Below are positions 1 through 64,000 of a stretch of 64,000 nt of DNA, piece after piece (the first letter of the stretch is position 1; each line of letters opens with the position of its first letter). Source of the DNA: Squalus acanthias (Eukaryota); NCBI GenBank assembly GCA_030390025.1, contig CM059427.1, positions 188,170,001 to 188,234,000 of the forward strand, in the 5' to 3' direction. Both the position numbers and the translations under genes were made by a program. The notes below the pieces were generated by a model. The model did not search any database, was not told where the DNA came from, and saw nothing but the letters and a program-made list of their open reading frames with translations.

Positions 1-1019
1 GCCAACCAAGGATGCTGCTCAACAGCTGCACTTTCTGGTTGGTTAATGTGTGTAACATCTGAATGAGGCTGAGGTCACTGTCTTATGTACTTGGTACAAA
101 ATATAATCCAATCCTGAAATGTCGAAGTGGCCAAAATATGATCGTGACTTTACTGGGCCTGGACCATTGCTCCTGAGGTGTTGGCCCAAACTACACCAGA
201 ATGAGGTGACCATAACAGAAAGTCAACTCATTTACATTTGTTAGTGACACTCATGGTACATAGTGCCTGGTACACGGGGAATGTCACACGGGTCGGGCAC
301 CAGAGTGTTGGGCGCCAGCAGCTAATGGATGCCACCATTATTTTGGCCTGACATTGGAATTAAAGTCCCTGTTGAAGATTTGATTCTTACTTGTCATGTT
401 GTAGGTGGGACTGAAAGTCAGGGGGGGCATTTTTAGAACAAGCCTCTCCTGAAGTGCCATTCCTCATGGACGATCAATGATTGGAGCCCTGCTCAGGAGC
501 ATTTTGGGAGCCCACTCATTTAAATAACGTAATGACTTTTGATGTGGATTTTGTGCACAGGCTCCCAGTGCGTGTGTTGGGTGGTCTTACTGAAGTGTGC
601 GAGGCACATTGAGAACAGAGTGGGACTGGAGCCTTCTCCATGTCTGATAATATGGGCACTACATTTCCATCACACCCTCCTCTGGTGAGATTCCATCACC
701 TGTCCATTGTGGTGTCGGCTTCCCCAAATGTCATTCAAACCATGTAACCTTAACCTGACCCCGGATACTCCAGCAGGGTCAGGGGTAAAGGTCATCGGCC
801 GCACTCTGGCTCACTTACGCTGGCAGAGCTGGACTGAGAATTTTCAGGCTCGCTGTGTTATTCTACTGATAAAATGCACTTGTGTGTAATCTGGCCTGAC
901 TCTTTAATGCAGCAGGTACAAGTGCTGATGATGGGCACATCCTACGGTCAGTTAGAACCTAATCATTGGATTGTACATGTCACTACTTACACTAAATCTT
1001 ATTGATCTGTTTTTCACAG

Positions 1020-1289
1020 TTGAGTCGAGTCCACAGAGTGCTGTGGTGGGCAGTGACGTTACACTCAGCTGTACCATCTCCAAACTCTCAGATACAGTCA
1101 GTCTTCAATGGAAACAGAGAGACTCATCTCAGCAGAACAGGAGCAACACTGATCAGATCCGACTAAATAACACAGTCTATCTGATCGTCAAACATGTTGC
1201 AGTAGAGGATAAGAAGTTGTACGCGTGTGAAGTGCAGGAAAATGGATCCATTATTCTCACAGGAAAAGCAGATTTTTCTGTGGCCCAGG
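1020..1289 (+). CDS. Gene A Ig domain D2 exon (C2-type)
   Basis: ttttcacag|TTGAGTCG ... GCCCAGG|gtaagt; [37 protein letters not shown]; canonical C-W-C. Confidence 0.9.
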
Positions 1290-4200
1290 GTAAGTGCAGT
1301 TACCTCACAGTAGATATTAAAGAGTTACTAATATAAAACTGTTACATCTAAAGTGGAGTCATACATGTCAACCATCAGCACTTCATGCTTACAGTCAGCA
1401 TGTGGGGGCCTGGTGCACATATCAGCATTGAACAAAAAACTGGCCTCTCGCCCCTCAATGCCACTTCTAACCGAGTTCTGCTGCTATTTGAAGTGATTCC
1501 AGCTGCTGCATACTCAAGGCTTCAAATAAGCATTCAGCTGGGAGCAGGACTGAGGGAAGAGGGAAGGGCAGGGAATCAATGGCCATGAATGGAGAGGGAA
1601 GGATGGAAATGATGGCAATGTAGAGGAGAGATGGTGGGCAGAGGGAAATGACAGAGGCTGGGAGTGGGGCTTTGGGGGAGGAAGAGGGAAAAGCTGAGAG
1701 TGGAACTTTGGAGTAAAAGATAAGAATTTGCATTTGTGTGAAGTGTAGAAAAAAGACTCTGTTATTAAAATAGCATCAAAACTATTGGTGTGGATCAGGG
1801 TAAGGCCAGAACTACCTTACAGTAGATAACAAATAGTTACTGAAATAACACTGTTACACACAAAGTACAGGGTGCACAGAGACAGCATATGCTTTTACTA
1901 CAGACTGGGACCTTATTTTCTCTTTGGAACATTGGTGTAAATATAACATTGCAATACAGTGGGCAAATATCAACAACCAGGTCTTGATGGATCTGACAAT
2001 AAATAGCTAAAGAGTTGAAGGTGGACACCATTCACACACAGCTCATCAGTTACCCAAACACAGAGACAATTCTTTTCTAAATATGGTTCACTTTACTCAC
2101 TGCAAGGGCACAGCATTAAAGTCCAGCCGTGAATATCTATTCACTGCTCTTCCAATACACACACATATGGCCGGAATTTTCCAGGGTGGCAGCGGGGGCG
2201 ATCGGTGGTGGGTCGGGTGGGACAGTTATTATTTTTGGGATTGGTTTGGGAACCTGCTGTCATCCCGCCCCCATCGCCTTTCCCCCAGGCGCCTCTGTCA
2301 TCGCGGAGCCGACCCAACTGGCAGAGGCGGGCGGACCAATTGAGATGATTAACAGCTCATTTTTAGACCATTAACAGTCTTTTTTAACTGACTTTTTAAA
2401 TTTAACTGCACGGCCACGGCAACCACATTGCTCAGGAAGCACGTCTGTCAACCTGAGGCGGGAGTTCCATGGTTATTGTTCCAGCTGATTACTTGACAGC
2501 ATCTAATGTACAGCAAAAGCCCCCACCTGACAGATGATCACTTTCCTCAGGCAGAAACTGTTGCTCAGTCGATTTCCAGCACAGATTCTGCAGGCTGCAA
2601 GTGTTTCCAGCAAAGTCTCCATCCAGTCTCACCTCATTGGAAGAACTCTCTCACCATTGACAGAATGCTTCTGTTATCTGTACTTCACCTGCCATCTATT
2701 CCTTCAGCATGGGAGCCATTGATACTGTCTCAACTTGGTCCTCAGAATTGGAACACGATGAGCCCCAACACCAGCAGCACCAACAACAACACCAACCTTC
2801 TCCGCAATCACCTGATGCTGCACAGGACAGCGGGCATCAGCAGCCAAGTGCATTGCTGTCCGGGAGGCCAGGGATGGCCTCATCATGGCCAGATTTAGTT
2901 AACTTTACGCTGTATACCTATATGGCTGCCACATGAAGCACCAGGTTGTCACCACCCCACACCAGCACCACAAAGCATCCCTAACAATCCCCAAGCCATT
3001 CCTTTCACACTCATCACCATTGCGGGAGGTACCGTTATGTCTCACCATTCACTACAACTCACTAAGCCACTTCCAAAGGTGCACACAAATCTGTTGAAGA
3101 CTGGAAAGTGTTGAAAATAAAAAAAATTATGTTTGACATCACACTAACAGAAACTTCACATAGACATTGGAAAAAACACCCAAGTGGTTCCCCTTGTGTG
3201 TTGTTAGTTGCACTAGGATGAGGGTGAGTGTGAGGGGTGGCTAGTGAGATGGGGATGTGATAATGAGAGAGAGGGATGGGTGGAGGTGCAAGGTATGTTG
3301 GTGTGAGTTTAGATATGCAGGATTAGGGTAGGGAAAGCAGAGTAATGGGGATGTGATGAGAGGCACAGCAGGATGAAGTTGAGTGTGGCTTTGTTCTCAC
3401 CTTTCCTGATCTAATGAGATCATTGAAATGTTAGCGGCACTGCACCCAGGTCCTGCTGACAACATCCCTGCTTGTGACCTCCTCTGCAATCGGCAAACAG
3501 GCTGTTTTGGTCTGCTGTGGAGGTCTCTTCCACATCGGAAAAGAAGAGGACGTCCCTATGTGCTGTTATTCCCTCCATAAGCACATGGAGGGAGTGATCG
3601 GAGAACCTGGGTGCAGCCCTGTACCTTTCTGCAGTCATTGTCAGTGTTTGCAGCACTCCAATTTTAATTTTTATTAACTTCTGTTGTATTTTGTGAATTG
3701 AAGTCACCCAAGCTGTGCAATTTTTAAACAAATGTGAGAAGTTGCACAACACCAGGTTATAGTCCAACAGTTTTAAATCTTTCGGAGCGCTGCTCCTTCG
3801 TCTGGTGAAGTGAAGAGATGTATATTGGCACAGCATATATAGTCAGAGAACACTGCCAGATGGTTACTAACTGCCCTTTATCACACCTCGGCAGAGAGAT
3901 AATCATGGCAATCAAAGGTGTGGCTGGTGTCCAAACAGGTCAGTCAGGAAAACATTACATCAAAGACAATGAGGTGGGGTCACAAGGGTTCAAATGTGGC
4001 TATCGACACCACAATTTTTAAACAGTTCATAGCTTTGATAAATTAGGATATGATGATCCAAACACAAAGTATTTTTGTATAATTGTGGTTGGTAATTATT
4101 CTGGCTTTTCTCTCTACCTCAGCAATTGTAAAATTCTAACACGTTGTTGTCTGTCTCTCTATTGCAGATTTATATCGGAAGAGTTACACACTTTATCGGT

Positions 4201-7200
4201 CAGGCACAGATCACAGTGAACTCGACCTGATTTGCTATTATGCTTATGCTACTTACAACACTGCTGCATGGACCTGGAGGTCACATCATCTTCAAAATCA
4301 GAAGAAAAGATTAGCATCTGCTTTGAAATCTCAGCTCATCAATGTAGACAGGACCTACTTTGGGAGTCGACTGGTGCCCACAGAGACAAAGTTTAATGGC
4401 AAGAACTTCAGTGTGAGGATTGTCCCTGTGCTGTTTGAAGATGCAGGAGTTTACACATGTTCTCTGGAATCATATAAATTTGTGACCATTAAACTAATCA
4501 CAGTTAAAGGTAGGAGACAGAATGTTGTCGTTGTTTTCAGTGATAAAGTTATTGTTTAAAATCTAAATGATTTTCTTGTTTCCGCAGTCACAGCTGAACC
4601 ATCTGATGCAGTGAATGAGGGAGACACCGTTACCCTGACCTGCTCTGTCTCTGATGTCACTGAATCAATGAGACTTGTTTGGATCAATAGTGATGGCAAA
4701 ACTGTTGAAGAGAAAACATGGAATGGACAGAATGGGGAAGAGAAATCATTGAGACTGATTATTCCGAAAGCTGACAGAGGCAGAGGGAACTGGAAATGTG
4801 CTTTGTTTTATCAAAATAGGCCCCGGGTTTTAGTCCCGTACTATCTGGAGCCCAGTGGTAAGTGACTCAGGGTTTGCTCTTTATATTTATATTCTCGATA
4901 GAAAATTCTGGTCACTTATTGTTCTTGTTGCCAGAAGCAGCCCCTCCTTTATATCCTGTGTGTGAGGCTCTACAGTGGGGCAGAGTCTCAGAAAATCTAC
5001 CCTGAGATAAATACTGTGTTTACAAGGGCAGGTCAGATGCTGGGGATTCTGCAAATGTCTCCCTCATCTACTCCTCGATTGCTAAGCAGTGTGTAAGATG
5101 GGGGAGAGGAGGGAGCAGAGGAGGCAGAGGCTGCCTTGATTTTGGACAAAACAGTCCATGAACTCTTTGGCTGGAAACTTTGTGGCGTCCGTGCGGCGGG
5201 ATTGGAGGCGGGTCGGGAATTAAAGTTGAAATAACTTGGAGCTGGTCGGGAACCCGCCGTCATCCTGCCTCTACGCACCTTTCCCTCTGCCACGTTTGCC
5301 AGCGCGGCAGCGACCCGAACGACAGAGGCAGCCGAGCTAATTTAGATGATTATTAGTACTTGTCAGACCCTTAATTGTCTTTTTAACCCTACCTTTCAAA
5401 TTTCCCTGGATGACCACGGGAATCACACAGCTCAGGAACCACCTCTGTGAACCTGAGCCGGAAGTTCAGTGGCCATTGATCCCGTTCAGTAGTGCACAGC
5501 ATGGAAAGCACAATAAATACTCCCACCTGACACCTGCTTACTTTGCTAAGGCAGGTGCTGTTGCTGACTGTATTGTCAGCACAGATTAGCTTTCTAGAGG
5601 TTGCAAGTGTTTTCAGCAAAGTCGGGATCCACTGTCACCTCATTGGTAGAACCTATCACACCATTGACAGATTGCTTCTGTCATCTCTACTGACCTGCCA
5701 TCTATTACATAAGCATGGGTGCCGTTTATACTGTCTCACCTTGTCCTCAGAATTGGACCACGATGAGCTCCAACACCAGCAGCACCAACAATCACACCAG
5801 CAGCACCAACAATCACACCAGCAACCTTCTCCTCACCAACCTGATGCTGCACAGGACAGAGGACATCAGAGCTGCAATACGCCGGAGACGATACCCACAA
5901 CACAGGGTATACAGGCAGAGGATGAGCTTCCTCAACATGACTGAGCAGCAGTGCCAAAGGAGGCTCAGGCTATCACACCAGGTCGTCGCAGACATTTGCA
6001 GATTGCTGGAGCAAAACCTGCAGCCCAGAGGAGCGGGTGGACATGCCTTACCAGTGACTGTCAAAGTCACCAGCGTCCTCAACTTCTTCGCCTCAGGCTC
6101 CTTCCAGGGATCTGCAGCAGACATTTGCGGCATCTCACAGTTGGCCGCCCACAGATGCATCACACAGGGCACCGTTGCCCTTTTTGACAAGTCAGTCAAT
6201 TATATCAACTTTGCCACTGATGAAGCCAGTGTTACTGAACGGGCGCTTGGCTTTGGCACTCTGGCTGGCTTCCCATGGGTGCAGGGCGTCATCAGCTGCA
6301 CACATGTGGCCATTTGGTCACCCCATCATCACCCAGGATTCTTTGTCAACCGCAAGGGCTTCCACTCCCTCAATGTGCAGCTCGTCTCCAATCATAGGAA
6401 GATCATCATGCACGTGTGCGCCAAATTCCCTGGCAGCTGCCTTGATTTTTCGTCCTGCACCAGCCCACCCTCCCTCAGCTCTTCGCTGCTCCAAACAGAC
6501 TTTCCGGCTGGCTGCTTGGAGACAAGCCGTGGCTCATGACACCCTTGAGGAGGCCAAGTACTGAGGCCGAGGAGAGATATAGCCAGGCTCTCCAGCATCG
6601 TCATGCTCTCCTGTGCTCTGCACAACACAGCGCAGCAGCGAGGATCAGCCCTGTATGAGGAGAAAGACACTGAGTGCACGGCCTCTTCAGAGGAGGAGGA
6701 GGAGGAGGAGGAGGAGCATCAGCTTGAAGACCAGGAGGAGCAGGAGCAGGAGGAACCTGCAGTCCAGATCCCTCCATCACCCGAGTACATTGCTGCCCAG
6801 AAGGCCAGTTATGGTCTCATCATGGTCAGATTTAATTAACTTCAGGCATTACATCCTGGCTGCCATATGCTGTGCCAGGCTCCCAACACCCCACACCAAC
6901 ACCATAAAGCATCCCTACAATGAACAAAAATTCCTTTCACACTGACCGCCATTGCTGGAGGTAACGTTATGTCTCACTATTCACTCCAACTCGCTGAACC
7001 ACTTCCAAATTTGCAGATAGAATTCGCCATGACCGGAAAGTGGTGAAAATAATCATTTTTTTCTGTGACATCAGATTAACGGAAACTTCACACAGTTATT
7101 AAAACACACAAGTGCTTACCCTTGTGCATCTACTTGTGTGTCATCTTTCTCTTACATTGCTTCAACGAGGTGCTACCCCTATGGCTTCAGCAGAGGTAGA

Positions 7201-10200
7201 GGCAGCCTGCTCACTTCCCTGCTGCGACTGCATAGACACTTTTGGCGGACATCCTCTAGGTCTAGGGGCCTGTGATGGCCCCGCAAATGTCTGCTCCTCC
7301 TGTGACAGGGCACGGGCAGATTCGACCATTGCGATCCCAGGAGGCATGTGGGGCTCTGTCTGAGGGGGAGGCAACAGGGGAGAAGTGTGAGCGCTGTGAG
7401 AGGAGCTCCTATTTCCATGTCCCTTCTCACATTCATCCCTCTCATGGGACACCCGCACATCCCTGCTAGCAAGGAGGTGGACAGCACCTTGCTGCACAGC
7501 AGTGGGTCCATGAGGACCCAAGTCTGCATTTACATCCCTCCTAGAGAGGACGTCGATGAGCATCTGCCATCTATTCCCCATAGATTCCATGTGCTCATGT
7601 GAGTGGTGCATTAGCAGCTCCATGCAGGTGGCTATCCTTTCCATGGAAGATCATAAAGTTGCCATCACCGACGACACAGTGGTGCTCATGTTGGTGATAG
7701 ACTCCTCCATTCTCCGCACATTTGCAGACATTGTGGTCGCAGAACCTGTCAAAGCCTCCTGCATTCTTGCTGCACCTCCAGGATCGGCCTCTTTCTCGAT
7801 GGCCCCCAAGGCTAAGTGTCTGCATGCAGCTGAGCAGAGCTAGGGGCATCCTGCGCCCTCCGGCGAGGTGTCTCCACTGCTGTTCCTATCTCCATCATCT
7901 CCTTTTGCTCACTTGTGACTTGTGAGACACCAGGTGACAACACTATATCTCGCGTAGGACCCAGCGAGGTGTGCGTATCTGCACTGGTGCTGGGTGCGCT
8001 TATATCTGCTGACGGTGCAACCTCAGAGGCTGGAGGCTCCTCTGAGGAGTCATCTTCCTCTTCCTCCTGGACAATGGGGGGGCTGGGGGGGAGGCTCTTA
8101 ATGGACCTGTGGGAGAGTAAAGAGATGATTTAGATATGTAATATCAAGAATAGATAACAATACCATTATGCACATGATGATCATTCACTGGCTGCTGACA
8201 GCAGTCCCCATATGAGTGACTGCTGTATGCCATGTGGTTGTATGAGATGTAACTCTGTCACAAGGTTGCTGAGATGTCCCTCTCTCTGTTTCCCACCTCC
8301 AGCTGCTCTGAGACTTCTGAGAATTCCAGGGTGACCTCCATTACACATTTAAGGTGGCCAATGATGAAGGGCCACCCCCGGTTCTCTCCCTCTCCCTCTT
8401 ATTGTGGGCATTCTTCTCCTGAAAGGAGGGAAAGAAGAGAAGTTTGAGTGAGTGTAGAGGGCGACTATGATGGAGTGGGGTGTCAATGCCAAGTGGCCTC
8501 CTTGTGTGTTGTTAGTTGGTATGATTGCATTAGGATGAGGGTGAGTGTGAGGGGTGGTTAGTCAGATGGGGATGTGATAATGTAGATAGAGTGAGAGGGA
8601 TGGGTGGATGTGCAAGGTATGTTGGTGTGAGTAATGATGTGCAGGAGCAGGCTTGGGAAGGCAGAGTGATGGGATGGATGAGAGCACAGCAGGATGAAGT
8701 TGAGTGTGGCTTTGCACTCACATTTCCTGATCTAATGAGATCATTGAAGCATTTCCGGCACTGCACCCAGGTCCTCCTGACAACATCCCTGCTGTTGGCC
8801 TCCTCTGCAATCTCCAACCAGGCTCCTTTGGTCTGCTGGGGAGGTCTCTTCCGTCCATCCAAAGGGAAGAGGACCTCCCTGCGAGCTCTGACTCCTTCCA
8901 CAAGCATATGGAGGGAGTCATCTGAGAAACTGGGTGCAGCCCTCTGCCTCTGTGCAGTCATGTTTCCAAGTGTTTGGAACACTCCAATGCTGCAGTACAG
9001 AGCCTGCACAATCCTAGATGAACCTTTAAATGCAATGTGGCCATGGCTCCTTTAAATATCCCGGGTGAAAACACCATCAGACCTGCCATCAGACCCGCAC
9101 CATTTAATAGGGCCGGGTAACGTGCAGGGCTGCCTTAATAGGCGCCATTTAGGGAAAGTCGATCTGAGGAGAGGAATGGAATGTGAACGGGGTCGCGACC
9201 TGCCACGGCAACCGCCCCCACCCGACCCGCCCAGGTACAGAAAATTCCGGCCTTTGCATTTGTTATCAAAGATCACAATGGAGACTGTGGGATGGGTTGT
9301 CTTAAGAGGAGGTATGTGGTGGAGGAGGAGAGATTGCAGTGGTCCAGCATGTCCCTGGAGTGTTCGGGCTATTTGTTAACTGGGCACTGGTATAAAATTG
9401 TCCAGAATGTGCTCCCCACCATCTGGACTGTAAGAAAGCCCATCTAAAGTTCTGGAGCTTTCCTCTGCCCTTGTTACATGATCAGACTAGATACCTGTGA
9501 AAATGGAAAAAATAAACCAGGATGAAAAAGGCAGCTGGTTGTATCCAAATATATATTTCCTTCCTCTTCCTTATCTATCTTGGTGACATCATGCGCAGGT
9601 TCAGGGTTCAACTTGTTGTTGAGGACCCCCAGCTCTCCCTCTCCACCATTTCCCATAACCCCCACGACTACCTTTGGTCTTCAGCCTTCAGCCACAGTCT
9701 GAAATTACCACTAAATATCTCCACCTCTCCATTTCTCCGTGCCCCTTAAAAACATTCTCCAAACACATTTTTTTCAATGTTCAGTCATATCTCCTAACTT
9801 TCACATCATTGCTTGTTGTCTTTTGATCCTTTTACCTATTTCCCCCTCTGTGTAAACAGTCTTGGAAGGTGTTCTTCATCAAAAGTGCAATAGAAATATA
9901 AGTTTTTGTTTAACTTTTGAGGGCTAAGAAACTATCTGAGAAACAATGATCCAACATTATAAGTGTATCTATAAGAAAGTGACGTTCTTCTTTACAGCTC
10001 TTTAATGGTGTGTATGTGCTGTCTCACTTCTGAAATGAACTATAACTAACAACATACTGAAAACAAATTGTCGACAGGACCAATAATTACACAGATCGGA
10101 TTGAGAAATTGCTATCTGATTTTAAAATGTTGGTTCTCCTTTCTTGCAGGAAGCCAGAATTATATTTATTTTTTCCATCAGGAAGGCAGCTTTGTATTGA

Positions 10201-13200
10201 AAGGACCAGACATTCCTGGAAATGGCTCCATTGTCTGGGAATGGAGACCACACTCAGGGCAACAAACTACAAAGCAATTGGGAACTTTCCACAGAGAAGA
10301 TCAGCGGTGGGCGGTACAATGGCGCGAGGAGTACAATAATATACCAGGCATTTCTCAGAGGATACGTGAGGACTGGGGAACCCTTAATCTGAGAATCAGA
10401 AACCCCACCTTTGAACTTGCGGGATTGTTCACCTGGACTCAGACACAGCCCAGCAAGAAAATCCTGAAACAGTATGAAATATTTGGGATCAAAGGTAAGT
10501 AGCACAACAAATGGAAAGGATTCAATCATATAATTTTTTTGTGAGTAATTCCACAAATATTCCGAACAGAATGTTGGGATGATGTCCTGATCCTCCAGTT
10601 CTATCACCCAGCCCAGAATGAATCTCTTATTAAAAGCAGCCAGGTGGGTAAAAATCCTCTGTGCATTAGAACTAGTGGATGCACGAAGGGCTAGTAATTT
10701 TGATAGTTACCACTAGCATGTTGTTGCAATTTTTGTCCATCCTTCTAAAATTCCTGAGACAATGACCTTGGAGGAGGATGGAGCGGGTGGCGATGGTGTG
10801 GAATTCGTGGCGAGGGCCAAAGACGATGGCTTCAGTCTTCCAAATATTTAACTGGAGGAAATTGCGGCTCATCCAAGACTGATGTTAGACAAGTGATCTG
10901 ACAGCACAGAGGCAGTGGAGGGATTGAGAGTGGTGGTGGAGAGGTAGAGCTCGGTGTCGTGAATATGCATGTGGAGCTGACCCAATGTCTTTGGATGATG
11001 TTTAGCTGGAAGTAGGTGATCTTTGTGATGGAGACGATGTGGGGTCAGAAGCTTAGCCGAGGGCTAAAGAGTCTGCTTCAACCTGAGACAATGGCCAGGG
11101 AGAGAGATGTAGCTGCTTGTGATGTATGGAGATCGTGGTGCGGGCTGAAGAAGATGGCTTCGGCCTTCATATATTTAACTGGAGGAAATTACAGCTCATT
11201 CAAGACTAGATGTTAGGCAAGTGATCTGACAGCACAGAGGCAGTGGAGGGATAGAGAGAAGTGGTGGAAAGGTAGAGCTGCGTTTCATCAATACAGATGT
11301 GCAAGCTGAGCAAATGTCTTAAGATGAAGATTTACTAGAATGGGACCAGGGGGATGAGGGTCTTCTGTTATGTGGAGAGATTGGAGAAGCTGGGGCAGAG
11401 AACGTTAAGAGGAGATTTGATGGAGCGGTTCAAAATCATGAATGGTTTTGATTGAGTAAATAATGAGAAACTGATTCCAGTGGCAAAAGGGTCGGTAACC
11501 AGGGAAGACAGATTTAAGGTGATTGGTGACCAGATGCAGCATGAGGAAACATTCTTTTACACAGCGAGTTGTTGTGATCCCGAATGCACTGCCTGAAAGT
11601 GTGGTGGAAGCAGATTCAAGAGTAACTTTCAAAAGAGAATTGGATAAATACTTGAAGGAAAATATTTACAGGATATAGGGAAAGAGCACGGGAGTGGAAC
11701 TAATTGGATAGCTCTAGCAAAGAGCCGGCACAGACACGATGCACCGAATAGCCTCCTTCTGTGCTGTATCATTCTATGGGCCTGAAATTTGGCCCCTTAG
11801 CGCCGGCTGTTTAGGCCGGTTTTGTGGAAAAAATGTCACCCGCCTCACTTCTGCCTATTGGTGAAGCCGGCGTTCGGCTATTAACATATTCAAAGAAGGG
11901 GCCTTATGCCTGCTTCTGCTCCCTCTTGCAAATTTACTTGTATCTGTGACAGTCAGTGCCAGCAATGTTTACTCCCGGGAAAACAAACATTAATCAGTGC
12001 CGAATGAAAAAAAGGTAAGTACTTACCATTGGCATCTCTGACCTCACTCCCGACTCCGACCTCCAGGTCCTCTCTGATTTCCCCCAATGAGGCCCCGACC
12101 TCCAGGTCCCCCCGATGGCCCCGACCTCCCCCCGATGTTGTCCCCGAGTCCCGATCATCCCCCGCCGATCCTGGCCCCGTGTCCCGACCTACCTCAGAGT
12201 CTTTGCTGGGTGTTCAGACACTCAGCACGTTCAGTGCTGGGCTGAACGCCACAATAATGATAATCAGCCGGCGGAAACAAGTCCCGGTGCTGCCTGCGAT
12301 CTTTTTACGGGTGCGAGCAAACCTCGCCCCGCGGAGCCACTCCCGTTTACGGCATTATCGGATTTCTAGGCCGAAGATTCTATGTTGCCAAGGAGCAGCA
12401 TGTAGATGAGGAAGATGAGGGAGCCAAGGGGGACAAGTGGACATTATCTGGGAAATGTTCATAGTCAGCACTAAGCACGGCTGGTCAGCATTTGTCTGAC
12501 TGTGTCTGTTTGTAGAAAAAGAAAATTCTGAATGCAATAGTTCAGAACGTTTATGGAAAGCTATTCTACACGTCATTGATCTGTTTTTACAGTTGAGACA
12601 GATTCCCAGAGGCCTGTAATGGGCAGTGACATCACCCTCAGTTGTACCGTCTCCAGACTCTCAGATACAGTCAGTCTTCACTGGAAACCAAGAGACTCAT
12701 CTCAGCAGAACAGGAGGAACAACACCGATGAGATCCATCTGAATAACACGGTCTATCTGATAGTCAGACACGTTGGAGCAGAAAATCGGAATTTGTACAC
12801 ATGGGAAGTGCAGGAAAATGACTCCATTGTTCTCACTGGAAACACAAATGTTGATGTGGATCAGAGTAAGTCCAGAGCTAGCTTGCAGTAGGTGTTAAAT
12901 AGTTACTGATATAAAACTGTTACACATAAAGTACAGCGAGCACAGGCACCACTTTGGGCTTTTACTGCAGAATGTGGTCCTTGTTTTTGCCCTGGAACAT
13001 GGGTGTAAATATAAAATGGTGACATTAAGAGCTGATGTAACCAACCAGGTGAACTCAATGGATTCATTTCGATTCACATGTATGAATCAAAAAGAATAAA
13101 ATCCTTCAATATATAAAAGCAATTGCCATTCCAGTCTATTGGCCCCCCCTTGTGATCTGAACTGGATATTTGTGTCTATCGCAAGTGTCCTTTCTTAGTC

Positions 13201-16200
13201 TCTTTGAAGGCGGACTATAAAAAGCCTTTTGTGAGACAAGGCCAGAAATTAATTGTTAAACTGCTTTATCTCACAGCGAGTGATAAATAATGAACACGAT
13301 ACACTTTCCCACACCAGTGGGTCAACGATTGATTTAAACAATTGGGCTAGAAAGTTGTCGGTGTCACCGCAACTGGAGTTAACGGCTGCTGAAAATGGCC
13401 GCAACGCTAATGAGAATAAATTCATCTGGGGGGCTGGAGATTGGTGGCGCAGCACTAACCTTCCGTGCAGCGCCCCCTGTTGGTGTGAGTGGAGACCTGC
13501 AAGGTGAAGTTCCCGTCCTTCGCACCGCCTCTGGGAGCGAGGAATTGTGGGCCATTAAAAGGGCTGTGAACTAAAGGGACCATGCACTCAGAATTAATAC
13601 AATTTAAAATGCAGTGAAAAAAATGCAATTTTCAGCCCTTACTGCCTGTCAAAAAATATATATAACATTAAAAAGAAGTCCCAAATGTGATTGTTCAGCT
13701 CTTAAAGCTGAATTCCCTTCCGAACCTCAAAAAATAGGAAATCTGCTTCAGCACTAACACAAATGGCTCAGCAAGCCAGGGAAGGGGCACCCAGCATCTT
13801 GCACATATGGGATTTCAGAACATCTGTATCTCAGCAGCTGTATAAATCTAACACCTTGTTTCCTGTCTCTCTATTTCAGATTTACGCAATAAGAGTTACA
13901 CACTTTATCGGTCAGGCACAGATCACAGTGAACTCTCCCTGATTTGTGAAGCTGAATCTGAGATCATTAAAACTAACTGGACTTGGCGGTCACGTCATTT
14001 TCAGAATCAAGAGAAAGAAATAGCTTCTACATTCAGATCCAAGCCTATCGAAGTAAACAGGACCTACTTTGGGAGTCGACTGGTGCCCACAGTGGGAAAT
14101 TTTAATGACAAGAGCTTCCGTGTGAGGATTGTCCCCGTACTGTTTGAAGATGCAGGAGTTTACACTTGTTCTCTGGGGTTATTGAATTATGTGACCATTA
14201 AACTAATCACAGTTAAAGGTAGGAGACAGAATGCTGCAGTTGTTTTCAATGATAAAGTTGTGTAGAGTTTCCACTTTGGGCACAATCGGCGATTTTGGCA
14301 CAAATTGTGCCCAAAACTGCGCCTGTTTTGAAAAGTGTTTCCCCCCCACCCCCCGAGGTTCCACTCAAACTCATTTGCATATCACCAAACACGAAATCTG
14401 CCCTGAACCAGTGCAATTGGACAGTGATTTAAAACGTAATTTCTTTCTGCTAATTTTGCTTTAAAAAATATTCTAGGCTACATTTAAGAATGGTAACTTG
14501 GAGCAGTTTGCTTAATACAGCTGAAAGTGGGTTTATCACAAAAAATGAGCATTTTAAATCACAGTATCAATCCGCCACCTGTTAGTCGATTTTAAATGTC
14601 TGAAAATGACACAAAGAAATATACAGAACTGTTTTCTGGTTAGATTGGGGCACAGTAGTCCGTTCCTTAGTAATTTAAAAAAAATTATTTCAAAAATCTT
14701 TCAAAACGTGCGTATTCGTGTCCTCACGACCAAAAGATCCAGCTTCATTTTTGGAGCCTCCTCTTCGGCCTGCAAACGGGCGCAATTAGTGGAAACTCCC
14801 GATGGTGATTCGGTCACCCTGTGGGCGGGGCTAGTTTTGTGGGCAGGGCCAGTTTTGTGGGCAGGGCCAGTTTTGTGGGCATGACCAGTTTTGTGGGCGG
14901 GGCTAGTTTTGTGGGCATGACCAGTTTTGTGGGCGGGGCCAGTTTTGTGGGCATGACCAGTTTTGTGGGCGGGGCTAGTTTTGTGGGCAGGGCCAGTTTT
15001 GTGGGCATGACCAGTGTTGTGGGCGGGGCCAGTTGTGTGGGCAGGGCCTGTTTTGCAGGCGAGGCCTGCTTCTAGCGAGATGTCTTTTAAACTAGTGGAA
15101 AATTTCGCGGAAAATCGAGTTGCACTGAACGCATTTTGCGCTTAAAATTCCGCTATCGTTTGCGTTGGTTACGCCGATATCGGGCGAATTGTACCGAAAA
15201 AAACAACGCAATGGGGTGGAAACTCCAGGACATTGTTTAAAATCTAAATGATTTTCTTGTTTCCACAGTCACAGCTGAACCATCTGATGCAGTGACTGAG
15301 GGAGACACCGTTACCCTGACCTGCTCTGTCTCTGATGTCACTGAATCAATGAGACTTGTTTGGATCAATAGTGATGGCAAAACTGTTGGAGAAAAAACAT
15401 TGAATGGACAGAATGAGGAAGAGAAATCATTGAGACTGATTATTCAGAAAGCTGACAGAGGCAGAGGGAACTGGATATGCGCTTTGTTTTATCAAAACAG
15501 GCTCCGGGTTTTAGTCCCGTACTATCTGGAGCCCAGTGGTAAGTGACCCAGGATTTGCTCTTTATATTTATAATCTTGATAGAAAATTCTTATCACTTAT
15601 TGTTCTTGTTGCCAGAAGTAGCCCCTCCTTTATATCCTGTGTGTGAGGCTCTACAGTGGGGCAGAGCCTCAGAAAATCTACCCTGAGATAAATACTGTGG
15701 CTACAAGGGCAGGTCAGATGCTGGGGATTCAGCGACGAAGTGACTCACCTCCTGACTCCCCAAAGCCTTTCCACCAACTACAAAGCACAAGTCAGGAGTG
15801 TTATGGAATCCTCTCCACTTGCCTGGATGAGTGCAGCTCCAACAGCACTCAAGAAGCAAAGCTTCAAATTCAGAATTCCCATGTGGGCTCCCTGCACACC
15901 AACCCTGTCCAGCAACATCACCTGCTCTCTACATCCTGTTAAATAACATGAATTCTCAACAACACTCAAGATGCTCAACATCACCCGGGACAAAGCAGTC
16001 CGCTTTATTGGCAGCCCCTCCACCACCTCCACCACCGGCGCAACGTGACTGTAGTGGGGACCATTTACAAGATGCACTGAAGCAAATCACCAAGGCTTCT
16101 TCAACAGCACCTCCCAAACACACAAACTCTACCACCTAGAAGGACAAGGGCAGCAGGTTATTGGGAACACCATGACCTTCATATTTCCCTCCAAGTCACA

Positions 16201-19200
16201 CACAATCCTTACTTGGAAATATATCGCTGTTCCTTCATTGTCGCTGGGTCAAAATCCTGGAACTCGCTACCTAACAGCACCGGGGGAGTATATTCACTAC
16301 ACGGACTGCACAGGTTCAAGTAGGCGTCTCACCACCACCTTCTCAAGGGCAATTAGGGATGGGCAATAAATGCTGGTCCTGCCAGCGACGCCCACATCCC
16401 GTGAATGACAAAAAATACTCAGCACAGCCTGGGATTGAGCTTGGAACGTACCTGGTCTGTGTCTCAACTACACTCTTGGTAAACAGACTGAGACAGGGCA
16501 AGTTTTTTTGACAGCAGAGTGGTACAGAAGCCGTTTCGATTGATTTTCTGACCCAGAATTGATCAGAATACTGAGACAGAATGCAAAAAAAATCACAGCA
16601 AAAAGTCATTCTCAGCTGCAGAAATTGCAATTGAATCTCCCCACTATTCAGGCTCAGAGAAACTCTTCTTCTCTGCCTGTCTCAGCTGATCCTGGAAACA
16701 TCGGAGCCTCATCACTCTCATTCTAACTGAGGGCTCGTGCATTGTGAGCACAAAAGCAGGAAACTCGAGGCTCTGGGTGGCCTCCTGAAACAGGCTTTAG
16801 GCGTCTTGTACATGCAATTCTGGGTCCTAACGCCAACTGGAGGACCCCGATTGAAATTGGTGTACAGATGGGCGGAGCTTATGCCGGGCCAGCTCCAGCT
16901 CACTGTGCCAGGTTTTGAGTGGATGAACCACTGGTGTTTAACAGGACCGTTGGAGGCCACTCAAGAAATGGCCGGAAAACCTTTTAACAGTTGCATTTCT
17001 GTGGAGCCAGGCAGAGATGGAGTGCTTCTCCTGGCTCCACAATAATACTGCAGCCTGGGTTCGACCTCCACACAATGTTTGTGCCGGATTCTCACACGGG
17101 TCTTGTGATTCACTGAGCAGTGGGAATTCCTACAGAGTATCCGTGATCGGCCCCAGACAGCAATTCACCACCTCAACAGCACCTGTCCACGCACTGAGTG
17201 TTAATAATAGGCTCAGCAATATTACAAGGCAAGGTTTCACACCGAGCAGCACAGTGCGTGGATCCTGCGTTAGCTCCCACACTAGAAACCCCGCCAGAGG
17301 AACTTGGGGTCGATGTGAACTATCGGGTGTCTGACCGGCGGAGCGGGAGGGCGATGGACGGCCGCCCGATGGTGCTGACGGCAGGCCCGGTCCATGTTGA
17401 TGGACGGGCCTCATTAGCATCACACCGGCAGGCCTTGGGCAGAAATCGATGGGCCTACCGCCTGACTCCGGCCGCCCAGCGCTAGGCCCGGGAGACGATC
17501 GCCGCGGCAACAGTGACTGCAGGAATGGGGGGAAGGGGGTCTGAGCCATTCCTGGCCATTTTCCGGGACATCATCATTCTGATTCCACCAGCCGGGAGGC
17601 CTCAAAATTCAACCACTCACTCCCTGAACAGTGGGATTATAGGTCATTGAATACAATGGTACATTGAGGCTTGCAAACCAGATATTAGAGAAGACAATGA
17701 CATTGATATGGAGAGTAAACTAAAGACAAATGATTCAGGGATAACATGGAAGATCACATTCAATGTTCTGTTTAATAGTTTAAAATTAGGTTTGATAATC
17801 TTGACCATGATCAATGCCATGGGAGATGACCCAGTCGATCATAATTATACTGGACGTCTGTCTACTGATGAAATTGTCCATTTATATCAAGTACTTACCT
17901 CATCTAGTGTTACAATATTATATTAATTAAGATTTTGAAATAAAATATTAAATTAAATGTACCGTAGATAAACATTACAACAATGCACGAAACTTTGAAA
18001 AACATGCATACTAACACTGTGAAACATTAATAGTTTCAACAAAATTGCACTTTGTCAAAATAGGTGTTTTTTAAGTGAATTCCAGTTACAGATCTGTGGC
18101 TGTCTCACACCTTGATGGTTAATGTCTCCCCAGACAGCAAAGCCGAGATTGGGAACTCACCACCTGGGAGGTAGATAAACAATGGCAAGCATTTAAAGAT
18201 AGAATGATAAAATTGCAAAATTTGTTTATACCAATCTGGCATAAAAGGAAATCTAAAAAGGTGACTCAACCGTGGATAACAGGGGAAATTAGAGAAAGCA
18301 TAAAATCCAAAGATAGGGCGTATAAAATAGCCAAAAAAAGCGCCAGAGCGGAAGATTGGGAACAGTTTAAGATAGAGCAAAGGAAGACAAAGGGCTTAAT
18401 CAAGAGGGGCAAAATAGCTTACGAAAGCAAGCTGGCGGAAAATATAAAAACTAACTCCAAAAGCTTTTATAAGTATATCAAGAGGAAAAGACTGGTGAAA
18501 ACCAAAGTTGGTCCATTGCAGTCAGATACGGGGGAATATATAATGGGAAATAAGGAAATGGCAGACCAACTAAATGCATACTTTGGGTCAGTCTTTACGA
18601 AGGAAGACACAAAAAACCTCCCTGGGATATCGGGAAAAATAGGGACATTGGCAAAGGAGGAACTGATGCAAATCAATATCTCTAAGGATATGGTGTTAAG
18701 GAAGCTAAAGGGATTGAAGGCGGACAAATCCCCAGGGCCTGATAACATGCATCCTAGGGTACTGAAGGAGGTGGCACTAGAGATAGCGGATGCACTAAGT
18801 ATGATTTTTCAGAATTCATTAGACTCGGGAACGGTGCCCATGGATTGGAGGGTAGCTAACGTTACCCCACTATTCAAAAAGGGGGGTAGGGAAAAAGCAG
18901 GTAATTACAGACCTGTAAGCCTTACATCAGTTGTGGGCAAAATGCTGGAGTCCATCATTAAGGATGAAATAGCGGAGCACTTAGCAAATGGGGACAGGAT
19001 AGGACAGAGTCAACATGGATTTACAAAGGGTAAATCGTGCTTGACTAACCTATTGGAATTTTTTGAGGGAGTAACTGGTAAAATAGATGAGGGAGAGTCA
19101 GTGGATGTGGTGTACCTGGACTTCCAAAAGGCCTTCGATAAGGTCCCACATAAAAGATTAGCATGGAAAATTGAAGCTCATGGGATAAAGGGGCAAGTAT

Positions 19201-22200
19201 TGACGTGGATAGAGAACTGGCTGTCAGATAGAAAACAGAGAGTTGGAATAAACGGCTCATTTTCTGAATGGCAGGCAGTAACAAGCGGGGTACCACAGGG
19301 ATCTGTCCTGGGTCCCCAGCTGTTCACAATTTACATTAATGACCTGGATCAGGGAGTCGGATGCAGCATTTCCAAATTTGCAGACGACACCAAACTAGGA
19401 GGGGGGGTGGGCTCAGAGGAGGAGATCAGGAAGCTCCAGAGCGATTTGGACAGACTGGGTGATTGGGCGGATAAATGGCAGATGCACTATAATGTGGACA
19501 AGTGCGAAGTTATCCACCTTGGGTGCAGGAACGGGAGGGCAAATTATTATTTAAATGGCAATAAATTGGGAGAGGGGGAAGTACAGAGAGACCTGGGTGT
19601 TCTTGTACACCAGTCACTGAAGGCGAGCATGCAGGTGCAACAGGCGGTCAAGAAGGCAAACGGTATGCTGGCCTTCATAGCAAAAGGGTTGGAATACAGG
19701 AACAGGGATACCTTGCTGCAGCTGTACAGGGCACTGGTGAGACCACACCTCGAGTACTGTGTACAGTTTTGGTCGCCTCATCTGAGGAAAGATGTTCTTG
19801 CCATGGAGGGGGTGCAGCGGCGATTCACCAGGCTGATACCAGGAATGGCGGGATTGACCTATGAGGAGAGACTATGTAGTTTAGGGATGTACACACTGGA
19901 GTTTAGAAGATTGAGAGGGGACCTCATAGAAGTGTATAAAATTCTGACAGGTCTAGACAGACTAGATGCAGAAGGAATGTTTCCCTTGGCGGGTGAGAAC
20001 AGAACTAGAGGACATAATTTAAGGATAAGGGCTAAACCATTTAGGACAGAAATGAGGGGAAATTTCTTCACTCAGAGAGTGGTGAACCTGTGGAACTCAT
20101 TGCCACAGAGGGCAGTGTACGCCAGCTCATTAAATATATTTAAGAGGGAATTAGATATATTTCTACAGGCAAAAGGGGTTAAGGGTTACGGAGAGAAGGC
20201 GGGGACGGGATACTGAATTGGAGGATCAGCCATGATCACATTAAATGGCGGAGCAGGCTCGAAGGGCCGGATGGCCTACTCCTGCTCCTATCTTCTATGT
20301 ATCTATGTATCTATGAATCTCAGGTGTGAATCTGTATTCTGCCACTCTGGTCAGGACAACACTTTCACATCCAGTTTGCCAGTTTAGATAATGAATGACC
20401 CAATTTTGAGTTTAGAGTCTATACAGCACAGAAAAAGGCCCTTCAGCCCATCGTGTCTGCGCCGGCCATCAATCCCTGTCTATTCTAATCCCATTTTCCA
20501 GCAATTGGTCCATAGCCTTGTATGCTATGGCGTTTCAAGTGCTCATCTAAATGCTTCTTGAATGTTATGAGGGTTCCTGCCTCTACCACCCTCTCAGGCA
20601 GTGAGTTGCAGAAAATAACCACCCTCTGGGTGAAAAAGTTTTTCCTCAAATCCCCTCTAAACCTCCTGCCCCTTATCTTGAAACTATGCCCCCTGGTTAT
20701 TGACCCCTCTACTAAGGGGAAAAGTTCCTTTCTCTCTACCCTATCTATGCCCCTCATAATTTTGTACACCTTAATCAGGTCCCCCCTCAGCCTTCTCTGC
20801 TCTAAGGAAAACAACCCCAGCCTGTCCAGTCTCTCTTCCTAGCTGAAGCGCTCCAGCCCAGGTAACATCCTGGTTAATCTCCTCTGCACCCTCTCCAATG
20901 CAATCACATCCTTTCTATAGTGTGGCGACCAGAACTGCACACAGTATTCCAGCTGTGGCCTAACTAGCGTTTTGTACAGATCCATCATATCCTCCCTGCT
21001 CTTATATTCTATGCCTCGGCTAATGAAGGCAAGTATCCCATATGCCTTTTTAACCACCTTATCTACCTGTCCTGCTGCCTTCAGGGATCTATGTACATGC
21101 ACACCAAGGTCCCTCTGATCCTCTGTCCTTCCTAGGGTCCTACCATTCATTGTGTATTCCTTGCCTTGTTAGTCCTCCCAAAATGCATCACCTCACACTT
21201 TTCAGGGTTAAATTCCATTTGCCACTGTTCTGCCCATCTAACCAACCCGTCTATATCGTCCTGTAGCCTAAGGCGTCCCTCCTCGCTATTTACCACTCCA
21301 CCAATTTTTGTGTCATCTGCGAACTTACTGATCATACCTCCTACATTCATATCTAAATCATCAATGTACACTACAAACAGCAAAGGACCCAGCACCGATC
21401 CCTGCAGTAAACCACTGGACACAGGCTTCCAGTCACAAAAACAACCTTCGATCATCATCCTCTGCCTTCTGCCACTAAGCCTATTTTGGATCAAATGTGC
21501 CAAATTGCCCTGGATTCCATGGGCTCTTACCTTCTTGACCAGTCTCCCATGTGGGACTTTGTCAAAAGCCTTACTGAAGTCCATGTAGACTTATTCAACT
21601 GCAGCACCCTCATCCACACACCTAGTCACCCCCTTGAAAAATTCAATCAAATTGGTGAGACATGATCTCCCCCTGACAAAGCCATGCTGACCATCCCTGA
21701 TGAATCCCTGCCTCTCCAAGTGGAGACTAATTCTGTCCCTCAGAATTTTTTCCAATAATTTCCCTACTGATGTTAGGCTCATTGTCCTGTAATTCCCTGG
21801 TTTATCTCTACTACCCTTCTTGAACAATGGTACTATGTTAGCTGTTCTCCAGTCCTCTGGCACCTCCCCTGTGGCCAGAGCGGTTAGGAAAATTTGTGTC
21901 AGAACCCCTGCAATCTCCTCCCTTGCCTCACACAGCAGCCTAGGATACATCTCGCCTGGGCCTGGGGATTTATCTACTTTTAAGCCCGCTAAAACCGTTA
22001 GTACTTCATCCCTCTTAATATTATTTTGTTCAAGTATATCACAATCCCCCTGCCTGATTTCTATGCCTACATCGTCCTTCTCCATAGTGAACACAGATGC
22101 AAAATATTCATTTAAAACCTCAACTACATCTTCCGGCTCCACACACAGATTGCCACTTTGGTCCCTAATGGGCCCTACTCTTTCCCTGGTTATCATCTTG

Positions 22201-24515
22201 CCCTTAATATACTTATAAAACACTTTGGGATTTTCCTTTATTTTGCCCGCCACTGGTTTTTCATGCCCCCTCTTCGCTCTCCTAATTTCTTTTTTAAGTA
22301 CCCCCCTGCACTTTCTATACTCCTCTAGGGCTTCCACTGTTTTTAGTCCTTTGTATCTGCCAAAAGCCTCCCTTTTTTTCCTAATCCATTCTTGTATATC
22401 CCTTGACATCCAGGGTTCCCTGGGTTTGTAGGTCCCACCCTTGACCTTTACGGGAACATGTTGGCGTTGTACTCTCTCTATTTCCTTTCTGAAAGACTCC
22501 CACTGCTCTGATGTGGATTTTTCTACAAGTAGCTGATCCCAGTCCACTTTGGCCAGATCCTACCTTATCATATTAAAATCAGCCTTCCCCCAATTTAGAA
22601 CCTTTATTTCCAGTCCATCTTTGTCTTTTTCCATGACTAACTTAAATCTCACCGAATTATGGTCTCTGTCACCAAAATGCTCTCCTACTGACACTTCTAC
22701 CACTTGCCCGGCTATATTCCCTAGAATTAGGTCCAGTACCGCCCCCTCTCTTGTCGGACTTTCTACATGCTGGCTGAAAAAGCTCTCCTGGATGCAGTTA
22801 AAGAATTCCGCATTCCTCGAAGCCTTTCACACTTTGACTATCCCAGTTAATATTGGGGAAGTTGAAATTCCCTACTATTATTACCCTATTATTTCGACAT
22901 CTCTCTGAGATTTTCCTACATATCTGTTCCTCTATCACCCCCTGACTGTTTGGGGGCCTATAGTACACTCCCAGCAAAGTGCTTGCCCCCTTTTTGTGTT
23001 TAACTCCTACCCATATGGCTTCATTAGAGGAACCTGCTAAGATATCATCCCTCCTTACAGCAGTAATTGACTCAATGATTAATATTGCGACAACCCCCTC
23101 CTCTTTTACACCCACCTCTGTCTCGCCTGAAGATTCTATACCCCAGAATATTGAGCTGCCAGTCCTGCCCCTCCCTCAACCATGTCTCTGTGATAGCAAC
23201 AATATCATACTCCCATGTGTTCATCAACACCTTCAATTCATCTACCTTACTCGCAAGACTCCTTGCATTCAAATAAATGCCATCCAGCCTTGCCATACTC
23301 CCTTGTGCCGTTACATATTTGCTCTGCCTTCCAGGCTGACTTGTTTTTTCCTCTATATTTGGCTGTGCATCACCCCCTACTATAGCTCCACTCCGTATCC
23401 AATCCTCCTGCCAAGTTAGTTTAACCCCCCCGCCAACAGTACTAGCAAACCTCCCCGCAAGGATATTGGTCCCGTTCCGGTTCAGCTGCACCCCATCCGA
23501 CTTGTACAGGTCCCACCTTCCCCAGAAGCAGACGCAGTGATCCAGGAAACTAAAGCCCTCCCCCCAGCACCAATTCTTTAGCCACGCATTCATCTGCTCT
23601 ATCCTCCTATTGCTATACACACTAGCACGTGGCACCGGGAGTAATCCAAAGATTACAACCTTTGAGGTCCTGCTTTTTAATCTGCTACCTAGCTCCATAA
23701 ATTCTTGCTGCAGGACCTCATCCCTCTTTCTGCCCATGTCGTTGGTACCAATGTGAACCATGACCTCTGACTGTTCGCCCTCCACCTTCAGAATGCCCTG
23801 CAGCTGTTCAGTGACATTCACTCCCTTTTCATTCACTCAGAGCTTGTCACTTTAATTCAAAACCATTGCACCACAAGAATCTGTTGAAAATAGTCAAATC
23901 CAGACACGTAAATTGTGACAAAAAGAACACAACGTGGACTTGGTCTTGATGGAAATATTTGGCGCTCTGGTTCCCAGTGTTTAAAGCAGAATGTTTTCAC
24001 TTTCCACATCTTTTATAGAATGACTGGCAGGAGTATTTAAATATTAAACGAGATGGAGAGTGAAACTAAAATCTCAACTTTGTCCTTCACAGCGAGACCA
24101 CTTCCGGAGATTTGGATCATCACAGTTTCGGGCTACTTGTTGGTTAAACTGGGCGTTGCTGTTGGACTAATTTGCTGCTTGAAGAGGATGACCAGAGTAA
24201 GAATTTCTTTAAGCTTTCCAGTAAATCAGGAATTAGTGCCGAGCTGTCACTTGACACTGAGAAAACTGATGTTTGTTGAACAGATATTATGTGGTCACAA
24301 ACTGTATTTTAAAATTTAATTAAAATATTGTACATTGTACTGAATTTAAAGAAACCATCAGTTAAAGGAAGCAATTGTTCCAAATTTGGTGAAATCTTAG
24401 AGCTTTGAATATTTTTCCTGGTTCAAACGGCAATAACTTCCCTGCTCCCACTTTCCATCAGACTCTGAGGAAGGAATCAGGGCGATCTCGGAGGGCCATA
24501 CCTGATTATCAATGA
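1020..24515 (+). CDS. Gene A: spliced CD4/LAG-3-like multi-Ig type I membrane receptor, 5'-partial. Exons 1020-1289, 4168-4509, 4588-4857, 10150-10494, 12593-12865, 13880-14218, 15269-15538, 24093-24196 (TM), 24462-24515 (tail; alternative 26210-26317)
   Basis: All seven Ig exons have pyrimidine-tract AG acceptors and GT donors, phase-1 junctions on both sides, lengths divisible by 3 (270, 342, 270, 345, 273, 339, 270) and no stops. The TM exon ends in phase 0. Leader and D1 are predicted upstream of base 1 by collinearity with gene B. Confidence 0.85.
1723..1950 (+). pseudogene. Relic 3' third of a C2 (D2/D6-type) exon plus donor and intron start; also at about 56688-56915
   Basis: tgtgaagtgtagaaaaaagactctgttatt...gtgtggatcagggtaaggccagaactaccttacagta aligns with the D6 exon end and intron at 12790-13015; in-frame stop. 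Confidence 0.65.
2169..3660. mobile_element. Internally deleted PIF/Harbinger derivative (paralogous copy 57134-60249)
   Basis: Starts with TIR-like GGCCGGAATTTT; carries the transposase 5' region (+) and Myb/SANT exon remnants (-) homologous to 5169-9252. Confidence 0.75.
3731..4011 (-). mobile_element. Short Penelope-type insert with 13-bp TSD and decayed hammerhead-like core
   Basis: CAATTTTTAAACA at 3718-3730 and 4012-4024; absent from the gene B copy; minus strand reads CAGACGA-A-GGAGC-AGC-GCTCC-GAAA. Confidence 0.6.
4168..4509 (+). CDS. Gene A Ig domain D3 exon (V-type)
   Basis: attgcag|ATTTATAT ... GTTAAAG|gtagga; [28 protein letters not shown] (V-set DxGxYxC). Confidence 0.9.
4588..4857 (+). 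CDS. Gene A Ig domain D4 exon (C2-type, WxC motif)
   Basis: tccgcag|TCACAGCT ... CCCAGTG|gtaagt after a 78-bp intron; [19 protein letters not shown]. Confidence 0.9.
5715..6839 (+). pseudogene. Harbinger DDE transposase (HARBI1-like), frameshifted and deleted in the C-terminal half
   Basis: [18 protein letters not shown] (catalytic D lost), [18 protein letters not shown], acidic tail. Confidence 0.85.
7162..8961 (-). pseudogene. Harbinger Myb/SANT-like DNA-binding protein gene (spliced, degraded)
   Basis: [37 protein letters not shown]; basic C-terminus. Confidence 0.8.
10150..10494 (+). CDS. Gene A Ig domain D5 exon (V-like, no cysteines; paralogous to D1)
   Basis: ttcttgcag|GAAGCCAG ... 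ATCAAAG|gtaagt; [30 protein letters not shown]; clearly homologous to 54108-54448. Confidence 0.85.
10760..11320 (-). mobile_element. Degenerate LINE (L2/CR1-class) RT fragment with internal ~170-bp tandem duplication
   Basis: [18 protein letters not shown]; 10820-11000 is repeated at 11150-11325. Confidence 0.55.
11322..11777 (+). mobile_element. CR1 LINE 3' fragment
   Basis: Degenerate RGDL..FKI..FFTQRVV ORF2 end plus 3'UTR and ATTCTAT tail. Confidence 0.8.
11778..12372. mobile_element. Non-autonomous TIR element (Harbinger-type MITE) inserted in a CR1 tail
   Basis: GGCCTGAAATTT ... GATTTCTAGGCC termini; CpG-rich interior; CR1 attctat tail resumes after it. Confidence 0.55.
12593..12865 (+). 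CDS. Gene A Ig domain D6 exon (C2-type; paralogous to D2; F-strand Cys replaced by Trp)
   Basis: gtttttacag|TTGAGACA ... GATCAGA|gtaagt; [22 protein letters not shown]. Confidence 0.88.
13880..14218 (+). CDS. Gene A Ig domain D7 exon (V-type; paralogous to D3)
   Basis: tatttcag|ATTTACGC ... GTTAAAG|gtagga; [18 protein letters not shown]. Confidence 0.9.
14260..15231. mobile_element. 972-bp non-autonomous TIR element in the D7-D8 intron
   Basis: GAGTTTCCAC ... GTGGAAACTC termini; the empty 78-bp intron is visible in paralogous introns 4510-4587 and 60803-60880. Confidence 0.85.
14821..15055 (+). repeat. 18-bp minisatellite, about 13 copies, GTGGGC(GGGGCT/AGGGCC/ATGACC)AGTTTT
   Basis: Directly visible; contains GGGCGGGG GC-boxes. 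Confidence 0.95.
15269..15538 (+). CDS. Gene A Ig domain D8 exon (C2-type, WxC; paralogous to D4)
   Basis: ttccacag|TCACAGCT ... CCCAGTG|gtaagt; 83 of 90 aa identical to D4. Confidence 0.9.
15690..16410 (+). mobile_element. Degenerate LINE 3' fragment (paralogous copy about 61300-62020)
   Basis: [28 protein letters not shown]-like RT C-terminus and gggcaataaatgctgg tail. Confidence 0.7.
18170..20316 (+). mobile_element. 5'-truncated young CR1 LINE
   Basis: Uninterrupted 670-aa ORF2 fragment, 3'UTR and (TATGTATC)n tail. Confidence 0.95.
18204..20216 (+). CDS. CR1 ORF2 reverse transcriptase (N-terminally truncated, no endonuclease)
   Basis: [52 protein letters not shown]. Confidence 0.9.
   Translation: MIKLQNLFIPIWHKRKSKKVTQPWITGEIRESIKSKDRAYKIAKKSARAEDWEQFKIEQRKTKGLIKRGKIAYESKLAENIKTNSKSFYKYIKRKRLVKTKVGPLQSDTGEYIMGNKEMADQLNAYFGSVFTKEDTKNLPGISGKIGTLAKEELMQINISKDMVLRKLKGLKADKSPGPDNMHPRVLKEVALEIADALSMIFQNSLDSGTVPMDWRVANVTPLFKKGGREKAGNYRPVSLTSVVGKMLESIIKDEIAEHLANGDRIGQSQHGFTKGKSCLTNLLEFFEGVTGKIDEGESVDVVYLDFQKAFDKVPHKRLAWKIEAHGIKGQVLTWIENWLSDRKQRVGINGSFSEWQAVTSGVPQGSVLGPQLFTIYINDLDQGVGCSISKFADDTKLGGGVGSEEEIRKLQSDLDRLGDWADKWQMHYNVDKCEVIHLGCRNGRANYYLNGNKLGEGEVQRDLGVLVHQSLKASMQVQQAVKKANGMLAFIAKGLEYRNRDTLLQLYRALVRPHLEYCVQFWSPHLRKDVLAMEGVQRRFTRLIPGMAGLTYEERLCSLGMYTLEFRRLRGDLIEVYKILTGLDRLDAEGMFPLAGENRTRGHNLRIRAKPFRTEMRGNFFTQRVVNLWNSLPQRAVYASSLNIFKRELDIFLQAKGVKGYGEKAGTGY
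20410..23830 (-). mobile_element. CR1 LINE with ORF1 SGNH-esterase part and frameshifted ORF2 (APE endonuclease + RT)
   Basis: [15 protein letters not shown] (SGNH); [27 protein letters not shown] (APE); SKFADD (RT); split over 6 ORFs. Confidence 0.92.
24093..24196 (+). CDS. Gene A transmembrane exon with intramembrane Lys
   Basis: tccttcacag|CGAGACCA ... ACCAGA|gtaaga; (A)[34 protein letters not shown]. Phase-1 acceptor matches D8; hydrophobic run followed by basic stop-transfer residues. Confidence 0.85.
24462..24515 (+). CDS. Gene A candidate terminal cytoplasmic exon 1 ([17 protein letters not shown])
   Basis: ctttccatcag| acceptor, phase 0 matches the TM donor, AATAAA at 24655-24660. 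Confidence 0.55.
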   Translation, partial: TLRKESGRSRRAIPDYQ

Positions 24516-24654
24516 ATGGACAATGCTCAAACTAGGAGCCCAATCTTTTAATATTTTTCACTGATTATCACAAATATTCCTCCTGGAAATTAGTAACTTG
24601 AAAGTTGTCAGAAACCAATATTTGAACAGTTAAAGCACAACTAGTAAAAATTAC

Positions 24655-24660
24655 AATAAA
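24655..24660 (+). terminator. Candidate polyadenylation signal AATAAA for gene A tail exon 1
   Basis: 140 bp after the stop; retained in the duplicated copy near 25665. Confidence 0.4.
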
Positions 24661-25059
24661 AGGAAATTACTAATGTATTCTGTGACAATTAATGAGTTTG
24701 ATCATTTTAACGTGTGCTGTTATTCTTGTTGCTGTGGCCTGGTGGCGCTAGAGAGCTGCAGTAGTGTTGGGGCCCAGAAATGAATTTGTCGCTCTGCAAA
24801 CCACTTCCTCTGTGGCAGGTTTGGTTCACCTGATTTACTCAAAGTCAAATCTCAGTCGATTCAAAAGCAAAGTTTCTGTTTCAGAGAGACCTGTCGTGTT
24901 TGTATTCAAGGAAGGAGTGTTTCAAGCCTGTGTGCTTCTGGGTGAAGCGAGGCGTTGTAGAATGGGAACTATTGGGGTGAGAGGCACAGAAATGTGGTAA
25001 CTACTGGAAAGTTTGAACTTACATGAAGGTTGTGAGGTAATCTGTATTGCTCAGGATGT

Positions 25060-25275
25060 TTACTTAGAATTACATAGAATTTACAGCACAGAAACAGGCC
25101 ATTCGGCCCAGCAGGTCTGTGTCGGTGTTTATGCTCCACATGAGCCTCCTCCCACCCTACTTCATCTCACCCTATCGACATATCCTTCTATTCCTTTCTC
25201 CCTCGTGTACTTATCCAGCTTCCCCTTAAATGAATCTGTACTATTTGCCTAAAACACTGCTTATGGTTGCGAGAT
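25060..25275 (-). mobile_element. CR1 3'-end fragment
   Basis: tagaatttacagcacagaaacaggccattcggccc tail. Confidence 0.65.
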
Positions 25276-25487
25276 CCAGCGAGGAAGGAATAGGGAAATC
25301 TCTGAGGGGCAAAACTGATCATCAATGAATGAAATAAAAACAGAAAATTAATGAACATTGCTCACACTAGCAGCCCAATATTCTAGTTTTAAATTTTTTC
25401 TTTTAATTTACTATCACAAATATTCCTCATGGAAATAGGAAATTAGTAACTTGCATGTCGTCAGAAACCAATATTATTTGAACAGAT

Positions 25488-25619
25488 ACGATAGCAAAAT
25501 ACTGCAGATGCTGGAACTGCTGTTTCCAGTTCTGATGAAAGGTCTCGACCTGAAACGTTAACTCTGTTTCTCTCTCCACGGATGCTGCCTCGCCTGCTGA
25601 GTTTTTCCAGCGTTTTCTG
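25488..25619 (+). mobile_element. 132-bp Penelope-type insert with 14-bp TSD
   Basis: TTATTTGAACAGAT at 25474-25487 and 25620-25633; empty site visible at 24619-24630. Confidence 0.8.
25528..25563 (+). ncRNA. Minimal type I hammerhead ribozyme-like motif
   Basis: AGTT-CTGATGA-A-AGGT(CTCG)ACCT-GAAA-CGTT-AACT: conserved core, stem I AGTT/AACT, stem II, palindromic ACGT stem III. Confidence 0.6.
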
Positions 25620-26209
25620 TTATTTGAACAGATGTTTGAAAATGCACAACCAGTAAAAATTACAATAAACTGAACAGTACGACTGTATTTCGTGAAAATT
25701 AATGATTATGATAAACTTTACATCAGATCACAGCTCAGGGAGGTAATAAAAGAGACAGAATCAGTAGCTTTAGTAGGAGAGCATTGTTCTGTCAGAAGCA
25801 GAGTTGTCAGTTCAAGGAGGTAACTTTACTGGTGAGGTCAGTCGACCACAGGGAGAACCTCGTCGAATTGTGGTCACACTATGGCCATGAACTTTGACCT
25901 CAATGGTGTGACCTTATTTTATATTCATACATTAATTGTAGGAAAGATCTTCCACAATATCTTCTATCAATAACTGGAGTTAGTTTAACATTTTAATCAG
26001 GTCTGTTCCTTCCAATTACTGAAGCCTTTAATTGTTGTAATTATCTCATTAACACTGAGCCAGTGATGTGTGGGTCATGGTCTGTTCTGTTCCTCATTCT
26101 GTAAAATTACTGCTCCATTCGACTTCCTCTTTATCCATCACTTCCAGTTCAGTGTTTATTATTGAAGGATAAGCTCTTTATTTAAAGCACATTTCTTGCC
26201 TCTTGTCAG

Positions 26210-26317
26210 ATATCGAACAGCGGGAATTCACCCGAGCCGACAGGAAATAAAACGAATGATTCAGAAGAAGCCGTCGCATTACAGACCCTGAACTCTGATA
26301 CTGATCTGAGATCATAG
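26210..26317 (+). CDS. Gene A candidate terminal cytoplasmic exon 2 (ISNSGNSPEPTGNKTNDSEEAVALQTLNSDTDLRS*)
   Basis: atttcttgcctcttgtcag| acceptor, open in phase 0, hydrophilic; AATAAA near 26990. Confidence 0.55.
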   Translation: MSNSGNSPEPTGNKTNDSEEAVALQTLNSDTDLRS

Positions 26318-27179
26318 AATGACTGATACAGCACAGAAGGAGGCCATTCAGCCCATCATTCTTGTGCCCATCGAGATCTGCAGTCTCTGGAAACTAGATC
26401 GACCCAACTTGGGAAACTTTAGAAATAGATTTGTGGTTTTATTCTGGAGTTATTTTGTAGTATTTTTTTATGTAACTAGTTTAGTTTATATCCTGAAGTG
26501 TACATTTCAATAGTTCCCAGTCTCAGTATCTGTTACTTTACTTTACAAGTCCTAACTTGCCAGGTCGCTGTAAGAAATTCTAATGGTGGAAAATCGTGCG
26601 GACGTTGGGCTGAATTCCTGATCTCCACTCGTGACCGGTGAGGCTCCAGGCTGGGGACACAGTTTTATAACTGTAGGGACTGATGGTGACCCAGTGCTGC
26701 AGCCGTGTGTGGAGCTTGAAGTGTTGGGACGTGGATTTGTGACTGTGGGTCCCCAATGAGTGATCTCAGCTGGACTCTCTCTGCAGAGGAGCTGAATGGA
26801 GCTGAGCTGCTACAAATGAGTAGGAATGAAACTCAGCTCAGTAAATATGGGCGTCTCCCCTGCACCTCCCAGCACCTGTTCACACAACGAGATCACGGAA
26901 TCTCCGGAGAAGGTTGTCTCCATGCTCCCACCCAGGGAATTGTTTGCAGCAGAGTGCGACTAAAAGATTAACAGAAAAGAAACAGCATGAATAAAAGTTG
27001 TGGAAAAGTAAATCTGCAAATTAAAATGAGAATGATTACAGCTTTGGGAATGTTTTATTAATTTATCCTTAACAATCAATTAAAAACCCTGATAATCAAT
27101 TGTTTGCTGATTTTACTGATAGATTGTGATGAAGAGATTGGTTCGGAATGGAATGGGAAAGTGTTTCCTTTTGTCATTG

Positions 27180-27388
27180 AATCTCTCCTGCCCTCCACCC
27201 TATCACAGACCTTCCCCTTTGTTCTTTCCTCCCCCTCTTTTCACTGTCTCTGTACTTGATTACGAAGAGTTAAATCTCTAACATCTGCCAGTTCTGTTGA
27301 AAGGTCATCGAGCTGAAACATTAACTGTGTCTCTCTCCACAGATGCTGCCTGTCCTGCTGAGTATATCCAGCATTTTCTGTTTTTATT
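27180..27388 (+). mobile_element. Penelope-type terminal repeat fragment with mutated hammerhead core (27289-27327)
   Basis: Homologous to 25488-25619; core reads CTGTTGA...GAAACATT. Confidence 0.65.
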
Positions 27389-27489
27389 CCTCTTTAGACA
27401 CGTTGCAATAATGGGGAGAGTACCTTTCCCTTTTCATTTGACTCCATTCTTTTAACCATTTATGGGAATGAATCCAAGGTAATGCATCT

Positions 27490-27835
27490 GTGTACCTGAT
27501 AAACCCCTTCGAATCCAGCACAGCTCCAGTTCTGTACCTGATAAACCCCTTGGAATCCAGCACAGCTCCAGTTCTGGACATGATAAACCCCTTCAAATCC
27601 AGCACAGCTCCAGTTCTGTACATGATAAATCCCTTTGAATCCAGCACAGTTCCAGTTCTGTATCTGATAAACCCCTTTGAATCCAGCACAGTTCCAGTTC
27701 TGTATCAGATAAACCCCTTCGAATCCAGCACAGCTCCAGTTCTGGACATGATAAACCCCTTCAAATCCAGCACAGCTCCAGTTCTGTACATGATAAACCC
27801 CTTCGAATCCAGCACAGCTCCAGTTCTGGACATGA
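27490..27835 (+). repeat. 42-bp minisatellite, about 8 copies
   Basis: TGTACCTGATAAACCCCTTCGAATCCAGCACAGCTCCAGTTC unit, head-to-tail, no spacers. Confidence 0.95.
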
Positions 27836-29120
27836 CAAGACGGCTCAGCAAAAGCCTGAGATTGTTCTGTGTGAAACTTTCAGGCCTTTGATCTGCTCCT
27901 CGATTTCATAATAAACCTGAACTCACTTCCCCAGATTCTGGGTCACAAATAGTTTATCAAAATGTACAGAATTATTACAGTGAATGAAAATGAAGTCAAG
28001 AGAGATTCCCTCAACTGAAGTGAGGTGTGATCTGGTTGCTGAGTCGTCGCCTCCTAATCCAAGTTCGGAGAGTCCCTTCTGTAAGGTTTCCAAAATTTGC
28101 AGATCCCCAAAACCTAAGGAAAAAGGACTTTGGAACTACCCCAGAGTGATAAAAATGCATTTGGACCTAACATAAGGAATTTAAGACCAAAACCAAGCTT
28201 TGGCATTTTAAAAGGACATGTCTGGACATGTGAGGGAGAAAAGGCTGCACAAGACGTGGGATCAACCTCTGTAAATAGCAGTTTTGGGTATTGTATTGTC
28301 TGGGAATCGGGATGACCTCACTCAAGCCCCAGCAAGCATTTAACATTTGGACAATAGGCCCTGGAAGAAGGCAGCCCCACCCAAAACACAGGCCTCATTA
28401 AAACCTATCGCAGACCCATCAAAACCATGCATAATTCGAAGAATTCAAGACACCTTTTGAATATCCCCAGGCCCAAACAGGATGCCAGAAGCCTGTAAAC
28501 AATAAAACATCTAGTACAGCCATTACTTCATCAAAAACCAATCAGCCAGGTATCTATAGGAACAAGATTTGGCGTGTAGATAAAGGCCCTGCCTAAATGG
28601 GAGACATCGCAAGCCATCAGGACAATTTAACACCAAGTTAAACCCATCAAAACTTAACAAGCCCGCAAAACCAAGACAATGGAATGAACAGGCCTCAACT
28701 GAAACCTAAATCACTTCAACACGAACCGATTTAGTAAGGGGTTTTGGCGCGAAAAAGACAAAGGGGTAGAAATTAGGTCGCGCCCCATTTGGGGCGCAAA
28801 TATCGTCCGGACGCAAATATTAGCGCCTGGCGCTAATTATCGGCACTGACAGGAAACTTCACTTTTACCGCCCCGGGAGGTGAGTGGAGCGCTAAAGCAG
28901 GCGCGGCACACCTGTCTTAAGGCGCAAAGGCCAAGGAGTGAGGCGCTAACTCAGCACACGAGCGCAGCGCAGCTGCTGCCAGTTAGCGAGGGAACACAGA
29001 CACACTGGCGCCGGACACTTCTTAAAGCGGGGGGGGGCCACTTGCTCCCCAGCCACACCCTGCTCATTGCAGCCTTGAATCTCAGCCTGGAGAGACCTGT
29101 AATCCATTTTGCTGCCAAGC

Positions 29121-30997
29121 ATGGAGAGGGTGAGAGAACGCGCTCATCGCTTCACCGAGCGGGCCTTGGATGCTCTGGTTGACGCAGTGGAGCGCAGACG
29201 ATGCATGCTGTTCCCGGAGAGTGGCAGGAGGCCTTTGCCACGCGAGTTCAGAAGAGTGTGGAGGGAGGTGGCTCAGAGCGTCTCATCCAGGAGCATGGTG
29301 CCCAGGACCCATGTTCAATGCCGCAAAAAGTTCAACGACCTCACTCGGGTCGTCAGGGTGAGTGGCTTTTTCTCAATACCTCTCCATCCCTCCATCTCAA
29401 CCTCACTCTATGGCCAGAGGGTCTTAAAACCCCAATGCACAACACTCATCCAACACCTATGGCCCTTTCATCAAACACACACACACATTCTACACTTTGC
29501 ATACAGTAAGGGCTATTCACCTATGGGAGGCACATCAGGCAAGACCATGGCTGTATATTGTAAGGGCTATTCACCTATGGGAGGCACATCAGGCAAGACC
29601 ATGGCTGTATATTGTAAGGGCTATTCACCTATGGGAGGCACATCAGGCAAGACCATGGCTGTATATTTACTCAGATGCTGTCCTTTTTCTTGCAGGCTAA
29701 GCTGGCTCATAATCGGAGACAGCAGCAACGGACGGGTGGAGGGCGGCTTCAGCTGCAACCCCTCAGCGATCTGGAGGAGCGCGTCCACAGGATTGTGGCA
29801 AGCCGGGTGATCGGTCCCGTCGCCACTGGAGACGCCGACCCCGTTGTGGACAGCAATGGTAAGGTCATCACCTTTTTGTCCTCTGTCCTTCCACTTGTCC
29901 CTCACAATACCAGCCTTTGACACTTTCAATCCAACTTGCTAACTCGCTGCACTTATTCCTCCCTTACTGCCACCCTGTCCTCACGCTAAAGCCACTCTTG
30001 TACCTCCCTGCTTTCAGATGGTGATTCACCAGCTGAGGAGATGGGCCCTGAAGCTGCCACTGGGAGTGATGCTGCAGCTGAGGAGGAAGAGGAAGCCAGA
30101 GCATCAGTGCCACCCTCTCCCGAGGAAGCCCATGCCCACACTGGGAACACGCCTTCCCCGGAGGGGAGCAGGGGGGAAGGGGCTGATGATGGTGAAGCTC
30201 CAGGACCCAGCAGGCTGCAGCAACGCCATGGGGGGGGGAGGGAAGAACGGGGGCCTTCTCCCCAGAGGGAGAGTATGCCAGACACTCCTACTGCAATGGA
30301 TGCAGAGGAGGAGCGGCTGATTGCAGAAATGAACACCCAGGCGGTGGGCATGCACACTGAGCTCATGGGTGCAGTGGGAAGGGTGCCCGAATGCATTGAG
30401 TCACTGGCAAGGAGTGTGGAGCACTTCGCTGTAGCACAGGCGGATGCCACACTAACGCTTAGTGCTGCAATTCAGTCACTGGCTGCCGTGATCCCACCTC
30501 TGACTGCTCTCATACAGACTCAGATGGAGGCCACGCGAGCACAGACTGCTGCCAACCTCGATGGTTCGTGCACATGTCCCCGGGGCTGTCACCGCGCCGC
30601 AGCAGGCCAGCAATCTGTTCTCCGGCAGATTCCTCCGGATGCTGAAGTGCTGCCCCGTGGGAGTGCCAGTGTGTCGGGCGAGCAGGGAGTTGCTGTCCTC
30701 TCTCACGATGACAGCATTCCTGCTGCCAACACTGTCACTTCTCCACTGCACTTGCCACCGCCTGTAGGACAGACTGCTGCCGCCCATGCAGAGTTGGTGC
30801 AGTCTGCAGCCGGGCCCTCCAGGCCCAGAAGTGGTCGAGGCCGTCCTTCAGGGGCATCTGCAGTGTCAGGGTCTGACGAGCAGCAGCCTTCCACCAGCCT
30901 TGCTGCAGCCACTGAGGTCCCATTATGGAGGAGCAGTAGGGTTAGAAGGGGGGAAGTGCGCAAGGGAAGGAGATCACCCTCGAAGGGCAAAAAGTAG
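29121..30997 (+). CDS. Harbinger Myb/SANT-like protein, 3 exons (29121-29357, 29696-29858, 30018-30997), about 459 aa, open
   Basis: RAHRFTERALDALV..WREVAQSV..RTHVQCRKKFNDL; AKLAHNRRQQQRTGGG; GT-AG sites with compatible phases. Confidence 0.8.
29506..29667 (+). repeat. 54-bp tandem repeat x3 in Myb-gene intron 1
   Basis: gtaagggctattcacctatgggaggcacatcaggcaagaccatggctgtatatt, three identical copies. Confidence 0.95.
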
Positions 30998-31153
30998 GAG
31001 GTGTGCCAAAATGCTGGTCATTTTTTTATTAAAGGCCGAGTTTCATGGTCCAACTTTTGTTTAGTGTTTTGGACATTATCTCCAGGTTGTGAGAACCAGT
31101 TATGTTATTGACTGTTTTTTTGTGTTTATTTCTATGAGTTTGTCATGAGGAAC

Positions 31154-31922
31154 TGTAAGGGTTTCCTTGACCGTCTCTCAGCCTGTGAGATTCGCGTGGC
31201 TCTGTGCAGCCTGTATGTCAGTGCGGGTTTAGGCCTTGTTGCCTGTTCTGGTCTCCAGCCAGTCTGGGAGCACTATACACACCTGTGAGTGGTTCAAATC
31301 ACTCGCCCTTACGGTTCTAGACACTGGACTTAGATGCGAGAGCAGTAATGGAGATGAAACTCAGGTAGACTCGGTTGAATGGTACGAAATGGAAAATCTT
31401 TATTGCATAATACTTAAGATTACATTTTTAATGGGTTTCGGGGCTACTCATAAATGTCTGAGTACCTGTTAATATTTCTCCTATTGTTCTCCCTGGAGGG
31501 GTTTTGGGGCTTCCAAGTGTTTTCTGTAACTACCCGCTAACGGCTCTCTCATCGTAGAGTCGTTGGGATTTTACATATTAATGTCTTTGGATGGGCTCTT
31601 GATTACTTGGTACAATAGCTTTTATTCGTACCCGGGAGACCGATTTCAGTATTTATGTGTATACTGTAAACCCATGATGTCTCGTGTATTATCTTCAATG
31701 TGCTGAATCTTAATCGATCTTGCACAAATGTTTATTGGAACGCCATCTTGTCTGCCTGTCGAAAAGTCTAGAATGTTCCGCCACGAGGTGCGGCGGCCAT
31801 TTTACAAGCTGCTTGTGTCCACTTTGAAACCTGACAGCATTCTGCTGAAATAAAAGCTGTTTGAACGAAACTCTGTGTTTTTCTCCTTATTAATAAAATC
31901 GCGATATATTGCGAATTCTACA
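31154..31922 (-). mobile_element. Solo LTR (internally deleted relative of 58243-59887) inside the Harbinger element
   Basis: TGTAAGGG ... TTCTACA; TSD GAAC/GAAT; collinear with both ends of the 58.2-kb LTR. Confidence 0.85.
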
Positions 31923-32064
31923 GAATTGACACACACAGAGTTTGTAAAATAAATAAGTTTCTGTTTTCAAAATATACATGGCTGGTGGTTGGAATTATTG
32001 GTGCCTTGGCCGGCTTAGGGGTTGCGTGCTGGGTTGATTAGTGTTTGTAGCAATGGCAGGGGCC

Positions 32065-33225
32065 CTAGAAGCGGCTTGCTATTAGTCGTTGACGGACGGC
32101 CCTTGCAGTTTGACCATTGTGGGCCGCCCTCCTGCCTTGGTGCTGCTGATGATCATCGTCCTCGTCCTCTTCCTCCTCTTCCTCCTCCTCCTCTGGTGGT
32201 GCTACAAGGCCTGGTGGCATTGGCTGGGTCCTGAGGATTGCCATGTTGTGCAACATGCAGCACACGACTACGAAGTTCGAAACTTGCTCAGGCGAGTACT
32301 GCAGGGCTCCTCCGGAATGGTCCAGACAGCGGAACCGTTGTTTCAGCACGCCGATTGTGCGCTCAATAATGTTCCTGGTTGCTTGATGGCTTTCATTGTA
32401 CCGCAGCTCAGCAGGGGTGTTTGGCGTACGGAGCGGTGTCATCAGCCAGGTGCTCAATGCGTACCCCTTGTCCCCGAGGAGCCAACCAACTGGCTGATGC
32501 GGTGCCTCGAAAACTTCTGCCACAGTAGTCTGGCGCAGGATGAAAGCATCGTGGCAGCTGCCCGGATAGTGGGCATTGACAGCGAGTATCACCTGTCTGT
32601 GGTCACAGACCAACTGCACATTCAAGGAATGGAACCCCTTTCTGTTCCTGAATTCCTCTGCATTCTCTCGTGGAGCACGCAAAGCCACATGCGTGCAGTT
32701 AATGGCGCCCTGCACCATGGGGAAGTCCGCTACCCTCGCAAAGCCCAGAGCACGGTCACGCTGCTTGTCTGGGGTCATAGGGAAAGAGATGAAGTCTCGT
32801 CTCCTTCTGAAGAGGGCATTGGTGACCTGCCGGATGCAGCGATGCACCGCAAACTGGGAGATATTGGCGAGGTCCCCAACAGCAGCTTGGAATGAGCCAG
32901 TGGCGTAGAAGTTCAAAGCCACTGTGACCTTCACTGCCACCGACAGAGACGTCCTGGACCTCAGCTGAGGCTGCAGATCTGGCTGCAGCAGGTGGCAGAG
33001 CTCAGTGACCACCTCCTTGCTGAATCGCAGCCTTCGCAAACACAGCTCCTCGGACATATGGATGTAGGAGAGCTGTTCACGATATACCCTGGGAGGGTAA
33101 GCTCTCCTGTACATGCGCCTGATGGCCCTCCTCCGTCTGGCCATTATTGCCACTCTCTGTCTGCGTCTCTGTATCCTCCGATTCAGCTGGAGCAGGACGA
33201 CGCCCCCAATCATTGCAGCCCCCAT
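32065..33225 (-). CDS. Harbinger DDE transposase (HARBI1-like), 386 aa, full ORF
   Basis: [67 protein letters not shown]. Confidence 0.93.
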   Translation of the reverse strand: MGAAMIGGVVLLQLNRRIQRRRQRVAIMARRRRAIRRMYRRAYPPRVYREQLSYIHMSEELCLRRLRFSKEVVTELCHLLQPDLQPQLRSRTSLSVAVKVTVALNFYATGSFQAAVGDLANISQFAVHRCIRQVTNALFRRRRDFISFPMTPDKQRDRALGFARVADFPMVQGAINCTHVALRAPRENAEEFRNRKGFHSLNVQLVCDHRQVILAVNAHYPGSCHDAFILRQTTVAEVFEAPHQPVGWLLGDKGYALSTWLMTPLRTPNTPAELRYNESHQATRNIIERTIGVLKQRFRCLDHSGGALQYSPEQVSNFVVVCCMLHNMAILRTQPMPPGLVAPPEEEEEEEEEDEDDDHQQHQGRRAAHNGQTARAVRQRLIASRF

Positions 33226-34929
33226 ATTCTCTTTGCCAGAAAAGTAATGAGGTACAGCAACTAAAGTAGCAACAAAGTTAGGATGAACTAGGCAAAACTA
33301 CCTCACAAAGCGTTGAGTCAATGTAGAAGTCTCTCTCTCTCTCTCTCCGAATCTCTCTCTCTCTCTCAGAACGAGTGGTGCATAAATGTCGACCACAGAA
33401 AAAGACAGGAAGAGGCCCCCTTTAAATAGCGCCCCCCCCCAGCCCCACACCGATTGATAACGTTCCAGTCTTCCGGTCGTTGGAAGCGCCAGGCGGTAAG
33501 GCAGGGGGCGCCACTCAATTTCCGCTCCGGGGCGCCCCAAGGGCGTTGCACCATGGAATGAAGTCACAATCTGCGCGCGCAGGTGGTCGCAGCGGTAAGT
33601 TTTAGCGCCGCCGCACAATCTCAAGTTAAGTTCTCGAGCGGTGCAAACAGCGCTGCGCCCGGGCGTTAGCGGCTTAACGCCCCATTAGCGCCCTCTTAAG
33701 GCACTAACGGGAGGCGCAACCAAGTGAATTTTTACCCCAAAGGGTCTGAACAGTATAATTGAGGGCCTAATCCCCCAAGAAGCTCTCTCGCAGCTCTGTT
33801 CCAGTTGCAGCAAGTTCCAGCAAGACACTACCAGCCACATGACATGAGCAGGAGGAGGAGAGAAGCAGCAAGGCCACGAGGCAGACCTGGGGCGAGATCG
33901 GAGGCAAGGACAGACTAGGCCAGGCAAGGGCTGGAGCTGAGGCCACTGGGAGCGAGTCGGCATCGCTCAGCACACGGTCTAGCACTAGCAGCCACTAGCC
34001 AAGGTCACTGGAGGCTGGGAGCGAGTCGGCATCGCTCAACCCACGGTCCAACCCCAGAAGGTACCACCCCGACAAGCCTCCAACGCAACAAAACTCGATG
34101 ACAAGACCACCATCGCAGATTTCACAGACCGGTACCACGTGGGGACGGCAGGCCCCAAAGGACAAAAGAGAGTACCTCAAAATCGCAATCAACTTACCTG
34201 GCTGAATTTCGCACTGTCAAAACCCCTGTTTGGTGAGCATTATCCCTGATCTCCTGAAACCGAAACCTAGCGAGATAGTGGGATTTTTGGGAGGGATAAG
34301 GGTTTTTGTATTATGTCATTCTCCCTCACCTGTACCGTGTGTTCCCCAACCTGTTTAAGTGTTAAGTGTGTTTTAAGTTTGTTACCTTTTCTTTTAATAA
34401 AAACCAAAATTCTTTCATCGGAACCTGTTGTCCACTGCATCTTTATTCACAACCCCTAAATAAGTCCAAGGTCTGGAACCTGGGGTGTGGGAGCGATTCA
34501 AACCGCTCACTGAGTCAGAGGTGAGGCTGACCCCTACCACAACACCCCCTACACTTCTCATCCATTGTCTGCTCCAGACTGAGGAGAATCTGTGGGAGAT
34601 GAGTGACTAAATATCAAACTGTGTGGGAGAGGGAGGTCATTGGGAGGGGGGACGGCCCATCACCACCTCAGGTGCCAGTGCTGCCCTCATCCTGAGAATA
34701 AATATAAGAAGGATCCTTTTTCAGTCTGTATTTTCCAGAAGTTCCTCCACAGCCTGCATTCTGCAGGGAAATAAAGTTTCATCTCATCTTAACTCTGCCC
34801 TCAAGTTACATATTTTTACCCAGCTCCTGTAGTTTTATATTCATAATTCAACTTAAACTACCTAAATTGTCAGTCTCTCTCATCATTTTAAAGATTTCGA
34901 TCATGTCATGTGTCCCTCTCAGTCTTCTT

Positions 34930-35906
34930 CATAGAATCATAGAATGGTTTTTCCCTCAGGTACTTATCCAATTCCCTTTTGAAAGCCACAATTGAGTCTG
35001 CCTCCACCATCCTTTCAGGCAGTGCATTCCAGATCATAACCACTCGCTGCGTAAAAAAGTTTTTCCTCATGTCGCCTTTGGTTCTTCTGCCAATCACCTT
35101 AAATTTGTGTCCTGTGGTTCTCGACCCTTCCACCAATGGGAACAGTTTCTCTCTATCTACTCTGTCCAGAACCCTCATGATTTTGAACACCTCTATCAAA
35201 TCTCCTCTCAACCTTCTCTGCTCTAAGGAGAACAACCTCAGCTTCCCCTGTCTATCCACATAAATGAAGTCCCTCATCCCTGGAACCATTCTTGTAAATC
35301 TTTTCTGCACCCTCTCTAAAGCCTTCACATCCTTCCTAAATTGCGGTGCCCAGAATAAGAACATAAGAACATAAGAAATCGGAGCAGAAATAGGCCACTT
35401 GGCTCCTCGAGATTCAATAGATCATGGCTGATCTTGGGCTCAAAGCCACTTCCCTGCCCGCTCCCCATAACCCTTCATTCCCTTATCTTGTAAAAATCTG
35501 TCTATCTCCACCTTAAATGTATTTAATGACCCAGCCTCCACAGCTCTCTGGGGCAGAGAATTCCACAGATTTACGACCCTCTGAGAGAAGAAATTCCTCC
35601 TCATCTCAGTTCTAAAAGGGCGACCCTTTATTCTGAAACTATGCCCCCGAGTTCTGGAGTTCCCCACGAGGGGAAACATCCTCTCTGCATCTACCTTGTC
35701 GAGCCCCCTCTGTATCTTATATGTTTCAATAAGATCACCTCTCATTCTTCTAAACTCCAATGAGTATAGGCCCAAGCTGCTCAACCTTTCTTCATAAGTC
35801 AACCCCTTCATCTCAGGAATCAACCAAATTGGACACCTTACTCCAGTTGAGGCCGAAACAGTGTTTTACACAGGTTCATCAGAACTTCCTTGCTTTTGTA
35901 CTCTAT
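34930..35906 (-). mobile_element. Two nested CR1 3' fragments (continuing at 40185-40370)
   Basis: ORF2 C-termini in ORFs 34906-35364 and 35440-35823; (acataaga)n tail at about 35357. Confidence 0.85.
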
Positions 35907-36185
35907 TGGCTGGATTTTGTCAGTGGAGGCGGGTTGGGTTCGGGTCAGGTGGTCGGCGGGTCCCGCCCCGCCTCCGATGTGAGGCGGGACAATTGAGCCA
36001 TTTTGCCCTAATTGGGCACTTGATTTCCAGCGTGTGGGACCCCCTGGCCCAATGAGTCTTTTGGTCCTGAAACTCGCCTCTGATGACATCATCTATGCAG
36101 CTGCATTTAAGGCCTGTAGCAGCCTTGGTTCTTTTTCTGCCTTACAACTTTTGCAATTTACTTCTGAGGGATTCGTGCAACAACC

Positions 36186-38186
36186 ATGTCAGGCACAAGA
36201 CAGAAGTGTGCACCCCGCTTCGATGAGAACTCCCTCCAAGCTCTCATGGAGGGAGCAAGAGCGAATAAGGAAGGGCTGTTTCCTTCTTCAGGGAGGAAAA
36301 AGCCTCCCCAACAGACCAAAGCTGTGTGGCTGCAAGTGGCACAGGAGGTGAATGCCATTCCAATGTGCAGCAGAGCCTGGCTGCAGTGCAGAAAGAGGTT
36401 TCATGACCTTCTCTGCACAGGAAAAGTGAGTATTTCATCCACATGACCCTCAATCTCATCCCCATCGCCTCTCATCACCAGCACACTGCTTTGTCAACCT
36501 CCTCCTCCACATCCCACTTGACCCTTACATCCCTGCACCCTTACCCATTCCCTCTCTCTGTATGTTCACATTTACTTAACTATTCGACTATGCAGCCCTC
36601 ACACTCCCCATCACTGTGATGCAATGACAACAACTTACAACACACAGGGAGGGCCCTTGGTCTTGGCACCTCATTCCATCTTTGTGTCCTTCTAAGCATC
36701 AATGCTATGGATTCTCTACACTCACTCCTTCATTCTCACTCAAACTCCACTTGTGTCCCTCATTGGAGGAAAAGAGAGCCCACAATAAGAGGGAGAGGGC
36801 GAGGACAGGAGGAGGGCCACCCTCAGTAGCCCAGCTCACCAGTGCAGAGGAGGCGGCCCTGGAGATCATGGGAGTCGAGGAAGATGCGCAAGTGGGGGAC
36901 GGACAGACGGGCGCATCAGAGCAAGATTGTGACAGAATAGTTTTTCATCTCTCTCATTGACATTGCATGAGTGACTGATATTGATTCTGATGCTCTAACA
37001 GATTGACTTATGATCATCTGCAGAATTCAATGTCCATACAATGTTTATCTCACATGTCTAACTCTTTCCTTTACTCCCCCACAGGACCATCGACAGCCCC
37101 CCTCCCCACTGTCCAGGAGGAACAGCCTGAGACCCCAGACTCCTCAGAGGAAGCTGCAACCTCTGAGGGCACAGCGTCAGCAGAATTAAGCGCACCCAGC
37201 ACCAGCGCAGACACTCACACCTCGGTGGGACCTTCGGGAGATAGATTAGAGTTGTCACCTGGTATATCACTGCTCACAAGTGAGCATCAGCAGATGGTGG
37301 AGACAGGGACAGCAGTGGAGAGTCCTCGTCGGAGGGCACTCCCAGCTCGGCACCGCTGCATGTCGACCCTGTGCCTCCGGGTCCATCCAGAAAGAGAACG
37401 GTGCTGGAACTCCAGGAACAGGTGCAGTAGTCTCTGGCAGGTTTAGTCTCCAGGGTCGCTGTGAGTGTGGAGCGAATGGAAAAGTCCATCGCTTACATGA
37501 GCAGAGCCTTTGTGGAGGCATTGGCGCATGAACGCATCACCATGGAAAGGATGGCAACCTCCGTGGAAAGGATGGCTACCTCCGTGGTAAGGCTGGCTAC
37601 CATAGAGGAGAGGATGACTACGGTAGAGGAGAGGATCGCTACGGCCATGGAGGAGCTTAGTCGCAAGGGTCTTGAAAACATGGTCATTGTTCAGAATAGA
37701 CTGACATCTCTTGAGGAGCGATGATCAGCTATTGAGCAGAGAAACCAGACCTTCATGGAAGTCCTCTGGAGTAGGACTTCCAGTGCAGAAACGGGTCCTC
37801 ATGGCCCCCCTGAAGTGCAGCAAAGTGCTGTCAATCCACTTGCTAGCTCTGAAGTGGGGCTGACCCATGAGAGGGATATTGGTGGCAGAGAACAAGGAAG
37901 TGTGGGCTCCTCTCCAAGCGCTCACATGACCATGCCACTGCAGAGCCCTTGGTCAGAGCCCCACCAGGGTCCTCAGCCAACTGAGATCGGCATCTCAGCC
38001 ACTGCACAGCCACAGGAGCAGCAGACTCTTGCCGAACCCTCACAGGGTCACAACCCCAAAGGACGGCCGCCAAAGTTGTCGAGGCAGGAGCAGCAAGAAA
38101 GTGAGCAAGGGGCCTCCACATCTGCTGAAGCCACAGGGGAAGCACCACGTGGGAGTACGCGTAAGAGGAAGATAAAGCACAAGTAG
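36186..38186 (+). pseudogene. Harbinger Myb/SANT-like gene (spliced; frameshift and stop)
   Basis: APRFDENSLQALMEG..WLQVAQEV..RAWLQCRKRFHDL; EKRAHNKRERARTGGG; heptad-like MERMATSV repeats. Confidence 0.8.
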
Positions 38187-38420
38187 TCACAAGGGTAGTC
38201 ACTTGTGTGTCATGTTGTGTTTATTTTTGAAAAGCCACCCGTGAATTGATGTGATAAAAAAACTTGATGGCAAACTGTTGAAGTTGTGGGCTGTGTCATT
38301 TCGCAAATGGGACTTCCACATTGAGGGTATGGAAGTCATAGTGATAGGAATCCGCATGTTCTTGGCCATTGTCGATGCTCTGGTAAAAAGGTGCGAGGAA
38401 AAAGTGTTTGATTGTGCAGG

Positions 38421-39675
38421 CTAAGTAAATCTGGCCAAGATGAGTGCATCCCTTGCATCCCGGGCAGCAATGTGCTCGCGTGCTGCTGCCGTTGGTTGAT
38501 GCGTCTCCACAAGCTGTTTGTTGTCGCTCTTCTCCTCCTCCTCCTCCTCTTCCTCCTCATCTGAGGAGGCTATGCGATGAGCCACTTGTACCTCAGGCAG
38601 CTGCAAGCCACGATGCTGAGCCATGTTGTGAAGTGCACAGCAGACCACGACGATTCTGGAGACCCTGGCTGCTGAGTACTGTAGGGCTCCACCTGATCTA
38701 TCAAGGCATCTGAATCACATCTTCAGCAAGCCGATGGTTTGCTCGATTATGGATCTGGTGGAAATGTGGCTGGAGTTGTAGCGCTCCTCAGCTTCGTTGG
38801 ATGGCCTCCTCAACGGCGTCATTAGCCACGTCTTCAAGGGATAGCCCTTGTCTCCAAGTAGCCATCCGAAAAAGTTGGTTTGGTGGACTGAAGAGTGGAG
38901 GCACACGAGACTGCCGCAGGATGAAGGAGTCATGGCAACTGCCAGGGTACTTGGTGCAAATTGCAAAATTTCCTTCTGGTGGTCACACACCAGCTGCACG
39001 TTGAGGGAGTGGAAGCCCTTGCGATAGACAAAAATACCTGGATTGTGACGGGGTGCCTTAAGGGCCACATGTGTGCAGTCCATGATGCCCTGCACCCTTG
39101 GAAAGCCTGCCAGATTAGCAAACACAACCGCACGCGCCGTTAAACTTGCTTGATCCTTGGAGAAGTTGATGTAATTCTGCATGATGGCAAAGAGGGCATT
39201 GGTTACCTGCGTGATACAAATGTGTGCGGCCACCTGGGAGATGCCGCTGATGTCTGCTCTTGATCCCTGGAATGATCCTGAAGCAAAAAAGTTGAGTGCG
39301 GTGATGACTTTGACGGCCACTGGTAAGGGGTGTCCACCCGCTCCTCTGGGCTCCAGGTCTTGCTGCAGCATTGCGTAGATGTCACCCACTACCTCTCGCG
39401 AAAGTCTGAGCCTCCTTTGGCACTGCTGCTCGTCATGTTGAGGTAGCTGATCCTCTGTCTGTAGACCCTGTTTTGGGGATATCTCCTGCACCGACGTGCT
39501 TATATGCGCTGGCGCCTTCTGGCCTGTGCAGCTTCAGGTGGGTGAGCAGCAGCTTGGAGCTCCTGCTGTTGCTCCTGCAGTTGGTGCTGCTGTTGTTCAG
39601 GGTTCTGCTGCTGCTGCAGCTGTTCTTCGTCTGAATCTGATGTCTAGGAGGAAAGGAAATAAATGGTTCCCATGC
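38421..39675 (-). pseudogene. Harbinger transposase, frameshifted
   Basis: [41 protein letters not shown]. Confidence 0.85.
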
Positions 39676-40569
39676 TTCTGGTATGTACCTCAGTTGAGGA
39701 AGCGCTCATTCAAGGTGGGGAGAGGGGTTTCCCAGGAGGTCCCACTGGAGATGGGTCTCAGCCTCCAAACTTCCACAACAATGAGTAGGCCTGCTAAAAG
39801 TTCCCCCAGACCTGAGACAACAAAGTTCTGCCACCTGCAAATGATCAGTGGTGAAAACTCCTTTTTAATGGTGGAGCTGCCGCTGTTAGGAAGCCAGGAT
39901 TAACTGGCGTGTTCCAGAGGAGACGTGCAGCACGGGGGAAATGTGTTAAATTCAGAAAGGCCTCTCAAACTGGGATTATAGAGGCAATTAACTGGTTGTT
40001 AAGGGCCTTAAGGGCCTATCCCGCCTCTTGGAGGTGGGATGGAAACGGGATCTGAAACCCCGCTTTGGGGAAAATTGCTCAGAGGCGGGCTGGAGGCGGG
40101 ATCGGAGCCGCCCGCCATTTTTTGCGAATTTAACACCTCACACGCCTCCAAACCCGCCTCCTCGGGCCTGGCAAAATCCAGCCCTATGCCTCTATTTATG
40201 AAGCCCAGGATCCCGTATACTTTTTAAACTGCTTTCTCAACCTGCCCTGCCACCTTCAACAATTTGTGCACATACACTCACAGATTTCTCTGTTTATGCA
40301 CCCACTTTAGAATTGTGCCCTTTAGTTTATATTGCCTCTCTTATTTCTTCCTACCAAAATGTATCACTTCAGTGAAAAGACCTCCATCTGTCACTCACTA
40401 GACTTTGACATAACCAGAAGGGAACATTCACAGGGTTTAGGATCCTTCCTGTTTCTATGCAGAAGTTACCGTTTTTAACCAGCTTCCACTGTTTCATTTT
40501 TACACGTACTATTTTAAAATAACATCTACAAAAATCTGACTACATTGAAAATCATTCCTTGGTATTCTA

Positions 40570-42720
40570 TTTGTGTAATTCCCATCTTTAGAAAGGATAG
40601 GGAAACTGGAAGAGGAGAAGGGGTAGCCTTATTGATTAAAGACACTATTAAAACAGTAGCAAAAGATGGTAGAGGTAAGGGAAAGCAATCAACGGCTACT
40701 CTGTGGTTAGAATTGAGCAACAAGAGAGGACAAAACTGAGTTGTCTACAGGCCTCCTGATAGCAGCAATGAAGTGGCAGAATGTAGTCATTTAGAGATTA
40801 GAGAGACTTGTTGTAAAAGCAGAGTTGCTTTACTGGGAGACTTCAATTTTGATGCAGGCTGGGAAGAGCAGAGTCGCTCAAGTCAAAAAAGCAGTGAATT
40901 TTTTGAGTGCATTCAAGGTAGTTTTCTCGAGCAATATGTTCTCGAACCAACAAGAAGGCAGGCCATACTAGATTGAGTCATGAGTAATGAGCTAGACTCA
41001 GTGAATAATCTAACAGTAAGGGAACATTTATCTAACAGTGATAATAATATGACTGAATTCAATGTTAGGTTTGAAAAGGAGAAACGTAACACTGTTACTA
41101 AGATTTTAGATTTTGGCAAAGCTAACTTTAACGAGATAAGGCAGAGACTGACGAGAGCAATCTGGTCAAAACTGTCATTGGGTAAAACTACAGAGGAACA
41201 GTGGGAGTTGTTCAAAAAGGAACTTAATGCAGGACCAGTCTATAACCCTAAGAGAAAACTGACCAAATTACTTACCAAATAAAACAGCCATGGCTGACAA
41301 AAGAGGTGAGAGATAACATCAAACTAAAGGAAAGAGCATAGAGAAGTGCAAAGAATAGTGTAGATCCAGGGGACTGGGAGAGGTATAAAGAACAGCAAAG
41401 CAAAACAGAAAACTAGTAAGAGCTGCAAAAAGGGAACGGAAAGAAACCTGCGAGAGATATCAAGATTAACACAAAAAGTTTTCTAATTATATTTGAAGAA
41501 AAAGGGTAGTCAAGGGTAATGTGGGCCTTTAAAAACAGATGCAGGTAATATTGCAAATGAAATGAAGTAATGGCAGACTTGTTGAATAATTACTTTGTAT
41601 CAATCTTCACAGTCGAGGAATAGGATAATATACCTAACATTCCAGGCAAACTAATAAAGGACTGGAACTTACTAAAGTTAATGTAAGAAAGAAAATAGTA
41701 TTAGAACAAATAAATGGCACTAAAGCCGACTCCTGCTCCTATTTCTTATGTTCTTACATCCCCAGAACCTGATGGTTTCCACCCCAGGGTTTTAAAGGAA
41801 GTAGGTGAGGAAATTGCAGATACTTTAGCCATAATCTTCCAAAGCTCTTTCAATTCAAGAATTGTCACTTTAGATTGGAAAATTCCAATGTAACTCCATT
41901 AATTAAGAAAGATGAGAGAAACAAGGAAATTATAGACCTGCCAGTCTAACCTCTGTTATGGGGAAGTTATTGGAATTTATAATTAAGGACAGAGTGACTG
42001 AGCACATGGAGAGATTTGAGTTGATTAGAGAGAGCCAACATGGATTTGTAAAGCCGATGTCATGTCCACCTAACCTAATTGATTTTTTGAGGAAGTAACT
42101 AAGTAGCTAAGTAGTCGACAGGGAAATGTCTATGGATGTAGGTTATATGGACTTCCAGGAGGCATTGGATAAGGTTCCACATAAGAGACTGTTAGCTAAA
42201 TTTAAAGCTCCTGGAATTGAAGCCAAATTATTGAACTGGTTAGGAGATTGGTTAGGCGGTAGAAGACAGAGAGTAGGGATAATGGGCATGTACTCGAATT
42301 GGAGCAAAGTGAATAGTCTTATCTGACAAGGATGTGTGCTGGGGCCTCAACTATTCATTATATTTATTAAAGACATGGATAACACAAGAGAGAGCCACGT
42401 ATCCAAGTTGGCCAAAGATTGCTGGCATAGTAAGTCGTATAGTAGTGGACGGAAGCATAAAATTACAAAGAGACATTTGTAAATTAAGTGAGTGAGAAAA
42501 ACTGCTCAATGGAAGCAAGTGTGAGGTTATCCATTTTGGAACAAGAAAGGATAGATCCGAGTATTTTTTTAAATGGTGAAAAGTTAGGTACAGTGGAGGT
42601 CCAAAGAGATTTAGGGGTCCACGCACACAGATCACTAAAATGTAGCGGTCAGGTACAAAAAATAATCAACAAGGCTAATGCAGGGGCTGAATGGCCTACT
42701 CCTGTTCTTCTGCCATGTGA
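40570..42720 (+). mobile_element. Old degenerate CR1 ORF2 (APE + RT)
   Basis: GEGVALLIK, LGDFNF, EPTR.QAILD, YMDFQEALDKVPH; many stops and frameshifts. Confidence 0.85.
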
Positions 42721-42909
42721 TTCTGAAATGCAGACAGTCTAATTCTGCTAATTATGGAGTTTGGGCAGACTGCAGAAGGATGCACCAGGGCTTGATCCTA
42801 AACAGGAGGAATAAGGCAGAAACCTTCTAATACTATCCGATCGTGTGACCTTCTCAGGCAGTTAAAACAGCCCATGAAGAAGTCTGCATTACCCTCCCTT
42901 TGGGAAAGA

Positions 42910-43172
42910 ACTTTTATTTATATAGAGCCTCGCACTCCTCAGGATGGCCCAAAGCACGTTACAGCCAATGGTTTATTTTTGAAGTATGGTCACTTGTTGC
43001 TTGTTGTGGGCACATGTGGCAGCTGATTTTTCCACAGCGAGGTCCCACAAACAGCAATCAGATAAATAATCAGTTTACCTGTTTTTGGTGGTGTTGGTTG
43101 AGAGATCACTGGGAGAACTCCTCTGCTCTGTTCCAAATCCTGCCATGGGAACTTTTACATGCACCTGAGCAG
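42910..43172 (-). mobile_element. Degenerate SINE (shark DeuSINE-like)
   Basis: tttatatag..ctcaggat..cccaaagc..tacagccaatg..cccacaaacagcaat..gccatggga..ttttac..cacctgag pattern recalled from elasmobranch SINEs. Confidence 0.45.
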
Positions 43173-45147
43173 GGATTATTTTCCCCAAATTTCCCAACTT
43201 GTGATCCCGTCATCATGAAGTGACTGACCTCCCCCTCCCCCACACCTACACCGCATCCTGAAATTCCTGGGGACTACTTGGTATTTTCTTCTAAATTAAT
43301 CCAAATAAAAGGAAATATTTTATGTCGATGAGATGAATTTTCTACGTTTCATTTCCTTTTCATTTTAACATTAAATAATAATAGGAACAACAATTCTAAA
43401 GACTGACAATAAGCGATATGACAGGGAATTAGGTTAAACTAGTATTTTTTGTCCCTGTCCCACACCAGCCATTCTGGACCACAGCCTGGTTACCATGAAG
43501 GTGAGAGCTGGGCTCAGGATTCCCTCAGACCCATTCCACTGCCTGTTGGTCCTTCTTCCCCTTTGTTTTACTTTCTCAATCCCTCCTCTCTCTAGAAATG
43601 TATCTGGTCTTACCTGGTATTTAATTCCATGACTAATATCCTTACATTGAAAGCATTCTCCCCGCCCTCCCTTCCTATTCCAAATTTAATTTGTGCCACC
43701 TGGTATTTGCTCCCCTCATCATACGGAGCAACTTGTACGGATCAATTGTGTCTGCTCTCGTTAGCATCTTGGAAATTTCTGGCTGACAACCTCCAGGTGT
43801 GACTCCCTTAACCTTTCCTGATAAATTACACTCCTGATCTCCAGAATCATCTTTCTTGATCATCTCTGTAATCTTCCGAAGGTAATAATATCCTTCCTGT
43901 GATTGTCCAAAGCTGTACAGAGTAGTGCAGAGAGGGTTCTACTCAGTTCATATAATGTTGTGCCTAAAGGTTTAAGTCCTTCTGAATCTGGTTATATTGT
44001 TATTGATTTGCCCTCTATCATCTTCTGTTATCTGGAGCGGTCGTCTCCCAATCCTCCCTGCTGGATTAGATGGGAGGACATCACGAATTAACCTTACAAG
44101 TGTGATGCAATCGGCCAAACATGCTAATGAACCCATCCCCGGGATTTGGGATGTTGTCACTGTTCATGACTGGAGGCGGCAGGGAGTCGCGGTCTGACCT
44201 TATTCAGTAGCGGAGCTGGAACCCCAGAATTTCGACCCTGGCACTTCATGGTATAACACTCCTTTCATTAAAAAACAGCAGCTTCTCTGATTTACCATGA
44301 GTTCTGCCATTTAAGATCCTCCAGTAACATTTAAAATAACAGATCACAAGACTGACCCCTTTGCGACCCATCCCGAAATGTTTTTGAGCTTGATAGTTCC
44401 CATTTCCAGCTACCCTCTGTTTCCTTTTTTGAGCTAATTTTCTATTTCAGCTCAAACGCGTTCAACACCAATGCTGCGTGAACCCTGAGCTGAAATGGAA
44501 GAGGAAGCTCGCCTGCCCTGTAGTTTCACAAGAGACAGCGCCATTTACTTTGTGCAGAGCAACGACTGAGAGCCTCAGTGTGTTGTGTGTCGCTGTGCTG
44601 GGAGCTTTGCTGCTCAGTCTCTGGACTTCTTCACTAGTCTCTTCCCACAAGGTAGGCAATCTTACTGCAATCATTCTTTTTAAAGGATTGGTTTAAATGT
44701 GGTTTAAATAACTGAACACATTTCTCAAAGATCTTGTCCCTTTTTGATCTTTTACTCTTTCAAATCAGTTCTTCTGTTGCACCCTGTTCCTCTTTAGACT
44801 AAACAACGGCATCAAGTGCTTATTTATTTGGCTTTGTCTCATTTTTTATAAAGTTCGAAGAATGAGGGTATCCACAAACCTAATCCTCCTTCTTTCATCC
44901 CACTTCTCCCCCATCCCACAATCTCTTTTGTCTGAAAAGCTGCAGATGGTGTAAGTGCGCACTTCTTACTTTCTCCTCTCCCCTCACCACAATCCTTTTT
45001 CATTTCAAATAACCAAGAACCATATTATCAAATCTTTTTAAAGGATGATGTATTTTTCTGAAATATGGCTATTCCATTACAAGTGACTGCATCTTCAAAT
45101 GCCATATCCTACCAACTGCACTACTAGCCCCAGCCACTGCTCAATTC

Positions 45148-46165
45148 ACCCGAGATGAAATGTTTTTGAATTACAAGTTGTAAAAGGTACAAATAGGAAG
45201 GCTTTGAAAATATAATATCAATAGATGACACCAAGCAATTACATTGTGTTTGTATTGAAAATTGAATAGTTAGGAGACACGACGTCTGGCTTACAAGTAG
45301 CTAAGTTATATTAGAAATTCAATAGGAAGACTTCCTAAGAATCACATCAAATAAATACTACTGTGATATTGTATTTTATGATGGTTTTTGCAACACCTAA
45401 ACAGGAGACAAGTCTAAAAGCTAACAGCTGATATGACAATAAAGAATAGAAGAAAGTCAGCAAAGAATGACTTGAGACAATTAGCTTACAGCAGGAAAAC
45501 TTCAAAGGATAAACCACCAAAAAAAGATATAAAAATAAGAGCTTTTCAGATGGAAAGTCAGAAGTCGCTGGGAAGGCAAGCGCCCCTCAACTTCACAGAC
45601 ACGCTCTGTAAGTTTTTCACTTTGAGTCTCGGGTAATCAAGGTATTTGATTTTGGTGGATATTCTGGATTAAGAAATAAGTAGAAGTGTGGAAATGTAAT
45701 GAAGTTAAGATTTGAGAATAAGGATCTCTGATAAGAAATGTAAGCTATTTGTATTTTGAACGGTTAAAGTTGCGATTGCGATAACTAAATGTTAACTAAA
45801 TGTTGGTTCTTTAATAAATCTATATATTTTTTAGAATTATATCACAGAGTATTTCTGTATCATCTCACAAACTCAATTTCTGTACACTCTTCAGAGAGGA
45901 GTTGCAGAATTCTGGGGGGTAAACCGGACCCTCATAATATCCGGAAGGTAACAGTCTAGTTAAACTTATTAAAAGTACTATCCGGAGGACAGTAACATCT
46001 TCAGACCGTTTCTTTCCTTTAGGGAGAGATAGTCTGACCTTTATACCCAATTAAGCATCTTATGGGATCTGGCTATCTCTAACTTTAGTTAAAGGTGAAC
46101 GTCTGGGGAATACGCCTGATCTGGGGTAGTCCGAAAGGGCATGGACTTGTAATTATCCCTTCACA
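45148..46165 (+). mobile_element. 5'-truncated solo LTR; same family as 63195-64000
   Basis: 45148-45490 matches 63660-64000; ends CCTTCACA, the inverted complement of the TGTGAAGG start at 63195. Confidence 0.75.
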
Positions 46166-47213
46166 CTGACCTTGAACACTTGTGTGAGGCCATTAAACTT
46201 CTTCCTGCACTGTATCTTGGAGCTAAACACCTGGCATTGACCTCCACGGCTATCTCTTGCCGCTGCCTTTTGAGCAAGTGCCTGGAGGACCTCCTGCCCC
46301 CCTGAGGATACTAGACATCTTTCCTCTGTTCCACCTCTTCAACCACGACCACCAGTGCAGCGACCGAAAGCAATGGTACACGCTCTCTCCCATGGTCAGC
46401 CATTGTTGATTGTTGCACAGCGCACTATTCCCATTGATGTCAGCACCTCCAGAGCCACAATCCCCCTCCCCTTGAAGGTGATATTTAAGTAGTGCTAGGC
46501 ACTCCCGAAATTGGGTCCCCTGCTGCTGCGTGCAGCTAATGAACAGCGCGGGGAGCACTGGCTTCACGCAAAGATCATGGTAATACGCAGGCAGCACAAA
46601 GTTATCATCCTGCCTGCATTTCAATCACCGGGCATGGGTTAATCACGCATCGCGATCCCTGCGCACACTTTCAAGGGTTATTCAACTTAACCCCTACTAC
46701 CTTTAAAGAATTCTGTGTGGAAATCTATAAAGAGAAGGATTACTGCCCATTTACAGTTATCTGGGCCTTGGCAGTTCATTGAAGGATGTCAATGTGGTTA
46801 ATCCAAAACAGTGACACTAAGAGAACCATCTACTGCTTTGGGTCACTCACATGACCTAAATCAGGACCAGTTTAACAAACCCATGACCATTTCATTATTG
46901 TCCGACATTTTAAAGATCCATAAGCAAAAAATCTAGCTTGTGTTTCGGAGTGAGTATTATACGTTTTATTTGTAACGCTAATTATAAAAATGATTAGTTT
47001 CACGTAACTTTCAGACACAAGGCTCACAATATAAGGTGTCAGCCGGGGCTCAGTGGTAGCACACTCACAGGTATGTTTGAGGCAGAGACAATTGCATCTT
47101 TAAGGGAAAACTGGATGAATATTTGAGGCAGGGTAAGATTTAGGTCTTTGAGAGAGAGTGGGGCAGTGGGGTTAGTTTTTGGATTGTTCGAGCAAAGTGC
47201 TGGCACAGACACA

Positions 47214-47305
47214 ACGGGACAAATTCTTCTGTGACGTAATCTTCAATGTCTCTCTGGAAAGGAGGGATGACATTGAGGATTACGTCACAGAAGAATTTGT
47301 CCCGT
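47214..47305. repeat. 37-bp-arm inverted repeat (hairpin) at a CR1 tail; partial second copy 48803-48875
   Basis: ACGGGACAAATTCTTCTGTGACGTAATCTTCAATGTC / GACATTGAGGATTACGTCACAGAAGAATTTGTCCCGT, one G-T mismatch, 18-nt loop. Confidence 0.9.
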
Positions 47306-47950
47306 CCTTTTCCCTTCCCATGGGCGGAAGAGACCTCCATAGGAGATCAACACAGTCTGTTTGCACATTGCAGAGGAGGGCACAAGCAGGGATGTGGTCA
47401 TGAGGACCTGGGTGCAGTGCCGCAAATGTTTCAATGATCTCAGTAGATCATGAAATGTTAGTACAAAGCCACACTCAACCTCATCCTGCTGTGCCACTCA
47501 TCACATCCCCATCACTCTGCCTTCCCTACCCTACTCCTGCACATCCTTACTCACATCAACTTACCTTGGACTGCCACCCATCCCTCTCTATCTATACTAT
47601 CACATTCCCATCTCACTAGCCACCCTCACACTCACCCTCATTCTAGTGCAATCAGACCAGCTAGCAACACAGAAGGGCAGCAACTTGGGGGTTTTATGCA
47701 ATGTTCATGTCAATTTTCTGTTAATGTGGTGTCACACATTGAAACCTTTATTTTCAATACTTTGCGTTCTTTGACAGATTTATGTGCACCTTTGGATGTG
47801 GTTTACTGAGTTGTCGTGAATGGTGAGACATAACGGCACCCCCACATGGTGATGAGTGTGAAAGGAATGGCTTGGACATTGTAGGGATGCTTTATACTGT
47901 TGGTGTGGGGTGGTGCCAACCTGGCGCATCATGTGGCATCCAGGGTGTAC
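47306..47950. mobile_element. Harbinger derivative fragment (inverted relative to 2169-3660)
   Basis: Myb exon remnant ([13 protein letters not shown]) and shared non-coding sequence. Confidence 0.7.
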
Positions 47951-47954
47951 ATAG

Positions 47955-48790
47955 AGTCATGAGTCATAAAGGCACAGAAGGAGGCCATTCGGCCCATTGA
48001 GTCCATGCCGGCTCTCTGTAGAGCAATCCAGTCAGTCCCATTCCCCCGCTGTATCCCCGTAGCCCAGCAAGTTTATTTTGCTCAAGTGCCTATCCAGTCT
48101 CCCCTTGAAAATATTGAGTGTCTCCGCTTCCACCACTTCTGTCGGCAGCGAGTTCCAGGTCCTCACCACTCGCTGCGTAAAAAGGTTTATCCTCCCATCC
48201 CCCCTGTGTCTCTTGCCCAAAACTTTAAATCTGTGTCTCCTAGTGCTTGTACCATCAACTAGTAGGAACAGCCTTTCCCTGTCTAGGCTATCCAAACTCA
48301 TCATAATCTTGTACACCTCTATCTAATCACCCCTCAACCTCCTTTGCTCTAATGAAAACAAATCCAGCTTCTCCAACTTGTCCTTGTAGCAAGGATCCCC
48401 CATTCACGGAACCATTCTGGTAAATCTCCTCTGCACCCTCTCAAGTGCCTTCACATCCTTCCACGGGGGAGTCCAGAACCAGGGGTCACAGTCTAAGGAT
48501 AAGGGGTAAGCCATTTAGGAGTGAGATGAGGAGGAATTTCTTCACCCAGAGAGTGGTGAACCTGTGGAATTCGCTAACGCAGAAGGCAGTTGAGGCCAAT
48601 TCATTAAATATATTCAGGAAGGAGTTAGATATATTTCTTAAGGCTAATGGGATCAAGGGATATGGGGAGAAAGCAGGGACAGGGTACTGAATTTGGATGA
48701 TCAGCCATGATCGCATTGAATGGCGGAGCAGGCTCGAGGGGCCGAATGGCCTACTCCTGCTCCTATCTTCTATGCTTCTATGATTCTATG
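47955..48790. mobile_element. Two CR1 3' fragments, head-to-head (minus 47955-48460; plus 48460-48790)
   Basis: FTQRVV motifs on both strands; the plus copy has the same 3'UTR as 20217-20316. Confidence 0.85.
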
Positions 48791-49744
48791 TACTTGCAGA
48801 CACAACAGGACAAATTCTTCTGAGATGTAATCTTCAATGTCTCCATAGAAAGGAAGGATGGCATTGAAGATTATCGTGAGCAATTATCTTTGTATCCATC
48901 CAAAAGAGCCTAATCTTGGACATAATCATTTACTTGTTACAATTTTGCCTGAGATGTAGAGGAACAAGAATTACAGCTGAGAGAATAAACACAAAGACAG
49001 TGATCTTGTGGAAGGAATGGTGTTCATCCAACCTCATTCCAACCCATTTCCACACACACACACACAACCATGAACACACGTGTATTTGTGTGCAGACATG
49101 CATTAGAGAGAAATAACTTTTATTTATATACTGCGCTTGACATCGAGGCAGCATTTAACCATGTGTGGCACCAAGGAGCCCCAGTAAAACTGAAGACAAT
49201 GGGGATCAGGGGGAATACTCTCCAGTGTTTGGAGTCAAACCTGGGACAAAGGAAGATGTTTGTGGTCATTGGAGGCCAATTATTTCAAACTGAGGATATT
49301 GCTGCCCATCATTTTGGTAGCTTAGGACGCCATTTTGTGCCCTTAAAACAGGGGCTGCTTGGTGAGATTTTTTCGGACTATAAGTCCCAGACCCAGATAG
49401 GCTGCTTCCAACTCCAGGCTGCTGATTTGAATCATGTGCAATCTCAAGACAAAGAATTTAATTGCTTAATAGAGTGCACCAACCTGAGGGAACATTATCA
49501 AATAGCTCGCACAACTGACAAGCAAAATATATTGGTGCACAGGTGTGATCGAACTAAGCGGACTCTGATTTGGCTCAGTGTTAGTGATGAACAAACCAAG
49601 ACTTTCCTTTTGGTAACTATTTCTTTTAACGCTAATCCTGACCTGTATTTTATATTATTTTACATCAGGTTGTTTTTTAAAAATGTATTCATTCCTGGGA
49701 TGTGGGCGTCGCTGGCAAGGCCAGCATTTATTGCCCATCACTAA

Positions 49745-50820
49745 ATGCCCTTGAATTTAGAATCTAGATCGAGGGGGCATAGTCTCAGAAGAAGGGGTCG
49801 CCCATTTAAGATGGAGATGAGGATGAATTTCTTCTCTCAGAGGGTCCTGAATCTTTGGAATTCTTTACCCCAGAGAGCGGTGGAAGCTGACTCATTGAAT
49901 AGATTCAAGGCTGAGATAGACAGATTTTTGAGCAACAGGCGAGACCAAGGTTATGGGGAGCGGGCAGGAAAGTGGAGTTGAGGCCAAAATCGGATTAGCC
50001 ATGATCTCATTAAATGGCAGAGCAGGCTCGAGGGGCTGAATGGCCTGCTCCTGCTCCTATTTCTTATGTTCTTATGCCCTTGTGAAGGTGGTGCCCTGTA
50101 ATATCCTTTCACTGGGGGACTAAAAATACTTGTGAAGTTTTTTTTTAAATGCACGGCAAAGATTTCTTTTAATAAATTATTCTTGAGATATTGGCATTGC
50201 TGGTAAAGCTGGCATTTTTTGCACATCACGAGTTGCCCTTGAGAAGGTGTGGGTGGGCCTTCTTCTTGAACCTCTGCAGTCCATGTGTGAAGGTGCTCCC
50301 ACAATTCTTTTAGGTTGGGAGTTCCAGGAATTTGACCCAGCGACAATGAAGGAATGGCGATATATGTGCAGTTAGGATGCTGTGTGACTTTGAGGGGAAC
50401 TTGAAGGTGATGGTGTTCCCATGCACCTGCTGCCCTTGTCCTTCTAGGTGGTGGAAGTCGCAGGTTTTGGAGGTGCTGGCGAGAATGCCTGGCGAGTTGT
50501 GCAGTGCGTCCTGTAGATAGGACACACTGTAGCCATGGTGCGCAAGTGGTGGAAGGCGGTATGTTGCCAATCAAGCAGACCACTTTGTCCTGGATTGTGT
50601 CGAGCTTTTTGCAAGTGGAGAGTATTCCATCACATTCCTGACTTGTGCCTTGTAGGTGGTGGAGACGTTTTGCGGAGTGAATTGATTCAGCAAACCCAGC
50701 ATCTGACCTGTGCTAGTAGGCACGACATTTATCTGGCTTGTACAGTTGAGTTTCTGGTCAATGGTGGTCCCATGGAAGTTGCTGGTGGTGGATTTGCTGA
50801 TAATAATGCCATTGAAAGCA
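49745..50820. mobile_element. CR1 3' end (+, 49755-50075) nested among LINE fragments (-)
   Basis: RGHSL..FFSQRV..WNSLPQ; (ttcttatg)n tail; the minus-strand fragment is related to 15690-16410. Confidence 0.75.
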
Positions 50821-51396
50821 TGTTATTATACAGATATTATCAATAAATGGAGCAGCAGTGAATAAGAAAATGCAAATTGCTGTTATTTCATATTGTCATT
50901 TGTATAAAATTCATAAATCTTCTGATCAGTTTTAATTAAATATGTATAAGTGAAAATTTTAGTGGAGTAATCTTTTGCAAGTGTACATTTTGTCCATTCT
51001 TCCTATAATAGGTAATTGCATTTCACTTTTTATTTCTACTTCAATGACTTTATTTTCAGTTGGAAAGTCTATGTGGCTGGTGGATAAGAGGTGGATTTTG
51101 CATGGACCATCGTTTATTAGGATGAGTAACTTTTATTAAACTTCTCACAGGAAGAGGTGGAGAAGAAGTTTATGAAGAAATTTACTGAAGAAGTTTATTG
51201 TACATTTTACAGTTCCAAGTTAGAATGGGGAAATAATTTGGAAAGCTGTTTTACCTCATTTCTTTCTCTTCACAGTCTGAAGTGTTAAACATATTCAGGA
51301 AATGTGCCTCGGTTTTACTTCTGGTGGTTTTCTGGTGCTATATATATATCTATATCTATATGTATATTTCTTACAGGCAAAGAGACTGAATCTGAA

Positions 51397-51484
51397 ATGA
51401 GGCTACGATTTTTCTGCAACAAAATGCCGGCTGGTTTGATGTTCAGTTTCTTTGTGTTTCTACTTCCGTCTGTTTTCACACAAA
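51397..51484 (+). CDS. Gene B leader (signal peptide) exon
   Basis: MRLRFFCNKMPAGLMFSFFVFLLPSVFTQ, ends CAAA|gtaagt in phase 1. An upstream acceptor ttcttacag|G at 51377 implies a 5' non-coding exon. Confidence 0.75.
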
Positions 51485-51623
51485 GTAAGTGCATTATTTC
51501 CACCAATCACAGTCATATTGTTTTACTTTATCATAGTGTTTAATGAATTCACCCAGCTAGTATTCAGCAAGCAAGTAAGGTCTTTATTTTCATGTCCCTG
51601 CTCCTTTAAACAGGATGTGGAAG

Positions 51624-51640
51624 TTCACTTTTCAGTTTCA
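51624..51640 (-). promoter_or_regulatory. ISRE/IRF-like motif in the intron after the gene B leader
   Basis: Minus strand TGAAACTGAAAAGTGAA (tandem GAAANN); motif match only. Confidence 0.3.
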
Positions 51641-54107
51641 ACAATGGCTCAAGTTAATAAAATGCAAAATGATATATTTCTCATTGTTCTTCAACTCCTT
51701 TTCCCAGTCTATATATTAATCTCACTGTCTGTCTATCCATCGACTCTTGCATGTAGCAATCTTCCATCACACAGCTCGATGTCACATTTCAAAGTGTCAC
51801 ACTCACTCTGTGGAGCACTCTCTGTATTCCACGATATTTCAGATTTCAACAGCCTAACAGATTGAATGTGGTACAGAATGGTTTCAAAATTAATAACAAT
51901 ATTAAAATGTTAATAAATGTTAATAACATTTGGAATTATTGGGAATCATTTTTTGTGCTCGAGGCTGTGCAACATATAAAAGTTACAGTTGGGTAAAACA
52001 TCATTTGAAAAGGTTTGAAGGTTTGTCGCTGATCCTCACTTCGGGTCACATCTTGGTTTAGTGTCGAAAGGTGTTTAAACATCACTGTGAATACATTGTG
52101 CACAGAGCCATTGTGGTTTTGGTAATTGTGATGTGAGCTTGTATTTAATCAAGAAAACAGACACATGGGATTTACTGCTTTAGATCACTTCCCTTATGAC
52201 AATGCAAATAAAATAATGGTTAAAATGAGGGTTTTATCAGTTTATTTTACCCTTGAAATGAAGGAATATGATGATTCGAAAGTGGAAATATAGCGATGAA
52301 CTATTGACTGATTGTTGTGACCACTGTCACCAGAGGCCACCTGGAATTATCCAAATGCATTAACGTTAAATGTCACCGTCACATCCACAGTTGACACCTT
52401 TCAATGATAAGGCAAAGCACCTGGTGGAAAGAGGCTGCAAGTCAGGTTTATCTTCCAAGGGCTGGTTTATCTCTGTCACGTTTCAGACAAGCGTGGAGTG
52501 GACACAGGAACCGCCCGATCTCCGCCCACCTCGTGAAACCCCGTCACAGGGAGGCGACCCGACATAACCGTATCCTGCACCAATCTCTCTCCCGCTAGCT
52601 CCTGTCCACCCTGATAATGTTCCCTGTAGACCAGGAGTCGCAAGGACATTTGGAGCCTTTATCTGCTGAAATTAGCCATGTCCTCCCTTTTTATTTTTTG
52701 TAGTAATGATGTATGTTACATTTTACAGCACAGAAACATCTCCCTCATGTATTTACTTATCTATGTTCAGAAAGCTCTGGTAATAGATACACAGAATATC
52801 TACTGGAAGTGTTCTGTTTTCCCCTGTAACAGTGCCTGCAGTGATGTGACATGATACAGTGCTTTCTCCTCATGTATTAGTGCTTCATTGTAACCTTCTC
52901 TGGACTGAACTCCTCAATGAAGGAGCTTTCCCAGCTTCTTGGGATTGTAATGGGAGAGGACTTTGCTCTCCCTTCTTGCCCAATTTTGGATAGATTGTTG
53001 TCGGCAGGGGCAGAAAGTGGGGATGGGGATCCGGCGTGCTGCTCCCTGCAGATTGTCGTCACCTCACTGAATATATGGACCCAAATATGGAGAGATTTAT
53101 TCAAATTGCGTGGAGAGGCCAAGTGTTATCAGATGTTACATTCACTGTCATTACTGCCAGAACAATGCTGGAACACAAGGGACAGCAGCATGTTCCCGGC
53201 ATCTAGCGTTGTGTTGGCTTGCGGGAGGGGATTTCAATTTCAAACACCTTTCTGAAGTAAAGCAATTGATCATGAGGCGATCAATCACCCGCCAAATTTG
53301 TCATTGATCCATAGTTGCCCCTCCTCTTCAGCTGCCTCGCAGGTAACCAGCCCTGATCTGCTGCTGCACGACCTCGAGACCCACAGCAACCACCTCCCTC
53401 CCTCTCCCAGGTGGGTTCCTCAGATCAAAGCACTAGTCCTGCTGGGAGCCCACAATAATTATGGAAATGATGCTGATCTCAGGAAATTCCCCGGGGTTCA
53501 CGGTTTGGGAAGACAGGCGGGCACGGAGTCTGCCACGCTGACCTACAGACAGATTATGGCCAAGTGGAAAATCCTGTCTCCCTTTGTTATCGGTAATCCT
53601 GTAGGTAGCCTGGTCACTGGTGGTCCAGGAGAACCAACAACGTACTGTGCATTGCACAAGAGGAGGGGAGATCACTTGTAGAGATCGCTGACCTGACTTA
53701 TGAGCCTGAAGTGTTATGACTGCACCAGTACTGTATTTAGTTTTAGGAGAATACTGATTATTGTGCTGGTAATTCAGATTTCTCAACAATATGGGAGTAA
53801 TGATTCCCTTTTCACACTCCCAGTAAATGCTGGAAATACGGATTGTGAAATTGGACACTGCAGGCCCACGAGGTCAGAGTGCAGTGGCAGAAATTCACCC
53901 TCTAATGTCCTAAAGTATCATTGGATTAGGCCAGATTGTTCCAGACAGTCAGCTCTTCACCGGGGTGTGTATGTGTCATTGCTGAATCCGTGGTATATAA
54001 AAACATGACTGTAAATAAATGAAGTCCAATATTATTAATTACAAACATGGGATTAAGGAGCTGCGATTTAAATATTTAAATACTTTCATTGTTCCTCTTT
54101 CTAACAG

Positions 54108-54448
54108 GAAACCCAAATCATATTTATTTTTTGGATGAGGGAGATGACATTCCATTAAAAGGACCGGACAATCCTGGGAATGGCCCCGTTGTCTGGGAAT
54201 GGAAACCTCACTCAGGGCAAGAAATCCAGCGACTGGTTACTTTTCACAAAAGGAGTTTGGGCTGGTGGGACGCACAATGGAGCAATCACTACAGAAACAG
54301 TGACTTGTACCAGATGATAGAATGGAATTATTGGAACATTAATCTGAGAATTAGAAATCCCACGTTTAAATGTGCGGGATCGTTCATCTTGACTCAAACA
54401 CAGCCGAGTAATAAAATCCTGAAACTGTACGAAATATTTGGATCAAAG
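54108..54448 (+). CDS. Gene B Ig domain D1 exon (V-like, lacks canonical Cys pair, Trp-rich)
   Basis: ttctaacag|GAAACCCA ... TCAAAG|gtgagt; [40 protein letters not shown]. Confidence 0.85.
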
Positions 54449-55982
54449 GTGAGTGGGACAAAGTCTAGAAAAGGAAAAATAAAATGATTCTCAGTAAATA
54501 ATTTCATGTGTAATGATGAGAGATTGACAGGATCACGTGAGATTTATATCACCCAGTGCAGAGAGCATCTCTCATTAAAACAACCAGGGGAAAGATTTTG
54601 TTCATTGTTTCTCCTGAAATGGTCAACATGACTAAAAACATTTCGACAATTTCACCAGAAATAGCAAACCGAGGAACCTACCCCACAGAGAGTATTATGG
54701 TCTGTACAGTGGCACACTCTCTGTCAGATGTACTAAATTCTGTTACCAAACCAATTGATCTCTGTAGTAATGGGCCTCAGCGCGATGTGACAGGAATAAG
54801 ATTGGCCAGAATCACTGCTCCTGATTGCTGTCCAGTGAACCTGTTCGATGTGTCACTTGGTTGAGGTCCCAGAGGATGTCAAGTGTCCCTGGAACTTGTA
54901 CTATGCCAAGGAGTTAACACCTTCAGAAAAGCAGGGAGAGACATGGCAAAAATATTTAAAAACTTTAGTATAAATAAATCAAATTCTTTAGTTTCTGCCA
55001 ACTAAGGAGGCTGCTCAACAGCTGCACTTTCTGGTTGGTTGATGTGATTAACATCTAAATGAGGCTGAGGTCACTGTCAAATGAACTTGGTACAAAATAT
55101 AATCCAATCCTGAAATGTCGTAGTGGCCAAAATATGATTGTGACTGCACTGGGCCTGGACCATTGCTCCTGAGGTGTTGGCCCAAACTGCACCAGAATGA
55201 GTTGACCATAACAGAAAGTCAACTCATTTACATTTGTTAGTGGCACTCATGGTACATAGTGCGTGGTACACGGGGAATGTCACACGGGTCGGGCACCAGA
55301 GTGTTGGGCTCCAGCAGCTAATGTTTGCCACCATTATTTTGGCCTGGCTTTGGAACTAAAGTCCCTGTTGAAGATTTGATTCTTAATTGTCATGTTGTAG
55401 GTGGGACTGAAAGTCAGGGTGGGCATTTTTAGAACAAGCCTCTCCTGAAGTGCCGTTCCTCATGGACGCTCAATGATTGGAGCCCTGCTCAGGAGCATTT
55501 TGGGAGCCCACTAATTGAAATAACGTAATGACTGTTGACGTGGATTTTGTGCACAGGCTCCCAGTGTGTGTGTTGGGTGGTCTTACTGAAGTGTGCGAGG
55601 CACATTGAGAACAGAGTGGGACTGGAGCCTTCTCCATGTCTGATAATATGGGCGCTACATTTCCATCACACCCTCCTCTGGTGAGATTCCATCACCTGTC
55701 CATTGTGGTGTCGGCTTCCACAAATGCCATCCAAACCATGTAACCTTAACCTGACCCCGATTACTCCAGCAGGGTCAGGGGTAAAGGTCATCAGCCGCAC
55801 TCTGGCTCATTCACGCTGGCAGAGCTTGACTGAGAATTTTCAGCCTCACTGTGTTATTCTACTGATAAAATGCACTTGTGTGTAATCTGGCCTGACTCCA
55901 TAATGCAACAAGGTAAAAGTGCTGATGATGGGCACATCCTACGGTCAGTTAGAACCTAATCTTATTGATTTGTTCTTCACAG

Positions 55983-56252
55983 TTGAGTCAAGTCCACAGA
56001 GGCCTTTGGTGGGCAGTGACATTACACTCAGCTGTACCATCTCCAAACTCTCAGATACAGTCAGTCTTCAATGGAAACAGAGAGACTCATCTCAGCAGAA
56101 CAGGATCAACACTGATCAGATCCGACGAAATAACACAGTCTATCTGATCGTCAAACATGTTGCAGTAGAAGATAAGGAGTTGTACGTGTGTGAAGTGCAG
56201 GAAGATGGATCCATTATTCTCACAGGACAAGCAGATTTTTATGTGGACCAGG
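55983..56252 (+). CDS. Gene B Ig domain D2 exon
   Basis: ttcttcacag|TTGAGTCA ... GACCAGG|gtaagt; 78 of 90 aa identical to gene A D2. Confidence 0.9.
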
Positions 56253-58242
56253 GTAAGTGCAGTTACCTCACAGTAGGTATTAAAGAGTTACTAACATAAA
56301 ACTGTTACATATAAAGTGGAGTCATACATGTCAACCATCAGCACTTCATGCTTACAGTCAGCATGTGGGGGCCCGGCGCACATATCAGCATTGAACAAAA
56401 AACTGGCCTCTCGCCCCTCAATGCCACTTCTAACCGAGTTCTGCAGCTATTTGAAGTGATTCCAGCTGCTGCATACTCTAGGCTTCAAATAAGCATTCAG
56501 CTGGGAGCAGGACTGAGGGAAGAGGGAAGGGCAGGGAATCAATGACCATGAACGGGAGAGGGAAGGATGGAAATGATGGCAATGTAGAGGAGAGATGGTG
56601 GGCAGAGGGAAATGACAGAGGCTGGGAGTGGGGCTTTGGGGGAGGAAGAGGGAAAAGCTGAGAGTGGAACTTTGGAGTAGAAGATAAGAATTTGCATTTG
56701 TGTCAAGTGCATAAAATAGACCCTGTTATTAAAAGAGCATCAAAACTATTGGTGTGGATCAGGGTAAGGTCAGAACTACCTTACAGTAGATATTAAATAG
56801 TTACTGAAATAACACTGTTATAAAACAAAGTACAGGGAGCACAGAGACAGCATATGCTTTTACTACAGACTGGGACCTTATTTTCTCTTTGGAACATTGG
56901 TGTAAATATAACATTGCAATACAGTGGGCAAATATCAACAACCAGGTCTAGATGGATCTGACAATAAATAGCTAAAGGGATGAAGGTGGACAATATTCTC
57001 ACACAGCTAATCAGTTACCCAAACACAGAGACAATTATTTTCTAAATATGGTTCACTTTACTCACTGCAAGGGCACAGCATTAAAGTCCAGCCGTGAATA
57101 TCTATTCAGTGCTCTTGCAATACACACACATATGGCCAGAATTTTCCAGGGTGGCAGCGGGGGCGATCGGTGGTGGGTCGGGTGGGAAAGTTATTATTTT
57201 TGTGAGTGGTTTGGGAACCTGCTGTCATCCCGCCCCCATCGCCTTTCCCCCAGGTGCCTCTGTCATCGCGGAGCCGACCCAACTGGCAGAGGCGGGCGGC
57301 CCAATTGAGATGATTAACAGCTCGTTTTCAGACCATTAACAGTCTTTTTTAACTGACTTTTAAAATTTTACTGCACGGCCACGGCAAGCACATTGCTCAG
57401 GAAGCACGTCTGTCAACCTGAGGCGGGAGTTCCATTGTCATTGTTCCAGCTGATTACTTGACAGCATCTAATGTGCAGCAAAAGCCCCCACCTGACAGAT
57501 GATCACTTTCCTCAGGCAGAAACTGTTGCTCAGTCCATTTCCAGCACAGATTCTGCAGGCTGCAAGTGTTTCCAGCAAAGTCTCCATCCAGTCTCACCTC
57601 ATTGGAAGAACTCTCTCACCATTGACAGAATGCTTCTGTTATCTGTACTTCACCTGCCATCTATTCCTTCAGCATGGGAGCCATTGATACTGTCTCAACT
57701 TGGTCCTCAGAATTGGAACACGATGAGCCCCAACACCAGCAGCACCAACAACAACACCAACCTTCTCCGCAATCACCTGATGCTGCACAGGACAGCGGGC
57801 ATCAGCAGCCAAGTGCATTGCTGTCCGCGAGGCCAGGGATGGCCTCATCATGGCCAGATTTAGTTAACCTTACGCTGTATACCTATATGGCTGCCACATG
57901 AAGCGCCAGGTTGTCACCACCCCACACCAGCACCACAAAGCATCCCTAACAATCCCCAAGCCATTCCTTTCACACTCATCACCATTGCGGGGATACCGTT
58001 ATGTCTCACCATTCACTACAACTCACTAAGTCACTTCCAAAGGTGCACACAAATCTGTTGAAGACTGGAAAGTGTTGAAAATAAAAAAAATTATGTTTGA
58101 CATCACACTAACAGAAACTTCACATAGACATTGGAAAAAACACCCAAGTGGTTCCCCTTGTGTGTTGTTAGTTGCACTAGGATGAGGGTGAGTGTGAGGG
58201 GTGGCTAGTGAGATGGGGATGTGATAATGAGAGAGAGGGATG

Positions 58243-59887
58243 TGTAAGGGATTCGTGCTGACGGCTGCTCTGTGCGGAGGCTGGGTGCTAGTGCGGGGTT
58301 AGGCCTTGTTGCCTGTTCTGGTCTCCAGCCAGCCTGGTAGCACTAGACACCTGTGAGTGGTTCGACCCACTCGCCCTTACGGTTCTGACACTGGACTTAG
58401 GTGCGAGAGCAATAATGCAGAGAAAACTCAGGTAGACCCGGTTGAATAGTACGAAATTGAAAATCTTTATTGCATATTGTTCAAGATTACGAAATATATG
58501 TCATAAGCACAGATTAATGACAGTACAAGCTTACATACATTTATGAAACTAGGTTTAGGGAAACGAGGAGCGCACGACACATCGTAAAAGGGGACACACA
58601 TTATAGTTATCCTTAAAACAAAAACCCTCCCCTATCAATGCCTGTCCTAATGTAGATCTGTAGGATCGAGACTCATGCTCACCACTCGTGATAACTCGGA
58701 GAATTCCGAAAAGCTGCTCGGATGTTTTCGCCACAGCACCTGACTATTCACGTGTTGATCAGGGGTCTCTGTACCCCACTTGTTTACTCGCTTCTGCTCC
58801 GGCTCGCAGGCTGGACCGTCTGCTGTCATGAAGATCTGTGTTGGTCTCGGATTTCTGATACTACTCAAAAAAGAGTCTTCCTGTGCCCTACACTGGTTGT
58901 CGGTAGAACTCGAAGAAAAGTCTTCCAGGGCCAGTTGTGGAGTAGCCGATAGAATTCAACGAAGTGGTTAATCGATTTTCGTGCGTGGTCGGGGTTTACT
59001 GAACGCGGCGGCACGTGTAGTCGTCTTCTTCTCTTCTCAACACATCTCATCTCATCTCCTCTCGGGCCTTCGGTTCCAACACCGTTTACCGACTTCTCGG
59101 GATGGTGCGCCCGCTTATATGCCTTCGCAGACCAGCTCTCCACAGATCTTCGTGGCAAGCCACGAGGTTGACTCCCGGAAAATCAGCGGATCAGAGAATG
59201 AGAGTCAAGAGCCCTCAGGGATAAGAGGAATAAGCGCAAGAGAGAAATGGATGTTTGGACACTACAGTTATAGTACTGTAATTCCTTATCTCCCGCCCAT
59301 TCTTAAAGTTCATCTTTTGTCATGTTTTGGCACTCAAACTTCTTGTATGGGGTGGTACTTGTCGTTAATGGGTTTCGGTGATACTTGTAACTGTCTGAGT
59401 ACCCGTTAATATTTCTCCCATTGTGGAACCGGCTATGAGTCTCCCTGGAGGGGTTTTGGGACCTCCGAATTCTTGCTGTGAGTACCCGCGAACGGCTCTC
59501 TCATCGTAGAGCCGTGGGGAATTTGCGTATCAATGTCTTTGGATGGGCCCCTTGATTGCCCAGTACAATAGCTCTCATTTGTGCATGGAAAACCCGATTC
59601 CAGCACTTATATTCCTTGCTTGGGTGTTAAAATGCAAAACAATCTCGTCTTGTCTTATCTCAATATGCTGAGTCCTGTCCGATCTTGCTGAAATGTTTAT
59701 TGAAACGCCATCTTGTCTGCCTACTGAAAGTCCAGAACCTTCTGCCACGAGGCGTGGCGGCCATTTTACAGGCTGCTTGTGTCCGTTTTGAAACCTGACA
59801 GCATTTTGCTGAAATAAAGCTGTTTATACGAAAACATATGTCTCTATCTCATTATTTCGAAATTGCGATAAATTTGGGAATTCTACA
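58243..59887 (-). mobile_element. 1645-bp solo LTR in the gene B D2-D3 intron
   Basis: TG...CA termini, perfect GATG TSD, empty site at about 3275 in gene A, AATAAA on the minus strand near 58468. Confidence 0.92.
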
Positions 59888-60460
59888 GATGGGTGGAGGT
59901 GCAAGGTATATTGGTGTGAGTTAAGATATGCAGGATTAGGGTAGGGAAAGCAGAGTAATGGGGATGTGATGAGAGGCACAGCAGGATGAAGTTGAGTGTG
60001 GCTTTGTTCTCACCTTTCCTGATCTAATGAGATCATTGAAATGTTTGCAGCACTGCACCCAGGTCCTGCTGATAACTTCCCTGCTTGTGACCTCCTCTGC
60101 AATCTGCAAACAAGCTGTTTTGGTCTGCTGTGGAGGTCCCTTCCACATCGGAAAAGAAGAGGATGTCCCTATGTGCTGTTATTCCCTCCATAAGCACATG
60201 GAGGGAGTGATCGGAGAACCTGGGTGCTCAGTGTTTGCAGCTCTCCAATTTTAATTTTTATAAACTTCTGTTGTATTTTGTGAATTGAAGTCACCCAAGT
60301 TGTGCAATTTTTACACAGTTCATAGCTTTGATAAATTAGGATATGATGATCATAACACAAAGTATTTTTCTATAATTGTGGTTGGTAATTATTCTGGCTT
60401 TTCTCTCTACCTCAGCAACTGTAAACTTCTAACATGTTGTTCTCTGTCTCTCTATTGCAG

Positions 60461-60802
60461 ATTTATTTGGGAGGAGTTACACACTTTATCGGTCAGGCAC
60501 AGATCACAGTGAACTCGACCTGATTTGCTATTATGTTTCTGCTACTTTCAACACTGCTGCATGGACCTGGAGGTCACATCATCTTCAAAATCAGGAGAAA
60601 GAAATAGCATCTGCTTCAATATCTCAGCTCATCAATGGAGACAGGACCTACTTTGGGAGTCGACTGGTGCCCACAGTGGCAGAGTTTAATGGCAAGAACT
60701 TCAGTGTGAGGATTGTCCCTGTGCTGTTTGAAGATGCAGGAGATTACACATGTTCTCTGGGATCAAATAAATTTGTGACCATTAAACTAATCACAGTTAA
60801 AG
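60461..60802 (+). CDS. Gene B Ig domain D3 exon
   Basis: tattgcag|ATTTATTT ... GTTAAAG|gtagga; EDAGDYTC. Confidence 0.9.
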
Positions 60803-60880
60803 GTAGGAGACAGAATGTTGCTGTTGTTTTCAATGATCAAGTTATTGTTTAAAATCTAAATGATTTTCTTGTTTCCACAG

Positions 60881-61150
60881 TCACAGCTGAACCATCTGAT
60901 GCAGTGACTGAGGGAGACACCGTTACCCTGACCTGCTCTGTCTCTGATGTCACTGAATCAATGAGACTTGTTTGGATCAGTAGCGATGGCAAAACTGTTG
61001 GAGAAAAAAAATGGAATGGACAGAATGGGGAAGAGAAATCATTGAGACTGATTATTCCGAAAGCTGATAGAGGCAGAGGGAACTGGATATGTGCTTTGTT
61101 TTATCAAAACAGGCCCCGGGTTTTAGTCCCGTACTATCTGGAGCCCAGTG
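60881..61150 (+). CDS. Gene B Ig domain D4 exon
   Basis: ttccacag|TCACAGCT ... CCCAGTG|gtaagt; GNWICAL. Confidence 0.9.
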
Positions 61151-62466
61151 GTAAGTGACTCAGGGTTTGCTCTTTATATTTATATTCTCGATAGAAAATT
61201 CTTATCACTTATTGTTCTTGTTGCCAGAAGTAGCCCCTCCTTTATATCCTGTGTGTGAGGCTCTACAGTGGGGCAGAGTCTCAGAAAATCTACCCTGAGA
61301 TAAATACTGTGGCTACAAGGGCAGGTCAGATGCTGCGTATTCTGCGACAAGTGACTCACCTCCTGACTCCCCAAAGCCTTTCCACCAACTACAAAGCACA
61401 AGTCAGGAGTGTTATGGAATCATATCCACTTGCCTGGATGAGTGCAGCTCCAACAGCACTCAAGAAGCAAAGCTTCAAATTCAGAATTACCATGTGGCTC
61501 CCTGTACACCAACCCTGTCCTGCAACATCACCTGCTCTCTACATCCTGTTAAATAACGTGAATTCTCAACAACACTCAAGAAGCTCAACATCATCCGGGA
61601 CAAAGCAATCCGCTTGATTGGCAGCCCCTCCACCACCTCCACCACCGGCGCAACGTGACTGTAGTGGGGACCATTTACAAGATGCACTGCAGCAAATCAC
61701 CAAGGCTTCTTCAACAGCACCTCCCAAACACACAAACTCTACCACCTAGAAGGACAAGGGCAGCAGGTGCATGGGAACACCATGACCTCCAATTTCCCCT
61801 CCAAGTCACACACCATCCTGGCTTGGAAATATATCGCTGTTCCTTAATTGTCGCTGGGTCAAAATCCCGGAACTCCCTACCTAACAGCACTGTGGGAATA
61901 CCTTCACCACACGGAATGCACAGGTTCAAGAAGGCGGCTCACCAACACCTTCTCAAGGGCAATTAGGGATGGGCAATAAATGCTGGTCCTGCCAGTGACG
62001 CCCCCATCCCATGAATGAAAAAACAAACTCAGCACAGCCTGGGATTGAGCTTGGGACGTACCTGGTCTGTGTCTCAACTACACTCTTGGTAAACAGTCTG
62101 AGACAGGGCAAGTTTTTTTTGACAGCAGAGTGGTACAGAAGCCATTTCCATTGGTTTTCTGACCCAGAATTGATCAGAATACTGAGGCAGAATGCCTAAA
62201 GAAATTCACAGCAAAAAGTCATTCTCAGCTGCAAACATTGTAATTGAAACTCCCAACTCAACAGGCTCAGAGAAACTCTTCTTCTCTGCCTGTCTCAGCT
62301 CATCCTGGGAACATCGGTGCCTCATCACTCTCATTCTAACTGAGGGCTCGTGCATTGTGAGCGCAAGAGCAGGAAACTCGAGGCTGCAGAGCCACTGGCC
62401 CGTATTATAATATATGTAAATTAGCTCATTTGGGAACTCCACAGGCAGATCGTGGGAAGAGACAAA

Positions 62467-63194
62467 GGGCTGGATTTTGCCGGCACTCAGAGGGCGGGTT
62501 TGGAGGCGGGTGAAAGGTTAAAATCATTTTGATTGACGGCGAGTTGCGATCCCGCCATCAACCCATCTCCAAACAATTTTCCCAAGTGTCGGGTCCCCGA
62601 TTTGCACATGGACCCAACACCTAGCGGCGGGAAGAGGATTAAAGGCAATTACCTGCCTATTAACAGGTAGTTGCCATTAGTTGACAGGGTCTTTTTGAAT
62701 TTTGCCACTTCTGGCTCGGGTTTCCCGATGTCCGGACACCATGCCAGGTAAGTGTGCCATGTTGTGAGTCTGCTGTAATGTTTCTGGATTGATGACAGCT
62801 GCAGAAGTGGTGTGAAGGATCCAAAGGTGCACTGATGAGTTTCAGAGGCAAGAAAATATTGGGAAATGCATTTGTAATACATTTACACATTTCTTTAGGT
62901 TACAAGTTTTGAAATCGATGTCCAGTGCCACTCATTGGGAGAACCTTTCTCACCAGTGACAGATCGCTTCTGTCACCTCTCCTGCTGCTGTCATCTATTC
63001 CAGCCTATGGAGGGAGTCATTGGAGAGCCTGGGTACAGTGATAGTCAGTGTTTGCAGCATCTCAATGCTGTCAAACACTGAGAAATCATCTGTCAAAAAA
63101 GAATTGTGCGTGTTCCCTTTAAGAAAACCGGCAGATGACGCGTCATCAAATGACGTCATCTGACTGGCTTCCTCTTAATTGGCCGGCAAGCCCG
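62467..63194. mobile_element. Non-autonomous Harbinger derivative interrupted by an LTR
   Basis: Starts GGGCTGGATTTTG, the same TIR as 35907-40184. Confidence 0.65.
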
Positions 63195-64000
63195 TGTGAA
63201 GGAAATAGCTATATTCCAAGAAATACATCATCCTATAATCAGATTTGATAATATTAAAACATGACAAACTGGGGTTAAAAATCTGAAACCTCGGCGACAC
63301 AGGCCATAAAACAGAAATACAGGCTTATGAGATAAGATGGTTTGTTAACACAAAGCTGTGAACACAAGCTTTGAAATGGGAATTGGTTTCTAAATACAGA
63401 GACAAAGCCCTATTGAAGCAAACCATTGGTGCTTCCAGAATGTCTAGAGTTTGGAACAAAACAATAGGAATGACCCAAGTAAAGTGTCAAAATCGAACAC
63501 GTCGAACAGGTGCACAGAACATTAAAAAAAACAAGTGCCTTTGAAAAAATGACATCAAGTAAAAGAAATACCTGCCGTAAAATAGTTTTATGTTAAACTT
63601 AGAAACAGGAGACACGGTTCTTAATATAAGCAATTGAAGTAAATAAGAAATGCATGGAACACCCGAGATGAAGTGTTTACAAGTTGTAAAAGGTACAAAT
63701 AGGAAGGCTTTGAAAATATAATATCAATAGATGACACCAAGCAATTACATTGTGTTTGTATTGAAAATGGAATAGTTAGGAGACACGACGTCTGGCTTAC
63801 AAGTAGTTAAGTGACATTAGAAATTCTATAGAAAGACTTCCTAAGAATAGCATCAAATAGATAAATCAGTAATAAACATTTTATGATGGTTTTTGAAACA
63901 CCTAAACAGGAGACAAGTCTAAAAGCTAACAGCTGGTATGACAATAAAGAATAGTAGAAAGTCAGCAAAGAATGACTTGAGACAATTAGCTTACATCAGC
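63195..64000 (+). mobile_element. LTR (5' part, runs off the window)
   Basis: TGTGAAGG start; homology to 45148-45490. Confidence 0.7.

Follow-up and report, generated by a model that had tools for sequence, protein, structure and literature searches.

Results

The window, by which we mean the whole 64-kb stretch of DNA that was analysed, holds a gene portion of at least seven immunoglobulin (Ig) exons followed by a transmembrane (TM) exon and a cytoplasmic tail exon. All of them lie on the + strand, all are open, and their phases match. The leader and the first domain (D1) would lie upstream of the window, and we number the Ig exons within it D2 to D8. D2 (1020..1289), a C2-like exon of phase 1-1 with an open frame and splice sites, matches Pfam Ig_2 (4.1e-8) and Ig_3 (5e-8) and is 89% identical to residues 135-224 of the homologue P0160. 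D3 (4168..4509; phase 1-1) is V-like, has a Cys pair, matches the Pfam V-set (6.1e-5) and has family matches at about 70%, and D4 (4588..4857; phase 1-1; Pfam ig 8.6e-8) is C2-like. D5 (10150..10494; 345 nt, phase 1-1) is a Trp-rich V-like exon without cysteines, which had no Pfam match at E <= 1 and is 84-86% identical to P0156 and P0161. A leader-like exon was sought between D4 and D5 and none was found. D6 (12593..12865) is C2-like and 93% identical to residues 336-426 of P0157; its second Cys is replaced by a Trp that is common to 20 homologous domains. D7 (13880..14218), recognized by its open frame, phases, Pfam and family matches, is V-like with a Cys pair. The membrane-proximal D8 (15269..15538; Pfam Ig_3 1.6e-6) is C2-like, exits in phase 1 and, used as query, gave 335 matches at E <= 1e-3. 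The homologue P0161 shows the same order (part of D4, D5, D6, D7, D8, a lysine-bearing TM segment and the tail), and P0152 has eight Ig domains and a lysine-bearing TM segment. The window otherwise contains only copies of the family and transposon-like ORFs; the first V exon of a neighbouring paralogue measures 341 nt, which is not a multiple of three.

The TM exon (24093..24196, +) encodes 34 residues in frame 3, which is open, and the remaining two frames contain stops. It is bordered by AG and GT (ccttcacag upstream, gtaaga downstream), is entered in phase 1, the exit phase of the preceding Ig exon, and is left in phase 0. An intramembrane Lys (codon AAA, 24146..24148, +) is residue 13 within a 24-residue hydrophobic span (I6-L29) and is therefore central. 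The best 21-mer of the exon has a mean Kyte-Doolittle hydropathy of 2.11, the Lys notwithstanding. The charges, with the acidic E5 lying outside and KRMTR on the inner side, agree with a type I orientation. These data confirm what the earlier note had described, a TM segment with a buried Lys followed by KRMTR.

Contigs of four runs, the kind of which we guessed to be RNA, were compared with the window. Depth was 7.9-160 at the bin of the TM exon in all four runs, against 0-1 in the adjacent upstream bin (23882-24028). A joint from 24196 to 26210, which skips 2013 nt with GT..AG borders (intron 24197..26209, +), occurs in contigs of 4/4 runs, with only one of the four joint contigs carrying at least 31 letters on both sides (the other contigs, 26-30). 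The joint contig of run X2 places 103 letters on the TM exon, with no difference, and 158 on the tail exon; record 10 of this run matches 24094-24196, again with 0 differences. The intron stretch 24764-25057 had depth 0 in three of the four runs, and an unspliced contig of run X1 spans 24167-24745. The tail exon of the joined contigs shows 4 to 8 differences from the window, including K>E, N>D and E>Q; what is expressed may be another allele of the copy in the window or a close paralogue of it. The TM exon is a real, spliced membrane-anchor exon with a buried Lys, and, as it is present in spliced contigs, the absence from transcripts that the earlier note had named as fatal to its proposal was not seen.

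Database searches with the TM exon recovered 27 shark, skate and ray proteins at E <= 4.7e-6, the named members coming from 7 shark and 8 skate or ray species. The family as a whole spans at least 7 shark and 8 skate or ray species, plus one chimaera model; its database labels read 'uncharacterized', and no name says CD4 or LAG-3. The Lys occupies the aligned place in 27/27 relatives across sharks, skates and rays and is never Arg, which is the conservation that had been proposed as a check. With the window counted, Gly at +6 from the Lys is present in 28/28 and Leu at +7 in 27/28, neither position being part of the selection pattern. The Lys and the Gly at +6 are invariant while flanking helix residues vary. 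The juxtamembrane CC, earlier put forward as a possible palmitoylation site, is not conserved (by eye, 12 of 28 sequences, window counted, lack Cys at both positions).

The tail exon (26210..26317, +) follows a polypyrimidine tract and a cag acceptor at the contig joint, encodes ISNSGNSPEPTGNKTNDSEEAVALQTLNSDTDLRS and ends in a TAG stop. Its product is 73% identical to the P0161 tail. Since the contigs join 24196 to 26210, the true tail consists of KRMTR and 35 further residues (40 in all). A composition count found no Tyr, Phe, Cys or His in this spliced tail, and hence it has no ITIM, ITAM, CxC/CxH or (F/Y)xxL(D/E) motif. The unspliced read-through frame (24197-24316) holds a CGH tripeptide, formally a CxH; the joined contigs splice this stretch out as intron, and the read-through tail of model P0014 lacks CGH. 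ITIM or ITAM patterns occur in 0/27 tails of the lysine-bearing relatives, and 23/27 of these tails lack Tyr. Sharks and skates share a conserved tail motif, LQTLNSDxDL; in the form A(V/I)A(L/M)QTLNSD(T/P)DL, or a close variant, it is found in the window and in 9/27 lysine-class proteins. Four models of the eagle/stingray group, including P0024, share a different, Arg-rich tail. Given the shared motif and the Arg-rich group, tails look constrained within lineages, and the conservation of the motif from sharks to skates suggests that the tail has a function of its own. The earlier note was right, for the spliced tail, that known signalling motifs (CxC, ITIM, ITAM, LAG-3-type) are missing; its wording 'no signalling tail' is too strong for a 40-residue tail with a conserved motif.

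Among 95 family proteins, 27 have the lysine-bearing TM segment and 31 combine a neutral TM segment with at least one ITIM-like motif, in tails of the form IxYAxV/L ... VIYAQI. In Pristiophorus japonicus, the lysine-bearing P0005 and the neutral, ITIM-tailed P0154 share 422 of 435 ectodomain residues (97%). Similar ectodomains joined to opposite TM and tail types, the hallmark of paired families, are thus found in a related species, and the ITIM-bearing counterparts predicted earlier exist. The earlier note had proposed to look for them in the neighbouring sequence; an ITIM-class exon was sought within the 64-kb window and none was found, and the pairing is shown in another species rather than at this locus. 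Judged by its sequences, the family is one of paired activating/inhibitory receptors of sharks and rays. In paired receptors the short-tailed arm works through adaptors.

Relation to CD4 and LAG-3

Structural comparisons were made with a predicted model (pLDDT 75.9) of the homologue P0005, not of the protein of the window. On this model the ectodomain has the V-C2-V-C2 build of CD4 and LAG-3, with rod-like V+C2 pairs, each joined by a continuous strand: strand 132-147 runs across the D1/D2 border and strand 336-350 across that of D3/D4. Long strands across domain borders are described as a rare trait of CD4 and LAG-3 in section 3.6 of Takizawa 2023 (PMC10768021). A structural search with the model placed four-domain CD4 at the top (Z 15.5-17.8), the next other protein being nectin-1 (13.8); the match to LAG-3 D3-4 had a Z of 12.9 and an rmsd of 3.6 over 160 residues. 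The family profile matched LAG-3 (4e-9 to 6e-8) and CD4 (5e-7 to 8e-6) in the PDB, a similarity no stronger than that to CEA (2.7e-10) and PD-L1 (5e-8). As regards fold and architecture, these matches support the 'CD4-like ectodomain' of the earlier note.

Membership of the CD4/LAG-3 family is only partly borne out. The WxC of strand F, which CD4 and LAG-3 have in both D2 and D4, is half present here: D4 (WKC) and D8 (WIC) carry it, but D2 reads YAC and D6 YTW. According to section 3.2 of Takizawa 2023 (PMC10768021), a Cx(C/H) tail defines shark CD4, whose LCK motif has the form CxH, and (F/Y)xxL(D/E) defines LAG-3. C, H, F and Y are all missing from the tail in the window, and the TM segment is charged, unlike the uncharged TM of CD4 and LAG-3. 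The shark family also differs in its 8-domain forms, its many paralogues per genome, the split between activating-type and ITIM-type genes, and the lack of cysteines in D1 and D5; the CD4 domain without a disulfide is D3. That the gene is shark CD4 or LAG-3 itself, as the V-C2-V-C2 build, the best structural matches of the relative and the WxC of D4 and D8 might suggest, is refuted for practical purposes by the tail, the charged TM segment, eight rather than four domains, the copy number, the D2 and D6 residues and the database names.

Discussion

The TM exon probably encodes the membrane anchor for activating-type members of a family of paired immune-type Ig receptors in cartilaginous fish, and we infer DAP12-type coupling. 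The product would be a type I surface protein of repeated V-C2 units with a CD4/LAG-3-like build. Its central Lys would dock within the membrane on the aspartate pair of a disulfide-bonded signalling dimer, most likely a DAP12-type module, and ligand binding would lead to ITAM phosphorylation and an activating output through Syk/ZAP-70-type signalling. The opposite signal would come from sibling genes that combine an almost identical ectodomain with an uncharged helix and ITIM-like tails.

The choice of partner rests on rules stated in passages from the work by Feng, Call and Wucherpfennig (2006; PMC1440944). Every type I protein with known binding to human DAP12 carries a Lys close to the middle of its TM segment, and the Fc gamma partners carry an Arg in the TM helix's N-terminal segment; K-to-R substitution reduced KIR-DAP12 assembly to 15%, and R-to-K substitution lowered Fc alpha RI assembly (PMC1440944). 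By this rule, the central Lys of a type I protein favours a DAP12-type module over FcR gamma. A short tail lacking ITAM and ITIM is likewise a trait of adaptor-coupled activating receptors. In the same passages, mammals, amphibians and bony fishes are the only groups in which these signalling modules are named (PMC1440944), and our literature search found nothing on shark DAP12.

A partner other than a DAP12-like one, either FcR gamma/CD3 zeta or a CD3 heterodimer by analogy with T-cell receptor (TCR) chains and their TM lysines, appears unlikely. The ectodomain does resemble those of T-cell co-receptors, and the helix, with LLxKL followed by small residues, presumably recalls TCR chain helices. 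The basic-acidic principle of TM assembly is moreover common to the TCR-CD3, Fc gamma and DAP modules (PMC1440944). However, Fc gamma partners use an Arg in the N-terminal third and are impaired by R-to-K substitution (PMC1440944), whereas the residue here is a Lys at 13/24 that is never Arg in 27 relatives. We regard it as rather unlikely that the receptor is adaptor-independent, with the Lys serving oligomerization, an unknown partner, ER retention or turnover and any output passing through the Tyr-less tail motif. The spread of this motif (9/27 and the window) and the constraint on tails within lineages favour such a role, but no known signalling motif occurs in the tail, and siblings with ITIM tails and near-identical ectodomains are the signature of paired receptors. 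The invariant Lys and Gly amid varying flanks also match a focal polar contact (PMC1440944).

It is very improbable that the locus is a decaying copy, a pseudogene exon of a fast-turnover cluster that is transcribed and yields no working protein. The 341-nt V exon next door, the many transposon ORFs of the cluster and the tail-exon differences of the joined contigs would agree with decay; against it stand nine open exons (seven Ig, TM and tail) in matching phases, the X2 contig, identical to the TM exon over 103 letters, and the Trp of D6, which is an old shared feature rather than damage.

The preferred reading, an adaptor-coupled activating arm, has its closest likeness in the activating KIRs (KIR2DS/3DS) with DAP12, which are also type I Ig proteins with a Lys near the helix centre and short tails that lack tyrosine motifs. 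KIR2DL/3DL likewise parallel the siblings with near-identical ectodomains, neutral helices and ITIM tails, and both families form multigene clusters. The likeness is one of design, and we claim no sequence relation: the shark family is built of V-C2 repeats (4 or 8) of CD4/LAG-3-like type rather than of KIR domains, is confined to cartilaginous fish, and its adaptor binding is predicted. We know of no KIR counterpart of the conserved tail motif. A basic TM residue is also found in the paired families TREM, CD300, SIRP-beta, Siglec-14/-15/-16, PILR-beta, NITR and LITR (both of bony fish) and skate MDIR, which share a ligand-binding chain, a buried basic residue, an ITAM adaptor and ITIM counterparts; the shark ITIM-class tails use the same motif vocabulary. 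TREM, CD300 and the others differ in domain types and counts, and none was recovered as a specific relative in the Pfam matches, which were generic Ig matches only, or in the PDB profile search.

Paired families such as KIR, LILR, Ly49, NITR and LITR have a central place in the innate recognition of mammals and bony fish. To our knowledge, and likewise in our literature search, no such family has been characterized for sharks and rays beyond isolated reports. One speculative and rather doubtful extension is that the CD4/LAG-3 lineage has in this family a third branch, a multigene one, working as a KIR-like paired system. If so, CD4 activation versus LAG-3 inhibition would be what remains, in single copy, of an ancient family of paired receptors, and sharks would hold a long-sought germline receptor system of NK/myeloid type, possibly reading MHC-like ligands. 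The family offers a testable entry to the time of origin of adaptor-coupled signalling in jawed vertebrates, to the shark cells that carry NK-like receptors and to the source of the CD4/LAG-3 design. A buried Lys working through an adaptor is a textbook mechanism; what is new is the family, its age and its type of ectodomain.

A membrane anchor with a conserved lysine

The exon at window positions 24093-24196 (+), which we refer to as the TM exon, is flanked by a pyrimidine run with cag on its 5' side and by gtaaga on its 3' side. Only one of its three frames is open, and translation of this frame gives the same protein that had been read in the earlier note. The lysine codon (24146-24148) specifies residue 13 of a 24-residue hydrophobic span with a hydropathy of 2.11 in its best 21-mer. 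Since basic residues follow the span, the segment represents a type I anchor whose buried lysine is central. When the TM exon served as query in an unbiased local search, a Lys occupied the aligned place in all 27 proteins that matched at E <= 4.7e-6; eight other matches (E >= 0.65) are due to chance. A Gly six residues after the Lys (28/28 sequences) and a Leu at +7 (27/28) were also recovered at positions outside the selection pattern, into which the Tyr at -4 and the Leu at +1 are built. The remaining helix positions are variable among lysine-class sequences, i.e., family proteins with Lys in the anchor. At the level of sequence, a fixed Lys with variable surroundings fits the pattern expected of a focal polar contact. 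The juxtamembrane CC, proposed earlier as a palmitoylation site, may serve as such in the window's protein, but it is no family trait: when counted by eye, at least one Cys was present in 16 of 28 sequences and none in 12.

In the excerpted sections of Feng, Call and Wucherpfennig (2006; PMC1440944), assembly with DAP12, DAP10 or Fc gamma dimers centres on three TM residues, one of them basic and two acidic. All known type I partners of human DAP12 carry a Lys close to the middle of the helix, the partners of Fc gamma carry an Arg in the N-terminal segment, swaps of K and R strongly reduce assembly, and inhibitory counterparts lack a basic TM residue. The helix encoded in the window conforms to the DAP12-type pattern in all of these respects. 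A shark adaptor would then exist and would bind the lysine-anchored receptor.

Structure of the gene

Seven Ig-type exons lie upstream of the TM exon on the same strand, all of them in phase 1-1. Numbering the domains from the leader side, these are D2 (1020-1289, +; C2-like), D3 (4168-4509, +; V-like, with a Cys pair), D4 (4588-4857, +; C2-like, with WKC), D5 (10150-10494, +; V-like, Trp-rich and devoid of Cys), D6 (12593-12865, +; C2-like, with Trp for the second Cys), D7 (13880-14218, +; V-like, with a Cys pair), and D8 (15269-15538, +; C2-like, with WIC). Pfam recognized only generic Ig families in the Ig exons and no CD4-specific family, and left D5 and the D1 of a downstream paralogue without a match. 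The Trp of D6 (YTWEV) recurs in 20 of the 92 homologous domains of the fetched proteins, which argues for an old disulfide-less variant and not for damage. D8 exits in phase 1, the phase in which the TM exon enters, and the split codon specifies Ala; the counterpart of this junction in sawshark models P0160 and P0161 reads ARPLP(K/D)IW.

We read the exons as parts of a single gene that would encode eight Ig domains, with its leader and D1 placed upstream of the window. This reading follows from the structure of the locus, since neither a leader-like exon between D4 and D5 (tblastn and blastn within the window) nor a second copy of the TM exon within the window (local tblastn returned the TM exon only, blastn none) was found. 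It is also in agreement with model P0161, which has the order D4 part-D5-D6-D7-D8-lysine anchor-tail, and with P0152 (Pristis), which has eight Ig domains and the same anchor type.

The D8-TM intron spans 8.5 kb and holds an open reading frame of 697 codons (18123-20213, +) with a FADD motif that, by reading alone, resembles a LINE reverse transcriptase. Long reading frames at 5694-6536 (+) and 38718-39533 (-) share a conserved ORF that is transposase-like in appearance. Two tandem repeats, each open in several frames, consist of KTGPAH-like units in the D7-D8 intron (14704-15141) and, 3' of the tail exon (27472-27888), of INPFESSTAPVLY-like units of 15 codons.

The spliced cytoplasmic tail

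The tail exon (26210-26317, +), whose acceptor at 26210 is preceded by a good pyrimidine tract, encodes ISNSGNSPEPTGNKTNDSEEAVALQTLNSDTDLRS and then a stop. The spliced tail of 40 residues contains no Tyr, Phe, Cys or His, and consequently no ITAM, ITIM, Cx(C/H) or (F/Y)xxL(D/E) motif; it also contains no acidic repeat. The proposal that the CD4 CxC, ITIMs, ITAMs and LAG-3-type acidic repeats are all missing is therefore true of this tail. The further description of the receptor as having no signalling tail went too far, since the tail does carry a conserved motif: A(V/I)A(L/M)QTLNSD(T/P)DL or a close variant is found in 9 of the 27 lysine-class proteins, and carriers of LQTLNSDxDL-type tails include the sharks Pristiophorus, Heptranchias and Scyliorhinus and the skate Amblyraja. 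Judged from its sequence conservation, the motif may give the tail a function of its own. In four lysine-class models of the eagle/stingray group (Mobula, Hypanus, P0024) this tail is replaced by an Arg-rich one that ends with SYK(L/V)TEFR or a little before it. Among the ray models listed for this type (P0024, P0182, P0183, P0189 and P0215), the tail reads …PQGCNRRGRARGHRRR.MSHQS, followed in three by YK(L/V)TEFR. Most remaining lysine-class models end early or read into the intron. In the window, the unspliced frame past the TM exon (VRISLSF...) includes a CGH tripeptide, which we rejected as a tail motif; the stretch is intron in joined contigs, and CGH is absent from the read-through model P0014.

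The joint between the TM and tail exons was examined in Logan contigs of four runs (X1, X2, X5 and X6; two coded organisms, two studies), which were compared with 23000-27400 at 90% likeness, a stretch that covers this joint. The run search had returned 15 rows, none recorded as RNA; the RNA kind of the runs is a guess. All four runs showed the joint 24196->26210, with 2013 letters skipped and GT..AG ends. A 317-letter contig of X2 matched the TM exon (24094-24196) over 103 letters with 0 differences and the next exon over 158 letters with 11 differences. The shorter side of the joint measured 30, 26 and 27 letters in X1, X5 and X6, respectively, below the 31 required, so that strictly one run bridges it. 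In each of the four runs, contig depth rose from 0-1 in the bin before the TM exon to 7.9-160 in the bin of the exon itself; over the intron part 24764-25057 it was 0 in three runs. Unspliced contigs running from the exon into the intron were present at lower depth (e.g., X1 record 3, 24167-24745).

In every one of the four runs, the tail exon of the joined contigs departs from the window sequence at 26249, 26254, 26255 and 26264. Three of these four differences alter the peptide (K>E, N>D and E>Q). Through the changes, GNKTND becomes GNETDD, as in the sawshark proteins. Further differences at 26268, 26273, 26279 and 26296 occur in X1 and in part of X5. The sequence being expressed may correspond to an allele of the window's or to a close paralogue, and expression seems to extend to several tail exons that are nearly identical.

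Lysine and ITIM classes in cartilaginous fish

The D8 exon was searched against 1.84 billion representatives and produced 335 matches at E <= 1e-3, the first thirty or so being 55-80% identical. With P0005, the nearest full-length protein (Pristiophorus japonicus), as query, 78 proteins were retrieved, and all of them come from cartilaginous fish, with one chimaera model beside those of sharks, skates and rays. None was identical to the window's exons (best 86-93%). Nearly all are named uncharacterized or hypothetical and some 'Ig-like domain-containing'; the exceptions are two 'CD276 antigen homolog' and one 'VCAM1-like', and none bears a CD4 or LAG-3 name. After the distant multi-Ig matches P0006, P0023, P0026 and P0028 were dropped, the family set comprised 95 proteins. 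A lysine anchor is present in 27 of these, and an uncharged anchor with at least one ITIM-like motif, typically IxYA(S/T)(V/L/I) and VIYAQI, in 31 (the ITIM class); in 7 the anchor is uncharged and the tail is short or cut, and in 30 the model shows no strong anchor. Sequence comparison indicates that the family is old, since both the lysine and ITIM arms are common to sharks and batoids. In the model of P0008 (Heterodontus francisci), which has five Ig domains, a Cys-less V domain of the D1/D5 type is joined directly to the lysine anchor; exon use in the family looks modular.

The two arms can share nearly the same ectodomain within one species. P0005 has a lysine anchor and a short tail and P0154, also from Pristiophorus japonicus, has an uncharged anchor and an ITIM-like tail, yet 422 of 435 ectodomain residues are shared. 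Since the 13 differences are scattered, the two are not splice forms but represent separate genes. A contig of Hypanus sabinus carries genes of the lysine class and of the ITIM class under consecutive locus numbers, which hints at mixed clusters. The search for neighbouring ITIM-bearing paralogues that had been suggested for the shark locus came back empty: the 64-kb window holds no ITIM-class exon, the best match (E 0.056) being the TM exon itself. Within 64 kb, the locus thus offers no support for alternative splicing that would yield an inhibitory tail. Note that in two ITIM-tailed proteins, P0004 and P0162 (the latter from Mobula birostris), an Arg lies inside an otherwise neutral-class helix (VVITWVVALRLIIILVMVLCLRK), placing a basic TM residue and ITIM-like motifs together in one chain.

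Likeness of the ectodomain to CD4 and LAG-3

When a profile of 19 family proteins was compared with solved structures, LAG-3 chains matched at 4e-9 to 6e-8 and CD4 at 5e-7 to 8e-6. However, CEA (2.7e-10) and PD-L1 (5e-8) were matched as well, and sequence alone therefore does not single out CD4/LAG-3. The predicted structure of P0005 (pLDDT 75.9, pTM 0.66) has a helix at 443-475 and long strands at 132-147 and 336-350 that span the D1/D2 and D3/D4 borders. Such border-crossing strands are rare and typical of CD4 and LAG-3 according to excerpts of Takizawa et al. (2023; PMC10768021), in which the WxC motif is the most telling mark of the family. In the window, WxC is present in D4 and D8 but absent in D2 (YAC) and D6 (YTW).

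Foldseek with the P0005 model placed LAG-3 first (1e-17) and CD4 within the first ten. A second structural aligner placed four-domain CD4 at the top, with Z scores of 17.8, 17.5, 16.4 and 15.5 over 317-328 residues and rmsd values of 12.8-22.9, which are this large owing to a hinge between the two halves; nectin-1 came next among other proteins (Z 13.8). The D3-D4 half of the model fitted CD4 D1D2 with an rmsd of 3.2-3.9 over 167-176 residues, and LAG-3 D3-4 with a Z of 12.9 and an rmsd of 3.6 over 160 residues at 22% identity. We conclude that the ectodomain has a CD4/LAG-3-like build, with membership in that family a candidate assignment. Identity of the gene with CD4 or LAG-3 themselves can be excluded with certainty.

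In the searchable literature, outside of which most subscription journals lie, we found nothing specific on shark DAP12 or other shark adaptors and no specific description of the family, which within this scope appears undescribed. The principle of a buried basic residue paired with an adaptor is well known; what is new here is a CD4/LAG-3-like ectodomain with putative KIR-like paired signalling, a combination that makes the family a matter for comparative immunologists.

The downstream paralogue

A second gene copy (leader, D1-D4) begins at about 51.4 kb; for long stretches its identity to the first is about 95%. Its first V-like exon (54108-54448) has 341 nt, compared to 345 nt in its counterpart D5, and lacks one base close to its 3' end. 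Since this exon exits in phase 0 and the next enters in phase 1, either the copy is broken or another donor is used (54407 would preserve the phase). When 60844-62385 is compared with 15232-16772 and 4012-5052, the D4 exon of the paralogue is found to match D4 as well as D8 of the first gene. The DNA that follows this exon matches the intron after D8 (94.6%) and not the DNA after the first gene's D4. Consequently, the second copy may be a four-domain gene, or the eight-domain gene may have arisen by unequal exchange.

Follow-up and report, generated by a model that had tools for sequence, protein, structure and literature searches.

The 64,000-nucleotide window of the Squalus acanthias genome analysed here (GCA_030390025.1, contig CM059427.1) carries two tandem paralogues, genes A and C, and the duplication that separates them is real. 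We consider it quite probable that the two genes sit in a cluster of CD4-shaped paired receptors. In such a cluster, the role of gene A would be that of an activating receptor that signals via an adaptor bound by its transmembrane (TM) lysine, and gene C would be a four-domain copy that is frameshifted as assembled and has likely exchanged DNA with A.

Duplication and structure of genes A and C

Self-blastn aligned positions 1-3281 with 54997-58245 (95.3% identity), 3275-3730 with 59888-60317 (91.2%, including a 26-bp gap), and 4012-5052 with 60305-61345 (95.3%); all three matches are same-strand, with E = 0. When every aligned column was counted, the A and C blocks were identical at 4515 of 4693 positions (96.2%), and the introns mismatched at 136 of 3828 (3.6%). 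The copies lie 55 kb apart, their similarity extends across introns, and both hold a Harbinger-derived TE fragment (~2170-3700 in A, 57135-60290 in C). In gene A, the duplicated block (1-5052, forward strand, 96.2% to 54997-61345) comprises the D1-D2 intron, D2, D3, D4, and the first 195 bp of the intron that follows. The initial annotation had aligned 1-5053 with 54997-61343 in the same orientation, through introns and old TE fragments, and this was borne out with ends at most 2 bp off. It had also placed the D1 of gene A 0.55-0.9 kb upstream of base 1; A/C similarity reaches that base, and the C D1 exon projects to 549-889 bp upstream of it. Unit 1 of A and gene C were sisters in a quick tree (SH-aLRT 91).

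Both copies contain private sequence. An LTR-like insertion of 1.6 kb with a 4-bp target-site duplication is private to C (58243-59887), and A holds the empty site; in the A/C alignment, a 281-bp segment flanked by 13-bp direct repeats is private to A (3731-4011). A shorter copy related to the LTR-like insertion lies at 31154-31922. A repeat shared by 45147-45494 and 63660-63999 was weighed as the possible beginning of a third copy and set aside, being indistinguishable from an LTR-type repeat.

The product of gene A has eight Ig domains (D1 lies outside the window), a TM lysine, and a short, tyrosine-free tail; the exons in the window, all on the forward strand, splice into an open frame of 773 residues that shows the periodicity of eight domains. 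D2 (1020-1289, C2-type, phase 1/1) has AG/GT sites, an open frame, and a Pfam Ig_2 match at 4e-8. Splice sites, frame, and Pfam likewise identify D3 (4168-4509, V-type, V-set at 6e-5) and D4 (4588-4857, C2-type with a WxC motif). The cysteine-less D5 (10150-10494) is D1-type and likely a V-type Ig domain; it has an open frame and no Pfam match, is nearer the unit-2 domain in 26 of 26 relatives, and has an equivalent that forms a beta sandwich in the predicted model of a relative. Folded alone, D5 reached a pLDDT of 59, and Foldseek returned no match at E ≤ 0.001, just weak V-set rows; this single-domain fold was given no weight. D6 (12593-12865, C2-type, with the F-strand Cys replaced by Trp) and D7 (13880-14218, V-type) keep the frame and are nearer unit 2 in 29/29 and 30/30 relatives, respectively. 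D8 (15269-15538) is of the D4 (unit-1) class by DNA identity and by its position in the D4 clade. The TM exon (24093-24196), with a lysine within its hydrophobic run, matches the TM exons of TM-Lys relatives at 65-85%, and the last coding exon (26210-26317), which encodes a 35-residue tail without tyrosine and the stop codon, matches their tails at 60-75%.

Gene C, on the same strand, begins with a phase-1 leader (signal peptide) exon at 51397-51484, which is the sole leader-like exon in 44000-54107 and matches the N-termini of relatives. Its cysteine-less D1 exon (54108-54448, 341 nt) has one base too few near the 3' end, and once it is spliced to D2 the frame changes and meets a stop in D2; the missing base falls in a G run. 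The leader and the exons for D2 (55983-56252; 94.8% DNA and 86.5% protein identity to A-D2), D3 (60461-60802; 94.2% and 84.1% to A-D3), and D4 (60881-61150, with WxC, recognised by its open frame and its alignment to A) have open frames and intact splice sites, and D2-D4 differ from those of A at 35 residues. The intron after C-D4 (61151-62385) is 94-96% identical to 15539-16772, the intron after A-D8 that leads into the TM-lysine exon of gene A, and past 61345 the C sequence does not match the intron that follows A-D4. Since the post-D4 intron of C is of the type that precedes the TM exon of A, we predict an activating-type tail for gene C past the window; its TM exon is not in the window, and the 2.7 kb scanned downstream of C-D4 contained none.

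An exchange of sequence between the two genes is likely. The A block that contains the D8 exon and flanking intron (15232-16772, forward strand) is 94.6% identical to the C D4 block at 60844-62385, with the first 100 bp identical, so that C is colinear with the first unit of A and then with its last-domain block. Such identity over the D8 exon and 1.2 kb of intron points to a recombination or conversion tract at 15232-16772. At the DNA level, the A-D8 exon is 96.3% identical to A-D4 and 96.7% to C-D4, whereas the D2/D6 and D3/D7 pairs reach 82-85%. The last domain (D8) is nearer unit-1 D4 in 27 of 30 two-unit relatives, and a quick D4 tree, built on 89 columns and with many open forks, puts A-D8 inside the D4 clade. 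A/C mismatches are also uneven, with 7 in 2501-3274 vs 109 in 1-2500 (p 3e-7, for a boundary picked post hoc). Over the 502 bp common to the three D4 blocks, 11 sites are odd in A4, 11 in A8, and 6 in C4. A single crossover inside C D4 was sought and not found; the D4 blocks show no clean switch point and therefore do not fix the direction and order of exchange.

An elasmobranch family with paired tails

The relatives (n = 141, from the 120 listed matches of 124 and 66 others) are all elasmobranch and include isoforms and partial models. Among these at least 141 relatives, 61 have an ITIM tail, 29 a TM lysine, and 16 a TM segment without ITIM, with 35 lacking a detected TM. Their genomes hold three to eight LOC numbers on one chromosome, among the matches listed. 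Eight of the 29 TM-Lys forms have an ITIM partner at 91-99% ectodomain identity; seven of these pairs are from the same species and three have distinct LOC numbers, and pairs without LOC numbers could be isoforms. In a quick tree, paralogues group by species, and lysine and ITIM forms are intermixed within the species clades. Domain number in the family is 4, 8, 12, or 16, and four-domain genes are common and intact. More distant relatives among the named matches include teleost proteins.

Several relatives are auto-annotated in RefSeq as 'uncharacterized' (LOC119965405-07, LOC121281409-12, and LOC134348851-60), and the nurse shark protein V9NJF3, named 'obscurin-like', belongs to the same family; single domains are mostly 55-95% identical to these sequences. 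No papers were found under six such identifiers, nor was a description of the family found in the literature searched, which covers little subscription comparative immunology. From these sequences, genes A and C likely represent a little-studied, CD4-shaped family of paired activating/inhibitory receptors in sharks and rays.

The initial annotation had described a recent tandem paralogue in an expanding cluster. It also proposed that further copies flank the window and that copy number may vary between individuals. The paralogy is real and the type of cluster was right, but C has four domains where the gene it copies has eight. The match of C to the A-D8 block, the short D1 exon of C, and the lack of a C TM exon in the window went unmentioned in that annotation. 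'Recent' holds as a date after the split from the sawshark and sevengill shark lineages, and means no more than that. Birth-and-death turnover fits better than simple expansion, because C has four domains, appears to have swapped sequence with A D8, and carries a frameshift in the assembly.

D1 is the least conserved domain, with a mean identity of 49%, compared with 72-77% for D5-D6. Between A and C, D3 shows 19 nonsynonymous differences and 1 synonymous difference (p = 0.055 for N vs S, and p = 0.17 vs the most divergent intron). We set aside a firm claim of positive selection since these p-values fall short, and the data hint weakly at selection on D1-D3.

Likeness to CD4/LAG-3 and to paired receptor systems

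Pfam assigned V-set to D3/D7 and C2/I-type to D2/D4, and a V-C2-V-C2 unit is present, in which D1/D5 were assigned from a predicted model. The WxC motif, called very unusual and typical of CD4/LAG-3 (PMC10768021), occurs in 113 of 114 D4-type domains, among them the three of the window, and in 0 of 107 D2-type domains, which mostly have YxC (59) or YxW (43). The model of relative P0012 (residues 65-469) aligned to CD4 D1-D4 as its top structural match, with Z 15.3 over 313 residues, an rmsd of 14 Å over four domains, and a mean model pLDDT of 63; the lead of CD4 is modest, as nectin and JAML scored about 2 Z lower. This model has unbroken G-A strands at each V-C2 joint (164-179, 373-387, 579-592, and 782-797). 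With a wider profile, LAG-3 was the top PDB sequence match (1.3e-14) and CD4 the best named protein match (2e-9), over 80% of CD4 length.

The family thus resembles CD4/LAG-3 (PMC10768021) in its V-C2-V-C2 plan, the WxC in D4, and the continuous G-A strand of the model, and shares one exon per domain with shark CD4 and LAG-3 D1 (PMC10768021). It differs in that D2 lacks WxC, the cysteine pair is missing from 95 of 97 D1-type domains (two have two Cys), and the unit is repeated one to four times. Its tails carry canonical ITIMs or a TM lysine, and it is multigene, compared with one CD4 and one LAG-3. The Cx(C/H) LCK-binding motif of CD4 and the (F/Y)xxL(D/E) motif of the single-exon LAG-3 tail are absent from the gene A tail and occur in 1/106 and 3/106 tails of relatives, respectively. 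No flanking marker gene for the conserved LAG-3/CD4 region was found in the window. By sequence and predicted structure, the closest named fold is that of CD4/LAG-3, yet the family is neither CD4 nor LAG-3.

In genomic organisation, the family is similar to KIR, LILR/PIR, Siglec-5/14 and 11/16, CEACAM, DICP, and NITR, which also form tandem multigene clusters with ITIM beside charged-TM forms, and also show near-identical ectodomains on opposite tails, species grouping, and pseudogenes. These systems have other domain plans, and no sequence from any of them is included among the named matches. The analogy with leukocyte receptors drawn by the initial annotation is sound for KIR/LILR/NITR logic, because activating-type and ITIM-type forms coexist in relatives, but the scaffold is nearest CD4/LAG-3 and not KIR, LILR, NITR, LITR, or CHIR. 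DICP and NITR are described as following an ITIM vs charged-TM logic with DAP12 (10.1101/2021.06.11.448072), and homogenisation of paired-receptor ectodomains is also reported (PMC3210942). The former source gives DICP D1-D2 units with C23/C104 and DICP-specific cysteines (10.1101/2021.06.11.448072), unlike the D1-type domains here. NITRs have V and I domains and a germ-line J motif, FGxGTxLx(V/L), and inspection by eye showed no such motif where the 11 Ig exons of the window end.

The MDIRs of skate (PMC3031540) are also multigene activating/inhibitory Ig receptors of a cartilaginous fish, and resemble CD300/TREM/pIgR. Going by match names, no match was called MDIR or CD300-like, and pIgR was just a weak generic PDB match. 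V-type domains of the present family have zero cysteines or the two core ones alone. Teleost G6f-like proteins (PMC3528668) share four Ig domains and one TM segment but signal via their own ITAM; ITAMs were found in 0/106 elasmobranch tails, with 1 regex match among 34 teleost relatives, and no match carried the G6f-like name.

Alternative readings, mechanism and significance

Other readings of the two genes differ widely in probability. That the assembler set two haplotypes of gene A in tandem, with C as the shorter allele, would agree with the high A/C identity and with a one-base loss in a G run that could be an assembly error; it is nevertheless very unlikely given the intron divergence and the private insertions in both copies. 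Moreover, 10.2 kb of A (5053-15231) is skipped in C, self-blastn shows the 45 kb between the copies to be unduplicated, D2-D4 differ at 35 residues, and relatives typically have tandem multi-copy clusters. We regard as slightly more improbable still that A is two genes, D1-D4 and D5-D8-TM, the second with its own leader. D5-D8 does repeat the D1-D4 pattern, and a relaxed-donor scan gave a single weak leader-like candidate at 9522-9582, but homology and de novo scans of the D4-D5 interval found no consensus-donor leader, no family-type leader, and no TM exon. The D4-D5 junction matches the consensus of 29 eight-domain relatives, and D5-D7 are of the unit-2 class that directly follows D4 in such relatives. 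A separate gene beginning at D5 was therefore rejected.

A credible though not favoured view takes C for a pseudogene and a dead end, in which loop-out of D5-D7 between the D4 and D8 exons left a partial duplicate of A, without receptor function or bearing on expansion. The D1 frameshift, the A-unit-1-like upstream and A-D8-like downstream parts of C, and the empty TM scan past C-D4 are as expected from it; the open leader and D2-D4 with intact splice sites, the intact four-domain genes common in relatives, and the lack of a single A4-like to A8-like switch in C D4 argue against it. This view can stand beside the preferred account of the family, from which it departs just on the status and origin of C. 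The genes could also be B7-, nectin-, or CD226-like adhesion or co-signalling molecules with a generic Ig-fold likeness to CD4/LAG-3, which we think unlikely. CD276 and PD-L1 head the shark-only profile search (CD276 at 4.6e-8, before LAG-3 at 6.4e-6), automated annotation calls some short relatives 'CD276 antigen homolog', the Z scores of nectin and JAML are close to that of CD4, and by Foldseek E-value long Ig chains such as DSCAM and titin do better. Against this stand the nearly invariant D4 WxC, the wider profile, which ranks LAG-3 first and recovers CD4 over most of its length, and the target-normalised TM-score, which is best for CD4 (0.40-0.41).

For the preferred reading, a paired-receptor cluster, signalling is read from motifs. 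Members with an ITIM would act by recruiting phosphatases of the SHP type, and those with the lysine would associate with an ITAM adaptor of the DAP12 type. Ligand may be bound by the membrane-distal domains D1-D3, which would diversify under selection, exerted probably by pathogens or by polymorphic ligands of the host. Domain number could change through unequal crossover or gene conversion among four-domain units, and recombination could move ligand-binding ectodomains between inhibitory and activating tails. A bolder proposal, which we hold as doubtful but worth stating, is that a third multigene CD4/LAG-3 branch in sharks, rays, and several teleost lineages is a cartilaginous-fish KIR/LILR-like system. 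Its rod-shaped CD4-type units would read MHC or MHC-mimicking ligands, and unit recombination would keep swapping specificities between inhibitory and activating tails.

To our knowledge, few paired innate receptor families have been described in cartilaginous fish. In the literature searched, CD4/LAG-3 in sharks is essentially a pair of two genes. Tandem duplicates are commonplace in immune clusters; the family behind A and C is less so. The likely tail-and-domain exchange in the window has mappable boundaries, so the recombination mechanism is directly testable. If the reading is true, a CD4-shaped family with ITIM and TM-lysine members would provide named candidates for the 'on/off' receptors of shark NK or myeloid cells, and would bear on the origin of the V-C2-V-C2 co-receptor scaffold.

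Tandem duplication of A and C

The initial annotation had aligned the 5' end of the window with a copy about 55 kb downstream, and self-comparison of the window confirms the match, on the same strand and at 96.2% identity across all aligned columns (4515/4693). Gene A, the eight-Ig-domain gene at the 5' end, pairs on the + strand with the four-domain gene C in three segments: 1-3281 with 54997-58245 (95.3%), 3275-3730 with 59888-60317, and 4012-5052 with 60305-61345 (95.3%). Intron mismatch is 136/3828 (3.6%). Each copy has private sequence. C carries a 1.6-kb LTR-like insertion (58243-59887) with a 4-bp target-site duplication at a site that is empty in A, and A carries a 281-bp segment (3731-4011), flanked by 13-bp direct repeats, that C does not have. 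The pair is a true duplication. Since the match extends to base 1, the D1 exon of A projects from C to 549-889 bp upstream of that base. Mismatches fall from 109 in 1-2500 to 7 in 2501-3274 (p 3e-7, with the boundary picked post hoc), which suggests a later conversion. In both copies, the D2-D3 intron holds a decayed fragment that resembles the 3' half of the D2 exon and its donor region (1705-1866 and 56669-56914, 72-75%) and likely survives from an earlier duplication of that exon. A 348-bp repeat (45147-45494 and 63660-63999, 91%) reaches the window end and may represent either an LTR-type repeat or the beginning of a further duplicated segment.

The Ig exons of A within the window (D2, 1020-1289; D3, 4168-4509; D4, 4588-4857; D5, 10150-10494; D6, 12593-12865; D7, 13880-14218; D8, 15269-15538), its TM exon (24093-24196), which places a lysine in the TM segment, and its last exon (26210-26317), which encodes a 35-residue tail without tyrosine, all lie on the + strand and splice into a single 773-residue open frame. 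Homology and de novo scans found no family-type leader or TM exon between D4 and D5; one weak leader-like candidate (9522-9582) has a relaxed donor only, and the D4-D5 junction matches the consensus of 29 eight-domain relatives. In D6, Trp replaces the F-strand cysteine. Because this YxW form is common to 43/107 D2-type domains of relatives, the Trp is a conserved feature of unit 2 (D5-D8, the second V-C2-V-C2 block) rather than a sign of decay.

Mobile elements are found in the introns of A and downstream. The D4-D5 intron contains a Harbinger-type DNA transposon (5165-9255) with a DDE_Tnp_4 frame (5694-6536) and, on the opposite strand, a Myb/SANT frame (8533-9051); related elements lie at ~28740-33720, with a 410-codon transposase frame (4e-38), and at 35890-40190. 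Two LINE-type elements stand back to back in the intron preceding the TM exon, one (18123-20216) with a 697-codon reverse-transcriptase frame on the + strand (Pfam RVT_1, 1e-31) and a longer one (~20400-23840) on the - strand with a GDSL/OSK-like ORF1 frame. Tandem arrays occupy 27491-27835 (42 bp x 8.2) and 29506-29667 (54 bp x 3.0).

Gene C, also on the + strand, comprises a leader exon (51397-51484) and exons for D1 (54108-54448), D2 (55983-56252), D3 (60461-60802) and D4 (60881-61150). At 341 nt, the D1 exon lacks one base close to its 3' end, which puts a stop within D2 of the spliced frame. Either C is a pseudogene, or it yields a secreted D1 fragment, or the loss reflects misassembly of a G run. 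The window does not contain the TM exon of C. As the intron after D4 is of the type that precedes the TM exon of A, the tail of C is predicted to be activating-type. A possible non-coding first exon (44561-44651), noted by eye, lies 6.7 kb 5' of the leader and has a strong donor site at its end. A 93-bp fold-back (47214-47305) is 86% self-complementary, and part of it is repeated at 48797-48873.

Nonsynonymous and synonymous differences between A and C number 12 and 2 in D2, 19 and 1 in D3, and 5 and 4 in D4. The D3 excess (p = 0.055 versus synonymous sites, 0.006 versus pooled introns, 0.17 versus the most divergent intron) is suggestive only. Mean pairwise identity among 29 eight-domain relatives is lowest in D1 (49%), 56% in D3, and highest in D5-D6 (72-77%).

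Exchange of the D4 block

The D8 exon of A with 1.2 kb of intron (15232-16772) matches C D4 and its intron (60844-62385) at 94.6%. This exon is 96.3% identical to A D4 and 96.7% to C D4; the D2/D6 and D3/D7 pairs of A are 82-85% identical. Compared with two-unit relatives, A D5 (26/26), D6 (29/29) and D7 (30/30) showed unit-2 affinity and D8 was nearer unit 1 (D1-D4) in 27/30, and a quick tree of 114 D4-type domains placed D8 in the unit-1 clade (SH-aLRT 99). With D8 unit-1-like while D5-D7 are unit-2-like, the last domain of A has been replaced by a C-type unit-1 domain. In the D7-D8 intron of A, an insertion of 972 bp (14260-15231) has inverted ends, encloses an 18-bp x 13 tandem array and adjoins the 5' edge of the block in common with C D4.

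This exchange could have arisen in three ways. A four-domain activating gene may have donated the 3' end of A, C may derive from an A-like gene from which D5-D7 looped out, or conversion may have overwritten the D8/D4 block. Three-way comparison of A D4, A D8 and C D4 sites revealed no single switch, and the three origins are therefore indistinguishable.

Relatives in elasmobranchs and teleosts

A search with D3 returned 66 relatives, and a 12-sequence profile returned 124, of which 120 were listed. The matches listed come from sharks and rays throughout, and nearly all are labelled 'uncharacterized'. Family members carry one to four four-domain units. From the matches listed, 141 distinct proteins (database clusters, among them isoforms and incomplete models, and no measure of gene number) comprise 61 with an ITIM, typically IHYGSI and VIYAQI, 29 with a TM lysine and short tail, 16 with a TM segment and no ITIM, and 35 without a detected TM. 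A TM arginine without ITIM in P0005, P0067-P0069, P0115 and P0127 (Mobula, Hemitrygon) forms a third tail type that may provide a second route to activation. ITIM partners at 91-99% ectodomain identity exist for eight of the 29 lysine forms, in seven cases within one species; three of these opposite-tail pairs are listed under different gene numbers (Hypanus LOC132405177/176, Hypanus 261/180 and Mobula LOC134348860/859).

The relatives are tandem and multi-copy. Among the matches listed, single-chromosome gene numbers are at least 8 in Mobula hypostoma and Hypanus, 7 in Pristis, 5 in Leucoraja, 4 in Carcharodon and 3 in Scyliorhinus canicula. P0142 (2139 aa) joins several family units and internal TM-like segments in one model and likely reflects annotation that read through a fish tandem cluster. 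Paralogues cluster by species in a quick tree built on the D2-D3 of 61 shark units, with lysine and ITIM forms intermixed. A unit 1 and C are sisters (91) adjoining Pristiophorus and Heptranchias, a position that marks the source of the window as a squalomorph-like shark and dates the duplication only as after those splits. Full-profile and second-round searches added teleost relatives from eels, tarpon, mormyrid, salmonids and cyprinids; a set of 34 of them comprises 24 ITIM, 3 charged TM, 4 plain TM, 2 without TM, and 1 ITAM-like regex match.

Likeness to CD4 and LAG-3, and receptor function

CD4 and LAG-3 are the closest named relatives of the family and are alike in V-C2 build. With a wide profile, LAG-3 was the top PDB match (1.3e-14), followed by CD22 (6.4e-13), and the best named protein in a second-round search was shrew CD4 (2e-9, 80% coverage). 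For P0012, a relative from Heterodontus, the AlphaFold model (mean pLDDT 63) has strands continuous over each V-C2 joint. Its best structural match was CD4 D1-D4 (Z 15.3 over 313 residues, with rmsd 14.2 A), and its D7-D8 aligned to CD4 D1-D2 with Z 13.5 and rmsd 3.5 A. The strand-F motif WxC occurs in 113/114 D4-type domains. Against this, a shark-only profile ranked CD276 top, nectin and JAML fall ~2 Z below CD4 for the P0012 model, Foldseek E-values favour DSCAM and titin, WxC is found in 0/107 D2 domains, and D1 is without a cysteine pair in 95/97. Relationship to CD4/LAG-3 is likely. PMC10768021 gives Cx(C/H) as the tail motif that defines CD4 and (F/Y)xxL(D/E) as that of LAG-3. These motifs occur in 1/106 and 3/106 family tails. 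The family is thus neither CD4 nor LAG-3 itself, and it lacks one feature that defines the CD4/LAG-3 family, WxC in D2. No earlier description of such a CD4-shaped paired-receptor family was found in literature whose coverage leaves most subscription journals outside, so support for novelty is weak; a term search of one supplementary file of PMC3964593 gave no hit.

The family would work like the paired receptors KIR/LILR, DICP and NITR without being a member of them. From paired-receptor biology already established, we infer that ITIM members would inhibit via the phosphatases SHP-1/2, lysine members would activate via a DAP12-type adaptor, distal domains would bind ligand, and recombination would homogenise ectodomains and alter unit number. 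The initial annotation had proposed an expanding tandem cluster. What holds of this is a duplicate within a likely paired-receptor family whose relatives are tandem and multi-copy; C itself, frameshifted and with an exchanged domain, fits simple expansion less well than birth-and-death turnover. The A/C duplicate is a product of birth and death, and likely belongs to a CD4-shaped family of paired receptors.
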